A stretch of DNA of 45,215 nucleotides, taken from the IMG/VR virus record IMGVR_UViG_3300029533_000005, positions 1 through 45,215 of that record. The stretch is one strand, 5' to 3'. Under the pieces are notes generated by a model that did no database searches, was not told the origin of the DNA, and saw only the letters and a program-made list of their open reading frames with translations. This document shows, piece after piece, positions 1 through 45,215 of this stretch. This stretch comes from a virus. Made by a program: the position numbers and the translations under genes. The stretch's first letter is position 1. Each line of letters starts with the position of its first letter.

Positions 1-81
1 TTTTTGACTTTTCTGGGCATGTATCAAGGGTTTATGTCCAGATAATCAAAGACGGGTGGAATAGTAACAGTAATCTGAATA
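1..81. repeat. 81-bp terminal direct repeat identical to 45135..45215 (circular-assembly overlap or terminal redundancy)
   Basis: Read directly: bases 1-81 (tttttgacttttctggg...taatctgaata) recur exactly as the last 81 bases of the window. Confidence 0.9.
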
Positions 82-191
82 ATCCCGGCAATATTTCGCT
101 GGATGCCAGTGTTAAATTCAACCAAATGGAAGAGTTGAAGGGAAAGATTGAGAAAATCCAGGAGGAATTAAGACATGCCGGAAAGATGTGA
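3..191 (+). CDS. C-terminal part of a wrap-around hypothetical protein (N-terminal part at 44999..45215; about 108 aa once the circle is closed)
   Basis: The frame is continuous across the 81-bp overlap. It runs from ATG 44999 (MRKKRIEKKAEKL...) to the TGA at 189-191. The track misses it because it spans the contig ends. Confidence 0.5.
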   Translation, partial: FDFSGHVSRVYVQIIKDGWNSNSNLNNPGNISLDASVKFNQMEELKGKIEKIQEELRHAGKM

Positions 192-336
192 CTGTTGCGG
201 TGCATATCTGGAAGACGGCGGTCTCCTCTGTGAGAAGTGCCGGATGGATATGAAACAACGGATCAACCATAGAAAGCAGATGAATGAAAATAGAATACAA
301 GAAGCGGAGGTAAACTATGAAGCTGTACGAAATTGA
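175..336 (+). CDS. small zinc-ribbon-like protein (53 aa, MPERCDCCGAYLEDGGLLCEKCR...)
   Basis: A GGAGG sits 9-10 nt upstream of the ATG. Two CxxC pairs are present. The ORF is below the track length cut-off and was translated by eye. Confidence 0.45.
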   Translation: MPERCDCCGAYLEDGGLLCEKCRMDMKQRINHRKQMNENRIQEAEVNYEAVRN

Positions 337-802
337 CGAAATGATCATGCAGGCTTTTGAGCAAGCAGTAGATCCAGAGACAGGTGAAATTGTAAATGAA
401 GCCGCATATGCGGCACTGGACAGCCTCCAGGAAGCCAGAGACCAGAAGATTGAGGACGTGTTGCTCTGGATCAAGAATCTGGCCAGCGATGTCGAGGAAC
501 TCAAGAAAGAAAAGATGGCTTTTGCGGAGCGCCAGCAGCAGGCAGAGAAAAGAGCAGAGAGCTTAAAGAGATGGGTTGCAATTGCGTTAAACGGAGAAAA
601 ATTCTCCACACCTAGGGTGTCTGTATCTTGGAGATCATCGGAGGCGGTTGAGTATGTGGGAGATGTCACAGATCTTCCGGCGGAATACATAAAGGTTAAA
701 GATCCAGAAGTGGACAAGATGGCGTTGAAAAAGGCATTAAAGTCCGGAGAGGTTATTGAGGGGGCGTCTCTTGTAAAGAGACAGAACATGCAGATTAAGT
801 AG
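317..802 (+). CDS. Siphovirus Gp157-family protein
   Basis: The start MKLYEIDE, the central coiled coil and the C-terminal ...DKMALKKALKSGEVIEGASL... match the Gp157 family layout. A GGAGG RBS is present. It lies directly upstream of a single-strand annealing protein, as is usual for this family. Confidence 0.75.
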   Translation: MKLYEIDEMIMQAFEQAVDPETGEIVNEAAYAALDSLQEARDQKIEDVLLWIKNLASDVEELKKEKMAFAERQQQAEKRAESLKRWVAIALNGEKFSTPRVSVSWRSSEAVEYVGDVTDLPAEYIKVKDPEVDKMALKKALKSGEVIEGASLVKRQNMQIK

Positions 803-810
803 GTGATGGT

Positions 811-1578
811 ATGGAAAAATTATCATTCCGTTTGCTAGAAGCGTCTGAAATAGATTGCCGGATAGCAACGGTAAGCGAAAAAGGCGTGTCCTTACTACTC
901 TATAAAGACGCTAGAGTGGATCAGAATATCCTTGATGAGACTGTAGGTCCGATGAACTGGCAGAGAAGCCACAGCCGTGATAATGCGAACTGTACAGTCA
1001 GCTTGTGGGACGAAGATAAAAAACAGTGGGTATCAAAAGAAGATACCGGAACAGAGAGTTACACCGAAAAGGAAAAGGGCCTTGCATCCGACAGTTTTAA
1101 ACGTGCTTGTTTTAACTGGGGCATTGGCCGGGAACTTTATACAGCTCCGTTTATCTGGATACCTGCCGGAAATTGCAAGGTTACAGAGAGTGGAAGGACG
1201 GATGCCAGAGGTAAAGCGATTTATACATGCAATGATCGCTTTACAGTCAGCAGGATCGGATACGATGAGGAACGCAACATAAATGATTTGGTGATTAAGT
1301 GCAAAAACAGTGTGGTTTTTTCCATGAAATCAAAACCAGATCAACCGGAATATGCAACGGAAGAAATGCGGCAGACTTTTTTGAGCGAATGCAATCGCAT
1401 TGGGAAACCAAAGTCAGCGATTTTAAAGGCGATTGGAGGAACAACACTAGCTGAACTGACGATTGACCAGTTTAAAAGAGCAATGGCAGCGTTTGAGAAA
1501 ACACCGTCAAAATCAACAGGTGGCGTTGATCCAAGCACTATACCGCCAGAGAATGAGGAGGGAGTCCCGTTTAAATAA
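811..1578 (+). CDS. Rad52/Sak-type single-strand annealing protein
   Basis: The motif EKEKGLASDSFKRACFNWGIGRELY resembles the Rad52/Sak signature (A.TDA.KRA...FG...LY). The position after Gp157 fits. Confidence 0.65.
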   Translation: MEKLSFRLLEASEIDCRIATVSEKGVSLLLYKDARVDQNILDETVGPMNWQRSHSRDNANCTVSLWDEDKKQWVSKEDTGTESYTEKEKGLASDSFKRACFNWGIGRELYTAPFIWIPAGNCKVTESGRTDARGKAIYTCNDRFTVSRIGYDEERNINDLVIKCKNSVVFSMKSKPDQPEYATEEMRQTFLSECNRIGKPKSAILKAIGGTTLAELTIDQFKRAMAAFEKTPSKSTGGVDPSTIPPENEEGVPFK

Positions 1579-2150
1579 TGGAATGTAAAGGGAGGCTGAT
1601 CACCGTACAAAAAGATTGGAGAACCGGGAAATTCCAGGTAGCGTTTGAGGTTGACGATGATGTGAGCAGCCAGGTTGATAATATCAACGAAAAAGAATTG
1701 AAGATCACCGCCAAAATCTGGAGGGAAAAGCGGAGCCTTGACAGTAACGCTTACTACTGGGTGCTGCTTTCCAGATTGGCAGAGTACATGAAGATCTCAA
1801 AGCCGTGCGCTCATAACATGATGTTGCGCCGCTACGGTCAAAATTTACTGATTGACGGGATCAAGGCATATATCCGTATCCCGGACACAGAAAAAGCCGA
1901 GAAAATGGCTCTGGAAGCGTCAACATATCACATCAGACCAACCTCACAGACCGTATCTGGGAGTGACGGGGTAACGTATCGTACATACGTGATGCTAAAA
2001 GGTTCTAGTGACTATGATACGCGGGAGATGTCGGAATTAATAGATGGCCTGGTGTCAGAGTGCAAGGAATGTGGCATTGAGACGGCAACGCCGGAAGAAC
2101 TACAAAGAATGCTTGATCTGTATGATCAGAACAGGAGAAAAGATGGCTAA
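1578..2150 (+). CDS. hypothetical protein, possibly a NinB/Orf-like recombination mediator
   Basis: KRSLDSNAYYWVLLSRLAE resembles the lambda NinB segment RSLDQNRKLWACL. The start is coupled to the previous stop through a TAATG overlap. Confidence 0.35.
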   Translation: MECKGRLITVQKDWRTGKFQVAFEVDDDVSSQVDNINEKELKITAKIWREKRSLDSNAYYWVLLSRLAEYMKISKPCAHNMMLRRYGQNLLIDGIKAYIRIPDTEKAEKMALEASTYHIRPTSQTVSGSDGVTYRTYVMLKGSSDYDTREMSELIDGLVSECKECGIETATPEELQRMLDLYDQNRRKDG

Positions 2151-2445
2151 AAAGCTATGGAGCGCATTTACCGATGATATGGATCACTGCTATTTTACCG
2201 GGTCACCGAATGTAGAACGCCACCACATTTTTGAGGGGCGGCAGGGCTATAAAGTGAAATCTGAAAAAAGAGGTTTTGTAATTCCGTTGAGACCAGACTT
2301 ACACCCAAACGGCGCAAACTTCGCAAGAACGAAAGAAAATTTGGAGATCGACAGGAAGTTGAAGGAAATGGCACAGGAATATTACGAGAGCCATTACGGG
2401 AGCCGGGAAGAGTTTATGAGAGAATTTGGCAAGAACTACTTATGA
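2143..2445 (+). CDS. conserved small phage protein with a possible His-Me (HNH-like) motif
   Basis: The start was moved to ATG 2143, after the AGGAGAAAAG RBS. The longer track ORF from 2044 overlaps the previous gene. Motifs ERHHIF and LHPNG are present. Confidence 0.4.
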   Translation: MAKKLWSAFTDDMDHCYFTGSPNVERHHIFEGRQGYKVKSEKRGFVIPLRPDLHPNGANFARTKENLEIDRKLKEMAQEYYESHYGSREEFMREFGKNYL

Positions 2446-2542
2446 CCTCCGGGGTCTAAGACCCAAGAGATAGATATGTCACGAAAATCCATTCCCGTCC
2501 GGTTGAACTTTCAGCAGCCGAGGCGGGAGAAAGGAGGATACA

Positions 2543-2914
2543 TTGGACTACAGAATTGCAGATACCGCAATGGCGGTTGTATATAACGCTATTGGTGTAG
2601 GACGTGAAAACGCCACATCAAGGCAGGAACTGGCAAAGAAAACAGGAATGCCAGACCGTGCAGTCAGAAAAGCTATTGAGATGCTTCGGCATGAAAGACC
2701 AATCTTAAGCGTAGAGGGTGGGAAAGGTTATTATATCCCACGCACAAACGCACAGGGACGGTCTGAGACGGCCAGATGGATTGAAAGGCAGAATCGCCGC
2801 ATAGCCAGTATCAGAAAGGCACAGAACGGCGCTAGACGGTTTGCACAGACAGAAAAGAAAGAAAAGCAGTGCCGCGGTCAAATTTCTTTTTTTGGAGGTG
2901 GTTACAGTGGTTAA
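2543..2914 (+). CDS. winged-helix DNA-binding protein (replication or regulatory)
   Basis: TTG start after AAAGGAGG. The segment TSRQELAKKTGMPDRAVRKAIEMLRHE is a typical wHTH, followed by a basic C-terminus. Confidence 0.5.
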   Translation: MDYRIADTAMAVVYNAIGVGRENATSRQELAKKTGMPDRAVRKAIEMLRHERPILSVEGGKGYYIPRTNAQGRSETARWIERQNRRIASIRKAQNGARRFAQTEKKEKQCRGQISFFGGGYSG

Positions 2915-3239
2915 CTCCAAAAAGAAGGGTGCCAGGGGAGAACGAGAACTCTCGAAGATACTTAGAGACTACGGATACAACGCCAGAAGAGGGCAACAGT
3001 ATTGTGGAGCCAACGGAGACGCTGACGTTGTTGGTTTGCCAGGAATCCATATTGAGTGCAAGCGGGTTGAAAAACTGAATCTGCTGGACGCAATGGGACA
3101 GGCCGTGCATGATGCTGCCACCGGGCTTTTCCCAGCAGTATTCCACCGCCGTGATCGGTGCGAATGGCTTGTGACTATGCGGTTGGATGACTGGATGCAG
3201 ATATACAGAGAATGGGAGGCGGGCAGAGATGAGAGATAG
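2907..3239 (+). CDS. PD-(D/E)xK Holliday-junction-resolvase-like nuclease
   Basis: GTG 2907 lies 8 nt after a GGAGG. KGARGERELSKIL...DADVVGLPGIHIECKR gives E...D...E.K spacing, as in small phage resolvases. Confidence 0.55.
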   Translation: MVNSKKKGARGERELSKILRDYGYNARRGQQYCGANGDADVVGLPGIHIECKRVEKLNLLDAMGQAVHDAATGLFPAVFHRRDRCEWLVTMRLDDWMQIYREWEAGRDER

Positions 3240-3879
3240 TCTTGTATTTTATAAATCATTCCAGACTGCCATTAAACGCCTACCAGAAGATCAGCAGTTA
3301 AAGGCATTGTGGGCAATCATTGACTATGGGTTAGATGGAGTCGAGCCGGAAGAGGACGGCCTTTACTTGGTGGCGTATGATATGGCAAAGCCACAGGTTG
3401 ACGCTAACATTGAGCGAAAAGTCAATGGATACAGAGGTGGGAGACCTGTTAAATATGCCAACGTAGAAACGAATGATAACTATGTGGAAGAAAAAACAGT
3501 AGAGAATAGTAAGAAAAAGGTGCCGCATGAAGATACAAGCCCGGTAGTTGGTTACATACCATTGATTGATGGAACTGACTACGCCGTCACAGAACTGGCG
3601 CTTGCGGAATTGCAAAGCCTATACCCGGCAGTGGATGCAGCACAAGAGCTAAGAAATATAATCGGGTGGAACAAATCTAATCCGAAGAACAAGAAGACAC
3701 GAAGTGGTGTTACCAGACATATAAATAGCTGGTTTGCGAGAGCACAGAATGATGCAAGGAGAAAATCACAGGGAAAGCCAGAAGCAAAAAAGAATGGCTT
3801 TCACAATTTCGAACAGCGAGACACCGACTACGATGCTTTGGCAACGCAGCGGATCAGAGAGAGGTTGGGCAATGGCTAG
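3229..3879 (+). CDS. hypothetical protein (possible replication organiser or DNA-binding protein)
   Basis: ATG 3229 overlaps the upstream stop. The N-terminus is LVFYKSFQTAIKRLPEDQQLKALWAIIDYGLDG and the C-terminus is basic. Function is not established. Confidence 0.5.
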   Translation: MRDSLVFYKSFQTAIKRLPEDQQLKALWAIIDYGLDGVEPEEDGLYLVAYDMAKPQVDANIERKVNGYRGGRPVKYANVETNDNYVEEKTVENSKKKVPHEDTSPVVGYIPLIDGTDYAVTELALAELQSLYPAVDAAQELRNIIGWNKSNPKNKKTRSGVTRHINSWFARAQNDARRKSQGKPEAKKNGFHNFEQRDTDYDALATQRIRERLGNG

Positions 3880-4165
3880 ATTAAAGCTATACAGATGCGA
3901 GGATTTAAAGAACGGGAAAGTCTGTGAGGGTAACGCTAAACAGATGGGTGATTTTCTGGGGTGTCCCGGACAAATGGTATATTCATTGACCACAAGAGAA
4001 ATGGCTTATAAAGATCGATACAAAATCGAGCTTGTTGGTGAGATCGGAGAATATGTGGAATATTTTTCTGAGCAATGGAAGCACGTTACAAAAAAATTGA
4101 AAGAAAGCGGATATGATCTTTCAAGGATCTATCTGGTAGAGGAACACGAAAATGACGATGTATGA
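3872..4165 (+). CDS. hypothetical protein
   Basis: ATG 3872 overlaps the upstream stop. The 97-aa ORF runs the same way as the operon. Confidence 0.5.
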   Translation: MARLKLYRCEDLKNGKVCEGNAKQMGDFLGCPGQMVYSLTTREMAYKDRYKIELVGEIGEYVEYFSEQWKHVTKKLKESGYDLSRIYLVEEHENDDV

Positions 4166-4445
4166 AAGATTATATAGACCGATCACAGGCGAGGTGATCC
4201 GGGAGTTACAGAAAAGAATCCGTGTAGGCAGTCGGATTACGGTACGGACCTATAAAGGTTCCAATCTCGGAAACTTTGATGATCCTGGAACAGCATGTAA
4301 ACAGGAAGTAGAAAGAAGAGCAATCGTGACTGGCTGCTATCCGTTTGGTGTAACGGCCAGAATCGAAAGAAGTGGCTTAATTGATAGCATGACATGGGCA
4401 GAACTGGAAATGAGAAGGAGACAGTATGGGCGGATTGGCTTGTAA
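4152..4445 (+). CDS. hypothetical protein
   Basis: A 97-aa ORF with overlapping start and stop coupling to its neighbours. Confidence 0.5.
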   Translation: MTMYERLYRPITGEVIRELQKRIRVGSRITVRTYKGSNLGNFDDPGTACKQEVERRAIVTGCYPFGVTARIERSGLIDSMTWAELEMRRRQYGRIGL

Positions 4446-4833
4446 AGAAATGACTGCCGCCGAATACCTTTCTAATCTTGCGATGCCACGCAATTATCAC
4501 GCGGAGGTGACGAGGGTGAAAACCAGAAACATGAGTTATGAAGACCACGGCGTTTTTCCCGGAGATGAAAAAGAGCTACTGATCCGGTGCAGAAAGGCAG
4601 ATAGAGAAGAACGTCATAACCTCTTACACGCTTGCATAGATGCGGCACCGGAAGGATTGGAATTCTTTGTGTATCAGAGTTTGGCGGGTGGAAAAAGCTA
4701 TGATAACATCTCAAGAACCGATTATATCCCAGCCAAGAAGGATGATTTTTATGCATACCGCCGGAAGGCAATGGGCACATTTTACAACTTGCTGAGGATG
4801 GAGGGAAAATGGAATGATGATTCCGGACAGTGA
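4426..4833 (+). CDS. hypothetical protein, possibly an ArpU/RinA-like (sigma region-4-like) transcription regulator
   Basis: Strong RBS AAGGAGA. The size (135 aa) and the C-terminal pattern ...GGKSYDNISRTDYIPAKKDDFYAYRRKAMGTFYNLL recall ArpU-type late activators. The similarity is weak. Confidence 0.3.
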   Translation: MGGLACKEMTAAEYLSNLAMPRNYHAEVTRVKTRNMSYEDHGVFPGDEKELLIRCRKADREERHNLLHACIDAAPEGLEFFVYQSLAGGKSYDNISRTDYIPAKKDDFYAYRRKAMGTFYNLLRMEGKWNDDSGQ

Positions 4834-4892
4834 CCAGATAGCAGAAAAGGCATTACGGTTTAAAAAACGCATGGAGGAAAAGACAGATACAG

Positions 4893-5039
4893 ATGTATGA
4901 CTGGGATGATATTTGCTACGAATGTACAGGATACGGCGATAATTACGAAGTGGACGAAGAGGGCGAGTTGATCTGCCGTTGCAGTACGTGTCCGAATAAT
5001 GCAGACAGAGAGTGGGAGGAAGAATGGGAAACAGTGTAG
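4893..5039 (+). CDS. small zinc-ribbon protein (48 aa)
   Basis: Translated by eye as MYDWDDICYECTGYGDNYEVDEEGELICRCSTCPNN..., with CxxC and CxC..C motifs. Confidence 0.4.
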   Translation: MYDWDDICYECTGYGDNYEVDEEGELICRCSTCPNNADREWEEEWETV

Positions 5040-5163
5040 TTCCGATCATGGCAGAACAGATCGTAAAAGCAAACTGTCCATATCTAAAGATTGGCGAGAG
5101 GGTTCCGAACCTTGTGATTGATGATAGCGATGTACAGCTTAAGTTTGCGTAGGTAATGATTAT

Positions 5164-5331
5164 ATGAATTATGATGCAATTGTAATATGGTATACCGGAA
5201 TGATAATAATGTATCTGCGTCTATACATTGATGATGTTTTTACAGCCCATGAAAAGATATTGTTTATATTATGGTTTTGCAAAGTTTATTCATTGGCTAT
5301 TGCAGCAGCGATTTTATTTACAGGAGCGTGA
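5164..5331 (+). CDS. small membrane protein (55 aa)
   Basis: Translated by eye. There are two hydrophobic stretches, IVIWYTGMIIMYL and ILFILWFCKVYSLAIAAAILF. Confidence 0.35.
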   Translation: MNYDAIVIWYTGMIIMYLRLYIDDVFTAHEKILFILWFCKVYSLAIAAAILFTGA

Positions 5332-5448
5332 AAGATATGACAGATATTGAAAAACAAGAAATCATAGCAGAAGTAGAGGATTCTGTCATGGAGGACTGCA
5401 CCATAGCGTGTCAGCTGCTTACATGGGGAAAGTGAGGACGGCAAGAGG

Positions 5449-5844
5449 ATGGGAATAGTAAAATTAAACCCGATAAATAAAGATGATTTAAAAGTCGGAG
5501 ATGTGGTTGGAGTCGCAAGGGGAGTATGGTGCGGATGGGGAGCAAGTTTTAGACACGTCATGGTGTATCCTACAAAGATTATTCGTATAACTCCTAAACG
5601 AACTAAAATTGAAACCGACAAGTTTGGAGAACACGATAAACATGAAGTGTTTTATAAATACGATTCCGATGCCATAAAAGAAAGTGAAATGGCGAAGCAG
5701 TTTAAAGCAATCAAAGATGGTGTATATGCCATTGAAGATTTTAAGTCGAGCCGTGGGCTGAGAGTAATTAAAGACGAAGATTTAGATGCACTGTCAGAGC
5801 ATATTAATGCAGTTGCAGAAATTCTGAAAAGTTATGGAAAATGA
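5449..5844 (+). CDS. hypothetical protein
   Basis: A 131-aa ORF that is co-directional and translationally coupled to the next gene. Confidence 0.55.
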   Translation: MGIVKLNPINKDDLKVGDVVGVARGVWCGWGASFRHVMVYPTKIIRITPKRTKIETDKFGEHDKHEVFYKYDSDAIKESEMAKQFKAIKDGVYAIEDFKSSRGLRVIKDEDLDALSEHINAVAEILKSYGK

Positions 5845-6038
5845 GGATGGAAATTGATTATAAGCACTGTAGATGCGGATGCGGTGGAATTATAGGGCAA
5901 TACAGTAAAGCGAACGGATTCACCTGTGAAAGATGCAATAAAGAGTATCAATTATCAGAGCTAAATTTTGATTGGATTGCATTGAACGAAAAGACAGGAT
6001 GGCTGTTTCCGATGTTGAATAAGGAGGACACAATATGA
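5841..6038 (+). CDS. small zinc-ribbon protein
   Basis: CRCGCGG...CERCNK cysteine pairs. Start and stop overlap the neighbouring genes. Confidence 0.5.
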   Translation: MRMEIDYKHCRCGCGGIIGQYSKANGFTCERCNKEYQLSELNFDWIALNEKTGWLFPMLNKEDTI

Positions 6039-6472
6039 GAAGTTACACAATAAACCTTCCAAGAGGACTGGAAGTAGATATTTTTAATTTACCAGATAAT
6101 TTCGAGGAAGAAATCAATCGTGTATTTGGAGAATATACGCAGAAGACAGTAAAAGATTATAGAGATTGCGATAGATTAAGGTTTATTGACTGTTGCGTAA
6201 GACATATTAACGGAAATAAAAAAAGCTACGATGTAGTAGATGAAAAAGTAGAAGATTTTATTACCGCTCAGTGGAGAGAATATGGACAGCTTGACAATAA
6301 AGACGATGTGTACAGTGCTGATTTTATGGCTGATTGTTACGAAGAAGGTGTACAAAACGCAGTATTGTGCTCTCATTTCGGAACTGACGATCATCACATT
6401 TACGACCAGATTCAGGAGGTTCTCGCGCAGGTGATTACAATTGTAATGAACTATGAAGATGAGGAGGACTAA
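6035..6472 (+). CDS. hypothetical acidic protein
   Basis: A 145-aa ORF with an ATGA overlap to the upstream gene. Confidence 0.55.
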   Translation: MRSYTINLPRGLEVDIFNLPDNFEEEINRVFGEYTQKTVKDYRDCDRLRFIDCCVRHINGNKKSYDVVDEKVEDFITAQWREYGQLDNKDDVYSADFMADCYEEGVQNAVLCSHFGTDDHHIYDQIQEVLAQVITIVMNYEDEED

Positions 6473-6477
6473 ACATA

Positions 6478-6648
6478 GTGAAAATAACACAATGTCAAGG
6501 CGAGGGGCAAGGTAGTTGCAAAAGATGTGACGATAAAGGTATCTGGAACAGGCACTGGATGTGCTTCTTATACAAGATAGAGGGGCAGGAAGGTTGCTAC
6601 TGTGAGAAATGCATAAAAGAAATTATGAGGAAAGAGGGTTGTGATTGA
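6478..6648 (+). CDS. small cysteine-rich (zinc-ribbon-like) protein, 56 aa
   Basis: GTG start. Translated by eye as VKITQCQGEGQGSCKRCDDKG...CYCEKCIKE. Its stop abuts the next ATG. Confidence 0.4.
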   Translation: MKITQCQGEGQGSCKRCDDKGIWNRHWMCFLYKIEGQEGCYCEKCIKEIMRKEGCD

Positions 6649-6918
6649 ATGAGCAGACTGATTGATGCTGACGAATTAATCAAATACATCAAAATTTGGG
6701 AGATTGGGACAAGTATTAGTTCTGACCAGAAAGAGTTTATTGATTGTGTTAACAGGCAGCCGACAGCTTTTGATGCGGATAAGGTTGTGGAGCAGTTGGA
6801 AACAAGAAAGACAAGAGCTGCTGCATTACAGGAGAAAAATATATCAGAGTATTTCGAGGGTGAAACTGATGCGTTTAAATTTGCAATCAAAATCGTGAAA
6901 GGTGGTGGAGTTGAATGA
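6649..6918 (+). CDS. hypothetical protein
   Basis: An 89-aa ORF (MSRLIDADELIKYI...) coupled to the YopX gene. Confidence 0.55.
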   Translation: MSRLIDADELIKYIKIWEIGTSISSDQKEFIDCVNRQPTAFDADKVVEQLETRKTRAAALQEKNISEYFEGETDAFKFAIKIVKGGGVE

Positions 6919-7403
6919 GAGAAATTCTTTTCAAGGCAAAGCGGATTGATAACGGTGAATGGGTGCAAGGAGCCGTTTTATTTCATGATACTGACGCAAC
7001 TACTATATTCAATCAACATATGGGAGACGGTTCTTTGCAAGGATTTGAAGTGAACCCATCCACCATCTGCCAATGTACAGGCTTGAAAGACAAGAACGGG
7101 AAGAAGATTTGGGAAAATGATATTTTGATGTGTCATGGAAATTCAGAAGACCTTGTAAAAACGGCATTTGGAGAATTTGGCGTAAGAAATATTGGAACCA
7201 GATCCATAGTAGATAAAGCTATCGGATGGTATTACGAAGTTATCCCAACAGATGCAATCAGCAGATGTGAACCATTCTGCTGGTCAATGCCACTGACCAA
7301 AGATTATATCGACAGGTGCGAAATGGAAGTAGTTGGAAGCATTTTTGACAATCCAGAATTATTACAGGAGGAATGGATTAATGGCATGCGCAAAGAAATG
7401 TGA
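6915..7403 (+). CDS. YopX-family protein
   Basis: MREILFKAKRIDNGEWVQG and ...CQCTGLKDKNGKKIWENDIL are the characteristic YopX motifs. Confidence 0.8.
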   Translation: MREILFKAKRIDNGEWVQGAVLFHDTDATTIFNQHMGDGSLQGFEVNPSTICQCTGLKDKNGKKIWENDILMCHGNSEDLVKTAFGEFGVRNIGTRSIVDKAIGWYYEVIPTDAISRCEPFCWSMPLTKDYIDRCEMEVVGSIFDNPELLQEEWINGMRKEM

Positions 7404-7575
7404 CAGATGTGGAAAACTATACGAAGAGTACAATTTTAAGAAGGACGGAAAGAATCCTAATGGGATTATGACATTAAATTTGGACTATCAAAGAAAATTT
7501 TATTCACATACCGCTATGGATTTATGCCCCGATTGTATGAAAGAATTTCAGGATTGGATGGAAGAGGTGAAGTAG
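7381..7575 (+). CDS. small zinc-ribbon protein
   Basis: Start reset to ATG 7381 (MACAKKCDRCGKLYEE...CPDCMKEF). Two CxxC pairs are present. Confidence 0.5.
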   Translation: MACAKKCDRCGKLYEEYNFKKDGKNPNGIMTLNLDYQRKFYSHTAMDLCPDCMKEFQDWMEEVK

Positions 7576-7590
7576 ATGGAGAGATTAACA
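7566..7590 (+). repeat. 25-nt exact repeat spanning a gene junction (partner at 8772..8796)
   Basis: ggtgaagtagATGGAGAGATTAACA occurs identically at both sites. Each copy covers the previous stop and the first five codons (MERLT) of the next gene. Confidence 0.85.
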
Positions 7591-7932
7591 CTTGAAGAAG
7601 CTATTAAACATGCGAGAGAATTGGCAGAGAGAAACTATAAAAATGTGAGAACTTATCCCCAAGAACTATGGAAGCCAGGTGAATTGGAAAACTGTCAAAA
7701 ATGCGCCGAAGAACACGATCAGTTAGCAAAGTGGTTGCAAGAATTAAAAGAATGTCGAGAGTCTGAAAACGATAATATCTTTTATCAGATCAGAAAAAAG
7801 TTAAAGGAAGATAAAATTCCAGAAAATATGGAACCGTTTATAAAAGAACACCATTACAGATCGACAGAAAATGAAACAGTGCTGGAAGTTAAGATTGGAT
7901 GGAGGGAAAGGTCAACTACCCATTACCTTTAG
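7576..7932 (+). CDS. hypothetical protein (MERLT N-terminus)
   Basis: A 118-aa ORF that shares its first 5 codons and its 5' junction with the gene at 8782. Confidence 0.55.
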   Translation: MERLTLEEAIKHARELAERNYKNVRTYPQELWKPGELENCQKCAEEHDQLAKWLQELKECRESENDNIFYQIRKKLKEDKIPENMEPFIKEHHYRSTENETVLEVKIGWRERSTTHYL

Positions 7933-7949
7933 GTGGTGGGTTTCCGCCT

Positions 7950-8156
7950 ATGGCAAACGAAAGGATTTTATTTATGAAAAACGGAATCATATGCAAAGAA
8001 GACGGCGATGCACTGCTTGAAATCTATCGGGCAATCAATGTTTATGACGGATCGCTGAACCGCAATCTGACTATGGAAGAAATGGTTTTGATATTTGCGC
8101 TTGGACACGCTATAAAAGAGAATTTTGCGGAAGGAAGGGAAGTAGATGGCAATTAA
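7950..8156 (+). CDS. hypothetical protein
   Basis: Start moved to ATG 7950 (MANERILFMKNG...). The longer track start would overlap the upstream gene. Confidence 0.45.
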   Translation: MANERILFMKNGIICKEDGDALLEIYRAINVYDGSLNRNLTMEEMVLIFALGHAIKENFAEGREVDGN

Positions 8157-8781
8157 ACCGATTTTATTCAACACCGAAATGGTGAGAGCAATTCTGGATG
8201 GAAGAAAGACTTGCACACGGCGAGTGGTAAAAACCAGACGAAAAGACGCTTGTGGGTTCTACGTTACGAAAAGACCGGACGGCTCATTTACCGGAATATA
8301 TGAATATGACGAAGATGAGAGAATGTTCGAAAATCAGTTGATTCCACCGTACAAGTCGGGAGATATCCTGTATGTCCGGGAAACATGGTGTGATCTTCCA
8401 GTCAATAAAGCCGGTCATATGCGTGGTCATTCCATCTATTATTACAAGGCAGATGGAGATCTGCGACCTGAAGGTTGGCGTGGTAACTGGCGCCCATCAA
8501 TTCATATGCCGAAAGAAGCCGCTAGGATATGGCTTAAGGTTACGGATGTAAGAGTTGAGCGATTGAATGAGATTACGGATAAAGGCGCCGAGCGAGAAGG
8601 AGCACAGCCAGATTATCCATTTGATTACGATGTGGATAAGTGGCCGAATTTGGAGCATTTCAAAAAAATTTGGAACAGCACCATCAAGAAATCTGAACTT
8701 GACCGCTACGGCTGGCAGGCTAATCCGTGGGTGTGGGTGATTAGCTTTGAGCGATGTGAGAAACCGGAGGTGGTGAAGTAG
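8146..8781 (+). CDS. hypothetical protein, possibly ASCH/PUA-like
   Basis: The N-terminal PILFNTEMVRAILDGRKTCTRRV is a motif I associate with ASCH-like phage proteins. This is not verified. Confidence 0.4.
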   Translation: MAIKPILFNTEMVRAILDGRKTCTRRVVKTRRKDACGFYVTKRPDGSFTGIYEYDEDERMFENQLIPPYKSGDILYVRETWCDLPVNKAGHMRGHSIYYYKADGDLRPEGWRGNWRPSIHMPKEAARIWLKVTDVRVERLNEITDKGAEREGAQPDYPFDYDVDKWPNLEHFKKIWNSTIKKSELDRYGWQANPWVWVISFERCEKPEVVK

Positions 8782-8796
8782 ATGGAGAGATTAACA
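8772..8796 (+). repeat. 25-nt exact repeat spanning a gene junction (partner at 7566..7590)
   Basis: The sequence is identical to 7566..7590. Confidence 0.85.
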
Positions 8797-9372
8797 GAAA
8801 GATACGTTCCAAATAATGAAAAGAAAGGGATTGCAGGGATAAAGGTATTTGAATCTGAGAATAAAACACCTCTTGTTAAAGTATTAAGCGGAGAATATTT
8901 ATATCCTGCAATTGAAAAGCTTGCTGATTATGAAGAGTTAGAAGAACGTCTACATAAAATATTTGGAGAAGAATCTACATTTTCTCTTGCTGATGTAATT
9001 GATGCTCTGGAAATGAAGCTTTCTGAACCGGATAAGAAACATCCCGTAAACGCAAGAATTTTGACTTACGAAGAAGCGAATAAATGGCAAGAATATAAAG
9101 ATTTAGAAGAACAGGGCTTGCTTGTGAGACTTCCGTGCAAAGTCGGAGATACTGTGTACACGGTAAGTTATAGGTATGAATGTACTCGTAATTATGATTG
9201 CAAAGTATTCCAAAAGTGGAAATGTGAAGACAATATTCCATGCGAATACGAAAAGAAAGAATATTTTGTGAAAAAATCTCAGTTTTGCTTAACCATGTTG
9301 AATTCTCTTGGAAAAACTATATTTCTCACCCGTGAGGAAGCAGAAAAGGCATTGGAGAAGATGGGAAAATGA
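8782..9372 (+). CDS. hypothetical protein (MERLT N-terminus)
   Basis: A 196-aa co-directional ORF. Confidence 0.55.
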   Translation: MERLTERYVPNNEKKGIAGIKVFESENKTPLVKVLSGEYLYPAIEKLADYEELEERLHKIFGEESTFSLADVIDALEMKLSEPDKKHPVNARILTYEEANKWQEYKDLEEQGLLVRLPCKVGDTVYTVSYRYECTRNYDCKVFQKWKCEDNIPCEYEKKEYFVKKSQFCLTMLNSLGKTIFLTREEAEKALEKMGK

Positions 9373-9584
9373 AATTTAAAGAGTTTGTGAATTGGTGCAA
9401 TGAAAGAGCATGTGATGGATGCTGGGGAATGCTAACAGCTATGGCGTGCATTGATTTAATACAACAGGTTAGAAAAATCCCTTTCTGGAGAAGAGAGAAG
9501 TTTTGGAAAGAAAATTACGAACATCAGGTATTAGACGAGATTGTTAATCCGATAGAAAAGAAACTGGAGGAAATGGGGAAATAA
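9369..9584 (+). CDS. hypothetical protein
   Basis: A 71-aa ORF with an ATGA overlap to the upstream gene. Confidence 0.5.
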   Translation: MKFKEFVNWCNERACDGCWGMLTAMACIDLIQQVRKIPFWRREKFWKENYEHQVLDEIVNPIEKKLEEMGK

Positions 9585-9589
9585 TGTAA

Positions 9590-9628
9590 CGTTGAGGTGG
9601 GGACAACAAGAAATGCTCTGTATGGTAA
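9590..9628 (+). promoter_or_regulatory. bipartite conserved motif CGTTGAGGTGGGGACAA-N16-TGGTAA (candidate late promoter or activator site), copy 1
   Basis: The same 17-mer, the same 16-nt spacing and the same TGGTAA recur at 19960..19998. This copy lies 55 nt upstream of the small terminase start. Confidence 0.5.
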
Positions 9629-9683
9629 CATGGAAATAGAGAATCCATGACCATATGGGGCATTTTTAGTTGGAGGTGAGTAC

Positions 9684-10124
9684 GTGGGAAAGGCACCAAA
9701 GTACACAAGTGTCAAAGAAGTAGAGGATAAAATAGCACAGTATTTTGAAAAGTGCAAGGGTTATCCATTGACCGATGACGAAGGGAAACAAGTCTATAAC
9801 AAATTCGGCCAGCCTATTTTTGTGGACGTTCACCCGCCAACGGTAACGGGGCTAGCATTAGCACTAGGATTCACCAGTAGACAAGCACTTCTAAATTATC
9901 AAGCAAAACCACAGTTCGTTGACACGATTACGCGCGCGAAAGCCAGAGTAGAGCAGTATGCAGAAGAAAGACTGTTTGATCGTGATGGTTCCAATGGCGC
10001 ACAATTTAGCTTGAGAAATAACTTTAAAGGCTGGGACGTTGATAAGAAAAATGATGATTCTGGAGAAGGAAAGATTACGATTGTAAACAATATTCCGAGA
10101 CCGGAGAAACAGGATGGAAAGTAA
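9684..10124 (+). CDS. terminase small subunit
   Basis: GTG start after GGAGGTG. PPTVTGLALALGFTSRQALLNY is an HTH typical of small terminases. The gene lies directly upstream of the large subunit. Confidence 0.75.
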   Translation: MGKAPKYTSVKEVEDKIAQYFEKCKGYPLTDDEGKQVYNKFGQPIFVDVHPPTVTGLALALGFTSRQALLNYQAKPQFVDTITRAKARVEQYAEERLFDRDGSNGAQFSLRNNFKGWDVDKKNDDSGEGKITIVNNIPRPEKQDGK

Positions 10125-11370
10125 TGCTGTCAAGCTAAACGAAATAATAGCCCCGGCTTTTTATGATGTGTTCTGGGATGTGTTAGACGGAAAGCATACC
10201 TATTATGATTTATACGGCGGGCGAGGTTCTACGAAATCTTCTTTTGTTGGAACCATGATTCCATTCCAGATGATGCAGGATGCAGAAAATGGTATCATTA
10301 CGAATGCAGTAGTATTTCGCAAGGTTGGAAACACGCTCCGGGAATCTGTATACGAACAGATAGCATGGGGAATAGATGCACTAGGAGCCAATGATTTATG
10401 GGATGCCAGCATCAGCCCTATGCAGTATACATATAAACCTACTGGACAGAAAGTCATATTTAGAGGTCTTGATAAAGCAAAGAAAACAAAATCTATCAAA
10501 TCTAGTAAAGGATATTTTAAATATCTTTGGTTTGAGGAACTCGACGAATTCTCTGGCATTGAGGAAATTCGTACAGTGCAGCAATCGGTTCTTCGAGGTG
10601 GTAGCAAGTTTGTAGTATATAAGACCTTCAACCCGCCGATCAGCCGGAGCAACTGGGCAAACGTATACGTGTCCGAGCCACGAGCGGACAGTTATAGACA
10701 TAAGAGTGATTATAGAACCGTTCCTGCTGAATGGCTGGGACAACAGTTTTTTGATGATGCGGAGCATCTAAAAAAGACAAGTCCCAGAGCCTACGATCAT
10801 GAATATCTTGGCTTGCCTGTTGGACTTGGAACGAATATCTTTGACCTGTTGGAGATCCGGACGATTACAGACGAAGAAATCCAGAAGTATCAAAGTATAT
10901 ACCAAGGACAGGACTGGGGATGGTATCCAGATCCAAAGGCGTTTATACGTGCTGCTTACGTGGCTAATCAAGAAAAGGTTGTTCTTTTAGATGAAATGGG
11001 TGGGTGCAAGATCCGTAACACGGTTATGGCTAACCAGATCAAAGAAAAACAGTATGATGATTACACCATCTATTGTGGAGTTGATGAAGAAGAAAGCATA
11101 ATTGACTTCCGAGATGCTGGAATTCCGGCACGTAGGGCTTTGGTAACACCTGGAAGCCGTAAATATACGTTTGAGTGGTTGCAATGCCGGACTATCGTTA
11201 TAGATCCAGCAAGAACCCCACGAGCATATAAAGAGATCATTGAGTACGAACATGAAGTGGATAGCAATGGGAATGTGATTGCAGATTATCCAGACGGTAA
11301 CGATCACTGGATAGATGCGTTACGTTATAGCATCTCCCCGATGGCAATGAGACGAGGTCATAGCGCATAA
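10114..11370 (+). CDS. terminase large subunit (PBSX/Terminase_3-like)
   Basis: Walker A-like motif YGGRGSTKSS, acidic WFEELDE, and a C-terminal nuclease-like DHWIDALRY. Size and position fit. Confidence 0.85.
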   Translation: MESNAVKLNEIIAPAFYDVFWDVLDGKHTYYDLYGGRGSTKSSFVGTMIPFQMMQDAENGIITNAVVFRKVGNTLRESVYEQIAWGIDALGANDLWDASISPMQYTYKPTGQKVIFRGLDKAKKTKSIKSSKGYFKYLWFEELDEFSGIEEIRTVQQSVLRGGSKFVVYKTFNPPISRSNWANVYVSEPRADSYRHKSDYRTVPAEWLGQQFFDDAEHLKKTSPRAYDHEYLGLPVGLGTNIFDLLEIRTITDEEIQKYQSIYQGQDWGWYPDPKAFIRAAYVANQEKVVLLDEMGGCKIRNTVMANQIKEKQYDDYTIYCGVDEEESIIDFRDAGIPARRALVTPGSRKYTFEWLQCRTIVIDPARTPRAYKEIIEYEHEVDSNGNVIADYPDGNDHWIDALRYSISPMAMRRGHSA

Positions 11371-12818
11371 TGGGACTTATTACAACAATTAAAAGGTGGA
11401 TAGAAATGATATTTAAAAGCCAGGCAGAAAAGGATTTTAAAATTGACGTGATCGAATCCCCAGTAATGGAAGCAATCACGCAGAAGTGCGCCAACATCTA
11501 CCAAGGTACACCGCCGTGGGTAGATGCAAAAGATGGCATTAAGACCATCAATTTTTCTAAGTCTGTATGCTCGGAGACTGCCAGGCTGGCAACGCTGGCT
11601 ATTGGTATCCGGGTGGATGGATCAGCAAGAGCGGAATGGCTCCAGAAAAAGATTGATACCATGTACTCTCAGATTCGCACATGGGTAGAGTATGGATGCG
11701 CCTACGGTACTGTGTTTATTAAACCAAATGGGGCAGGCTTTGATCACTTCACTCCGCTGGATGTGCTGCTGGTGGATTGCGATAACCAGGAGATCCGGGG
11801 AATTATTTTTAAAGACCAGTATACACAGGGGGATAAAATATACACCAGACTTGAATATCACAGGTTTGTTGATAGCGTTGTGAATGGCGTGGAGGTCTCC
11901 CCGTACTACATCAGCAACCGGGCGTATGTATCCGACTCAGCGGATAGTATTGGCAAACCTATTCCTATGAGTAAAACAAAGTGGGCCGATCTGATGGAAG
12001 AAACACCTCCAATCATGAAAGCTAATGGTGAAAGCCTGGACGGTCCGATGTTTGGCGTATTTCGGACACCACAGGCAAACAATATAGACCAAAATACGAT
12101 TCTTGGGTTACCTATCTACGCAGAAGCGGTTGAGGAGCTGAAAGACCTTGACATTGCGTATAGTCGGAACGCCGGGGAAATCAAAGATTCGCAGAAGATT
12201 ATATTAGCAGATGATCGGTTGCTGATGCCGGACGGTACTCCTATCCACGCACAGACACCAGAGGGATTTGCTAGACGGCGTGATGATATGCATTTACCGC
12301 ATTACGTAAAAAACGTCTATGGCAATGACCAGGAAGAGTTTTATCATGAAATCAACCCACAGCTGAACACAGATGCACGGTTAACAGGAATCAATGCATT
12401 ACTGTCACAGCTTGGCTATAAATGTGGATTTAGTAATGGTTATTTTGTGTTTAACGAGAAAACCGGAATGGTGACGGCTACACAGGTGGAAGCTGATGAC
12501 CGAAGAACAATCCAGTTGATTAAGGATGTCCGTGACAAGCTGCAAACTTGTATGGACGGAGCTATCTATGCCCTTAGTGTATATGCTGATTTGTATGGGC
12601 TGGCTCCGGTTGGCACTTACAAAGTAACCTATGACTTTGGAGATATCACGTACAACTACCAGGAGGACAAGGCTACGTGGTGGAATTATGTGGTGCAGAG
12701 AAAAGTTCCGGCTTGGAAGTACTTTGTGAAGTTTGAGGGAATGACGGAGTCCGAAGCAAAAGCAATGGTGAAAGAAGCGGAGCCGGACGAAAAGACAGGA
12801 CTATTCGAGGAGGAATAA
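11370..12818 (+). CDS. portal protein
   Basis: A 482-aa ORF immediately after the large terminase (ATAATG coupling). The length is typical of SPP1-type portals. Confidence 0.75.
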   Translation: MGLITTIKRWIEMIFKSQAEKDFKIDVIESPVMEAITQKCANIYQGTPPWVDAKDGIKTINFSKSVCSETARLATLAIGIRVDGSARAEWLQKKIDTMYSQIRTWVEYGCAYGTVFIKPNGAGFDHFTPLDVLLVDCDNQEIRGIIFKDQYTQGDKIYTRLEYHRFVDSVVNGVEVSPYYISNRAYVSDSADSIGKPIPMSKTKWADLMEETPPIMKANGESLDGPMFGVFRTPQANNIDQNTILGLPIYAEAVEELKDLDIAYSRNAGEIKDSQKIILADDRLLMPDGTPIHAQTPEGFARRRDDMHLPHYVKNVYGNDQEEFYHEINPQLNTDARLTGINALLSQLGYKCGFSNGYFVFNEKTGMVTATQVEADDRRTIQLIKDVRDKLQTCMDGAIYALSVYADLYGLAPVGTYKVTYDFGDITYNYQEDKATWWNYVVQRKVPAWKYFVKFEGMTESEAKAMVKEAEPDEKTGLFEEE

Positions 12819-12819
12819 C

Positions 12820-13629
12820 ATGATTAGTAATTGTGGACATGATGAAAGAGGAAAATACACAGGCGGACAGGCAGGAGACCAGACGGGCCAGGAGTGGTCT
12901 GTGATTCCGTGGTACAATCGCCCCTGGAATGTGGTATTGAGACATCGTGACCGGAAGATCAGTGAAAAGATTGCTGAGCTTGCGAAAAAAGCGGCAGAAA
13001 ATAATTATATAGGCTATGACCAGGGAGATCGGTATACTTTCTGGGAGAATCTGAAAAAAGTCAATTATGACCCGGCTAAGATCACTAAAAACTGCGAGGC
13101 AGATTGCAGCTCAGGTGTAGCGGCTATCGTTAAGGCAGTTGGTTATCTGCTAAACAGTGAGAGCTTAAAAAACGTAAGTATATACTGCTATACTGGTAAC
13201 CTTAAGGCAGCTCTAAAAAAAGCTGGTTTTGAAGTGCTAACCGATCAGAAGTATCTCACTAGTGACAATCACTTGCTTCCAGGCGATGTCTTACTATATG
13301 AGGGCCATCACACGGCAATCAACCTGGACACTGGCAAAGATATCATATGGCTTGAAGATCACTGGAGTAAGACAGAAAATGGATATACATACATCACTGC
13401 CACAGGTATGGTAAAGAATCGATGGGCGTTGATTAATCACCATCGGTATCTTTTCGACATAAACGGATACATGGTGACGGGCTGGCACAGATGGGACGGC
13501 AAGAACACAGACCCAGCAGACGGAACGGGAGACTGGTATTTTCTGGATAACACCAAAGAAGGACCGTTAGAGGGCGCCTGCTGGCACAGCCGTGATAATG
13601 GATCACAGGAAATTTGGTATGTAAAGTAG
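12820..13629 (+). CDS. cell-wall hydrolase (NlpC/P60-like Cys-His amidohydrolase) with C-terminal cell-wall-binding repeats; candidate endolysin or virion lysin
   Basis: The N-terminus MISNCGHDERGKYTGGQAGDQTGQEW, the Cys in CEADCSSG and the His in YEGHHTAINL fit the hydrolase. The C-terminus carries GW/WY repeats (GYMVTGWHRWDGK...GDWYFLDN). Confidence 0.6.
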   Translation: MISNCGHDERGKYTGGQAGDQTGQEWSVIPWYNRPWNVVLRHRDRKISEKIAELAKKAAENNYIGYDQGDRYTFWENLKKVNYDPAKITKNCEADCSSGVAAIVKAVGYLLNSESLKNVSIYCYTGNLKAALKKAGFEVLTDQKYLTSDNHLLPGDVLLYEGHHTAINLDTGKDIIWLEDHWSKTENGYTYITATGMVKNRWALINHHRYLFDINGYMVTGWHRWDGKNTDPADGTGDWYFLDNTKEGPLEGACWHSRDNGSQEIWYVK

Positions 13630-14850
13630 GTGCTTATGCTATCGCCGGATTATCTTAAAAGAGTATCGGAGGGGAGTGAAGAGATCGCTTCCCTCTTGCA
13701 CAATTACATCATAAAAAAGATCATAGGCCGTATGATGGCAAGATTAGGACGTGGTGACGAATATCTTTTTACCTCATCGGATAAATGGCAAATACAGATC
13801 TTGAAGGATTCTGGGGCGTTGCTGGAAGAGATCACCGCAGAATTGGCGAAATATACAAAGATGCAGGAAAAAGAGATAAAGGCGGCGATGGAAGAAGCCG
13901 GGATAAAAGCCATAGAAAAAGACGATGAGATATATACCGCCGCCGGACTATCACCGAAGCCACTGGAACAGTCTCCGCTACTGATCCGCATTTTGGAGCG
14001 TGATATGATCGCCACAATGAGTGAGTGGAACAATTACACAAGAACCACCGCAGAAGCCGCACAGGCTGTTTTTATCAATGAGTGCGACATGGCATATAGA
14101 AAGGTCATCACAGGGACTACAACGTACACACAGGCCGTCAGAGAAGCTGTGGAAGATGTGGCGAAGAATGGCGTGATTGTACAGTATCCGTCTGGTCATA
14201 AAGACACTATTGAGACGGCAACAGCAAGAGCCGTAAGGACAGGAGTATCACAGGCGGCGTGTGCGATTGCCTTGAAACGTATGGAAGAGATGGACTGGGA
14301 TACAATCCTTGTATCTGCTCATATTGGAGCCAGAACGGGAGACGGCGGCGAAAATCCTGGGAACCATCTGTGGTGGCAGGGGCAGTTTTATAGCCGTACT
14401 GGGAAAGATAAACGTTTTCCCCCACTTTCTGTGACTGGCTATGGCACAGGTGAGGGACTTAGCGGGTGGAACTGCCGCCATAGCATTGGTTCCGGTGATG
14501 GAGTGAACAATCCATACAAGGACATACAGACCGCCGATAATGTCAAAATGGAGAAGTTGGAGCAACGCCAAAGGGCATTGGAGCGTAGAATCCGCAAGAC
14601 CAAGAGGGAAGTTATGGCGATGCAGGAAGCGGTTGACCAGTGTACGGATAACGAAGCAAAGTTTGAATTGCAGCAGATTCTTGACCGTAAGTCATACACG
14701 TTACAATGCCAGAATAAAGCATACAACGACTTTTGCAAAGAAAATAACCTCCGTCCGTTAAGCGACAGGCTAAAAATAGCACACTGGAACAGTGAGCAGG
14801 CGGCAAAGGCCAGAGGAGCAGCGAGGCGATACGAGAAAGGCAAGCTATGA
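13630..14850 (+). CDS. minor head / head-morphogenesis protein (minor capsid protein 2 / SPP1 gp7-like)
   Basis: A 406-aa ORF downstream of the portal. The N-terminus is LSPDYLKRVSEGSEEIASLLHNYIIKKIIGRM. The alternative ATG at 13636 is equally possible. Confidence 0.6.
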   Translation: MLMLSPDYLKRVSEGSEEIASLLHNYIIKKIIGRMMARLGRGDEYLFTSSDKWQIQILKDSGALLEEITAELAKYTKMQEKEIKAAMEEAGIKAIEKDDEIYTAAGLSPKPLEQSPLLIRILERDMIATMSEWNNYTRTTAEAAQAVFINECDMAYRKVITGTTTYTQAVREAVEDVAKNGVIVQYPSGHKDTIETATARAVRTGVSQAACAIALKRMEEMDWDTILVSAHIGARTGDGGENPGNHLWWQGQFYSRTGKDKRFPPLSVTGYGTGEGLSGWNCRHSIGSGDGVNNPYKDIQTADNVKMEKLEQRQRALERRIRKTKREVMAMQEAVDQCTDNEAKFELQQILDRKSYTLQCQNKAYNDFCKENNLRPLSDRLKIAHWNSEQAAKARGAARRYEKGKL

Positions 14851-14878
14851 GTAAATTATTTGAGCCGGAGGACATGGC

Positions 14879-15211
14879 ATGACAGGAATAGAATTTTTAA
14901 ATGAGTGTATTGTGATTTGCAAAAATGTGTCTGTGATCGGCGCTGCTGCTGGTGTCCTCTACTCACTTTATGCCAGAGCAAAGAAACCGCAAGAGGATAT
15001 GGAAAAGCGAATCGAAGCCATAGAAACTGACATCAAAGACATCAAAACAAAGTTAGATAACGATTATTCCAAGATTAACCAGAATCGGGATGATACCCAG
15101 CTTTTAATGAGGAGTATGTTTAACCTTATCGAAAATAAAATCACTGGAAATAACGTTGAGGGTTTAAAAAAAACACGGGACGAACTAATTCAAGCATTGA
15201 CGGAAAAATAA
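14879..15211 (+). CDS. membrane-anchored coiled-coil protein
   Basis: N-terminal TM helix (VICKNVSVIGAAAGVLYSLYA) followed by a heptad-rich region. A GGAGG RBS is present. Confidence 0.5.
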   Translation: MTGIEFLNECIVICKNVSVIGAAAGVLYSLYARAKKPQEDMEKRIEAIETDIKDIKTKLDNDYSKINQNRDDTQLLMRSMFNLIENKITGNNVEGLKKTRDELIQALTEK

Positions 15212-15222
15212 GGAGAATTTTC

Positions 15223-15423
15223 TTGAAAGTCTATGAATTCACTGTGCCGGAACTGAACCGTTTTCGGCAGCTTGCCAACTTTACACCAGATGAGAGGGTA
15301 CTTTTTGAGTATCGGAGCCAGGGAGTACCGTTGGAGGAGTGCGCCGAAAGAATGAATGTCAGCGTGTCAACAGTAAAGCGGATTAGCATTAGAGTAAATA
15401 GAAAAATAATCAAGGTATGTTAA
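15223..15423 (+). CDS. small sigma-70 region-4 / LuxR-type HTH protein (66 aa)
   Basis: TTG start 6 nt after AAGGAGA. LTPDERVLFEYRSQGVPLEECAERMNVSVSTVKRISIRVNRKI matches the region-4 pattern. Confidence 0.6.
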   Translation: MKVYEFTVPELNRFRQLANFTPDERVLFEYRSQGVPLEECAERMNVSVSTVKRISIRVNRKIIKVC

Positions 15424-15452
15424 AAAGAGTCTCGAAATGGAGACTCTTTTTT
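15422..15452. terminator. bidirectional intrinsic terminator
   Basis: The 8-bp stem agagtctc/gagactct has a 6-nt loop. It is flanked by an A-run upstream and a T-run downstream, and lies between convergent genes. Confidence 0.8.
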
Positions 15453-15626
15453 CTATTCAATGAATTTTTCCACAGCTGCCAGAATGAAAGAATTTACAGA
15501 AGGGTAACCCATTCTTCTGGCCTTTTCCTCTATTTGCTCTTTCTCCCCTTTTGGTGTTCGGAGCGTAATCCTATCATACACTTTTGCATTGTAGCGGTCT
15601 TTGACCGCACTAGATGTTTTTGACAT
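15453..15626 (-). CDS. ribbon-helix-helix (CopG/Arc-type) DNA-binding protein
   Basis: Start set at the ATG after GGAGGAACT. Beta strand ITLRTPKG, then helices EKEQIEEKARRMG and SVNSFILAAVEKFIE. Confidence 0.6.
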   Translation of the reverse strand: MSKTSSAVKDRYNAKVYDRITLRTPKGEKEQIEEKARRMGYPSVNSFILAAVEKFIE

Positions 15627-15650
15627 AGTTCCTCCATACATTTGACATTT

Positions 15651-16382
15651 TTATAATTCTGTATTTTTATCAATAAGTTTTTTCCATTCTGGCTTCGCAT
15701 CTACAAAAGCCTGGATTTCTGGATCATATAGCCGTTTTTCTGCTTCTTTTCTTGCTGCCGCAGCATCTTCAAAACTGTCAAAAGTGCCAAGATGAATCTG
15801 GTTTCTTTTTAAAGTTATGTATGCCCTCCACTTTTCTCCACTTCTGGACACTCCATTGCATCCAGAAGAGTTATTTTTGTTTGTCAAGCCATTTTTCCGC
15901 TTGGCGAGTGAAGACGCTTTTGTCCCGTTTAGGAATATTTCTTCCCTATAAAATTTAACGTTTTTAGCTGCAATGGAACGAGAACAATCTATACATTGCA
16001 CCGGGGAAGAATTCGATATGAGCCGATGCAACGGGTATTTTTTTATAGATCCGCATTTTTCACATTTGCACTCTACAAAAAACATTTTGTGCTTACCATA
16101 TTTTTCCGTTCCACACAAGCTAACAACTTCCAGTGCCCCGAAATGTTGACCAAGATACTTTCCATATTCCTGGCATTTAATCTTGGCACGTGCAATCTTT
16201 TTACAAGACGTGCACCCATTTTTTACCATTCCGGTTATGGTTCCACCGGCTCCTCTAAATGCGTGCCCACATTTAACGCAGTGGTACACATAATTTTTAT
16301 ACGACCGCCCATCTCCGGCGGCGTGTTCTTCGTCAATCTGGAGAGATCCGTAGATCCCTCCCACTTCGTATTTGTTCATCAC
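15651..16382 (-). CDS. AP2-domain DNA-binding protein with two N-terminal zinc-ribbon modules
   Basis: The C-terminal GVSRSGEKWRAYITLKRNQIHLGTFDSFEDAAAARKEAEKRLY is an AP2/ERF-type domain. Upstream lie CVKCGH...CTSCKK and CEKCGS...CIDCS. Confidence 0.7.
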   Translation of the reverse strand: MMNKYEVGGIYGSLQIDEEHAAGDGRSYKNYVYHCVKCGHAFRGAGGTITGMVKNGCTSCKKIARAKIKCQEYGKYLGQHFGALEVVSLCGTEKYGKHKMFFVECKCEKCGSIKKYPLHRLISNSSPVQCIDCSRSIAAKNVKFYREEIFLNGTKASSLAKRKNGLTNKNNSSGCNGVSRSGEKWRAYITLKRNQIHLGTFDSFEDAAAARKEAEKRLYDPEIQAFVDAKPEWKKLIDKNTEL

Positions 16383-16558
16383 ATGATCTCCACGCCTAAT
16401 TTTTCAGCTGCCTGGAATGCAACCTGTTCGAAAGTTTCTCCGTCAGCGGCCTCCCACTCAGCTTCCATGTCTGCCAACTCGCAAAGTTCTCTGAGCTGGT
16501 CAAGATCCCATTCCTGACTACTTCTGATTTCTTCTGCCAATTCCTGCTCTCTTGTCAT
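16379..16558 (-). CDS. small highly acidic protein (59 aa)
   Basis: Translated by eye as MTREQELAEEIRSSQEWDLDQLRELCELADMEAEWEAADGETFEQVAFQAAEKLGVEIM. It is the first gene of the minus-strand operon and its stop overlaps the AP2 start. Confidence 0.45.
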   Translation of the reverse strand: MTREQELAEEIRSSQEWDLDQLRELCELADMEAEWEAADGETFEQVAFQAAEKLGVEIM

Positions 16559-16610
16559 TTTATTTACCTCCGTTAACTTTCTTTAATTGTTATATTTCTT
16601 AACTGTCTTA

Positions 16611-16639
16611 AGTATAGCATACTGACACCAGTATGTCAA
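16611..16639 (-). promoter_or_regulatory. near-consensus sigma-70-type promoter (TTGACA-17 nt-TATACT) driving the minus-strand operon
   Basis: The minus strand reads ttgacatactggtgtcagtatgctatact. The -35 box is at 16639-16634 and the -10 box at 16616-16611. Confidence 0.7.
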
Positions 16640-16746
16640 GAGGAAAATGAAAACTTTTTTGATACTTTTATGAACTGTTTCCGGCTCTTTTTTTATGCAA
16701 AAATATAGACATAGAAGTTATTGAATTAGTCATTGGAGGGGTGTGT

Positions 16747-17190
16747 ATGTATCCGTATGGAATGCCAGATCCGCAAAATTACGCCAATGAACAGGCGATG
16801 TTGCAGAACCGTATAAATCAGTTTGAACAACAGAGAAGTCAGCAAATGGGAATGTACTCTAATCAGATGCGGCAACCACAGGGGCCAGTGCAAAACGTGA
16901 ATTGGATTCAAGTAGCAGGAGTTGAAGGGGCAAAAAACCAGATCGTCCAGCCTGGACAGACCACATGGATGATGGATAATAATAGCCCCATGTTTTATGT
17001 CAAATCTGTGGACGGAATGGGAAGCGCAACACTCAAGGCGTTCCAGTTCCAGGAGATCCCGGTAAATGCTTTGACGGCTCCACAGGTGCAGCAGGCACCA
17101 GCAGGTGATTATGTGACAAGAGAAGAATTCAACAATCTGCTTGCAAGACTTGGCGAGAAACCAAGCGAAAAGGAGGAGAGCCATGAGTAA
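16747..17190 (+). CDS. orphan Q/M/N-rich protein (cassette gene 1)
   Basis: ATG lies 7 nt after GGAGG. The N-terminus is low-complexity (QNRINQFEQQRSQQMGMYSNQMRQPQ), followed by a compact domain NWIQVAGVEGAKNQIV...FYVKSVDG. Confidence 0.55.
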   Translation: MYPYGMPDPQNYANEQAMLQNRINQFEQQRSQQMGMYSNQMRQPQGPVQNVNWIQVAGVEGAKNQIVQPGQTTWMMDNNSPMFYVKSVDGMGSATLKAFQFQEIPVNALTAPQVQQAPAGDYVTREEFNNLLARLGEKPSEKEESHE

Positions 17191-17446
17191 TCCATTAATG
17201 AGTATGATCGGCGGCATGGGCGGTGGAAACAACCCTATGGCGGCTATGATGCAGGCTATGCAGGTAGTAAATCAAATTAGGCAATCTGGTAACCCACAGG
17301 CGGCGCTAAACGCTATGGCTAAACAGAATCCGAACATCAAAAATGCAATGGATATGTGCCAGGGGAAGAACCCAGAGCAGGTCTTTAACCAGATGTGCAA
17401 GCAAAACGGCATGGATCTCGGACAATTCGCTGGGATGATGAAATGA
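17183..17446 (+). CDS. orphan Met-rich NP-repeat protein, STI1/ubiquilin-like repeat pattern (cassette gene 2)
   Basis: ATG after AAGGAGGAG. Repeated NPxxxxxxM units are present (NNPMAAMMQAM, GNPQAALNAM, QNPNIKNAM, KNPEQVFNQM). Confidence 0.5.
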   Translation: MSNPLMSMIGGMGGGNNPMAAMMQAMQVVNQIRQSGNPQAALNAMAKQNPNIKNAMDMCQGKNPEQVFNQMCKQNGMDLGQFAGMMK

Positions 17447-17536
17447 TGATTTTGTTGACTTCAGCGAAATCAATAATTCGCTATCATTGCCGGAGTGCAC
17501 ACGGCTTGATAAATATATGATAAGGAGAAAATCAAC

Positions 17537-18226
17537 ATGACAGATGGATTAGGACTTACGGCTGCTGATGTAGCAGCAGTAACCAGAAACGACACATGCA
17601 ACGATATGTGGGGCGGTGGCGGCTGGTGGATTTGGATCATTCTGATTGCGTTCCTCTTCCCGATGATGGGCGGATGGAACCGCGGCGGTTTTGAAAACGG
17701 CGTGCAGGACAATTTCATTTCGGATGAGTTTGTGAAGCGCGACATCTTCAACACAAATCAGAACGTATCCAACACAGCATGTCAGACCCAGAGAGATGTA
17801 CTTGAGAGCAGATATACAACACAGCTCGGAATGCAGCAGTTAGGTGCTCAGTCTCAGCAGTGTTGCTGCGAAACACAGAAAGAGATCTTGCAGAACCGGT
17901 ATGATGCGGCATTAATGGCGCAGAACATGCAGGCACAGCTTGCGCAGTGTTGCTGTGACATCAAGGAAACTGTCCTTGCAGACGGACAGGCAACACGCCA
18001 GCTCATGCAGGAGAACACCATCCAGGGACTTCGCGACAAGATTGCGGACCGTGACAGAGACCTCCAGACAGCGTATTGGCAGATCTCCCAGGTCGACCAG
18101 ACCAAAAACATCGTTAATGCGTTAAGACCGACACCTACACCGGCTTATCTCACCTGTTCCCCTTACTTTGCTTACAACATGACCGGGTTCGGCGGTTGCT
18201 GCGGTAACGGTGGAAACGTACTTTGA
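17537..18226 (+). CDS. orphan membrane protein with Gly/Trp-rich TM segment, coiled coil and two QCCC motifs (cassette gene 3)
   Basis: Segments WGGGGWWIWIILIAFLFPMMGGW, QQCCCETQKE and AQCCCDIKE are present, with a C-terminal GFGGCCGNGGN. Confidence 0.55.
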   Translation: MTDGLGLTAADVAAVTRNDTCNDMWGGGGWWIWIILIAFLFPMMGGWNRGGFENGVQDNFISDEFVKRDIFNTNQNVSNTACQTQRDVLESRYTTQLGMQQLGAQSQQCCCETQKEILQNRYDAALMAQNMQAQLAQCCCDIKETVLADGQATRQLMQENTIQGLRDKIADRDRDLQTAYWQISQVDQTKNIVNALRPTPTPAYLTCSPYFAYNMTGFGGCCGNGGNVL

Positions 18227-18432
18227 TCAGCCGGGAACTGTCCTACCTGGATATGCTAAACCTGTTCGGCGTATTCTTGCAGGTGATGAATTACGAAAAT
18301 GATTTGTCACAGGCGAGTAACGCAGACATAGCGAAGCATCTCCAGGAGCAGGACAGAAAGTACCTGGATAAGATCATTGAGAATCAAAACAGAATAATCA
18401 GCATGTTGGAAGAATCCATAGCTACGAAGTAG
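18223..18432 (+). CDS. orphan small protein (cassette gene 4)
   Basis: A 69-aa ORF. The TTG start overlaps the upstream stop. The alternative ATG at 18253 is possible. Confidence 0.4.
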   Translation: MISRELSYLDMLNLFGVFLQVMNYENDLSQASNADIAKHLQEQDRKYLDKIIENQNRIISMLEESIATK

Positions 18433-18443
18433 TCTTGCAAATC

Positions 18444-18475
18444 ATAGGGGTAGGTGTGGAGCTTGCCCCTATTTT
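18444..18475 (+). terminator. possible intrinsic terminator or attenuator inside the cassette
   Basis: Stem atagggg/cccctat (7 bp) with a 15-nt loop, followed by TTTT. Confidence 0.4.
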
Positions 18476-18493
18476 CGTGAAAGGAGAAGTATT

Positions 18494-18922
18494 ATGCTTA
18501 ATGTTGTTAATGTAGCTGCTCAGACGGTGGCAGCCAATCAGAATGTTACTTTTGGTAGCACTCGCGTAAAGTCTCGCAGATGCGGATGTCAGAGTGGATG
18601 GCTCAATCACATCGAGGGAAGTGGGCTGTTTACAATCACAAACAGGAGCAATCAGCCGATGGCGGTAGAACTCCAGTTTAACGCAAATGTGACGGCTTCT
18701 GCGGCTGGTGCAACAGCACTGGTGCTTAAGCTGAACGGCGAAAACATCGGTGGAACAGAGATGGATTATACGGTTGTTACAGCAGATGTATATCAGAATG
18801 TAAGTGCAGACACGTTGATCCCGGTACCGGCCGGAACATCTCTTACCGTATCTGTGGGTAATATTTCCGCCGGAGCAGTCCTTGTCAAGGACGCAAACCT
18901 CATCATTAAAAAGCTTTCGTAG
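18494..18922 (+). CDS. orphan beta-rich protein resembling a BclA-C-terminal / C1q-TNF-like jelly roll (cassette gene 5)
   Basis: The pattern V.F......G......G.F.I....Y.V.......A....L.LNGE.I.G.......NVS....IPV.AG..L.V......V..ANL.I.KL was recognised by eye. This is not verified. Confidence 0.45.
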   Translation: MLNVVNVAAQTVAANQNVTFGSTRVKSRRCGCQSGWLNHIEGSGLFTITNRSNQPMAVELQFNANVTASAAGATALVLKLNGENIGGTEMDYTVVTADVYQNVSADTLIPVPAGTSLTVSVGNISAGAVLVKDANLIIKKLS

Positions 18923-18934
18923 GAGGTGATCGGT

Positions 18935-19525
18935 ATGATTACCTTTAAGAGCAAAAAGGACGTTGCCAGTGTGGAAGCAATCTTTTCCGAGATCAACGCC
19001 CGTATGATTGCCGCTCTGATGCTTCATGACCAGATGACCGACTATTTTGATTTTCTTGGAATGAAAGGGTATAAGAGGCTCCACGAATACCAGTATTTTG
19101 ACGAGTCCTTAGAGCGAAAGAAGCTAAACCAGTATTACATTAATCACCATAATCGGTTGATTGAGGACACATATACCGGACAGGTGAAAATAATCCCGGA
19201 AACCTGGCTTTCCGCAAACAGAATCAGTGTAGGAAAGTCCACGAAGCAAAAAGGAATTGAAGATGGATTTAATCAGTACAGAGCATGGGAAGCAGAGACC
19301 AAGTCTCTATACGAACATTATGTTTTGAAACTGCGAGAACTGGGAGCCGTATCTGATGCATTGGTTGTGGAAAAACTGGTGGAAAATGTGGATGGAGAGT
19401 TAAAGAAGCTGGATCGCATCATGATTGATCTGATCTCTTCCGGCTATGACATGGTTTACATCACAGAGAAACAGCCAGAGATCCACGATAAGTATAAGGC
19501 AAAGCTATCTGAGATTTTTAAATAG
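18935..19525 (+). CDS. orphan helical protein, possibly a ferritin-like four-helix bundle (cassette gene 6)
   Basis: ATG lies 9 nt after GGAGG. MIAALMLHDQMTDYFDFLGMKGYKRLHEYQYFDESLERKKL resembles ferritin helix A/B spacing. The similarity is weak. Confidence 0.4.
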   Translation: MITFKSKKDVASVEAIFSEINARMIAALMLHDQMTDYFDFLGMKGYKRLHEYQYFDESLERKKLNQYYINHHNRLIEDTYTGQVKIIPETWLSANRISVGKSTKQKGIEDGFNQYRAWEAETKSLYEHYVLKLRELGAVSDALVVEKLVENVDGELKKLDRIMIDLISSGYDMVYITEKQPEIHDKYKAKLSEIFK

Positions 19526-19536
19526 GTGGTGAGACA

Positions 19537-19959
19537 ATGAGAGACATGATTAAGATTTTGGAAAAGCAGTTAGAGGTAGAAGAAAGAAGCGCCAAAGAAA
19601 AACTGACAGGTGCCAACTTGGATACTATGTTTAAACTGACCACCACGATCTGCAACATGAAAAAGATGTGTGGAGAGTGGGAAAGTGACACAGTGGCAGA
19701 GGCGGCGGAAGATCTGGTAAAAAAATACAGTAATGGACGGTATGATCACAATATTGATTCACTGTATGACGCTTACCTTGCAGCCAAAGAAGCGTATCGC
19801 ACCAATGGTGACCAGGCTCACAGGGACAAACTGATGGAAACTGTAGGGCGTTTGATGGTAGAGGTTTACGATATGCTTTCATCTATGGTTGTTGACAGCG
19901 ATTTCCAGGAGGAACGCCGGGAAATCCAGAGACAGATCCAGAAACTGGCAGAAACATAG
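19537..19959 (+). CDS. orphan helical protein (cassette gene 7)
   Basis: A 140-aa co-directional ORF. Confidence 0.5.
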   Translation: MRDMIKILEKQLEVEERSAKEKLTGANLDTMFKLTTTICNMKKMCGEWESDTVAEAAEDLVKKYSNGRYDHNIDSLYDAYLAAKEAYRTNGDQAHRDKLMETVGRLMVEVYDMLSSMVVDSDFQEERREIQRQIQKLAET

Positions 19960-19998
19960 CGTTGAGGTGGGGACAAAATATAGTAGCGTTTTTGGTAA
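19960..19998 (+). promoter_or_regulatory. bipartite conserved motif CGTTGAGGTGGGGACAA-N16-TGGTAA, copy 2
   Basis: The 17-mer, the spacing and the hexamer are identical to 9590..9628. The motif starts right after the stop of the cassette and lies upstream of the tRNA/scaffold/capsid block. Confidence 0.5.
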
Positions 19999-20220
19999 AC
20001 TAAAATTGCGGAAACGATATATCTGTTGTATATTTTCTTACCTCCTTTCTAGCACACGTCCTTAAGAGAAATCAGCAGCAATGCTGAGAGGTTGAAAAGC
20101 GGATGCAATTTCCGGCGTGTGCAAGCTACTTGCTTTTCTCCTACAAGTAGAAATCATACCTGCTAAGTGCGCTGAAAACTGCCTTTATGGTGTGACAATC
20201 TAAGCGCGGCAGTCCCCCAG

Positions 20221-20291
20221 TGGAACATACGGTTAATGGCAAACCGACAGGGTATCACCCTGGATTCCAGGTTCGATTCCTGGTGCTCCAC
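20221..20291 (+). tRNA. tRNA-like gene with a non-canonical anticodon arm (5-nt loop UAUCA); possibly a pseudo or decoy tRNA
   Basis: Folded by hand. The acceptor is tggaaca/tgctcca (one A.C mismatch). The D arm is cggt-taatggcaa-accg. The third stem is caggg/ccctg with loop tatca. The T arm is ccagg-ttcgatt-cctgg. Confidence 0.45.
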
Positions 20292-20353
20292 TTCTATCCG
20301 CTTAAAGTTAAGCTATCTGTTTACAGATGGTCTATGGCTTGGGTGGATTTTTT

Positions 20354-20426
20354 TGGAACATAGTTCAGCGGCTAGAGCATCTGGCTCATAACCAGAGTGT
20401 CGGCGGTTCGAATCCGTCTGTTCCAA
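20354..20426 (+). tRNA. tRNA with CAT anticodon (elongator Met, or Ile2 if lysidine-modified)
   Basis: Folded by hand. The acceptor is tggaaca/tgttcca. The D arm is gttc-agcggcta-gagc. The anticodon arm is tctgg-ctCATaa-ccaga. The T arm is ggcgg-ttcgaat-ccgtc. No CCA is encoded. Confidence 0.8.
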
Positions 20427-20504
20427 CTACCCCGCCGGAGGTTTACCCGGCTTAATCCATTACCGCTGACGGGCGGTTTTAATAATCACGTATAGGAGGA
20501 TGTT

Positions 20505-21152
20505 ATGCAGAATTACGAACAAATTATGCAGGAACTGGAAATTGAAATTCCAGAGGACAAAAAAGACGCTTTGAAGAAAAAAATGCTAGAGAATTACCGC
20601 ACTGTTGCCGATTACAACAAGCAGGTAACGAAAACAGAGGAGTACAAGCAGTCCCTGGATAATGTGCAGACGAAGCTTGATGGTTTTGAAGGTGTGGATG
20701 TCAATGATCTGAAAAACCAGATCCAGACACTGACAACTCAGCTTAACGATGAAAAGAAAGCTCGTGCGGCTGATGCCAGAAAGACAGAAGTTGAAAAGAT
20801 GGTAAATGACTTCCTTTCTTCCACTGATGATAAGGGAGAAAAGGCATATAATTTTCTCAACGATATCACAGCCGATTACTACCGAGGAGAACTGACAAAA
20901 GCACTTGATTCTGATTCTGCAAAAGGAAAGTCTATCAAAGACATTTTTAACACTATGATTACCGACAAAGACGGGAATCAGAAAGAAGGAATCTTTGTTG
21001 ATCGAGAGCAGCAGCAGGCTAGACAGAACTCGGCACGTTTTACAACACACGCTGGGAAAAACAACGGAGCTGGAGGAAAGAAACCGACCATGACTGAACT
21101 GATGCGGATGAAAAACGAAGATCCTAGTTTAGACATTTCACAGTATATGTAA
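20505..21152 (+). CDS. scaffolding protein (GP20-like)
   Basis: A charged, coiled-coil-rich 215-aa protein immediately upstream of the major capsid gene. TAGGAGG RBS. Confidence 0.7.
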   Translation: MQNYEQIMQELEIEIPEDKKDALKKKMLENYRTVADYNKQVTKTEEYKQSLDNVQTKLDGFEGVDVNDLKNQIQTLTTQLNDEKKARAADARKTEVEKMVNDFLSSTDDKGEKAYNFLNDITADYYRGELTKALDSDSAKGKSIKDIFNTMITDKDGNQKEGIFVDREQQQARQNSARFTTHAGKNNGAGGKKPTMTELMRMKNEDPSLDISQYM

Positions 21153-21174
21153 ATCCCTAGATGGGTAGAAAGGA
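21150..21174 (+). promoter_or_regulatory. conserved intercistronic element TAAATCCCT-N2-ATGGGTAGAAAGGA upstream of the capsid gene (partner at 26946..26969)
   Basis: Nearly identical 24-25 nt elements precede the two most abundant structural genes. Each includes the upstream stop, a CCC/GGG mini-hairpin and the SD. Confidence 0.55.
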
Positions 21175-21180
21175 AATTTT

Positions 21181-22353
21181 ATGGCGTTATTTGACCAGAA
21201 AAATTTTAATGGCGAAGTATTTGGCGCTTATGTTGATACTGCCCCTAACCTTAACAGAAATGAATTGCTGAAATCTGGAGCAATCGTTGAGAAATCTGAG
21301 TATGCCACTATGTTACCAGATCAGACAGGTGGCAACTACATCACCATTCCGATCAAGGCCAGAATTGGTGGTAATCCAGATAACTACGATGGTACCACAG
21401 ACATCACCACGGATTCCAGAGATACTTACACGCACGGCAGAATTGTAGTAGGTCGGGCGCATGGCTGGACTGAAAAAGATTTCTCTTCTGACATCACTGG
21501 AGAGGACTTTAAACCAGCAGCATGGGAAGTGGCTGACTACTGGGATGATGTAGACCAGGCTACCTTATTGGCAACGCTGAAAGGCGTTTTTAGTATGACC
21601 GGAACTGAGAACTTAAAGTTTGTAAATGGTCATACCTACGATGTGTCTTATGATCCAACTGAAAGCGGTTTTAAAGAGACTACACTGAACAATGCAATCC
21701 AGAAGGCACTGGGAGACAATAAGGCGAAGTTTAGCCTTGCAATCATGCATTCTAAGGTTGCGACAGACCTGGAGAACCTCAAGCTGCTGTCATACATGAA
21801 GTACACCGATGCAGATGGCATTGAGAGAGATCTTACCCTGGCAACTCTGAATGGTAGAACCGTACTTGTTGATGACAATATGCCAACCAGTACGGTAGAC
21901 GCAAAGTATGTAAAGGCTTCCCAGACAGATCCTGGAGCATTGAAAGTTACAACCGCAGGAACTGGTGCTGGAGAAATTGCAAAAGCAACCGTAAGCACTG
22001 ATATTCCAGATGCAGCGGATGGAGACTACGTTAAACTGCTCCCGGCTGGTACTGTGTATACAACCTATGTTCTGGGTGCTGGTGCTATCGAATACACCAA
22101 CTGTGGCGTTAAAACTCCATATGAGTTAGACAGAGAAGCCAAGAAACACGGCGGTGAAGATTCTTTAATTTCCAGACAGAGAAAGATCTTCTCCCCGTAT
22201 GGAATCAGCTTTAAGCGGCCATCCTTTGTATCTCCGACTAATGCCCAGTTAGAGACTGGCTCCAACTGGGAGATCGCAAACAATAACGCTTCTGGTACTG
22301 CAAAGTATTTCCCGATCAAAGCAATCGCAATCGCACAGATCAAGACACGCTAA
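21181..22353 (+). CDS. major capsid protein
   Basis: A 390-aa ORF after the scaffold gene. Position and size are typical. No protease gene is present. Confidence 0.75.
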   Translation: MALFDQKNFNGEVFGAYVDTAPNLNRNELLKSGAIVEKSEYATMLPDQTGGNYITIPIKARIGGNPDNYDGTTDITTDSRDTYTHGRIVVGRAHGWTEKDFSSDITGEDFKPAAWEVADYWDDVDQATLLATLKGVFSMTGTENLKFVNGHTYDVSYDPTESGFKETTLNNAIQKALGDNKAKFSLAIMHSKVATDLENLKLLSYMKYTDADGIERDLTLATLNGRTVLVDDNMPTSTVDAKYVKASQTDPGALKVTTAGTGAGEIAKATVSTDIPDAADGDYVKLLPAGTVYTTYVLGAGAIEYTNCGVKTPYELDREAKKHGGEDSLISRQRKIFSPYGISFKRPSFVSPTNAQLETGSNWEIANNNASGTAKYFPIKAIAIAQIKTR

Positions 22354-22366
22354 GGAGGATTCCGTC

Positions 22367-22864
22367 ATGGCATACGCAGACTATGAGTTTTACAAAACAT
22401 CATTTTTCGGCGCAACCGTGCCGGAATCTGATTTTATGCGGTTTTCAGAAAGAGCCAGCGACTTTATTGACATGATGACGTTTGACCGACTTGCGGACGG
22501 CTTACCGTCTGATGAGCGGCAGCAGAAGCGAATCAAGAAGGCAGTGTGTACGCTGGCTGATCTGATGTATCAAATTGACCTTGCCCAAAAGAATGCCATT
22601 GCGGCAGCCGGCGGAACGTTAACCTCTGCTGGCACGAGTGATGGAACGTCAACGGGAGTGATTACATCAAAATCCTCTGGCAGTGAATCCATTTCCTACG
22701 CCACGCCTCAGCAGATCGGAGCGAGTGCAAAGGAGTGGAGTGCGGTGTATGCCGCCGCCGGGGATGTACAGAAAACGAATGACTTACTTCTTAAGACAGC
22801 TTTGCCGCTTCTGATGGGAGTAAGGACGGATGAAGGGATACCAATTTTATATGCAGGACTTTAA
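22367..22864 (+). CDS. head-tail connector (gp6/gp15-like adaptor)
   Basis: The N-terminus YADYEFYKTSFFGATVPESDFMRFSERASDFID is typical of connector or DNA-packaging adaptor proteins after the capsid gene. Confidence 0.55.
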   Translation: MAYADYEFYKTSFFGATVPESDFMRFSERASDFIDMMTFDRLADGLPSDERQQKRIKKAVCTLADLMYQIDLAQKNAIAAAGGTLTSAGTSDGTSTGVITSKSSGSESISYATPQQIGASAKEWSAVYAAAGDVQKTNDLLLKTALPLLMGVRTDEGIPILYAGL

Positions 22865-23204
22865 AGTGAATGTTTTAGGCTCTGAATGGAGTGTGGTGTT
22901 CGGAACTGAGAAAGAATATCAAAACTTATCAGAGATGGACGGATACGCCGATTTCTCAACCCATCAGATCGTGATTGACACTATGGAAAAAGCTGACGGT
23001 CAGATTGGATTTAAGGGAGATATGGCCGAGTATAAAAAGCAGGTGATCCGTCACGAGATCATCCACGCTTTCTTATATGAGTCTGGCCTGGAAGCGTGTT
23101 CAACCACTTCTGATAACTGGGCGCTTAACGAAGAAATGGTTGATTGGTTCGCTATCCAGTCTCCAAAAATTTTCAAAGTATTCAACGAACTTAAATTGAT
23201 GTGA
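22830..23204 (+). CDS. small HExxH metallopeptidase-like protein
   Basis: VIRHEIIHAFLYESGL contains HExxH followed by E. The protein is 124 aa. Confidence 0.5.
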   Translation: MKGYQFYMQDFKVNVLGSEWSVVFGTEKEYQNLSEMDGYADFSTHQIVIDTMEKADGQIGFKGDMAEYKKQVIRHEIIHAFLYESGLEACSTTSDNWALNEEMVDWFAIQSPKIFKVFNELKLM

Positions 23205-23208
23205 ATAC

Positions 23209-23229
23209 CAGTATTGTATGCAGGAGTGT
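23209..23229 (+). repeat. 21-bp direct repeat (left) bracketing the methyltransferase gene
   Basis: cagtattgtatgcaggagtgt is identical to 24781..24801. It contains the SD (AGGAG) used by the gene that follows. Confidence 0.85.
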
Positions 23230-23233
23230 AAAA

Positions 23234-24778
23234 ATGGAATTAAAAGAACTCACTAGTAAAACAATAGAACTGTTGAACATTGAAAATCCAGAACAGATTC
23301 CAGACTCTTTGATGGAAATTGTGCTGAATGGAAAAACAGAATTTTTTGACAGATTTTGCAATCTGGTTGAGGACTTATCCATTGACTGGTTGCAAAAGAT
23401 TTTCCAATATTATCTTGCTGATAGAAAAGTAAAGATGCAGGATTACACGCCTGTTTCATTAGCAAGATTTGCCGGAAAACTGGTGCAAACAGAAAACGAA
23501 CGCACTGTATATGATTTATGCGCCGGAAGTGGTGCATTGACTATTCAAAAATGGAATCTGAATAATGAATTGAAATTCGTATGTTATGAGTACGATAAAA
23601 CGGTTATTCCTATTTTGCTTTTCAATCTGGCAGTAAGAAATATTGATGCAGTTGTTGTAAATGGCGATGCATTGCAGGATGAAGTTTTCACAACTTATCT
23701 TGTAAAGAAAGGTGAAAAATATTCTTCTGTAAAAAAGACAGAAAATTTTAAACTGGAAAAGACAGATAGTTGTATTTCAAATCCACCATACAATATGAAG
23801 TGGAAGATACCGCCGTTTGCACAGCTGCAACCTCGCTTTAACGACTGTGAGTTGCCGCCAGAAAGCAATGCAAATTATGCTTTTATTTTGACCGCATTAG
23901 ATAATTGCAAGGAAAAAGTTTCAATGATTCTTCCGTGTGGGATATTAACTTCGAATCTAAAAAATGAAATAGAAATAAGAAAGTATCTTATTGAGAAGAA
24001 TCTGATAGAATCAGTTATTTTGTGTCCAGATAAAATGTTTGAAGCTACTTCGATTGCAACTTGTCTTTTGACACTGAACAAGAAAAAAGAGACAACACAT
24101 ATTGCATTTTTAGATATGCGTAAAACTTGCGATGTAGAGCAAAGAGAACAGAATGGACAGTTTGGCGGGGCAAGCCACGAAAACAGAACATACAAAAAAA
24201 CAGTTAATGTTTTTACTAACGAACAGATGGAAAACGCCATTGATGCTATCGTTAATCAGAAAAATGTCGCCGAATTTTCAAAAAGCGTGCCTTTTCAAAC
24301 TGTAGCAGAAAACAAATATACTCTTCTCCCAACACGATACCTTGAATTTAAAGAAGAGGATTTTACACACAGAGATTACGGAGAAATCATTGACGACTTA
24401 AACAGAGTTATCAATGAGAAAAATGGTCTCAAACTGACAATGAATGAAACACTTGCAAAATCAATCGGATTGTATGACATATTCCAGATGTTCAAGCAGT
24501 CGGAAGAAACAGCGGATTCCATGAATCAAATGCTTGCTTTTACCGGAAAGAAAATCGAAAAAGAAAACTTTATTTCCATGACGAAGAAAGCAGGAGAACT
24601 GAAATTTGAAAATGGAAGCAAGAACAACATATCAACTATATTGCTTTCAATTTTACAGATGTGGAAACAACACATAATGTATCTGAACAATGAAGAAAAC
24701 AGATATTTGATAGAATTGAGAGACGCGCTTTTACCAGATTTAATGTCTGGAAAAATTGATTTACGAGGTGACAAATAA
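23234..24778 (+). CDS. N6-adenine DNA methyltransferase (HsdM / type IIG-like) with an HsdS-like C-terminal helix; orphan (no nuclease partner seen)
   Basis: Motif I is DLCAGSGALT and motif IV is SNPPYNMKW. The C-terminus LIELRDALLPDLMSGKIDL resembles the conserved end of specificity subunits. Start set to the ATG after the repeat-borne SD. Confidence 0.8.
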   Translation: MELKELTSKTIELLNIENPEQIPDSLMEIVLNGKTEFFDRFCNLVEDLSIDWLQKIFQYYLADRKVKMQDYTPVSLARFAGKLVQTENERTVYDLCAGSGALTIQKWNLNNELKFVCYEYDKTVIPILLFNLAVRNIDAVVVNGDALQDEVFTTYLVKKGEKYSSVKKTENFKLEKTDSCISNPPYNMKWKIPPFAQLQPRFNDCELPPESNANYAFILTALDNCKEKVSMILPCGILTSNLKNEIEIRKYLIEKNLIESVILCPDKMFEATSIATCLLTLNKKKETTHIAFLDMRKTCDVEQREQNGQFGGASHENRTYKKTVNVFTNEQMENAIDAIVNQKNVAEFSKSVPFQTVAENKYTLLPTRYLEFKEEDFTHRDYGEIIDDLNRVINEKNGLKLTMNETLAKSIGLYDIFQMFKQSEETADSMNQMLAFTGKKIEKENFISMTKKAGELKFENGSKNNISTILLSILQMWKQHIMYLNNEENRYLIELRDALLPDLMSGKIDLRGDK

Positions 24779-24780
24779 GG

Positions 24781-24801
24781 CAGTATTGTATGCAGGAGTG
24801 T
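24781..24801 (+). repeat. 21-bp direct repeat (right) bracketing the methyltransferase gene
   Basis: Identical to 23209..23229. It supplies the SD for the ATG at 24806. Confidence 0.85.
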
Positions 24802-24805
24802 GAAT

Positions 24806-25099
24806 ATGAAGTTTAGAAAAAAGCCTGTTATCATTGAAGCATTTAGGTATGATGGTGATCTGAAAGACCGGAACGGCTTGTTTTACGTTCCATTTTGGGC
24901 GCAAGAAGCTTATAAGAAAGGCATTATGTATTACGGCGCAGAAGCTTGTGATTTACCTCCGTGTGAGCTGTATATCGAAACATTAGAGGGAACACATCAT
25001 GTTTCTGTTGGAGACTATGTTATCCAGGGTGTAAACGGAGAGCTTTATCCGTGCAAGCCAAATATTTTTGAAAAAACTTATGAGAAGGTGAAAGAGTAA
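24806..25099 (+). CDS. hypothetical small beta-rich protein
   Basis: MKFRKKPVIIEAFRYDGD...GDYVIQGVNGELYPCKPNIFEKTYE. The ATG lies after the repeat-borne SD. Confidence 0.55.
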   Translation: MKFRKKPVIIEAFRYDGDLKDRNGLFYVPFWAQEAYKKGIMYYGAEACDLPPCELYIETLEGTHHVSVGDYVIQGVNGELYPCKPNIFEKTYEKVKE

Positions 25100-25425
25100 T
25101 GGAAGCATTATTCGCAAATATGACTTTGATTCTGGCAGTGATCGGGATTCTGGCGTTCTGTGTGTCAGTGATTACCCAGGTATTTAAAGGCGTAGGAGTT
25201 CTCTCCACGATCCCCACAGATGCCCTTGTATTCGTCCTTTCCATCGGAATCACCGTGGCTGCTTTTGTGGCATACATGCAGTATATCCACATGGAAATCC
25301 TGTGGTACATGATTTTGGCGGCGATCATGGCAGGTTTTATCGTAGCGTTTGTGGCTATGTATGGCTGGGAGAAGCTGACGGAATTGTGGAAAAGAATGAG
25401 TAAAACGGATCAGCTCAAGAAATGA
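25099..25425 (+). CDS. holin-like membrane protein (three TM helices, charged C-terminus)
   Basis: 108 aa. TM1 is LILAVIGILAFCVSVITQVF, TM2 is LVFVLSIGITVAAFVAYM and TM3 is ILAAIMAGFIVAFVAMYGW. The tail is KRMSKTDQLKK. Confidence 0.45.
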   Translation: MEALFANMTLILAVIGILAFCVSVITQVFKGVGVLSTIPTDALVFVLSIGITVAAFVAYMQYIHMEILWYMILAAIMAGFIVAFVAMYGWEKLTELWKRMSKTDQLKK

Positions 25426-25485
25426 TATTACAAATAAAGAAACCAGGCTAGACAGAAAAGGAAATCGCTTTAGAGGTGGAAGCTG

Positions 25486-25950
25486 ATGTATGACAAGACA
25501 GTGACAATTTTCAACTTTTATCAATCTGATACCACAGGAGCAGCAACCTGGTATCCGCATACTTTGACGAACGTTGATCTCAACACCGACAGAGGAGCAA
25601 TCATCAAAAAATATGGTGCTGATTCTTCCGACAACTCCCAGCTTCATATCCGCTTTTTTGACTCCAACGGTCAGAAAGTAATCACCGATAAAAACGGTGT
25701 AAAACTTCCCTGGATGCCACCAAAAGAGTGGAAGCAGCAGACCAATGATCTTTTAGACCAGACTATCACGTTTTCACCAGATACAGACTTTTTCTGGGAG
25801 GGCGAGTGGGCTGGTGGAGAGGTGAATGACGATGATTACCGTGGTGGGTTTTACCAGTACATGAACAAAAGCAAGGATCACGTATTCAAGATCACCAGCG
25901 TTGGCGGACCTTATACAGTGATTCCACATTTTGAGATTCTTGGAAAGTAG
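25486..25950 (+). CDS. head-closure / head-tail joining protein
   Basis: Assigned by position between the connector and the tail genes. 154 aa. Confidence 0.4.
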   Translation: MYDKTVTIFNFYQSDTTGAATWYPHTLTNVDLNTDRGAIIKKYGADSSDNSQLHIRFFDSNGQKVITDKNGVKLPWMPPKEWKQQTNDLLDQTITFSPDTDFFWEGEWAGGEVNDDDYRGGFYQYMNKSKDHVFKITSVGGPYTVIPHFEILGK

Positions 25951-25960
25951 ATGTGTACAT

Positions 25961-26455
25961 ATGTCAAAAACAACTCACTTTAAAGGTTTTTCCATCATCG
26001 CCGGAGACCTAAAAGTAAAACTGAGCCTTTCCCGTTTTGATGAGCAATACAAGAAAGCGCAGTATCAGCTCGACGGCGATGTAATGAATAGCATGGTTCC
26101 GTTTATGCCGATGATTGTTGGCTCTGGATCATTTATAGGATCTACACGTGCGGCAAGTGCAGCGGTGCAAGGCTCTGGCCAGGTCTATGCAGCACATGCT
26201 CCGCAAGGTCGCTATCTCTATGAGGGAACAGTGATGGTGGATGAAAATACCGGATCTCCCTGGGCGAAAGAAGGAGCGAAAAAAGTATTGGTAAGCCAGT
26301 ACGCAGGTAAGACGGCTGCAAAAGAGAATATTGAGTACACCCACCAGGCACACCCGAAAGCACAGGATCACTGGTTTGATGCTGCCAAAGCGGTGGATGG
26401 TAAGAAGTGGGTGCGAAGAGTAAAGGCAACGGCGGGAGGTGGAAAACGTGGCTGA
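25961..26455 (+). CDS. head-tail joining protein (HK97 gp10-like)
   Basis: Start reset to ATG 25961. The pattern KAQYQLDGDVMNSMVPFMPMIVGSG fits gp10-like tail-component proteins. Confidence 0.45.
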   Translation: MSKTTHFKGFSIIAGDLKVKLSLSRFDEQYKKAQYQLDGDVMNSMVPFMPMIVGSGSFIGSTRAASAAVQGSGQVYAAHAPQGRYLYEGTVMVDENTGSPWAKEGAKKVLVSQYAGKTAAKENIEYTHQAHPKAQDHWFDAAKAVDGKKWVRRVKATAGGGKRG

Positions 26456-26948
26456 TGTAAAACCGATTGGTTTAGATGCAACCGGTTATGAGGTTTTGAC
26501 CGTGGCTGTCAAGTCACTACTTAATCAATATCCAGGTTTATACGATGGTGAAATCGTTAAATTCGAAGAGATGGAGAAAGATAGTGGCATTGCATTTTCT
26601 GCCAATAACGGCGCTCTGGTGTACGCAGAGACAGAAGATGTGTGCGGCAACGTATTCCAGAAATGTCAGTTTCCGTTTTTCGTGATCTACCGGACTGCAT
26701 CAGAGCGGGAGCGTCAAAAGATCTCAGTACAAACATTTCTGGACAATCTTGGAAAATGGATTTGCAAAGAACCAGTGGTGGTTGACGGCAAGGAAACACG
26801 ACTTTCGGCATTCCCTACACTGTCACAAGGCCGGATAATCAAGAGGATCACCCGTGATAACTCTTATGGGTTGGAGCCAAACGCTGACGGTGTGCAGGAC
26901 TGGGTTTTACCAGTAACCGTACAATATACCAACGAATTTGAATTATAA
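26439..26948 (+). CDS. tail terminator / tail completion protein
   Basis: A 169-aa ORF directly upstream of the major tail gene. The exact start is uncertain. Confidence 0.4.
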   Translation: MENVADVKPIGLDATGYEVLTVAVKSLLNQYPGLYDGEIVKFEEMEKDSGIAFSANNGALVYAETEDVCGNVFQKCQFPFFVIYRTASERERQKISVQTFLDNLGKWICKEPVVVDGKETRLSAFPTLSQGRIIKRITRDNSYGLEPNADGVQDWVLPVTVQYTNEFEL

Positions 26949-26969
26949 ATCCCTTATGGGTAGAAAGGA
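26946..26969 (+). promoter_or_regulatory. conserved intercistronic element TAAATCCCT-N1-ATGGGTAGAAAGGA upstream of the major tail gene
   Basis: Partner of 21150..21174. Confidence 0.55.
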
Positions 26970-26977
26970 TATATCCA

Positions 26978-27475
26978 ATGAGCAGATTGACACGAGGAGC
27001 ATCAAGGACATTTTTAGACTCAAGCTTTGGCAGTGGAACAACTAAATGGTGGCGAATGGGCAAGTATACCGATGAGATGAGCGTATCTCTTAACCCAGAT
27101 ATCTCCGTAAACAAAAATGTGTGGGACGAGACGTATACAGAGGACAATGGCTATGAGCCATCTATGGACAGCCAGACCTACTACGCAGACCCAACCGATG
27201 CTATTTATCCAAAGATCCGTGATATTGCCATGAATCGTAAGAAAGGCGATGACTGCAAGACTTCTATCTTGGAGGTAATCATCGAAGATACCGAAGCAGC
27301 CAAACACAGAGCATGGAAAGAGGACGTTATTGTTAAGGTTGAGGAGTACGGCGGTGGTACTGCCGGATTTACACTGCCATTTTCTGTGCACTTTGATGGA
27401 AACCGAAAAGAGGGATCTGTCACCATCGCAGACGGAGAAGTAACATGGAGTGACGAGAAAGTAGCAACACTGTAG
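26978..27475 (+). CDS. major tail (tube) protein
   Basis: A 165-aa ORF in the canonical position before the chaperone and tape-measure genes of a siphovirus. Confidence 0.65.
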   Translation: MSRLTRGASRTFLDSSFGSGTTKWWRMGKYTDEMSVSLNPDISVNKNVWDETYTEDNGYEPSMDSQTYYADPTDAIYPKIRDIAMNRKKGDDCKTSILEVIIEDTEAAKHRAWKEDVIVKVEEYGGGTAGFTLPFSVHFDGNRKEGSVTIADGEVTWSDEKVATL

Positions 27476-27484
27476 GAGGATCGA

Positions 27485-27943
27485 ATGGGAAACGTAATTA
27501 GAATTGATGATGGTAGCGAGACTTTTGACATCGTAAATCAGCGAGGAGAACTTCTTGGACAGTTTACCTTTATCCCATCAGATTTTGATCTGGTCAAAAG
27601 GTATGAGGAGACCGTAAAGGCGTTTGAGGATATGCAGAAAGAGTTAAGCGGCAAAGAGTCCACGGCAACCCTTGATGATATCAAGACTCTGGACGAACGT
27701 ATGTGCCAGCAGGTGGATTATTTGTTCAATGCTCCGGTTTCCAAAGACTTTTTCTCAATCACGTCACCATTCACCATGTTAAACTCCGGTCAGTTTTTCG
27801 TGGAAAATGTGATCAACGCCATTCGTGGAGTGATCGAGCAGAAACGTGATGTGAAACTGAAAGCCGTACAGTCTCACGTAAATAAATACACGCAGAAATA
27901 CAAAGCATCTCCAGGGGGTTCAATACTTACCCCCATGAAATAA
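27485..27943 (+). CDS. tail assembly chaperone
   Basis: An acidic 152-aa ORF between the tube and tape-measure genes. Confidence 0.55.
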   Translation: MGNVIRIDDGSETFDIVNQRGELLGQFTFIPSDFDLVKRYEETVKAFEDMQKELSGKESTATLDDIKTLDERMCQQVDYLFNAPVSKDFFSITSPFTMLNSGQFFVENVINAIRGVIEQKRDVKLKAVQSHVNKYTQKYKASPGGSILTPMK

Positions 27944-28515
27944 TGTTTTCCTGGGATCTGCCGCTGGCTCTTACAGTCGGTGGCAGATCTTATCATATAC
28001 GGACTGATTTTCGGGCGGCTCTTGACATCATGGCGGCGTTTAATGATCCAAACCTGGATAACGCCGGGAAGATGCAGGTGATGGTAGAAATCTTGTACGA
28101 GGAGATTCCACCGGAGGAATTCCTGGAAGAAGCGATAAAACAGGCCTTATGGTATCTGGATTGCGGTAAAAAAGAGGATGGGCGCAAGCGACCACAGGTG
28201 ATGGACTGGGAGCAGGATGCCCCGATCATCTTCCCAGCGATCAATAAGGTAGCCGGGAGAGAAGTCAGAGAACCAGGCCAGTATATGCACTGGTGGACGT
28301 TTGTGGGCTATTTTGAGGAGATCGAAGAGGGAACGTTCTCCCAGGTGCTGGCGATCCGACAGAAGCGAGCAAAAGGAAAGAAACTGGAACAGTGGGAACG
28401 GGAGTTTTTGAACGATAACCAGGCGATTGTAAATCTTAAGAGAAAAATGTCTGATGAAGAACAGGATCTATGGCAGCAGGAACAGGATGCAGTAGACGCA
28501 TTGTTTGAGAAGTAA
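27943..28515 (+). CDS. Gp15-family tail assembly protein
   Basis: The N-terminus SWDLPLALTVGGRSYHIRTDFRAALDIMAAFNDP resembles bacteriophage Gp15 family proteins. TAATG coupling to the previous gene. Confidence 0.55.
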   Translation: MFSWDLPLALTVGGRSYHIRTDFRAALDIMAAFNDPNLDNAGKMQVMVEILYEEIPPEEFLEEAIKQALWYLDCGKKEDGRKRPQVMDWEQDAPIIFPAINKVAGREVREPGQYMHWWTFVGYFEEIEEGTFSQVLAIRQKRAKGKKLEQWEREFLNDNQAIVNLKRKMSDEEQDLWQQEQDAVDALFEK

Positions 28516-28527
28516 GGCGGTGATGAT

Positions 28528-31215
28528 ATGCAGGCAGATGGAACAGTCCTTATTGATACAGAAATAGATACCAGCGGCATGAAACCAGGAACCAAAGAGG
28601 TAGAAGCTGCCGTTAGAAGAATGGCAAATGGGATTGATGATCTTGGAAAAAAAACAGAAATCGCAGTCCAGAAGCAGGCCGCCGCTTTTGCAAAACTGAA
28701 CAACCAGTATGCAGCACAGGAACAGAAAGTTAAAAAGTTGCGAGAAGAACTGGAAGCGTATGCAGAAACTAAGATACCTACACAGGAGTATCTTGAGATC
28801 CAGACACAGATAGAAAAGACAGAACAGAAACTATCAGCACTGGTTGATCGTCAGCAAAAGTTTTTGGATACTGGTGGTAAATCCAATAGCAGCGCCTATA
28901 AAAAGATGCAGTATGACATAGATCAGCTGACCAACACTTTAAAATATGCTCAAGGTGAATTGAAAGATCTGGAAGATTCCGGCAGTGCTTTTACGCTCGG
29001 AAAAGATACAGATAAGTTTGCCAAGATGTCCGACAAGTACGCTACAGAAGCCGAAAAACTCAAGCAGATGAATGAGTCTCTTGGCGCATCGTATAGCCGG
29101 GTAAAGAACGAGTTTGACGAGTACAAAAAGCGTCTTCTTGGCGTTGACGATGCCAGCAAAAAAGCAGCAAAGTCAACGAAAAAGCTTGGAAACCAGATGG
29201 ACAAGAATAAAAAGCCAGCGAAGAAGTTTGGCGATTCACTGTCTGGTGTAATCCGGCGTATGGTTCTCTTCCGACTTCTCAGCTCTGTAATATCCGCTGC
29301 GTTCCGATCAGCAAAAGAGGGTATGGAAAACCTTGCCCAGTATTCCCCGGCGGCCAACGTGGCAATATCCATGTTGCTTTCTCAGATGACGCAGCTTAAG
29401 AATGCTTTTGCTACTGCATTTTCTCCGATCTTGGAAGCTGTGGCTCCCGCACTGTCAAAATTTATTGGTCTTATCATCCAGGCGGTGAACTGGACGGCGC
29501 AGCTTGCGGCGGCACTGACCGGAAAAGATACATACGTTAAGGCTACGGCTGTGGAAGAGGACTACGGGGCAGCCTTAAAGGATAGCAACAAAGAGTTACA
29601 GAAAAAGGACAAGCTTAATAAAAAGATTCTGTTTTCGTTCGATCAGCTGATCCAGGCACAGAAAGACAGTGACTCCAGCAGCAGCTCCTATGTAGGACCG
29701 ACACCAGACCAGATGTTTAAGACCGAAGAGGTCTCCAATAATGTAAAGTTGCAGGCTGACGCCATCAAGAAGAATCTGGAAGGACTTTTTGACCCATTGA
29801 AGAAATCATGGGAAGAGAATGGCCCAGTGGTGACCGAAGCGGTAAAAACGGCATTTGGAGCCATTAAGCAGCTTGCAAGTGATGTATCTGCATCATTTAT
29901 GCAGGTATGGAACACAGAAGGATACGGGAAGAGGATTACTGATGATCTGCTTATCACCGTAGCAAATCTGGTTTTAACGGTGGCAGGACTGGTTACACAG
30001 TTTGATAGGGCTTGGGTGTCTGGAGACACAGGCACAAGCATTATCCGGAACCTCTGCGATATCCTATTGATATTTACCGGATTTTTGCGTGAAGCATCGG
30101 AAAGCATCAAAAACTGGGCAAATGATCTTGATTTCACGCCACTGCTAACTAGCTTTAATTCTATCCTTTCTGCGATTAAGCCAATCGCCAAGACGGTAAC
30201 AGATGCGCTCCTGGCATTGCTTAACAAGGCTCTTCTCCCTATTGCAAAGTGGGCGGTTGAGCAGTCAATACCGGCAACGTTTGACTTGATTGCTTCAGCT
30301 CTGGAAGCGTTAAACGCCATTATTGATGCATTGAAACCGAATGCCGTTTGGCTATGGAAAGATTTTATTGAACCGATTGGAAAGTGGACAGGAAAAATTA
30401 TTATAAATGCATTAAAGCAGATTACAGAATGGTTAAAGAAGTTTTCTGATTGGATTAACGAGAATAAAACGGTTGTTGAGGGCTTTACTGTTGCTATTAT
30501 TGCTTTTTTTGCAGCCTGGGAATGGATTCGATTTGTAAATGGTGCCGTGAAAATGATTGATAAGCTATCATTGCTAATAAAAACACTTGATGGTTTGAAT
30601 CTCGAAATGGGACTGATTGCATTAGCAGTCGGATCTATTATTGCAATAGCAATCGAACTATATAAAAACTGGGACAAGATGACACCTACAGAACAGGTTA
30701 TAAGCGGAATATTAGCGTTAGCCGCAGCAGCAGGGGTATTGGCTGTGGCTTTGGGGGCTGTAAGTGGTCCATTAGGAGCTGGCGTTGTTGCTGCATCTAT
30801 TATCGCTGGTATTACAGCAGCTAAGATGGCAATTAATGCAGGAAAACGTTCTTATAGTTCATACGGATCTTCTGGAGGCGGCGGCTATTCCAGATATTCC
30901 GCATACCAGACCCCGGCGGTGGCGGCATCTTACTCTATGCCACGTCTTGCGACTGGCACCGTAGTTCCTCCACGTGCGGGTGAGTTTGCAGCGATCCTTG
31001 GCGATAACAAGCGTGAGACCGAGGTTGTTTCCCCACTGTCAACCATGAAACAGGCATTGAAAGAAGCCCTGGAAGAAACCGGAATGAGTGGCGGAAACAG
31101 GGATATCCACATTGATCTGGTACTCAATGACCAGAAATTTGCATCAGCAGTATACAAAGCGAATAATCAGGAGAAACAACGTGTAGGCGTAAGGATGGTG
31201 ACACAGAATGGATAG
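28528..31215 (+). CDS. tape measure protein
   Basis: An 895-aa ORF with long coiled coils, central hydrophobic helices and a Gly/Ser-rich C-terminal part. It is the longest ORF in the tail module. Confidence 0.85.
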   Translation: MQADGTVLIDTEIDTSGMKPGTKEVEAAVRRMANGIDDLGKKTEIAVQKQAAAFAKLNNQYAAQEQKVKKLREELEAYAETKIPTQEYLEIQTQIEKTEQKLSALVDRQQKFLDTGGKSNSSAYKKMQYDIDQLTNTLKYAQGELKDLEDSGSAFTLGKDTDKFAKMSDKYATEAEKLKQMNESLGASYSRVKNEFDEYKKRLLGVDDASKKAAKSTKKLGNQMDKNKKPAKKFGDSLSGVIRRMVLFRLLSSVISAAFRSAKEGMENLAQYSPAANVAISMLLSQMTQLKNAFATAFSPILEAVAPALSKFIGLIIQAVNWTAQLAAALTGKDTYVKATAVEEDYGAALKDSNKELQKKDKLNKKILFSFDQLIQAQKDSDSSSSSYVGPTPDQMFKTEEVSNNVKLQADAIKKNLEGLFDPLKKSWEENGPVVTEAVKTAFGAIKQLASDVSASFMQVWNTEGYGKRITDDLLITVANLVLTVAGLVTQFDRAWVSGDTGTSIIRNLCDILLIFTGFLREASESIKNWANDLDFTPLLTSFNSILSAIKPIAKTVTDALLALLNKALLPIAKWAVEQSIPATFDLIASALEALNAIIDALKPNAVWLWKDFIEPIGKWTGKIIINALKQITEWLKKFSDWINENKTVVEGFTVAIIAFFAAWEWIRFVNGAVKMIDKLSLLIKTLDGLNLEMGLIALAVGSIIAIAIELYKNWDKMTPTEQVISGILALAAAAGVLAVALGAVSGPLGAGVVAASIIAGITAAKMAINAGKRSYSSYGSSGGGGYSRYSAYQTPAVAASYSMPRLATGTVVPPRAGEFAAILGDNKRETEVVSPLSTMKQALKEALEETGMSGGNRDIHIDLVLNDQKFASAVYKANNQEKQRVGVRMVTQNG

Positions 31216-31615
31216 AACTGGTAACGGAGTATTTGAGATTGACGGCTTGAATTTGCGGTTGCAGGTGAAGGAGCTTAAGCGCTCCTTTGCCGTTACCGAC
31301 ACAGAGAATTCCGGGCGCACACAGTCTTATGAGATGCACAGGGATATCGCCGGGACGTTTTATAATTACGCTCTGTCCATTGACGTAGATAAGAGCAACC
31401 GGGCCGATTATGACACTTTTTATGATATCATATCTTCTCCCACAGAGTCCCATACCGTAGTTTTCCCTTATGGGCAGGAGACGTTAGAGTTTCTGGCTTA
31501 TGTGACGAATGGAGAAGACGGCCTTAAGATCCAAAAAACAGAGAATGGACAGATTAATAAATGGACGGGCTTGACTGTCAATTTTATCGCAATGAAACCG
31601 CAAAGGAGACCGTGA
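31208..31615 (+). CDS. distal tail protein (small)
   Basis: Assigned by its position immediately after the tape measure gene. 135 aa. Confidence 0.45.
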   Translation: MDRTGNGVFEIDGLNLRLQVKELKRSFAVTDTENSGRTQSYEMHRDIAGTFYNYALSIDVDKSNRADYDTFYDIISSPTESHTVVFPYGQETLEFLAYVTNGEDGLKIQKTENGQINKWTGLTVNFIAMKPQRRP

Positions 31616-33372
31616 TGGCAAACAATGAGGGTTTAAAAATCGTATATGACGATGTGGCACCATACGCAAAAGAGAACAGTCTTCCGCAGATCATCAAGGC
31701 TGGGCTGTATCCAAGAAAAGGACTGTATCCTCATGCTGGTCTTTATCCAAAACAGACTACCATAGAGCGCCAGTTCCCGGACCTCCGGCGTGATGATTTG
31801 TCTTACCCTGGATATGCCCTGTGTTATCCCGGCTTCTCCCTGTTAAATGGTGATTATATTAATTTCCCAGAAGACCCGGCGGATTATGGCTATGTATCAA
31901 GCGAGTATAGCGATGATAATGGTAATTTTGGATATCAGATCAACAAGCAGGGATTGAAGCCACACACGGCACTGTATCCACGTATTTTTCTTTTCCCTGG
32001 TGGTACACAGGAAACGGTAATGAATAACCCGGCGCTTACGATTACATTTAATGGTAAATTTACTAGTGTAGGAATTCTCTTTACATTTAATATGTTATCT
32101 GGAGACTATGCTAAGGATCTGAATGTCAAATGGTACGAGGATACCACGCTATTAGCAAACCAGGACTTTACAGCAGATGGAGTGCGGTATTTCTGCAATC
32201 AGTATGTGCATAATTACAATAAGATCGTGATCACCTTTAAATCCACATCAAAGCCGCACAGACCAGTCTTTTTGACAAGAATTGATTATGGCATTTATAG
32301 AGATTTCCTGGATGATGAATTGATGCAGACCGACTGCTTGCAGGAGATCAATGCCATTTCTGAAAATATTTCTATCAACACCCTTTCCTTTACCGTTCGC
32401 ACGAAGAGTAATATTCCGTTTGACCTCCAGAAGAAACAGAGATTAGGTCTGTATTTTAACGGTGATCTACTTGGAAACTTCTACTTGAAGTCTGGTGCAA
32501 GGAAGAATAAAACGGACTACTATATGGATTCCCACGATGCTTTGGGAGTCCTGGACGGCAATGAGTACGTGGGTGGTATTTACACAGGACGTAAGCTGTC
32601 AGAAGTCCTCACGGAAATCTTTGCAAATGAGGATTTCGGTTACACTCTGGATGATTATTACAAGGATGCAACATTGACCGGATACATCCCGTACACCACA
32701 AAAAGAAACGCCCTGGTGCAAATTGCTTTTGCCATTGGTGCCATTGTGGATACGTCCAACGTAGAGGGTGTTGATATTTACCCACAGGCAACGGAAGTAA
32801 CAGGTGAGTTTAACGAGCACAACACTTTTACCGGGCTGACATTGGAGCATAGCGATATCGTAACCGGTGTGCGACTTACTACCCATACTTACACGCAGAT
32901 CTCCGAAACAGAGGAGCTTTACAAAGACACACTGAACGGTACGGCTGAAATCGTGTTCTCAGAGCCACATCATAGCCTTTCTGTCTCTGGTGGAATCATA
33001 GTAAAAAGCGGTGTTAACTATGCAGTGGTGACAGGAACAGGCGGCACAGTAACCTTAACAGGAGGTAAGTACAGCCACAGTACATCTGTGATTTCCAAAG
33101 ATAACCCAGATATCATTTTTAACAAAAACATCAAAGAAGTGACAGATGCGACCTTGATCAATCCATCAAATGGGCCGACTGCCCTAGAAAGAATTTATGC
33201 CTACTATCAGCGTGCAGAGAACGTGGTGGGAGACGTACTTCTTGGCGATAAGAAGTTAGGGGACAAAGTTCGTGTAGATACTTGGTATGATGGTATAAGA
33301 GAGGGAATTATCGAAAGCATTGATCCTACTTTTACCAGGGAAATCAAAGCGAGGGTAACGATACATGAGTAA
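31615..33372 (+). CDS. tail-associated / baseplate hub protein (Tal-like)
   Basis: Start reset to ATG 31615. A 585-aa ORF after the distal tail protein gene. Confidence 0.5.
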   Translation: MANNEGLKIVYDDVAPYAKENSLPQIIKAGLYPRKGLYPHAGLYPKQTTIERQFPDLRRDDLSYPGYALCYPGFSLLNGDYINFPEDPADYGYVSSEYSDDNGNFGYQINKQGLKPHTALYPRIFLFPGGTQETVMNNPALTITFNGKFTSVGILFTFNMLSGDYAKDLNVKWYEDTTLLANQDFTADGVRYFCNQYVHNYNKIVITFKSTSKPHRPVFLTRIDYGIYRDFLDDELMQTDCLQEINAISENISINTLSFTVRTKSNIPFDLQKKQRLGLYFNGDLLGNFYLKSGARKNKTDYYMDSHDALGVLDGNEYVGGIYTGRKLSEVLTEIFANEDFGYTLDDYYKDATLTGYIPYTTKRNALVQIAFAIGAIVDTSNVEGVDIYPQATEVTGEFNEHNTFTGLTLEHSDIVTGVRLTTHTYTQISETEELYKDTLNGTAEIVFSEPHHSLSVSGGIIVKSGVNYAVVTGTGGTVTLTGGKYSHSTSVISKDNPDIIFNKNIKEVTDATLINPSNGPTALERIYAYYQRAENVVGDVLLGDKKLGDKVRVDTWYDGIREGIIESIDPTFTREIKARVTIHE

Positions 33373-33805
33373 ATATCTTGATAACTTGATCTTTGACCGG
33401 ACACAGGCCGACATAGATTCTATGACGGCCAAAGCCTATATAGATTACAACGATCTCAACCGGATTGAATCGTCGGTGAAATGGGTGTCCTATGTCCTTA
33501 ATCGAAAGGGGTACAAAAATACCACCAATAATAAGCTGAATTGGCAGCCGAATGATTTCCGTACCGAAGCCGATATGATTCGGTTAAGAAAAAATATCGA
33601 AGCTATCCGAAGCGCATATTATACGCCGGACAGTACACCGCTGACACCGATCAGAATCACATATACATCAATCTACCAGGCAAATGCCATCGAAAGGATC
33701 ATATATGATCTCGGAACACTGATAGAAAAAGCGTCTCCTGGTCTCAATCACTTATCGTTCCGGCTTGGCACGAGATCTCTTGGAAACAGGGAGGTGAGCC
33801 TATGA
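33365..33805 (+). CDS. tail fibre-associated protein
   Basis: The motif DYNDLNRIESSVKWV is common at the N-terminus of Firmicutes phage fibre proteins (my recollection). Confidence 0.4.
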   Translation: MSKYLDNLIFDRTQADIDSMTAKAYIDYNDLNRIESSVKWVSYVLNRKGYKNTTNNKLNWQPNDFRTEADMIRLRKNIEAIRSAYYTPDSTPLTPIRITYTSIYQANAIERIIYDLGTLIEKASPGLNHLSFRLGTRSLGNREVSL

Positions 33806-34278
33806 GCTTAAAAACCACATATAAAGACGATATTTTTTCAGGAAAGAAAAGATATAAGATCACCCAGAACGGTGATGGAAGCGTATACATCGAAGATGTT
33901 ACGGAATACACCCAGGAGGGTGATGTTTATTCTGCTGGAGATGTCAATCGGACAAATACACAGGTAAACAAAAATGAGACCGATATAGCCGAGCTTGGGC
34001 GAGACATGAAAATCGTTAGATATGTCACCATACCGGTTTCTGGCTGGTCAGCATCGGCACCATATCGACAGACAGTAAACGTACAAGGAATTTTATCAAC
34101 GCATACACCAATCGTGTCCCTATACCTTCCAGATGGCACCACAGGAACCCAGGCAAAGGAGCAGGGGCGAGCTTATGGATATGTGGACAGAATCACCACC
34201 GGAACAGGTAATATTACGCTTTATTGCTATAACCAAAAACCAGCATCGACATTTCAAATTGCTTTAAAGGGGGAGTAA
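33802..34278 (+). CDS. tail / baseplate protein
   Basis: A 158-aa ORF, translationally coupled and beta-rich. Confidence 0.4.
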   Translation: MSLKTTYKDDIFSGKKRYKITQNGDGSVYIEDVTEYTQEGDVYSAGDVNRTNTQVNKNETDIAELGRDMKIVRYVTIPVSGWSASAPYRQTVNVQGILSTHTPIVSLYLPDGTTGTQAKEQGRAYGYVDRITTGTGNITLYCYNQKPASTFQIALKGE

Positions 34279-34279
34279 G

Positions 34280-34702
34280 ATGGCAGAAGCGTTTTTACTT
34301 AAGCAGGGCGGTCGATACTATCCAGAAGAGTATACGGCACTTCCGAAAGATGTATCTGCTGGAAAAACATTTTTTGGTGCGGAGGTAGACACACTTCAAA
34401 CTGGAATCATGCCAGCAGCGTCCATTGCAGACGTAATTATTGAGATTAATGGTACTTACAAAATTCCTGTAGGAGATCACCAAAAAGAGCAGAAAATAAC
34501 GCAGAAAGAAGTTCCTTTGAAGGCTGCATTTTCAGCTTCCCCACGAGGGAATGGCGTTACTGTAGAGGTTGCTGGAAATTATATGCAAGGAGATGTTACG
34601 ATTACTGCCGCTGAAAACTTTAACCCCGCTTATATAAAAAGAGGTGTAGTGGTGGGCGAAGGAAGTCAAGCAATCACTGGAATTTATGAGGGATTTGAGT
34701 AA
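34280..34702 (+). CDS. tail fibre-like protein (paralogue of the next gene at the N-terminus)
   Basis: It shares the motif DV.(A/I)GKT(F/Y)......G.....G..P with the ORF at 34702. Confidence 0.4.
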   Translation: MAEAFLLKQGGRYYPEEYTALPKDVSAGKTFFGAEVDTLQTGIMPAASIADVIIEINGTYKIPVGDHQKEQKITQKEVPLKAAFSASPRGNGVTVEVAGNYMQGDVTITAAENFNPAYIKRGVVVGEGSQAITGIYEGFE

Positions 34703-35592
34703 TGGGAGAATGTTTACTGCAAAAAAATGGAGTTACGGTTGATAGTACCGCCGTAACCGCTACTGAGTCCGATGTACTGATCGGAAAGACATATATGAAA
34801 TCCAATGGTGATAAGGGTGTAGGCACAAAACCAGATAACGGATCACCCCAGAAAACTTTACCACTGAATGGGTCGATTGTACTTCCTTCTGGTTACTACA
34901 GTGGCGGCACTGTAAAATCATCTGTTCCAACATATAACGGCGAAACAATCGTTACTGGAAAAAATGCGGTAACCGTAAAAACCAGTGGAAAGTACGCAAC
35001 CGGAAACATAGAATTAAAGCCAATCGCCAACCTTACATCCGCAGTCATAAAAAAAGGCATGTATGTAGCAGGTATAGGGCCTGGAACGTGGGAAGGATAT
35101 CTCAACGAAGACCCCAACATGCCATTTTATTATGGCACTTTAGGCCCTGGCTTTACAACAGACTTGGTAAAAATTACATCAGGTAAATACACTCTCGGTA
35201 GCGCAAAAATCATAAAAGATGCATACTGGATATTTACCGGAGGATTTTACGAGGGCATTGCGATTGGATTTGCAAAAGCATTGGATTTTACTAAGTTAAG
35301 CAAAGTAAAAATCATAGCCGATAAAATTCAAGGAAAAGGTCTTAGCCTGCTGATAACAGAAAATTATTTTACAGACCAGTTAGCAAATGCTATGGGCAAT
35401 GAATGGTTGACAAGTCTTGGAGCCATCGTTGATGTAAGAATAATGACAGCCGATGGACAAACAGAATGGGTCCTTAACCTTGACAACTATACATCAGATC
35501 AAAGATCAAAAATGAAGTATATATATGTGTTCCTTGGAATCCAGTCATCAGCAGAATGTGAATATAATATTTATAAAATTCAATGTGTATAA
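34702..35592 (+). CDS. tail fibre-like protein
   Basis: A 296-aa ORF whose N-terminal motif is shared with the ORF at 34280. Confidence 0.4.
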   Translation: MGECLLQKNGVTVDSTAVTATESDVLIGKTYMKSNGDKGVGTKPDNGSPQKTLPLNGSIVLPSGYYSGGTVKSSVPTYNGETIVTGKNAVTVKTSGKYATGNIELKPIANLTSAVIKKGMYVAGIGPGTWEGYLNEDPNMPFYYGTLGPGFTTDLVKITSGKYTLGSAKIIKDAYWIFTGGFYEGIAIGFAKALDFTKLSKVKIIADKIQGKGLSLLITENYFTDQLANAMGNEWLTSLGAIVDVRIMTADGQTEWVLNLDNYTSDQRSKMKYIYVFLGIQSSAECEYNIYKIQCV

Positions 35593-35602
35593 GGAGAAAC
35601 AA

Positions 35603-36334
35603 ATGGAAGAAAATAAACCACTTGCAACCGAAACCGAATATCCAGATTCAGACACCGACATTATCAACGGAGACGGAACACCGATCATCGACACATCAGA
35701 CCAGAATGTTGACACCGCCCAGGAGGAGTCTAATACTTCGAAGTCTGATTCAGAAGAAAGCACAGAGAATAGCAGCACCACAAATACGGAAGAAAACGGA
35801 GCGGAAAAGGATACCACCACAGAGGTTGTCACAGATCCAGCAAATGATCCAGCAACTCTTGAGTCCGCACTACTGGTGTCTACCTATGCTGCTTTGAACA
35901 AACTGGCCGATTATGTACCGACTGAGTACGTCAATAATTCAGAACCGGATATTGACGCAGAGCATCTCAATAACACAGAACAGGGGCTTTTACGGGTGAC
36001 TAACCTGTTAAACGGTGCGGTAGATGTGATCAATGATTTACAATCCACTGTGGCGAAGCAGGCCAGTGCGATTGATACGCTAAATAGCAAGAAAGTATTA
36101 GAGATTGCAAAAACAACGGCAAAATCTAATAGTGCCGGGAATTGTATCTTTCAATACCCAACAGGCTTTACACAAAGCAGTACATTACTACTGTGTGTAA
36201 AATATATCAATAACAGCTCACGACCTATTATTAAGAATGGAGAGACTGAGCTTTGGGGTGGAAGCATCGAAGTAAAAAATCTTAATGTTCAAGAGGGAAC
36301 AGAAGTTACTGCTTTTTTAGCAAAAATCATATAG
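35603..36334 (+). CDS. tail fibre / receptor-binding protein with a switchable C-terminus (constant part up to Ser162, current C-terminal cassette C0 of 81 aa)
   Basis: Start reset to ATG 35603 after AAGGAGAAAC. This is the last structural gene. It contains recombination-site copy 0 in frame (cta aat agc aag = LNSK). Confidence 0.6.
   Translation: MEENKPLATETEYPDSDTDIINGDGTPIIDTSDQNVDTAQEESNTSKSDSEESTENSSTTNTEENGAEKDTTTEVVTDPANDPATLESALLVSTYAALNKLADYVPTEYVNNSEPDIDAEHLNNTEQGLLRVTNLLNGAVDVINDLQSTVAKQASAIDTLNSKKVLEIAKTTAKSNSAGNCIFQYPTGFTQSSTLLLCVKYINNSSRPIIKNGETELWGGSIEVKNLNVQEGTEVTAFLAKII
36078..36090 (+). other. putative recombination site, copy 0 (cgcTAAATAGCAA) inside the tail fibre gene
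   Basis: It shares 13 nt with copy 1 (in inverted orientation) and a 10-11 nt core with copies 2 and 3. The codon phase is the same at all coding copies. Confidence 0.6.
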
Positions 36335-36338
36335 TAAT

Positions 36339-36662
36339 TCAAAATCTTCCAATAAAGATAGGATTTTCGTATGTTGCACATTTAAAAATTACCGTTTTTT
36401 TATCAGTAGCAATGGATGCAGTTGCATTAGTCGTGCCGGTGAAATCTGATATCTGGATAAGTTCACATGAATTAAATACGCCGCCACTTTGTCCAAGCCG
36501 CACTATGTATAGTTCACTTCGACAAAGGCAGAATATACCTTGATCGGCAATTTGCGGTTTGATCTGATAGGTGGAAATTCCACCAGATGATGATGTCGAT
36601 GATGGAATAAGCATTCTTTTATTAAATTTGGCTTCAATTCTAGCCTCTATATTGCTATTTAG
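36339..36662 (-). CDS. promoter-less alternative tail-fibre C-terminal cassette CA (about 104 aa after LNS)
   Basis: The minus-strand ORF opens at site copy 1 in phase (cta aat agc aat ata gag = LNSNIE) and converges on the fibre stop 5 nt away. No convincing RBS or ATG lies upstream. Confidence 0.55.
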   Translation of the reverse strand, partial: LNSNIEARIEAKFNKRMLIPSSTSSSGGISTYQIKPQIADQGIFCLCRSELYIVRLGQSGGVFNSCELIQISDFTGTTNATASIATDKKTVIFKCATYENPIFIGRF

Positions 36663-36664
36663 CG
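36651..36664 (-). other. putative recombination site, copy 1 (cgcTAAATAGCAAT on the minus strand)
   Basis: Read directly: plus strand attgctatttagcg. It is inverted relative to copy 0. Confidence 0.6.
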
Positions 36665-36683
36665 GCTTAAAAAATCCATAAAA

Positions 36684-36717
36684 GCGGCTCATGAGAAAAT
36701 TCATGGGTCGCTTTTTT
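36684..36717 (+). terminator. strong plus-strand intrinsic terminator just outside the first invertible segment
   Basis: An 11-bp stem gcggcucauga/ucaugggucgc (two G.U pairs, which would be C.A mismatches on the other strand), a 6-nt loop, then UUUUUU. Confidence 0.7.
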
Positions 36718-36879
36718 ATCCGAAAAAGGTTGATTTTTTGATCGCTAGTATTAAAATAAAAAACGAGTGGACATCTACCCTCGCAAAGTACCTGCCCACT
36801 CAATCTCTCAATGAGATCGGGTCTATTATACCACGATCTCTATTTGAGCACAACAAAAATAAAAAGGAGATTGTGCGGT

Positions 36880-37875
36880 ATGTCTAACGAAATCAGAAAT
36901 CAAATTATCATGGAACTTCAAAAAGAATTCACGGCTGACCAGCTGAAAATCATTGATTTAGCAGTAGCAAAGGCAATGAGGGGATACAGAATAGAAAAAG
37001 AAGAAACGCTTCCGGCTCCAACAGTGTATGAGTTGCCATATGACATACGAGAATTCATAGCCAGAAAGAAGCTGAAAGGCTGTTCTGACGGCACAATAGA
37101 ACAGTATGGTAATTTACTCAAAGATTTTACATTGTGGCTTAAAAAGGATTTGAGAAGCGTACAGGACATAGATATTTTGGCTTATCTGGACTGGAGAGCG
37201 AAGCTTGGTGCAGGTATGCGCACGTTGGACGGCAAGCGGCTTATCTTATCATCTTTTTACACGTATATGCATGATACAGGTAAAATGGCATATAATCCAT
37301 GTAAAGCCGTTGACCCGGTTAAATACAAAGCCAAAATAAGGCAGCCTTTAACAGATATGGAGTTAGAACAGGTTCGTTCTTCTTGCAAGACGCTACGTGA
37401 GAAAGCGCTATTTGAGACTCTGTATGCTACGGGATGCCGTGTCAGCGAGATTGTTGGAATTGATTACGCAGAGATAGACAAGAAATCTAGGTGTGTGGTG
37501 ATCACCGGAAAAGGAGACCAGGAACGTCTGGTATTTTTGAACGCTAAAGCCATGTTTGCAATCGAAAAATATATTGAAAGCAGAAATGATGATACCCCGG
37601 CTCTTTTCGTGTCTTCCAGGGCTCCATATGGCCGACTAGGGAAAGAAGCCATTGAAAGAGAGATAAAGGCCATCGGAAAACGTTCTGGAATCGGTAGGTC
37701 AGTATTCCCGCATCTTATGCGCCATACCTTTGCAACGGATATGTTGGAGCATGGTGCATCACTGAATGAGGTTTCCGATCTTTTAGGTCATAAAAAGCTG
37801 GATACCACAAAGATTTATGCAAAGACCAGCGTGAGATCCCTTGAAATTGCATATAAACGTCATCATGCAGCATAA
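36880..37875 (+). CDS. tyrosine recombinase (XerC/D- or Rci-like), candidate shufflon invertase
   Basis: Catalytic pattern ATGCRVSE (R), GKGDQER (K), HLMRHTFAT (HxxR) and LLGHKKLDTTKIYAKT (H...Y). The gene sits between site copies 1 and 2. Start reset to ATG 36880 after AAAGGAG. Confidence 0.8.
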   Translation: MSNEIRNQIIMELQKEFTADQLKIIDLAVAKAMRGYRIEKEETLPAPTVYELPYDIREFIARKKLKGCSDGTIEQYGNLLKDFTLWLKKDLRSVQDIDILAYLDWRAKLGAGMRTLDGKRLILSSFYTYMHDTGKMAYNPCKAVDPVKYKAKIRQPLTDMELEQVRSSCKTLREKALFETLYATGCRVSEIVGIDYAEIDKKSRCVVITGKGDQERLVFLNAKAMFAIEKYIESRNDDTPALFVSSRAPYGRLGKEAIEREIKAIGKRSGIGRSVFPHLMRHTFATDMLEHGASLNEVSDLLGHKKLDTTKIYAKTSVRSLEIAYKRHHAA

Positions 37876-37905
37876 GGCACAATAAGAAAATAACGTTTTA
37901 AAAAT

Positions 37906-37928
37906 AGACTGCCGTAGGTGGTCTTTTT
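37906..37928 (+). terminator. intrinsic terminator after the recombinase gene
   Basis: Stem agacugcc/gguggucu (with G.U pairs), 3-nt loop, then UUUUU. Confidence 0.5.
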
Positions 37929-37996
37929 GGCGTGAGAAAACGAAAATGTATAAATAATATTTTTTTGGAATATATTTACTTGATAGAATTGCAAGA

Positions 37997-38007
37997 TAAA
38001 TAGCAAT
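37997..38007 (+). other. putative recombination site, copy 2 (TAAATAGCAAT)
   Basis: Read directly. In phase it is followed by only a 9-codon tail (GGTFSDVKL stop). Confidence 0.55.
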
Positions 38008-38031
38008 GGTGGTACTTTTAGTGATGTAAAA

Positions 38032-38532
38032 CTATGATACTTCGGTCAACGACGGCGCATACCAATGCCATCCAGTGGAATTCCGACCAAAAACTACCAT
38101 TCTTGGATTATCAGATATTAAGATACACCAGCCATAGTTAACTGAAGTGCGCATCCATAAGATGCTAAATCCGGATGTACCAAAATATCCGTCAGAATCT
38201 GATGGTTCTACACGAACAAATGTACATTTACCTGGCGTACCATTATTTTTTACCCATTCACCAATATTGGATAATTTCCCGCTCAGAGAAATGTAGTCTA
38301 CGCCATTGTATTGGGTCACGCCTAAATAATCCTTTGTGGCAAGCAGTTTTTCGGATCCCCATGCACCATTGGTCTGTGCATTCACAGCTATGGACTTATC
38401 TTCTTCATTCATCCGTAGCATTAACAAACTGTTAGTAATTTTGTTGATTAAGTACATATATGGACCATTGTCAACTTTACCGATTACCAATTTGGCATTT
38501 TCAGATTGGAAGTTACTCAAATTGCTATTTAT
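38032..38532 (-). CDS. promoter-less alternative tail-fibre C-terminal cassette CB (about 163 aa after INS)
   Basis: The minus-strand ORF opens at site copy 3 in phase (ata aat agc aat ttg agt = INSNLS). A stop lies 2 codons further upstream. There is no RBS and no ATG. The sequence is beta-rich. Confidence 0.55.
   Translation of the reverse strand: MNSNLSNFQSENAKLVIGKVDNGPYMYLINKITNSLLMLRMNEEDKSIAVNAQTNGAWGSEKLLATKDYLGVTQYNGVDYISLSGKLSNIGEWVKNNGTPGKCTFVRVEPSDSDGYFGTSGFSILWMRTSVNYGWCILISDNPRMVVFGRNSTGWHWYAPSLTEVS
38521..38531 (-). other. putative recombination site, copy 3 (TAAATAGCAAT on the minus strand)
   Basis: Read directly: plus strand attgctattta. It is inverted relative to copies 0 and 2. 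Confidence 0.55.
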
Positions 38533-38598
38533 TCTTTATAATTCTGAAATTCTTCAAAACTCCTCATAGAATATTTATACACTTAAATTTTAAATACT

Positions 38599-38622
38599 TC
38601 GTGTTGTATTTCGTGTTGTATT
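38599..38622 (+). repeat. tandem 12-mer (TCGTGTTGTATT x2), candidate integrase arm-type sites (P arm)
   Basis: Read directly. The same tandem pair recurs at 38805..38828, on the other side of the tRNA-like core. Confidence 0.6.
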
Positions 38623-38736
38623 TTTGTCTTAAATACTGTAAAATAGTATCAAATATGATATTTAAGTAAAATTTACGAGAGTTAAGAATACGCATAAATA
38701 AGGGAAATAGAGCAATTACGCAGTTTTTGAATGTAA

Positions 38737-38768
38737 GCGTTAGACGGGTTCGAGTCCCGTCTCGCGCT
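38737..38768 (+). other. attP core: 3' fragment of a tRNA gene (T arm, acceptor 3' strand and U73; Gly-like)
   Basis: acggg-ttcgagt-cccgt followed by ctcgcgc-t. No matching 5' half lies upstream. It sits next to the integrase gene. Confidence 0.6.
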
Positions 38769-38776
38769 CTCGAAAA

Positions 38777-38800
38777 GCCTAGTAAATACTAGGCTTTTTT
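38777..38800 (+). terminator. hairpin plus T-run following the tRNA fragment (overlaps the integrase stop codon)
   Basis: gcctagta/tactaggc followed by tttttt. Confidence 0.55.
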
Positions 38801-39922
38801 CTTTTCGTGTTGTATTTCGTGTTGTATTTTACTTTCAAAGTAAGAATCTATTTTGTTATCTACCATTTTTCTTTCCTCAGAAAATGTTTGAATATACACC
38901 TTTTTCATTATTTTATCATTCTTCCAGCCACCTCGTTCCTGGGCGTAATTGTCCGGGATCTGTAAAAGAGCCATTACGGAAGCACTTACGTGCCGCAGAT
39001 CATGAAAGGTGATCGGCTCCATTCCGGCTTTTTTCTGGAGCTTAATCCATCGGTGATAAAGCGCTTTTCCACTGATCGGAACCAGGACATCGCCATCCAC
39101 TTGGTCGATCAAGTTCATGATATATGGTGGGATTCTGTGAGATCTTCTTCGTGTAGGTTCTTTTGGATCTCCCTTTCTGACAGGCTTTCCGTCTACGTCT
39201 ACAACTACCTCATTGATCGTGATACATCCGTCTTTGATGGATTTTGATTTTGTAAGACCACGTACCTCAGACATGGAAAAGGATAACCACATAGCCAGCA
39301 GTACCGGGAGTTCAATATCCGTCCCACGTACCAGGTCAATCACAACGTCAGCCGTGGGCAGCTCCGGGATACGATCCGGAACAGATGGAAGATGTATCTC
39401 CTGTGTGTCAATGTTCTTTTTGTATTTGTGGAGTGTAGCACTCACCAGTCCCCACTCATTTTTTAGACGCTTTGCAGACAATGGTCTTTTGGCTCTTCCG
39501 TTAGTTGTGCGTTTCGACTCCATCGTAACAGCTTCTTGCAGGATCATTTCGTCAATGTCTTTTAGCTTCAACTCAAAGAGATCCTGGAATCCGTTGTTCA
39601 AAATGCAGTGGTAGTCCTGGATCGTACAAGGAGACCGATTAAGCGACACGCACATATCTATGTACTTTTCAGCCGCTTCTCTCAGTGTCATGTTATCAAG
39701 CGTATACTGCATGGATGCGTTGCTTTTTGGTTTATTTGCCAGCCATTCAGCGGCGGCTCGCTCCGCTTCCTTTTTCCCGGCTTTGCCTGGAAGATCAGAG
39801 GTAAAAGAGCGGTATCGTTTTACCTTTTTTAGTTCTCCGGTCTTTTCGTCCAACACGTTTTCCGTGTGGCTAAAGACCAGACACCGCCATGATCCAGACG
39901 GCAATTTCTTTGCATTTGCCAT
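38789..39922 (-). CDS. int: phage integrase (tyrosine recombinase)
   Basis: Start reset to MANAKKLPSGSWR after GGAGGATAC. Motifs ...SEVRGL, FHDLRHVSAS and GGWKNDKIMKKVYIQ are present. It lies adjacent to attP. Confidence 0.85.
   Translation of the reverse strand: MANAKKLPSGSWRCLVFSHTENVLDEKTGELKKVKRYRSFTSDLPGKAGKKEAERAAAEWLANKPKSNASMQYTLDNMTLREAAEKYIDMCVSLNRSPCTIQDYHCILNNGFQDLFELKLKDIDEMILQEAVTMESKRTTNGRAKRPLSAKRLKNEWGLVSATLHKYKKNIDTQEIHLPSVPDRIPELPTADVVIDLVRGTDIELPVLLAMWLSFSMSEVRGLTKSKSIKDGCITINEVVVDVDGKPVRKGDPKEPTRRRSHRIPPYIMNLIDQVDGDVLVPISGKALYHRWIKLQKKAGMEPITFHDLRHVSASVMALLQIPDNYAQERGGWKNDKIMKKVYIQTFSEERKMVDNKIDSYFESKIQHEIQHEKKKA
38805..38828 (+). repeat. tandem 12-mer (TCGTGTTGTATT x2), candidate arm-type sites (P' arm) embedded in the integrase 3' coding end
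   Basis: Read directly. On the minus strand it encodes the EIQHEIQHE tail of the integrase. Confidence 0.6.
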
Positions 39923-40138
39923 AGTGTATCCTCCTTTTGGGTATAAAAAATACAGCCTTACCAGATTTTGGAAATTTATCTTGCATGGCTGAGTCTGGGA
40001 TGATACAATAAGAGTGTAGGTTGATAGTGTATCATCCCAATTATTCAAAACGTCTGGTGTTGCAGCACCAGGCGTTTTTTCTGTGGGTACAAATTCCAAC
40101 GTGCTTTTTGATACAATAAAAAGAAAAAGGGTGATCTT

Positions 40139-40357
40139 ATGTATATATCAAAAAAGCGATGGCAGGAATTAGAAAAACGTGTTGCTGAGTTAGAAAAATC
40201 TTCTAAACCTTATAAGGTTAATCTATCTGTGATGAAAGATACTTTAAGAGAAGCTTTGCAAGCTTCCTCTCGTCCAGATCCACAACATCTGAATCAATCA
40301 GAATATCCATCACAGTCTGAACAGACAGAGAGACCGAAAGCTCAAGACAATTTCTGA
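40139..40357 (+). CDS. hypothetical coiled-coil protein
   Basis: A 72-aa ORF divergent from int. The RBS is weak and there is a competing antisense ORF at 40218..40412. Confidence 0.3.
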   Translation: MYISKKRWQELEKRVAELEKSSKPYKVNLSVMKDTLREALQASSRPDPQHLNQSEYPSQSEQTERPKAQDNF

Positions 40358-40432
40358 TTGCTTTAGAAGTTAATAGCTCAAGAGAATCCTGGTCAGAAAT
40401 ATTCTTGAACAATTCTTCTAAAATTCTATCCT

Positions 40433-41074
40433 CTAATCAAGCCCTATCTGTGCTTTGGTATAAAGTTTACCATTCATAAAATATAATGTAGCGGCGCTTC
40501 CGCTAGAAACCGCATCACCGTACCATACATATGCTGTAAGGTTGGAATCCAAAATCGAAGATTCAACCAGTGGTTCTCCTTCGCTTCCAATGATTTTCAC
40601 GCATTGCTCATAAGTCATTCCAGTTTCGCATCTTTTATATTCATCCAATGTGATGTATATATCATCATGATTTATGCTCACAAAACTTTCCATCAACTCA
40701 AAGAAGATAACAAAGAATATAAAAAACGTAAAAACAAATAAAAGAACTTTCTTTTTAACTGACCATAAACCATAACGTTCTTTTTGAGAGAAAGGAACGT
40801 CCTTTTCTTCCAGAACAACACCAGGAGCATAATTCTTTATGTAAGGTATTGCCCTGGAAACAGGTTCATTTCCATTTCTTCGGAAGCAGAACGTATGTAT
40901 ATTACCAACATCTAGTTTAAATCGCAAAAATCCGTATCTTGAGTTATCTGCATACTGGTACTCAATGCTTACTAACCCATCATAGCCAAATCTTATGTCT
41001 TTTTCTGGGAATTCTTTTATTCGGATTCCGTTCCTTCCGATATATAAGGTTTGTCCAACTCCCTTTACGCTCAT
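40433..41074 (-). CDS. membrane protein with a C-terminal DUF3862 / BLIP-like domain; candidate superinfection-exclusion moron
   Basis: The central TM is VLLFVFTFFIFFVIFFEL. The C-terminus ITLDEYKRCETGMTYEQCVKIIGSEGE...YVWYGD...LYFMNGKLYTKAQIGL fits the DUF3862 pattern. Confidence 0.5.
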   Translation of the reverse strand: MSVKGVGQTLYIGRNGIRIKEFPEKDIRFGYDGLVSIEYQYADNSRYGFLRFKLDVGNIHTFCFRRNGNEPVSRAIPYIKNYAPGVVLEEKDVPFSQKERYGLWSVKKKVLLFVFTFFIFFVIFFELMESFVSINHDDIYITLDEYKRCETGMTYEQCVKIIGSEGEPLVESSILDSNLTAYVWYGDAVSSGSAATLYFMNGKLYTKAQIGLD

Positions 41075-41086
41075 AAAACGTTCTCC

Positions 41087-41554
41087 TTATGATGCTTTTT
41101 TCTCTTTATCGGTTTTATATCCGTATTTTTTAAATCCCAACAACCGTGTAGTGTATCCAGTAAGTATGGCAAGCTGATCAATGGAGTATCCTGGGTGATC
41201 TTCAATTAGTTTATCTGGAATTAGTAGTTCGGCTGCAAATGTGTGAGCTTCGATTTCCACACGGTCACGGTTGTATCTGGTGTAGGAATAGAAATAATAG
41301 TCATCTGGGTGCAAAACGGCATGACCCAATTCATGGGCAGTAACCATTGTCCTCATGGGTCTTTCAAGTGTCACATTGACAAAAATAACCATTTGACCCT
41401 CTAACTTTATGCAACAACCTGGGACTTTCCCCAGATTCCCCTCTTGTACAAGGTATCCCATATCACCTGCAAGCCTATATGGGTTTCTTGTGCCATACAT
41501 GTTGACAAGTTCCAGTACTTTTTCTTTTATTTCTTCTTTCCTACCCATACGCAT
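41087..41554 (-). CDS. immA: ImmA/IrrE-family metallopeptidase
   Basis: HELGHAVLH, then EIEAHTFAAELLIP. It lies downstream of the XRE repressor, as in ImmR-ImmA pairs. Confidence 0.8.
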   Translation of the reverse strand: MRMGRKEEIKEKVLELVNMYGTRNPYRLAGDMGYLVQEGNLGKVPGCCIKLEGQMVIFVNVTLERPMRTMVTAHELGHAVLHPDDYYFYSYTRYNRDRVEIEAHTFAAELLIPDKLIEDHPGYSIDQLAILTGYTTRLLGFKKYGYKTDKEKKAS

Positions 41555-41561
41555 AAGCCCC

Positions 41562-41933
41562 TTACTTCTTTCTCTTCAATCGGATTGTTTCAAGCGCAAT
41601 TTCAATTTGCTTCTGGAGCAATTCAGCACTTTCCGGGTCGATTGGTTTTCCGTCAAACATCAGTGTATCAGCGCTTAAAATCTCATCCATTTGAAGGTTC
41701 ATATTTACAACTCTGCTTCTTTCAACTTCTTCTGCGTTTTCCTCCTTTCCTGTAAGAATATAGTTAATGGATACACCAAAATACTCCGATACTATTTTTG
41801 CCAACTTTGTACTGCATACGGAATCCTTTGTTTTCCATGTGCTGATTGTTGACGTGCTAACCCCTGTGTCTTTGCAAAAACGGTAAGTTGTAATGCCCCG
41901 TGCATCGCATAGACTTTTAAAAACTTCGTACAT
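41562..41933 (-). CDS. immR: XRE-family (CI-like / ImmR) repressor
   Basis: The HTH is ITTYRFCKDTGVSTSTISTWKTKDSVCSTKLAKIVSEYFGVSINYIL. It is divergent from the early operon. Confidence 0.8.
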   Translation of the reverse strand: MYEVFKSLCDARGITTYRFCKDTGVSTSTISTWKTKDSVCSTKLAKIVSEYFGVSINYILTGKEENAEEVERSRVVNMNLQMDEILSADTLMFDGKPIDPESAELLQKQIEIALETIRLKRKK

Positions 41934-41976
41934 AGTCCACCTCTAAAAAATAGTTTAAAAAAGCGAGGCAAAACTA

Positions 41977-42005
41977 TTGACTAGTTCGTTTTTACGTGCT
42001 ATAGT
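41977..42005 (+). promoter_or_regulatory. early rightward promoter (TTGACT-17 nt-TATAGT) with TAGTTCG operator half-sites
   Basis: Read directly. ATAGTTCGGT (42012-42021) and its reverse complement ACCGAACTAT (42094-42103) lie downstream, with a variant CTAGTTCGTT in the spacer. Confidence 0.6.
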
Positions 42006-42178
42006 ATACCTATAGTTCGGTGAAACGAGCTAAAACAATAAAATGCCACTTTAAAATGATATATTTCGTTCGACAAGCCAAGTATATCACTAAACCGAAC
42101 TATGCGCAAGCATTAAAACGTTTTTTTGAAGTAGAAATTATTATTTTTTGGAATGGAGGTGTCTACTATTTGTTGAAG

Positions 42179-42358
42179 ATGTATACCTGCGGGGAGATTG
42201 CAGAGAGATACGGAGTAAAAATCATTACTGTGTGGGAATGGATCAGATTAAAAAAACTTCCTGCGATCCGTATTGGTAAAGAGTACCGCATTAAAGAAGA
42301 TGATCTCAAAGAGTTTGAAGAATCCAGGAGAACTGTTAGAAGAGGAAGGGGAGAGTGA
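42179..42358 (+). CDS. excisionase-family / Cro-like HTH protein
   Basis: MYTCGEIAERYGVKIITVWEWIRLKKLPAIRIGKEYRIKEDDL. The in-frame TTG at 42170 lies closer to the GGAGG and may be the true start. Confidence 0.6.
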   Translation: MYTCGEIAERYGVKIITVWEWIRLKKLPAIRIGKEYRIKEDDLKEFEESRRTVRRGRGE

Positions 42359-42636
42359 TGGACGCACTTGAATTTAATAAAGCCGTCAGCCAGCATTGCA
42401 AGGAGTCTGGTGGAGACTGCTGTAAATGCGACCTTCGGCTTTACTGTTACTTATCGCCTAGTGAGCGACCAGATGAATTGGTAAGCCTGGTTATTGATTT
42501 TTTGCATAACCACACTGGAAACCAAAATCATTATTGCCATCACAGTGCGGCTTCATTTCCTTGTATTGATGATATGGACATGAGCAGCGCAGTAGGCGGC
42601 GATTGTTACCAGAAACCTCATACTCTTCATAAATAG
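42355..42636 (+). CDS. hypothetical cysteine-rich early protein
   Basis: A 93-aa ORF with an ATGA overlap to the upstream gene. The CCKCDLRLYC pattern is seen in small phage proteins. Confidence 0.45.
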   Translation: MMDALEFNKAVSQHCKESGGDCCKCDLRLYCYLSPSERPDELVSLVIDFLHNHTGNQNHYCHHSAASFPCIDDMDMSSAVGGDCYQKPHTLHK

Positions 42637-42785
42637 TGATGTGTTTATGAATTTTATGGCAGTGGTACAACCGTGAAACTGTTTCAACCATGATATTCTC
42701 CTTTCTCCAGACTTGGCATGGTGGTGCCTGTGTTTAAAGAATAGGAGCGATCAGCGGAAAAGTCAACAGGAGGTGGTTGGGGAGA

Positions 42786-43013
42786 GTGAATAGGAAAAGA
42801 ATCGTTGTAGTTTTGACCACTGTGTATATGACACTGGCTTGTCAGATAGTTTTTCTCAAGAAAAAGTTGGTAATACGAATAAAGAGATTTGTTCATTGGT
42901 ACTTTTTTGAGCCAAGGAAAACATTGGTGGAGTGGTTTATGAAAAAATTCCCAAACTTCCCGCTATATGTTTCAATAGTATCTTTACTGCTTGTAATGTT
43001 TCGTTTGAAATAG
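42786..43013 (+). CDS. tail-anchored small membrane protein (FPNFP motif)
   Basis: The C-terminus KKFPNFPLYVSIVSLLLVMF parallels that of the next gene. The start is uncertain (GTG 42786 lies 12 nt after GGAGG). Confidence 0.35.
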   Translation: MNRKRIVVVLTTVYMTLACQIVFLKKKLVIRIKRFVHWYFFEPRKTLVEWFMKKFPNFPLYVSIVSLLLVMFRLK

Positions 43014-43017
43014 GAAA

Positions 43018-43260
43018 GTGAGAAAAATGAGAAAGAAAACCAAGTACGATGATATGTCTTATTTTGAGATTTTGACCGCAATAAATGAGCCTGGTTTTAC
43101 CTACGGGAAAGACGCCAGGGATGCACACAGAGCATTGAAAAAATATGGTGATGGGCTGGCACTCTTTATGAGATACCCAGATTTCCCTTATTTGTTATCT
43201 GCATTTGCTGGAGGGTTTTCAGCGGTTACCGCATTCATCATTTTTCTAAGTTGGAGGTGA
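43018..43260 (+). CDS. tail-anchored small membrane protein (YPDFP motif)
   Basis: The C-terminus is MRYPDFPYLLSAFAGGFSAVTAFIIFL. The alternative ATG at 43027 is possible. Confidence 0.45.
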   Translation: MRKMRKKTKYDDMSYFEILTAINEPGFTYGKDARDAHRALKKYGDGLALFMRYPDFPYLLSAFAGGFSAVTAFIIFLSWR

Positions 43261-43318
43261 TGGGAAACGAAAAAACAATTTATCCTAGAATATGCTGTTC
43301 CGGTGGTATCTTCGATTA

Positions 43319-43657
43319 TTACAGCAATTTTAGTGAATTTATTATTAAAGTTGTGATAATCGAAACCATGATTGGGATAACAACATCTTTAAAAAGTAAC
43401 TTTTTGAGTTCGTAATTTCGTTCTGCTATGTATGACTTTCCCTGTTCAGTAATTTTTACAGAAAGCATTTTTCCATAACGATACGAAACTTGCCCATTAG
43501 TAATCTTAGGGAATGATTCCCTGGAGATATACACAAGATGTTCAGACTCTAAATATTTAGAGATATTTAACTCTTGAGTAGAAAAGCTATTGCAATCAAT
43601 TTCTGTAAAGTGAGAAACGCGCTTTAAAAAATTGTACTGTTCTTTATTAAGGTACAT
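43319..43657 (-). CDS. counter-oriented small protein with a C-terminal TM helix (possible wHTH N-domain)
   Basis: AAAGGAGTG RBS. 112 aa. The C-terminus is VVIPIMVSIITTLIINSL. Confidence 0.5.
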   Translation of the reverse strand: MYLNKEQYNFLKRVSHFTEIDCNSFSTQELNISKYLESEHLVYISRESFPKITNGQVSYRYGKMLSVKITEQGKSYIAERNYELKKLLFKDVVIPIMVSIITTLIINSLKLL

Positions 43658-43707
43658 CGTAAATCACTCCTTTCAATAGGAGTATACCACTGGTTATCAA
43701 AAATGAA

Positions 43708-43741
43708 AACCATAGGTTTTGCAATTAAAAAACCATAGGTT
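43708..43741. promoter_or_regulatory. two copies of the palindromic 11-mer AACCATAGGTT, 23 bp apart (candidate operators)
   Basis: Read directly at 43708-43718 and 43731-43741, in the divergent intergenic region. Confidence 0.5.
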
Positions 43742-43768
43742 ATTAAAAAACACATTTTCCAAAAACCT

Positions 43769-43822
43769 AATGTAAATGTAAAGGTAAAGGAAAATGTAAA
43801 TGCAAATGCAAATGCAAATGTA
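43769..43822. repeat. nine tandem hexamers AA(T/G)G(T/C/A)A
   Basis: Read directly: aatgta aatgta aaggta aaggaa aatgta aatgca aatgca aatgca aatgta. Confidence 0.85.
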
Positions 43823-43944
43823 TTTAATACCGTTTGCGCCGAGCGATAAATCGCTTAGCGCCAGAAGCCACACGTGCAACGTGGTTCGCTCTGGGAAAGG
43901 GGAACGCACTAGATTGACTGTGGGAACGGGGAAAGAGGTGGAAG

Positions 43945-44196
43945 ATGGCAACAGTAAGACCACCAGAGTTTGTTGTAAAGGCTGCATATGCACGGTCGAT
44001 CATCAACCAGAAAGAGGTTGAACTGATGAAAACACCGGATATGATGGCGAAAAGCCTGGTAATGGGACGAGCCACCTACTACCGCAAGCGAAAGAATCCG
44101 GCGGAGTTCACGGTAGGGGAGTTGCAAAGCCTTGCCAGGTTGTTAAAACTCAGTGACGAGGAGTTGCTGGGAATTGTGAGGGGGAAGAGACCATGA
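43945..44196 (+). CDS. small HTH DNA-binding protein
   Basis: PDMMAKSLVMGRATYYRKRKNPAEFTVGELQSLARLLKLSDEELL. GAGGTGG RBS. Confidence 0.5.
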   Translation: MATVRPPEFVVKAAYARSIINQKEVELMKTPDMMAKSLVMGRATYYRKRKNPAEFTVGELQSLARLLKLSDEELLGIVRGKRP

Positions 44197-44351
44197 TCTT
44201 GAGATATTACAAGTACATCAAATGGCCGGAACTTCGGAAAATGTACCGGAGGGAGTGGAGATCTAAAAAGGCCATTGCCAATGTTGTCAAAATGGCATTA
44301 CTTGGGATGATGTGGTGCTGCTTTATTCTCTTCCTGCTTCTGTATGCGTAG
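44193..44351 (+). CDS. small membrane protein (52 aa)
   Basis: Translated by eye. ATGA overlap with the upstream gene. The C-terminal TM is ALLGMMWCCFILFLLLY. Confidence 0.35.
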   Translation: MILRYYKYIKWPELRKMYRREWRSKKAIANVVKMALLGMMWCCFILFLLLYA

Positions 44352-44578
44352 GAGGTGAGAGACACGTTATTTGTGACAGGATTTTTAGCGGGTGTCCTGA
44401 TTGGCACTATTGGCGTAATCGTGATTGCGCTGGTGTACAGTGCAAAGAAAAAATAAAAATGCCCCGGTGGTGATGACAGCACCAGCCGGAGCGTGTAACC
44501 GTTAACACAGACTTAACGGATACGGGAACAGTATAACATTTTCTTCCTGTGTCCGCAAGAGACAAGGAGGAAATTTTT

Positions 44579-44824
44579 ATGGAAAAAAAACCGGACTATG
44601 ATGGGCTGGAAAAGTATTTTGCCTGTGAAGTGATCGAGCAGGCTAAGAAAGACGCTAAGCGGTGGTTTGTCGCTTGGATAATCACTCTAGTGGCACTGAT
44701 CGGAACCAATGGCGTATGGATCTATGTATTCCAGTCCTATGATTACGTTTCCCAGGACGGGAACGGGATCAACTCATATAAGACCGAGATCAATGGAGAT
44801 TTGAACAATGAGCCAGAAAATTAG
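44579..44824 (+). CDS. small single-pass membrane protein
   Basis: Start reset to the ATG after AAGGAGG. The TM is WFVAWIITLVALIGTNGVWIYVF. Confidence 0.5.
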   Translation: MEKKPDYDGLEKYFACEVIEQAKKDAKRWFVAWIITLVALIGTNGVWIYVFQSYDYVSQDGNGINSYKTEINGDLNNEPEN

Positions 44825-44998
44825 GGACAAGAGGAACGGCGTAAGTCGTGGGACTAAGAAGAAAAGGAGAAAAAGGAAATGAAGAAGCCAGAGGAGTAAC
44901 GTCACCAACCAAAAAAAGACCGTCAGTTTGGCAGAACTGGACGGTCAATTAAGAAAAAACATACATGAGTATGATAACAGATTTTGAGGAGAAAAGCA

Positions 44999-45215
44999 AT
45001 GAGGAAGAAGAGAATCGAAAAGAAAGCCGAGAAGCTGCGCAGAAAAAAGATTCATGATGTTCTGGATATGGTCTTGGAAATCAATACCACATATCCAAGA
45101 CAAAGGAAAAACACTGGAACCATGCCAACAGCGTTTTTTGACTTTTCTGGGCATGTATCAAGGGTTTATGTCCAGATAATCAAAGACGGGTGGAATAGTA
45201 ACAGTAATCTGAATA
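44999..45215 (+). CDS. N-terminal part of the wrap-around hypothetical protein (continues at 3..191)
   Basis: ATG 44999 is open to the window end. The frame continues through the terminal repeat. Confidence 0.5.
   Translation, partial: MRKKRIEKKAEKLRRKKIHDVLDMVLEINTTYPRQRKNTGTMPTAFFDFSGHVSRVYVQIIKDGWNSNSNLN
45135..45215. repeat. 81-bp terminal direct repeat identical to 1..81
   Basis: Read directly. Confidence 0.9.

Follow-up and report, generated by a model that had tools for sequence, protein, structure and literature searches.

Seven conserved genes between the minor head and scaffold genes of a gut siphovirus: a candidate phage operon, tentatively accessory to lysis or egress

What do seven genes without a named family do between the minor head gene and the scaffold gene of a gut phage? 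The window, i.e., the whole 45,215-nt stretch of viral DNA analyzed here (IMG/VR record IMGVR_UViG_3300029533_000005), carries seven co-directional open reading frames (ORFs), c1 to c7, between an SPP1-gp7-like minor head gene (ending at 14850) and a scaffold gene (starting at 20505). An earlier note, made from the sequence alone, had viewed them as an inserted moron set with spore coat or exosporium features or, alternatively, as a capsid-decoration or ejection set. The ORF coordinates (16747-19959) reproduced this arrangement exactly or within a few bases, and the good ribosome binding sites that had been reported proved to be GGAGG-type sites upstream of c1, c2, c3, c5, c6, and c7. The genes overlap at c1/c2 and c3/c4 and read as follows:

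16747..17190, plus strand: c1, 147 aa, with a Q/N/M-rich N-terminus, a beta-rich core, and a C-terminal helix
17183..17446, plus strand: c2, 87 aa, helical; its start overlaps the end of c1
17537..18226, plus strand: c3, 229 aa, predicted single-pass membrane protein with a long helical region
18223..18432, plus strand: c4, 69 aa, hydrophobic N-terminal helix and coiled coil
18494..18922, plus strand: c5, 142 aa, stand-alone jelly roll of the C1q/TNF/BclA-C type
18935..19525, plus strand: c6, ferritin-like helical protein; alternative GTG start at 18926
19537..19959, plus strand: c7, 140 aa, helical

Searches of Pfam, NCBIfam, PHROGs with a function, and PADLOC assigned none of the seven, the exception being a subthreshold match of c5 to BclA_C, in keeping with the claim that none resembles a known virion-assembly protein. 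Cluster members with a real annotation are all named hypothetical or uncharacterized; two isolated JGI names, surfactin synthase thioesterase (c2) and CheA (c7), look spurious. No signal peptide was seen on c1, c2, or c5 to c7 when the N-terminal sequences were read by eye.

Two stretches that had been passed over lie between the block and its flanking head genes: a RAGATH-21 RNA with two tRNAs (20051-20427) before the scaffold gene, and, after the minor head gene, g110, g66, and a three-gene minus-strand insert (14879-16558):

14879..15211, plus strand: g110, 110 aa, N-terminal transmembrane (TM) helix (residues 11-27) and coiled coil
15223..15423, plus strand: g66, 66 aa, sigma-70 region-4/LuxR-type HTH protein
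15453..16558, minus strand: variable cargo slot with three genes, for an Arc-like 62-aa, a Zn-ribbon 243-aa, and a 59-aa protein

The architecture of g110 is XhlA/FtsL/LysB-like, and its Pfam search returned coiled-coil noise only. It is kept upstream of the module in 78 of 80 relatives. In loci L092 and L090, a Vescimonas prophage, and crAss-like phages, genes of similar design, with a TM segment and a coiled coil, stand before the module or the holin. The only recognizable endolysin in the window, g269 (ELLD domain), is one gene upstream of g110. The three minus-strand genes are present in only 1 to 5 of 80 relatives, and the slot differs in length by 0.3 to 2 kb among relatives (in L083 it holds a Tad2-like gene). 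These cargo genes are outside the module, and the truly variable position is the gap between g66 and c1.

The order c1 to c7 is retained in roughly 158 of 160 contigs from related gut siphoviruses, with all seven genes present in 78 to 80 of 80 loci and likewise in nearly all of a further 80. It is kept while identity ranges from 37 to 97% for the portal and from 27 to 96% for the scaffold, and the block is unaltered where the major capsid gene has been swapped (26% versus 80% identity; e.g., L028 versus L029). Moreover, c3, c4, and c5 stand at 80 to 95% identity versus 67% for the portal and 55% for the minor head protein. In the lineage of the window, c1 to c7 are an invariant backbone and not a variable or dispensable moron.

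The genes also travel together in distant phages. Hundreds of gut phages carry the module at differing genome positions, and it occupies at least five different genomic contexts, so that "inserted" is the right word on an evolutionary scale. The same gene order was found in the Clostridium perfringens phages HMD-PC1, CPD1, and PMQ04, in Dulem virus 36, in L090 and L092, and in the Vescimonas prophage. The cultured C. perfringens phages carry it in the early region amid antirepressor, Gam-like, recombinase, and SSB genes, about 3.5 kb after the amidase-holin, and in L090 it is near SSB and HNH genes. It lies immediately upstream of an r1t holin and amidase in L092, after tail-fiber or receptor-binding genes; it follows a receptor-binding protein in Dulem virus 36 and adjoins the holin-endolysin in a Solobacterium-binned prophage. 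The Vescimonas module is about 1 kb downstream of the holin-amidase, past the lysis cassette and at the end of the prophage; the interval contains nothing but a g66-like ORF, the promoter, and two small ORFs. Before this holin stands an XhlA-like gene encoding a TM helix and a coiled coil. Most carriers infect Clostridia (Coprococcus, Marvinbryantia, Waltera, Vescimonas, and C. perfringens). Full-length c3 homologues were also found in crAss-like phages of Bacteroidota. In two subfamilies of the crAss-like Suoliviridae, c3 stands two genes after the holin and a LysB/FtsL-like gene, and in a third (cr1_1) the c3 block follows a "putative pholin," with two unannotated genes between. In crAss-like phages, a "virion structural protein" is encoded downstream.

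The core protein of the module is c3. As the earlier note had described, it combines a TM helix and a coiled coil with two QCCC motifs (at 108 and 137) on repeated DNA and a GCCGNGG tail (at 220); the underlying DNA word CAGTGTTGCTG is present in exactly two copies, spaced 87 nt (0.02 expected by chance). A conserved N-tail leads into the sole predicted TM helix, flanked by Gly/Trp (about residues 26-44), with WGGGGWWIWIILIAFLF at residue 25, and the long helices (62-104 and 113-196) contain a 29-residue triple repeat starting at C82, C111, and C140. At its C-terminus are an invariant PxPxPAY..C.PY motif and the Gly/Cys tail. The search for homologues yielded 1772, and clustering at 50% identity gave 1386 clusters; CCC109-111, C140, P200, P202, P209, and C221 are invariant in all lineages. 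The proposed YjcZ resemblance was recovered by no profile search, c3 matched nothing in PDB or Pfam, and its structure model (pLDDT 45) was unusable. Like class III holins and i-spanins, c3 has a short N-tail, one TM helix, and a Cys-bearing helical domain of about 180 aa; hhalign against the T4 holin T family gave a probability of 0.1.

The small partners of c3 are less distinctive in searches. Residues 1-55 of c1 comprise 13 Q, 7 N, and 6 M, as expected of the Q/M/N-rich protein described before, and are followed by a conserved beta-rich core of about 55 aa (NVNWIQVAG...FQFQEI). This protein matches PHROG 21718 (unknown function; E = 3e-19), its family of 1064 proteins contains none with a name, and PDB held no match. 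c2 is indeed Met-rich (17% Met, with two conserved Cys) and built of NP...M units; there are, however, five rather than four, and only two fit NPx6M exactly. Neither Pfam nor PHROG contains a family for c2, and no profile search recovered the suggested STI1/ubiquilin likeness; recognizable counterparts occur in L090, L092, the C. perfringens phages, Dulem 35/36, and Vescimonas. The TTG start of c4 overlaps the c3 stop. c4 has counterparts in HMD-PC1 (E = 6e-12), L090, and Dulem 36; in L081-L084 no gene was called and tblastn found none, and Dulem 35 has only a 29-codon ORF at this position.

The jelly roll assigned to c5 was supported by structure: the AF2 model (pLDDT 77, pTM 0.74) matched F-BclA (E = 2e-6) and ExsF (TM 0.73) in Foldseek, as well as BxpB, C1q, EDA, the tips of cyanophage short tail fibers, and many other phage fiber proteins. 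At the sequence level, c5 matched Pfam BclA_C at E = 7e-6 (26 bits, under the GA of 38), the L092 orthologue scored 36.5 bits, and the c5 profile matched a short tail fiber weakly (E = 0.046). The c5 sequence has a conserved RRCxC loop and shows no collagen-like stalk, signal peptide, or BclA N-terminal targeting motif. Its nearest structural relatives among viral proteins likewise stand alone, in MAGs with Sipho-, Podo-, and Myoviridae labels. At the c5 position, the C. perfringens phages and Dulem 36 encode a Cys-rich beta protein unrelated to c5, and crAss-like phages a beta-rich protein. For c6, orthologues, ribosome binding site spacing, and an exact-sequence look-up favor the ATG at 18935 over the GTG at 18926. 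The supposed ferritin likeness was upheld by the family profile, which matched more than 20 ferritins in PDB (best E = 5e-5); an invariant Arg replaces ferritin E17, the first ferroxidase ligand, and only E119 and E155 are invariant among the acidic ligand positions, so judged by its sequence c6 is without a canonical di-iron site. The C. perfringens phages and Dulem 36 encode a counterpart of c6; L092 and L090 lack one, and none was detected in the Vescimonas module. The narrowest conservation belongs to c7, which matches PHROG 28802 (unknown function) and a 125-aa Vescimonas protein (E = 1e-4).

The module appears to have its own transcriptional signals:

16653..16704, plus strand: putative module promoter with three direct repeats, a T-rich spacer, and an extended -10
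18444..18472, plus strand: terminator-like hairpin between c4 and c5
19967..20123, plus strand: downstream boundary, a conserved GGTGACAA-type motif directly 3' of the c7 stop (11-locus alignment)

The repeats ACTTTTT (16653), ACTTTTA (16664), and ACTGTTT (16674), spaced 10 to 11 nt, precede an extended -10 (TGC at 16696-16698, AAAAAT at 16699-16704). The element is kept in 11 of 12 aligned family sequences (the window and 11 loci; the L010 stretch started too far downstream) though the upstream cargo differs, and its repeat pair is unique within the window (0.14 expected). The Vescimonas module is preceded by a closely similar element, and those of L092 and HMD-PC1 by a triple-repeat plus -10 arrangement with other repeat sequences; a terminator is located upstream of the module. 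We infer that 16653..16704 works as an activator-type promoter, for which g66 is the candidate activator. g66 aligns to region 4 of TIGR02937 (E = 3.9e-6), belongs to PHROG 1190 ("RNA polymerase sigma factor"), and is kept in 79 of 80 relatives; its L092 counterpart scores 35.9 bits to Sigma70_r4_2, over the gathering score, and the ORF upstream of the Vescimonas module is similar and unannotated. A regulator of this type is thus tied to the module in three contexts. The hairpin said to split the cassette into four and three genes (12-bp stem, -19 kcal/mol, z = -3.25) is real: 11 of 11 orthologous loci have a hairpin of 10 to 13 bp in the same place with varying stem sequences. The T run of the window is shorter than that of 8 of the 11 loci, which have 5 to 7 T. 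We read the hairpin as an intrinsic-terminator-like internal attenuator; a simple consensus terminator scan missed it. The motif immediately after the c7 stop, which had been noticed before, is probably the promoter of the next unit, and it is followed by the RAGATH-21 RNA (20051-20123; Rfam RF03097, 81 bits, GA 70.3), tRNA-Asp, tRNA-Met, and the scaffold gene. Collectively, these features suggest that c1 to c7 and g66 constitute a self-contained, separately transcribed phage operon.

The module does not belong to head morphogenesis. Our best guess, to which we give a probability of roughly 30%, is that it encodes a membrane-anchored late-infection complex accessory to lysis or egress. Speaking for it are the holin or endolysin genes near the module or c3 in L092, Vescimonas, the crAss-like and C. 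perfringens phages, and the window, and the holin- and i-spanin-like architecture of c3. Late in infection, g66 would activate the triple-repeat/extended -10 promoter, and c1 to c4 would be produced in excess of c5 to c7 because the conserved hairpin attenuates transcription after c4. c3 would enter the cytoplasmic membrane via its short Gly/Trp-flanked helix and display a long, probably oligomeric coiled coil ending in the invariant Pro-rich/Cys/Gly tail, possibly handled by Met-rich c2 and small hydrophobic c4. c5, presumably a C1q/TNF-like trimer without a signal peptide, may dock on this complex; its fold is nearest to ExsF/BxpB, an adaptor whose ligands are Pro-rich N-terminal peptides. 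Ferritin-like c6 may dock likewise. At the membrane, the complex would aid the canonical holin and endolysin in timing, localization, or envelope disruption. The module would not be the main lysis apparatus. A separate holin-like gene and an endolysin are encoded elsewhere in the window phage and in its relative Dulem 35, so that neither should need the module for basic lysis. Against a lysis role in general, Pfam and PHROG showed no sequence or profile homology to holins, spanins, or lysis regulators. The holin is not adjacent to the module in the family of the window or in the C. perfringens phages. Unrelated accessory genes classically accumulate around lysis cassettes, so that adjacency counts for little as evidence of a lysis role, and we know of no precedent for TNF-like or ferritin-like soluble proteins in lysis.

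A virion-associated set, i.e., packaged internal or ejection proteins or minor decoration or fiber proteins assembled in the cytoplasm, is doubtful, though the strongest competitor. It would account for the absent signal peptides and for a TNF-like fold typical of fiber tips, to which the fiber-tip matches of c5 and its weak profile hit add; it also suits the near-universal retention, the gene overlaps suggestive of translational coupling, the receptor-binding or tail-fiber neighbors in L092 and Dulem 36, and the "virion structural protein" of the crAss-like phages. The window module does lie inside the morphogenesis cluster, but a holin-like gene and genes for an endolysin and a methylase share this structural region, so that position alone says little. 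The earlier capsid-decoration or ejection alternative is further weakened by the unchanged block after exchange for a 26%-identical capsid, the activator-type promoter and upstream terminator, the early or replication-gene surroundings in the C. perfringens phages and L090, the Vescimonas location past the lysis cassette, and the stand-alone viral relatives of c5.

It is unlikely that the module is a membrane-tethered organizer of what the phage does inside the cell, for example at a replication or assembly site or in host takeover. The replication and recombination genes beside it in the C. perfringens phages and L090, the very strong conservation of its core, and the spread of the c3 family across host phyla, suggestive of a generic intracellular role, would fit, with low-complexity Q/N/M-rich c1 and c2 as scaffolding or condensate-forming partners. 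The N-terminal TM helix and coiled coil of c3 recall phi29 p16.7, which has an N-terminal TM, a coiled coil, and a C-terminal functional end; the likeness is in architecture alone. Against this, no DNA-binding or replication-related domain was detected, and in most lineages the module sits among late genes or beside lysis genes.

The lysogenic-conversion set of the earlier note, assembled in the mother cell onto the spore surface or remodeling the cell surface, now seems quite improbable. The fold of c5 is nearest to exosporium proteins (the F-BclA C-terminal domain, ExsFA, and BxpB), the Cys/Gly/Tyr-rich c3 tail, read by eye, resembles cross-linkable coat proteins, and the lack of signal peptides, the Clostridia hosts, and the separate promoter and regulator are compatible with it, as is the Vescimonas location, the prophage end after the lysin being a classical site of conversion genes. 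Yet c3 occurs in phages of Bacteroidota, which do not sporulate, and the module in a Solobacterium-binned prophage. The C. perfringens carriers show no annotated integrase in the regions seen; we take their group to be virulent, and conversion would be pointless there. In addition, the block is backbone rather than cargo, the -10 is by inspection of the extended TGnNATAAT type and not sigma-E/K/F/G-like, YjcZ, coat, and exosporium families gave no matches, and c5 is without stalk or targeting motif.

Hardly credible is a metal or redox set in which c6, c3, c5, and c2 sequester or deliver metal or buffer oxidants in strictly anaerobic hosts: the ferritin matches of c6, the invariant CCC triplets and further Cys of c3, and the MxxM-like Met spacing of c2 speak for it, but the first ferroxidase ligand is an invariant Arg with only two acidic positions retained, c6 is absent or undetected in L092, L090, and Vescimonas, and no known metal-binding family was matched.

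Altogether, the module is neither head-assembly machinery nor convincingly spore-related, and a membrane complex accessory to lysis or egress is our tentative reading. What is new is the conservation of gene order, the differing genomic contexts, the presence of c3 in crAss-like Suoliviridae, the conserved putative promoter with its linked regulator, and the internal terminator-like hairpin.

The window represents the complete genome of a temperate SPP1-like siphovirus, which measures about 45.1 kb, carries an 81-nt terminal repeat and encodes terminase, portal, gp7-like minor head, scaffold, capsid and tail proteins as well as integrases. The direct repeat at the two ends (positions 1–81 and 45135–45215) is exact, which makes the window complete, with a circular or circularly permuted genome of 45,134 bp. 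Two tyrosine-recombinase (Phage_integrase) genes are present in this 45-kb phage, one at 36811–37875 (+ strand) and one at 38789–40099 (− strand). The seven genes analyzed here, c1 to c7, collectively referred to as the module, are embedded in the following locus:

13630–14850, minor head gene
14879–15211, g110, encoding a 110-amino-acid (aa) protein with a transmembrane (TM) segment and a coiled coil
15223–15423, g66, encoding a 66-aa sigma-region-4-like HTH protein
15453–16558, − strand, three-gene insert between g66 and c1
16747–19959, + strand, c1 to c7
between c7 and the scaffold gene, a RAGATH-21 RNA followed by two tRNAs
20505–21152, scaffold gene

The RAGATH-21 RNA (20051–20123, + strand; Rfam RF03097, 81 bits against a gathering score of 70.3) is located between the c7 stop codon and tRNA-Asp, 3′ of a conserved promoter-like motif, and this region is kept in relatives. 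The tRNA-Asp identified by ARAGORN at 20220–20292 (+ strand) carries the unusual anticodon ATC, with A at position 34, and its Rfam tRNA score is 36 bits compared with 64 bits for the adjoining tRNA-Met (20354–20427); the tRNA-Asp is perhaps atypical or degenerate. Between the portal and minor head genes (12820–13629, + strand) lies a gene for an endolysin-like protein, with a Pfam ELLD match of 255 bits and choline-binding-type repeats; it occupies this position in only 3 of 80 relatives. A low-GC (0.36) island within the head-tail gene cluster (23201–25425, + strand) contains an N6 DNA methylase gene (23201–24778) and then a gene for a 108-aa, four-TM holin-like protein (25099–25425); Dulem virus 35 has an annotated holin at a similar place, directly after the head-tail connector gene. 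Between the tail-fiber genes and the first integrase gene of the window, a recognizable lysis cassette is absent.

The truly variable slot, a cargo hotspot, lies between g66 and c1. In the window, it is occupied by a minus-strand insert comprising an Arc-like repressor-type gene, a gene for a Zn-ribbon protein of 243 aa and an ORF of 59 aa, which have a TTGACA-17-TATACT promoter of their own, whereas in the relative L083 (8182–8727) the same slot holds a Tad2-like anti-defense gene (PF11195). In the Clostridium perfringens phage CPD1 (L175, 5092–5715), an extra 207-aa gene lies between c2 and c3, and its product weakly resembles the 243-aa Zn-ribbon protein (BLASTP E = 0.006), a likeness suggestive of a mobile, homing-type element with the module as its target.

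The seven genes travel as a block, and much more strongly than the earlier note had expected. In about 158 of the 160 loci examined, the stretch from minor head-g110-g66 to the scaffold gene contains c1 to c7 in unchanged order. Each gene was found in 78 to 80 of 80 loci, and in a second set of 80 the genes are present in nearly all loci where the contig extends far enough, with few gaps (e.g., c4 in L171 to L173). The order is kept at portal identities of 37 to 97% and scaffold identities of 27 to 96%, and the block is unchanged where the capsid gene has been replaced by a 26%-identical type. Furthermore, c3, c4 and c5 are 80 to 95% identical, compared with 67% for the portal and 55% for the minor head protein, and this better conservation of the core proteins than of the portal points to strong selection for a specific interaction. 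The locus L079 (IMGVR_UViG_3300007717_000023, approximately 7885–8228) represents a natural deletion variant without c2 to c4, with a c1 fragment fused to the C-terminal half of c5; no other clear loss occurs among the approximately 160 loci. The hosts of the lineage are Lachnospiraceae and relatives, as illustrated by a prophage in Coprococcus comes isolate MSK.16.63 and by Marvinbryantia and Waltera MAGs. A c5 relative was detected in 210 IMG/VR contigs and a relative of the c3 protein of L090, a Bacilli MAG locus, in 345, the two sets overlapping.

The module, or parts of it, also occurs in other genomic contexts, with these gene orders:

L092, a Solobacterium-binned prophage: tail fiber, TM/coiled-coil protein, TM protein, Sigma70_r4 protein, c1, c2, c3, c5, helical protein, r1t holin, amidase
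L090, Bacilli MAG: c1, c2, c3, c5-like, c4, with SSB and HNH genes nearby
HMD-PC1, CPD1 and PMQ04, C. perfringens phages: antirepressor, c1-like, c2-like, c3, Cys-rich beta protein, c4, helical protein, c6, then Gam-like, recombinase, ThyX and SSB
Dulem virus 36: receptor-binding protein, then the module
Vescimonas fastidiosa prophage: XhlA-like, holin, amidase, unannotated sigma-r4-like ORF, terminator and promoter, c1, c2, c3, c5, c7-like, host genes
crAss-like Suoliviridae, three subfamilies: holin, LysB/FtsL-like (so annotated in two of the three), approximately 200-aa protein, full-length c3 homolog, beta-rich protein

The C. perfringens counterparts match c3 with E = 3e-34, c4 with E = 6e-12 and c6 with E = 1e-7, and an amidase-holin is found approximately 3.5 kb upstream of the module in these phages; the Vescimonas c5 match has E = 2e-15. 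The crAss-like c3 homologs share the GGWWWIWIILIFF helix, CCC, RPVPVPAYLTCNPY and a GCGCGC tail. A plasmid database yielded one match, a prophage. The availability of cultured carriers, namely the C. perfringens phages HMD-PC1, CPD1, PMQ04 and 17DYC, makes the module question directly testable.

The gene g110 and its counterparts encode small TM plus coiled-coil proteins, as does the accessory gene that precedes holin and amidase in the PBSX xhlA-xhlB-xlyA cassette. The Vescimonas counterpart lies directly before the holin-amidase pair and that of L092 before the module plus holin-amidase. In XhlA, however, the TM helix is C-terminal, whereas that of g110 is N-terminal and g110 has no Pfam XhlA match; the likeness concerns g110 and not c1 to c7.

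Upstream of c1, we identified a conserved element composed of three ACT(T/G)TTT repeats at 10- to 11-nt spacing, a T-rich spacer and an extended −10 sequence. A near-identical promoter-like element precedes the Vescimonas module, and the L092 and HMD-PC1 modules are preceded by a triple repeat and a −10 sequence with other repeat sequences; in all three genomes, a terminator hairpin is located upstream. The ten-base word CAAAATATAG, considered as a motif common to the two promoter regions, shows no enrichment in the window, and neither does the CTTTnnnGAnCTGT core; the minus-strand match at 5056 is not accompanied by the other parts of the element. The hairpin that the earlier note placed after c4 is real: it is found at the same place between c4 and c5 in 11 of 11 orthologous loci with differing stem sequences, and in 8 of these 11 it is followed by a run of 5 to 7 T residues, longer than in the window. 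Its conservation suggests attenuation between c1–c4 and c5–c7. A different conserved motif lies directly 3′ of the c7 stop codon, before the RAGATH-21 RNA, the tRNAs and the scaffold gene. The conserved predicted promoter, the hairpins and the downstream motif indicate that the module is its own transcription unit, and the linkage of g66 to the module points to g66 as its putative activator. Collectively, these data showed an operon that is portable, autonomous, under strong selection and independent of capsid type.

Searches of Pfam, NCBIfam, PHROGs and PADLOC assigned no functional family to c1 to c7, the sole match being a subthreshold one to BclA_C on c5. No head decoration or scaffold family of Pfam or PHROGs matched c1 to c7, and the PADLOC anti-phage defense models gave no significant match for c1 to c7, g110 or g66. 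Members of exact or near-exact protein clusters are named 'hypothetical' or 'uncharacterised', except for two isolated JGI names, which look spurious. The Q/N/M-rich N terminus of c1 is present as described previously, and a profile search of the PDB with c1 returned no match. The c2 protein is indeed Met-rich, but it contains five NP...M units and not four, and its proposed relation to STI1/ubiquilin domains was not borne out: a Pfam scan at E ≤ 1 gave only a weak lipase match for c2 and none for its HMD-PC1 counterpart, and the likeness is compositional. Literature searches on phage BclA/C1q proteins, the proteomics of C. perfringens phages, the names of the cultured carriers, the phiCP group and XhlA-type lysis accessories turned up nothing on these proteins.

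The earlier note likened c5 to the jelly roll of the BclA C terminus and of C1q/TNF proteins, and here model and fold search agree with it. An AF2 model of c5 (pLDDT 76.8, pTM 0.74) displays a C1q/TNF-type jelly roll with 11 DSSP strand elements, compared with 10 strands in the C1q/TNF family, and is superposable on solved members. Foldseek matched it to the F-BclA C-terminal domain (9h38, E = 2e-6, TM 0.64) and to ExsF (9h3d, TMq 0.73), with further matches to 7r1m, 8d02, C1q, EDA and 4-1BBL; the nearest structures are the F-BclA C-terminal domain of Bacillus thuringiensis F-ENA fibers, ExsF/ExsFA/BxpB, C1q, EDA and cyanophage short-tail-fiber tips. Against Pfam PF18573 (BclA_C; gathering score of 38 bits), c5 scores 26.3 bits (E = 7.4e-6) and its L092 ortholog 36.5 bits (E = 5e-9), and some close homologs carry a precomputed PF18573 match. 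BFVD matches include entries titled 'BclA protein' and 'C1q domain', and the closest viral models are stand-alone proteins of 130 to 142 aa from gut phage MAGs labeled Sipho-, Podo- and Myoviridae. The model thus predicts that c5 has the fold of the BclA_C, ExsFA/BxpB and C1q/TNF proteins (PF18573; PDB 9h38, 9h3d, 7r1m, 8d02 and 1pk6), and like ExsFA/BxpB, it consists of a single domain of approximately 140 aa without a signal peptide.

The exosporium-targeting N-terminal motif of BclA-type glycoproteins is LxGPTLPPIPP-like. In contrast to BclA, the 142-aa c5 sequence contains neither such a motif nor GXX collagen-like repeats, and unlike BclA and ExsFA/BxpB, c5 is phage encoded and not part of a sporulation regulon. 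A BclA/ExsF-like fold in a phage of Clostridia does not by itself imply a spore function, a tempting misreading that is corrected here. In the C. perfringens phages and Dulem virus 36, the c5 position is held by an unrelated Cys-rich beta protein, and in the crAss-like phages by a beta-rich protein. Kinship between c5 and the Cys-rich protein was rejected, as hhalign gave no signal; a PDB profile search with the C. perfringens protein returned no match.

The suggestion that c6 is ferritin-like was likewise confirmed. Its start is most likely the ATG at 18935. A profile extended with distant orthologs (A9) matched more than 20 ferritins in the PDB (best 5ls9 with E = 5e-5, the next 18 with E ≤ 0.022), and the alignment is in register with helices A and B of more than 20 archaeal and bacterial ferritins. 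Helices C and D matched the ferritin-like di-iron protein 7vp8 more weakly (E = 0.055), a narrower profile (A2) reached only E = 0.013 at best, and none of 12 c6 orthologs matched a Pfam ferritin family. A ferroxidase site comprises Glu in helix A, Glu-x-x-His in helix B, Glu in helix C and Glu/Gln in helix D. In c6, the position of the helix A ligand E17 is held by an invariant Arg (R23), those in helix B vary (E/D and E/H), and E119 and E155 are the sole invariant ligand positions. The helical core of c6 is thus profile-similar to the ferritin/ferritin-like superfamily, but its ligand set differs, and with an invariant Arg in place of the first ligand, a canonical di-iron site is unlikely.

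The c3 protein comprises a conserved N-terminal tail, a single short TM segment (approximately residues 26 to 44), two helices (62 to 104 and 113 to 196) and 11 Cys residues. The two long helices contain a 29-residue triple repeat and are followed by an invariant PxPxPAY..C.PY motif and a Gly/Cys tail. All the motifs noted earlier are present: a TM segment flanked by Gly/Trp, QCCC encoded on each of two copies of an 11-mer spaced 87 nt apart, and the GCCGNGG tail. The likeness of the TM segment to YjcZ-type sporulation peptides found no support, as an NCBIfam scan at E ≤ 1 gave only a spurious CoA-hydrolase match. The c3 family contains 1,386 clusters at 50% identity, 520 of them at E ≤ 1e-10, and the best-scoring 150 of the 1,386 cluster representatives span 83 to 313 aa, none with a large extra domain. 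A PDB profile search with c3 gave no match, and the AF2 model (30-sequence alignment) had a pLDDT of 45 and was unusable for a fold search. In several genomes of crAss-like Suoliviridae (L178, L179 and L180), a gene annotated 'spike protein/glycoprotein' is a full-length c3-family member, and the label probably reflects only the Trp-rich TM segment, coiled coil and Cys-rich composition. When translated with table 11, the crAss-like cr53_1 shows in-frame stops, a pattern consistent with recoding of stop codons.

By analogy, the layout of c3 resembles that of the class III holin gpT of phage T4 and of i-spanins (lambda Rz and P2 LysB), with a short N-terminal tail, one N-proximal TM segment and a helical domain of approximately 180 aa with conserved Cys residues, and c3 is recurrently found close to holins. 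A short likeness of 8 to 10 residues exists between c3 and T4 holin T, PTPEINYMYSCPYF versus PTPTPAYLTCSPYF, for which the T4 sequence was verified. Homology of c3 to holin T, a lead provided by the PxP...Y..SCPYF motif, was rejected after family alignments had been built (hhalign probability of 0.1), and Pfam Phage_holin_T did not match c3. Two-component spanins serve diderm hosts, whereas the hosts here are Lachnospiraceae and other Clostridia, and spanins have no role in monoderms, which most c3 hosts are. The window ORF list contained no lipobox-bearing small ORF inside or beside c3 that could act as an o-spanin-like lipoprotein partner. In terms of fold, c5 is a new member of the known C1q/TNF superfamily and c6 of the ferritin-like one, the c1, c2, c3, c4 and c7 families are without any annotation despite very high gut-virome prevalence, and the module as a system matches nothing described.

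The contextual signal that recurs most consistently is the nearness of lysis genes and of an XhlA/FtsL-like gene for a TM plus coiled-coil protein, as seen in L092, Vescimonas, the three crAss-like subfamilies, loosely the C. perfringens phages and, via g269-minor head-g110, the window. Together with the holin/i-spanin-like architecture of c3, this proximity favors a membrane-anchored late complex that is accessory to lysis or egress, a tentative reading to which we assign a probability of about 0.3. In such a complex, c3 would serve as the anchor, c5 as an ExsF-like adaptor cap, c6 as a ferritin-like partner, and c2 and c4 as handlers. Against this reading, none of the products is homologous to any lysis protein, the holin T lead included, the phage has separate holin-like and endolysin genes, and areas beside lysis cassettes gather unrelated cargo. 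A role of the module as the primary lysis system was rejected, since the window encodes a separate four-TM holin-like protein and the ELLD endolysin, and in Dulem virus 35 both a holin and an endolysin are annotated.

It is doubtful that the products of these genes, placed between the minor head and scaffold genes, form a virion-associated set. The capsid decoration or ejection role offered by the earlier note as its alternative is weakened by the location of the module among early genes in some phages and at a prophage end beyond the lysin in another, by its own promoter and by the lack of covariation with the capsid. A membrane-tethered organizer of replication or assembly, with c3 as a membrane protein and SSB genes near the module in L090 and the C. 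perfringens phages, appears unlikely; in most lineages, the module lies amid late genes or beside lysis genes. Spore or surface conversion is still harder to sustain. The module does resemble morons and lysogenic-conversion cassettes in forming an autonomous transcription unit, preceded by a terminator and equipped with a promoter of its own, and in being portable between genome positions, one prophage carrying it at its end, beyond the lysin. In contrast to morons, its presence is not patchy within the lineage, it also occurs in phages that appear non-temperate, and its promoter appears activator dependent rather than constitutive. The spore-surface moron of the earlier note is thus weakened by the lineage invariance and by the host range of c3, which is present in phages of non-sporulating Bacteroidota, as well as by the occurrence of the entire module in apparently virulent cultured C. 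perfringens phages, the vegetative-type extended −10 sequence and the lack of coat or exosporium matches. Metal or redox handling by a module with a ferritin-like protein is very improbable given the ligand set of c6. The observation made in the earlier note is confirmed, whereas its interpretation is only partly supported.

The module is a real and interesting orphan, and its products might, as a tentative proposal, build a membrane-anchored, cross-linked stalk-and-cap complex from the c3 coiled coil, a TNF-like trimer cap, the ferritin-like partner and Met-rich chaperones, i.e., a previously unrecognized, widespread phage system. If true, this complex would constitute a new class of phage envelope or lysis-control machinery, common to phages of Firmicutes and, via c3, to crAss-like phages of Bacteroidota. 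If it is a functional system, the module would be among the most prevalent wholly uncharacterized gene sets in human-gut phages.

Follow-up and report, generated by a model that had tools for sequence, protein, structure and literature searches.

The Rin shufflon, which acts on the receptor-binding protein of siphoviruses with Gram-positive hosts, has been described in prophages of Bifidobacterium breve and Bifidobacterium longum (Mavrich et al. 2018, PMC6109161) and in Eggerthella lenta prophages (PMC8778435). An invertible tail-fibre module with the recombinase Int1 is present in the haloarchaeal viruses phiCh1, phiH1 and ChaoS9 (PMC6471424). Here we describe a system of the same kind as Rin, a Firmicutes-phage member with a different site and layout. 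It lies on the 45,215-nucleotide stretch of DNA that was analysed as a whole (hereafter, the window), which is the complete circular genome, about 45.1 kb, of a temperate phage with a gut Lachnospiraceae host. The first-pass annotation of this DNA had held that no such system was described; in view of Rin, that statement was wrong. We assign a probability of roughly 80% to the reading that this is a Rin-like phage shufflon, in which the last protein of the tail module has its C-terminal end swapped by a tyrosine recombinase encoded within the locus.

Crossover sites and codon phase

The exact 10-mer TAAATAGCAA occurs four times within 2.45 kb and nowhere else in the 45-kb window, its copies alternating in orientation, as first annotated, and flanking an intact gene for a XerD-like tyrosine recombinase (Table 1). 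By chance, a mean of 0.17 copies is expected, and none of 100 dinucleotide shuffles reached four. Copies 0 and 1 do share the 13 nt claimed for them, CGCTAAATAGCAA, and copies 2 and 3 have a common flank of 12 nt, ATAAATAGCAAT. The same codon phase, claimed earlier for the coding copies, was found at all four. At site 0 the core reads (c)TA AAT AGC AA(g), that is, L160 N161 S162 K163 (fibre codons 160-163). The ORF entered after LNS at copy 1 has 104 aa; that at copy 3 has 163 aa, with a stop codon two codons upstream of the site, as previously reported. At copy 2 the core borders the non-coding end of cassette C, where reading through yields only NGGTFSDVKL*. Among 31 sequences, the polarity anchor, core, cassette was kept at 62 of 62 sites. 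No conserved arms around the core were detected in the site alignment. A conserved core of 10 bp is short for a tyrosine-recombinase site, a property that counts against the explanation we prefer.

Table 1. Features of the variable fibre locus (positions in the window).
Feature	Position	Strand	Basis or remark
Fibre gene	35603-36334	+	ORF, 243 aa; stop 36332-36334
Constant N-terminal part of fibre, residues 1-159	35603-36080	+	ORF and translation
Crossover site 0 (anchor F0, expression site)	36081-36090	+	TAAATAGCAA inside fibre gene
Cassette alt0, 81-aa end now expressed (KKVLEIAKTT...KII*)	36091-36334	+	P0001
Cassette alt1, silent 104-aa end (NIEARIEAKF...GRF*)	36339-36651	-	ORF in phase with site 1
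Crossover site 1 (anchor F1)	36652-36661	-	Left end of recombinase segment
Intrinsic terminator	36680-36721	+	Hairpin 36680-36715 and U6, just inside segment B
Tyrosine recombinase, 331 aa, presumed invertase	36880-37875	+	PF00589, E=1.3e-34
Crossover site 2 (anchor F2)	37997-38006	+	Right end of recombinase segment
Cassette C	38007-38521	-	alt3 ORF 38032-38521 and 25-nt non-coding back end facing site 2
Crossover site 3 (anchor F3)	38522-38531	-	Fixed right border toward attP

Recombinase, terminator and cassettes

The gene between copies 1 and 2 encodes a tyrosine recombinase, as the first-pass annotation had stated. The protein is armless and XerC/XerD/XerA-like, with a SAM-like core-binding domain at its N-terminus, and alignment to 4a8e and 1a0p revealed a complete catalytic set (R187, K211, H278, R281, H304, Y313), as expected of an active enzyme. 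It scores 221 bits with the NCBIfam model NF040815, while the XerC and XerD models remain below their cut-offs. The gene is placed between the sites in every relative, and it is presumably the catalyst of the rearrangements described below. Among ten other mid-sized ORFs tested, none encodes a resolvase-type protein. The terminator is plus-strand-specific, in agreement with the earlier description (dG -21 kcal/mol and z -6.2 on the plus strand, only -13.1 kcal/mol on the minus strand), and it would stop fibre transcription with any cassette in the left slot.

Cassettes alt0 and alt1 lie tail to tail, their stops converging at 36332-36334 and 36339-36341, which bears out the back-to-back C-terminal coding regions first proposed. 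A conserved core is shared by nine homologues of alt1 (68-95% identity). In alt3, the silent alternative end of 163 aa (NLSNFQSEN...TEVS*), the C-terminal part of about 100 aa recurs in 81 representative proteins, where it forms the very C-terminus. The minus-strand ORFs had been said to have neither ATG nor ribosome-binding site. We likewise found no Shine-Dalgarno sequence, but the frame upstream of copy 1 is open for 59 codons and has two ATGs (36704 and 36692), both within the terminator stem; gene callers sometimes annotate ORFs of 116-121 aa over the alt1 region. In all, one and the same ...TLNS(K/N) junction leads into about 26 types of cassette, each opening an in-phase ORF of 50-175 aa.

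Rearranged loci in public assemblies

The exchange of C-terminal ends that the first-pass annotation had predicted is present in public assemblies, with core-exact breakpoints and several cassette states. The 325-aa protein P0012 consists of fibre residues 1-162 followed by the alt3 ORF of the window, at 100% identity, and occurs in at least seven contigs from different samples and assemblers. In blastn against the window, these contigs match up to 36090, then from 38531 back to 37997, and then from 36651 onward; in relatives the window alignment stops exactly at 36090, and every breakpoint falls on a core. An identical recombinase protein is encoded by 21 contigs in differing arrangements, including that of the window, one with cassette C turned ON in the left slot (L004 and L042), and some with other cassette sets. 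The comparison of related assemblies suggested earlier also yielded left-slot copies of cassette C that are oriented OFF, in L041 and also in L045 (fibre truncated to 171 aa); this cassette is seen silent, expressed, and OFF-oriented in the expressed slot.

The individual inversions that had been forecast fared differently. The fusion protein expected from inversion between copies 0 and 3 exists verbatim as P0012, but the one-step product with an inverted recombinase was never seen: in all of about 19 independent contigs the recombinase points the same way as the fibre gene, and none of them has the recombinase segment inverted. This counts against free inversion between copies 0 and 3 or 1 and 2, under which the segment would be flipped about half the time. 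The product of inversion between copies 0 and 1, alt1 fused to the fibre N-terminus, was not found among public homologues or assemblies, and no contig had the exact cassette set of the window (alt0/alt1 and C) in another order. Each alternative arrangement came from a different sample, and switching within one population is predicted.

Proposed mechanism

In the mechanism that we propose, the constant part ends in a long helix (...AIDTLNS), and behind it comes a C-terminal head domain, about 80-170 aa long, that can be exchanged. The asymmetric core encodes the L/I-N-S-K/N junction, with one copy in the expressed gene and three beyond it, and bounds three segments: a left slot with alt0 and alt1, a middle segment with the terminator and recombinase, and a right slot with alt3. 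The recombinase would join pairs of cores with polarity kept, always anchor side to cassette side. Inversion of the left slot would change the cassette end fused in frame to the fibre, and inversions across the recombinase segment would shift cassettes between slots. For this phage, 16 arrangements and four expression states are predicted, namely alt0, alt1, alt3, and a truncated fibre ending NGGTFSDVKL. Recombination between direct cores would produce deletions that lock the fibre. Since their core is common to related phages, cassettes also pass from one genome to another.

Alternative explanations

Such exchange might be the main function of the locus, that is, it could be an integron-like device for swapping head domains between co-resident or co-infecting phages, with only one-slot flipping within a genome. 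We consider this unlikely, at perhaps one chance in a handful. Cassettes 99.6-100% identical from core to core occur in phages whose recombinase segments are only about 73% identical, which indicates that cassettes do also move between phage lineages; diverged phages carry cassette C at 99.6% identity over its whole core-to-core length, and alt0, at 99.6% identity, is joined to an unrelated N-terminus in L034/P0069. Different cassette sets in phages with an identical recombinase, the constant orientation of the recombinase segment, and a best NCBIfam model of the XerA/integron-integrase-type family are also consistent with such a device. However, the left slot is found both ways with the same cassette (L004/L042 versus L041/L045), a signature of intramolecular inversion, and the alternating orientation of the sites is what an inversion system requires. 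Further, the integron integrase models score 80 bits against a cut-off of 265, and no attC-like structures were seen.

It is less probable still, though worth weighing, that the system is real and the variable protein is a head fibre, decoration protein or accessory adhesin, with the primary host range unchanged. The fibre protein itself had no match in Pfam, PHROG or PDB searches. Its residues 1-90 are acidic, Ser/Thr-rich and disordered-looking, followed by a conserved YVPTEYVNNSEPDIDAEHLNNTEQG motif and by the long helix that closes the constant part (...AIDT; residues 123-170 in a low-confidence predicted model); this constant part is common to 272 homologues. In diverged relatives, the variable gene follows portal, capsid, 160-aa and 295-aa genes rather than tail genes. 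Against this alternative, in the window the gene is the last of the tail module, after those for the tape-measure protein and distal tail proteins, the N-terminus of a diverged relative weakly matches tail-fibre PHROGs (E about 1e-3), and one cassette (P0019) is an H-type lectin domain, above the Pfam threshold. In addition, relatives of alt1 carry ahead of the alt1-like part a GHIHDDRYYTEAE motif, which we take to be typical of tail fibres. Gene position, the lectin cassette and the weak PHROG matches suggest a receptor-binding role for the variable domain, the part of the earlier receptor-binding assignment that stands as a putative one. Of the C-termini proposed for structure prediction, alt1 folded in an AF2 model as one helix and a 7-strand beta-sandwich (pLDDT 75.7), with nothing found by Foldseek at E<=1e-3, whereas the model of the fibre fusion reached a pLDDT of only 38.6 and is unusable.

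We think it very improbable that the locus is a static mosaic made by ordinary phage recombination, the recombinase serving in dimer resolution or as a second integrase and the 10-mers being kept as LNS(K/N) code. The junction is indeed a conserved peptide motif, and in Clostridia phages from culture homologous recombinases follow the tail genes where inverted repeats are not detectable. Nevertheless, two of the four cores lie outside any expressed gene, one behind a stop and one facing non-coding DNA, and the cores are identical even at synonymous positions across the 62 sites. The silent cassettes are without promoter, and as cassettes without start codon or Shine-Dalgarno sequence, yet in phase and inverted; 10 bp is far too short for RecA-type exchange; and near-identical genomes carry one and the same segment in either orientation.

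That the arrangements are assembly chimeras across repeats is hardly credible: many contigs break off within the locus or close to it, and L002 and L006 join the fibre-alt3 fusion straight to the right flank without the recombinase, but the repeats (10-13 bp) are far below the k-mers used (31-141), the junctions are repeated without change across independent samples and across MEGAHIT, SPAdes and Logan assemblies, and junctions are always in frame with site polarity kept.

Comparison with known systems

The Rin-like shufflon that we favour shares with Gin, Cin, Pin and Min (Mu G, P1 C, e14 P and p15B Min) the inversion that switches the host-range C-terminus of a tail fibre, Min being the multi-segment version. 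Those systems, however, use serine invertases, Fis-dependent enhancers and sites of about 26 bp in Gram-negative myoviruses, whereas the enzyme here is of the PF00589 tyrosine type. The R64/IncI shufflon (Rci, sfx, pilV) is, like the present system, one of multiple inversion by a tyrosine recombinase, with asymmetric sites of fixed polarity, convergent C-terminal cassettes in frame with a constant N-terminus, and a change of adhesin specificity. It differs in being plasmid-borne, in acting on a pilus adhesin rather than a phage fibre, in the length of sfx (19 bp) and in the place of rci, which is external to the shuffled segments instead of within an invertible one; the recombinase here scores as XerA/XerC/XerD-like.

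In the Int1 module, too, a virus-encoded tyrosine recombinase lies between opposed fibre coding regions, and by inversion a different fibre C-terminus comes to be expressed (PMC6471424), but the viruses are archaeal myoviruses with only two partners, two near-complete fibre genes with repeat clusters in place of short single cores and start-less cassettes. The hsdS shufflons (for example PsrA/CreX in Streptococcus) and the SusC/SusD shufflons of Bacteroides (Tsr0667) also shuffle in-frame half-gene cassettes for a specificity protein by a tyrosine recombinase (PMC9881135, PMC6109161); these are chromosomal, with longer inverted repeats, and target restriction-modification or outer-membrane proteins, not phage structural genes.

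Rin itself is alike in its phage-encoded, armless XerD-like tyrosine recombinase beside a receptor-binding-protein locus (the recombinases being likened by description), in its short asymmetric sites (11 bp) between a constant N-terminus and promoterless C-terminal cassettes, in the high dissimilarity of those cassettes, and in belonging to temperate siphoviruses of Gram-positive gut hosts. Its hosts are Actinomycetota, whereas ours is of the Bacillota (Lachnospiraceae), and its core is TTCCCTAACCC, which the window lacks even when two mismatches are allowed, as against TAAATAGCAA. The Rv genes stand in a row between Rc and rin, while here the recombinase sits between two cassette slots and the cassettes converge. 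A further point of difference from Rin is that sipho-like and podo-like phages here draw on one core, one pool of cassettes and one family of recombinases.

Organization of the locus

The feature picked out by the first-pass annotation is real, and the interpretation placed on it, a shufflon in which a tyrosine recombinase switches the C-terminal end of a tail fibre, is largely correct; we give the mechanism as stated a probability of about 0.8. All of the features described are present in the window, with the exception of one detail of the frame upstream of copy 1. The fibre-like gene is the last of the tail module, and exact copies of the 10-mer core number four, all at this locus and none elsewhere in the 45-kb window, against a shuffle expectation of 0.17 copies (0 of 100 shuffles reached four).

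Features of the window by nucleotide position
Feature	Position	Strand	Remarks
Fibre-like gene	35603-36334	+	243 aa; core at codons 160-163 (LNSK)
Core TAAATAGCAA, copy 0	36081	+
Core TAAATAGCAA, copy 1	36652	-
Core TAAATAGCAA, copy 2	37997	+	looks onto the non-coding back of cassette C
Core TAAATAGCAA, copy 3	38522	-
Tail-to-tail stops of alt0 and alt1	36330-36337		4 nt between stops; no core there
Open frame upstream of copy 1	36662-36803	-	59 codons
Segment B (terminator and recombinase)	36662-37996		bounded by inverted cores
attP-like region	38598-38839
36-nt direct repeats TTCGTGTTGTATTTCGTGTTGTATTT	38598-38633, 38804-38839		possibly integrase arm sites
tRNA 3'-end-like fragment (GGGTTCGAGTCCCGTC...)	~38733-38768		between the two direct repeats
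Separate, longer integrase gene	38789-40099		adjoins attP
Two phage tRNA genes	20220-20427		among head genes; ARAGORN calls tRNA-Asp (unusual ATC anticodon) and tRNA-Met (CAT)
DNA methyltransferase gene	23201-24778		525 aa; inserted amid head/tail genes

Copies 0 and 1 have 13 nt in common and copies 2 and 3 have 12 nt. The core is kept, and kept in phase, in relatives: at 62 sites from 31 sequences no variation was seen in the 10-mer, and its flanks are unconserved. Position 1 is A or G at two sites of an isolate genome, and the functional core may therefore be AAATAGCAA. In contig L041, from a phage with an identical recombinase, the right slot (sites 2-3) is a ~300-nt cassette (1700-2010) bounded by the variant cores TAAATGGTTA and TAAATGGTAA, its junction reading LNGN, not LNSN; this hints at strand exchange to the left of core position 6, or else at a locked cassette.

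In the same phase as at copy 0, the core opens a minus-strand ORF of 104 aa at copy 1 (alt1), which converges on the fibre stop, and one of 163 aa at copy 3 (alt3, within cassette C), which has a stop two codons upstream. These silent ends and the expressed end, alt0, are mutually unrelated in sequence. Cassettes of ~26 types were found, all in phase, without a start of their own and with ORFs of 50-175 aa. The copy-1 ORF had been described as having neither ATG nor ribosome-binding site; a Shine-Dalgarno sequence is indeed absent, but the upstream open frame (26-82 codons in relatives) holds two ATGs, both within the terminator stem. In principle this frame, which enters site 1 from the recombinase side, could give any cassette parked there a short translated leader, MNFLMSRFYGFFKP; the leader is not conserved in diverged relatives.

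Several variants of this layout were observed. In the related contig L034 (~5645-5655), alt0 has another neighbour and identity stops 9 nt past the alt0 stop; TATAGTAA, found at the alt0 stop, is similar to the core AATAGCAA and could represent a site that has decayed. Contigs L003, L005 and L021 have two tail-to-tail cassettes parted by an intact core. L007/L009 carry an extra inverted core pair around two convergent in-phase cassettes (401-881), 4.3 kb upstream of the fibre gene with other structural genes between. In proteins P0122-P0128, relatives of window 36339-36651 and all short ORFs without a start, QNTKTSKTGHIHDDRYYTEAEIEAKF precedes an alt1-type domain and the sequence upstream of 'QNTKTS' is unrelated; these may belong to a second shufflon family that uses another junction.

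Copies 1 and 2 enclose a strong terminator specific to the plus strand (dG -21, z -6.2) and a 331-aa recombinase of the PF00589 tyrosine type (E 1.3e-34). Apart from PF00589 and a SAM-like core-binding domain the protein contains nothing further; it is XerD-like, without an arm-binding domain, and its residues 56-329 align to XerD and XerA structures. The catalytic set is complete (R187, K211, H278, R281, H304, Y313). A scan of 35000-39500 against Rfam gave no match. Recombinases 31-35% identical are found in the cultured phages phiCp-D, TPELB_ph1 and phiCs5676-1, in two of them directly after tail genes. In Terrisporobacter phage TPELB_ph1 (L032, 17645-18640) and Clostridium phage phiCp-D (L033, 21639-22616) the gene, 34% identical and annotated 'integrase', follows the last tail gene and precedes holin/endolysin, and a separate integrase is also carried. 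We do not claim these three phages as carriers of shufflons; flanking inverted repeats were checked and none was convincing.

Rearranged forms in public sequences

A search of ~5.8 billion proteins returned 272 relatives of the fibre, many of which align over residues 1-162 only and then differ; among the closer homologues ~28 different sequences follow an invariant ...TLNS(K/N) junction. The variation consists of a whole cassette swapped at a fixed site, and a diversity-generating retroelement was set aside. Four relatives, P0010-P0013, are 325 aa long, and one of these, P0012, is identical at every residue to window fibre 1-162 joined to the silent alt3 ORF. The fusion protein predicted for recombination between copies 0 and 3 therefore exists in public data, encoded in at least seven contigs from different samples. 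The other predicted fusion (fibre to alt1, 0x1) was absent among the fibre and alt1 relatives found in the protein search. P0036 and P0055 end in NGGTFSDVKL and a stop, i.e., the fibre joined to the back of cassette C, giving a truncated fibre.

At the DNA level, blastn alignments of the P0012 contigs to the window stopped precisely at the cores (...36090, 38531->37997, 36651->38007), and the comparison of related assemblies suggested in the first-pass annotation showed the segments in other arrangements. An exact look-up found the identical recombinase protein in 21 contigs, which represent several arrangements. Assembly chimeras were considered and rejected, as the repeats are far below k-mer size and the junctions recur in independent assemblies.

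Arrangements of the locus in public contigs. F0-F3, fixed flanks of the four cores (F0 within the fibre gene); cassette flanks are c00 (alt0), c01 (alt1), c02 (Cback, non-coding back of cassette C) and c03 (alt3); left slot, sites 0-1
Form	Junctions	Contigs
Window type	F0-alt0, F1-alt1, B, F2-Cback, F3-alt3	L036, L043, L044
C in left slot, ON	F0-alt3, F1-Cback, B, ...	L004, L001/L042
C in left slot, OFF	F1-alt3	L041 (100% identical over 367 nt)
Counterpart of C in left slot, OFF	F0-Cback (truncated fibre)	L045 (18.7-kb contig)
Other cassette sets		L003, L037-L040
Deletion form, without recombinase	F0-alt3, F3-Cback	L002, L006 (integrated prophages)

Every junction pairs one "anchor" flank with one "cassette" flank, a polarity that is strictly kept, and each cassette flank is either the back end of a cassette or leads into an in-phase ORF of 50-175 aa. 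From this rule we infer that 16 arrangements and four expression states are possible for the window phage. In the deletion form, L002 (508-1042) and L006 (901-1435) join window 36081 to 38531->37997 and this to 38521...; in both contigs, which come from different samples, the fibre-alt3 fusion is followed at once by the right flank and the host genes tRNA_edit and YqeC, and the other cassettes are absent. The two bases left of the core in L002 are 'ct' instead of 'aa'; together with the variant core TAAATGGTAA of L041, this suggests that exchange takes place to the left of core position 6. The form resembles a deletion, the expected remnant of recombination between two direct cores, and would lock the fibre.

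The one-step 0x3 product, in which segment B would be inverted, was found in none of ~19 independent contigs, and contigs with the F0-alt3 junction would require a 0x3 inversion followed by a 1x2 inversion, or else some different route. In all ~19, including relatives only ~73% identical, segment B is co-oriented with the fibre gene; were inversions across it free, about half of the contigs would be expected to carry it inverted. The constant orientation suggests either (i) selection, acting on the orientation of the terminator and recombinase, or (ii) some other route by which cassettes move between the slots. Among the contigs compared, none had precisely the window's cassettes in a different order, and none of the samples yielded two arrangements among these contigs; from the arrangements seen across samples, we infer that switching would also occur within one population. 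The breaking of metagenome assemblies at the locus is consistent with switching. Megablast of the locus DNA against 50,697 phage records gave no match.

The phage genome

The window is circular (81-nt terminal overlap), giving a genome of ~45.1 kb, and by gene content the phage is temperate. Head and packaging genes (TerL, portal, minor head protein, scaffold and major head protein) are accompanied by an 895-aa tape-measure protein, after which come distal tail genes, the shufflon locus, the attP-like region and the integrase, which is accompanied by a lysogeny module (ImmA/CI/HTH). Sequencing runs carrying the phage include ERR1190964, SRR25729093, SRR20648110, SRR29820866, SRR35399762, SRR15219991, SRR27751726 and ERR13612555. 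Prophage contigs part from the window sequence at 38771. ARAGORN found no full tRNA at the attP-like region or, at the prophage junction, in L002 and L006.

Identity of the variable protein

The variable protein is probably a tail fibre or receptor-binding tip. Its gene closes the tail module, one cassette is an H-type lectin domain (H_lectin, 36.4 bits against a cut-off of 24), and the terminal domain of alt3 stands at the extreme C-terminus in all 81 representative proteins that contain it. Weak matches to tail-fibre PHROGs in a relative point the same way. Neither the fibre nor alt1 nor alt3 matched Pfam or PHROGs, and a PDB sequence search with the fusion and the 603-aa upstream tail protein gave no match. 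The predicted layout is a long helix up to the junction followed by a beta-rich domain. Structure prediction, proposed in the first-pass annotation for the three C-termini, gave an acceptable model for alt1, the only one reasonably confident (pLDDT 75.7); the AF2 model of the alt3 fusion from an 11-sequence alignment (pLDDT 38.6) was left out of the fold search. Foldseek comparison of the alt1 model with PDB and BFVD returned only generic beta-sandwich matches (E>=7e-3).

Cassettes shared between phage lineages

Cassette C is 99.6% identical in contigs L011, L021 and L028, with the alignment stopping at both cores (window 37997-38531); in these contigs identity over the recombinase segment is only ~73%, and the fibre N-terminus is unalignable. 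L003 and L021 share cassette Y at 100% identity, and L034 has alt0 at 99.6% identity, behind another N-terminus (P0069) and with a different neighbour. Near-identical cassettes with boundaries at the 10-bp core, in phages otherwise ~73% identical, suggest that the cassettes would form a modular, exchangeable library of binding domains. The window phage has a tape-measure protein; L011 and L034, in contrast, encode a P22-type portal and an internal virion protein and are podovirus-like. The core, cassettes and recombinase family thus make up a portable module that crosses phage types within one host group. L034 also carries a 1159-aa SIR2_2-domain gene directly after the shufflon (7815-10651).

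A bolder and rather doubtful extension is that the core and recombinase family serve as a common exchange standard, through which sipho- and podovirus-like phages of Lachnospiraceae would trade fibre-tip cassettes from a community-wide pool. Head domains would then pass ready-made between lineages by site-specific recombination in trans, and the system would amount to a phage 'receptor-binding-domain integron' atop an ON/OFF/alternative inversion switch that acts locally. Cassettes would move between slots chiefly by capture and exchange rather than by inversion of the whole locus, which could explain the constant orientation of segment B.

The host range of temperate gut phages is hard to predict, and a programmed switch letting a single Lachnospiraceae phage show any one of several tail tips, or lack one altogether, would account for strain-level plasticity in host range. 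The cassette library could guide the engineering of phages against Clostridia-class commensals. A cultured entry point is offered by the isolate Lachnospiraceae bacterium AM48-27BH (QUFC01000008.1), the source of L011, which contains a related copy of the shufflon with six sites.

Comparison with known systems

In the R64 shufflon, an Rci-type recombinase acts at 19-bp sfx sites on pilV. An R64-type shufflon was rejected here, as the target is a phage structural gene and the conserved core is 10 bp; among the family models compared, the window recombinase scores best as XerA/XerC/XerD-like. An integron, which has an IntI integrase with a characteristic extra domain and attI/attC sites, was likewise rejected: integron integrase models gave 80 and 44 bits where the cut-offs are 265 and 435, and the sites are 10-bp cores, not attC hairpins. 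A serine-invertase switch of the Gin/Cin/Pin/Min kind is excluded by the embedded recombinase, which is PF00589 and not PF00239, and ten other window ORFs of 190-255 aa contained no resolvase domain.

The first-pass annotation took such a shufflon on the fibre of a Gram-positive siphovirus to be undescribed, which was mistaken, since the Rin shufflon was already known (PMC6109161, PMC8778435). In the literature covered, which is incomplete and does not prove absence, no such system is described in Firmicutes/Lachnospiraceae phages. A tyrosine recombinase also lies between inverted fibre genes in the haloarchaeal viruses phiCh1, phiH1 and ChaoS9 (PMC6471424). Of the systems described so far, the one most similar is the Rin shufflon of Bifidobacterium prophages, in which an armless XerD-like tyrosine invertase acts with 11-bp asymmetric rix sites that precede each variable C-terminus of the receptor-binding protein, and inversions were observed in prophage and virion reads (PMC6109161); it was later found also in Eggerthella lenta prophages (PMC8778435).

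The window system works like Rin, a likeness that does not imply the same lineage. As in Rin, (i) a phage-encoded armless XerD-like tyrosine recombinase lies beside the variable locus, (ii) a short asymmetric site, otherwise rare in the genome, marks the boundary between constant and variable parts, (iii) the cassettes are in phase, start-less and mutually dissimilar, and (iv) rearrangement occurs at the sites, as seen here from contig comparison (exact breakpoints, P0012, and one cassette ON or OFF). Unlike in Rin, the host phylum is Bacillota and the core is unrelated: the rix core TTCCCTAACCC does not occur in the window, even with two mismatches allowed. The recombinase here sits between the left and right slots, the cassettes converge as they do in R64 or Min, and a large cassette pool is common to several lineages. 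The window system extends Rin-type shufflons from phages of Actinomycetota to those of Bacillota, and what it appears to add beyond them is that phage lineages exchange cassettes at one shared 10-bp core.
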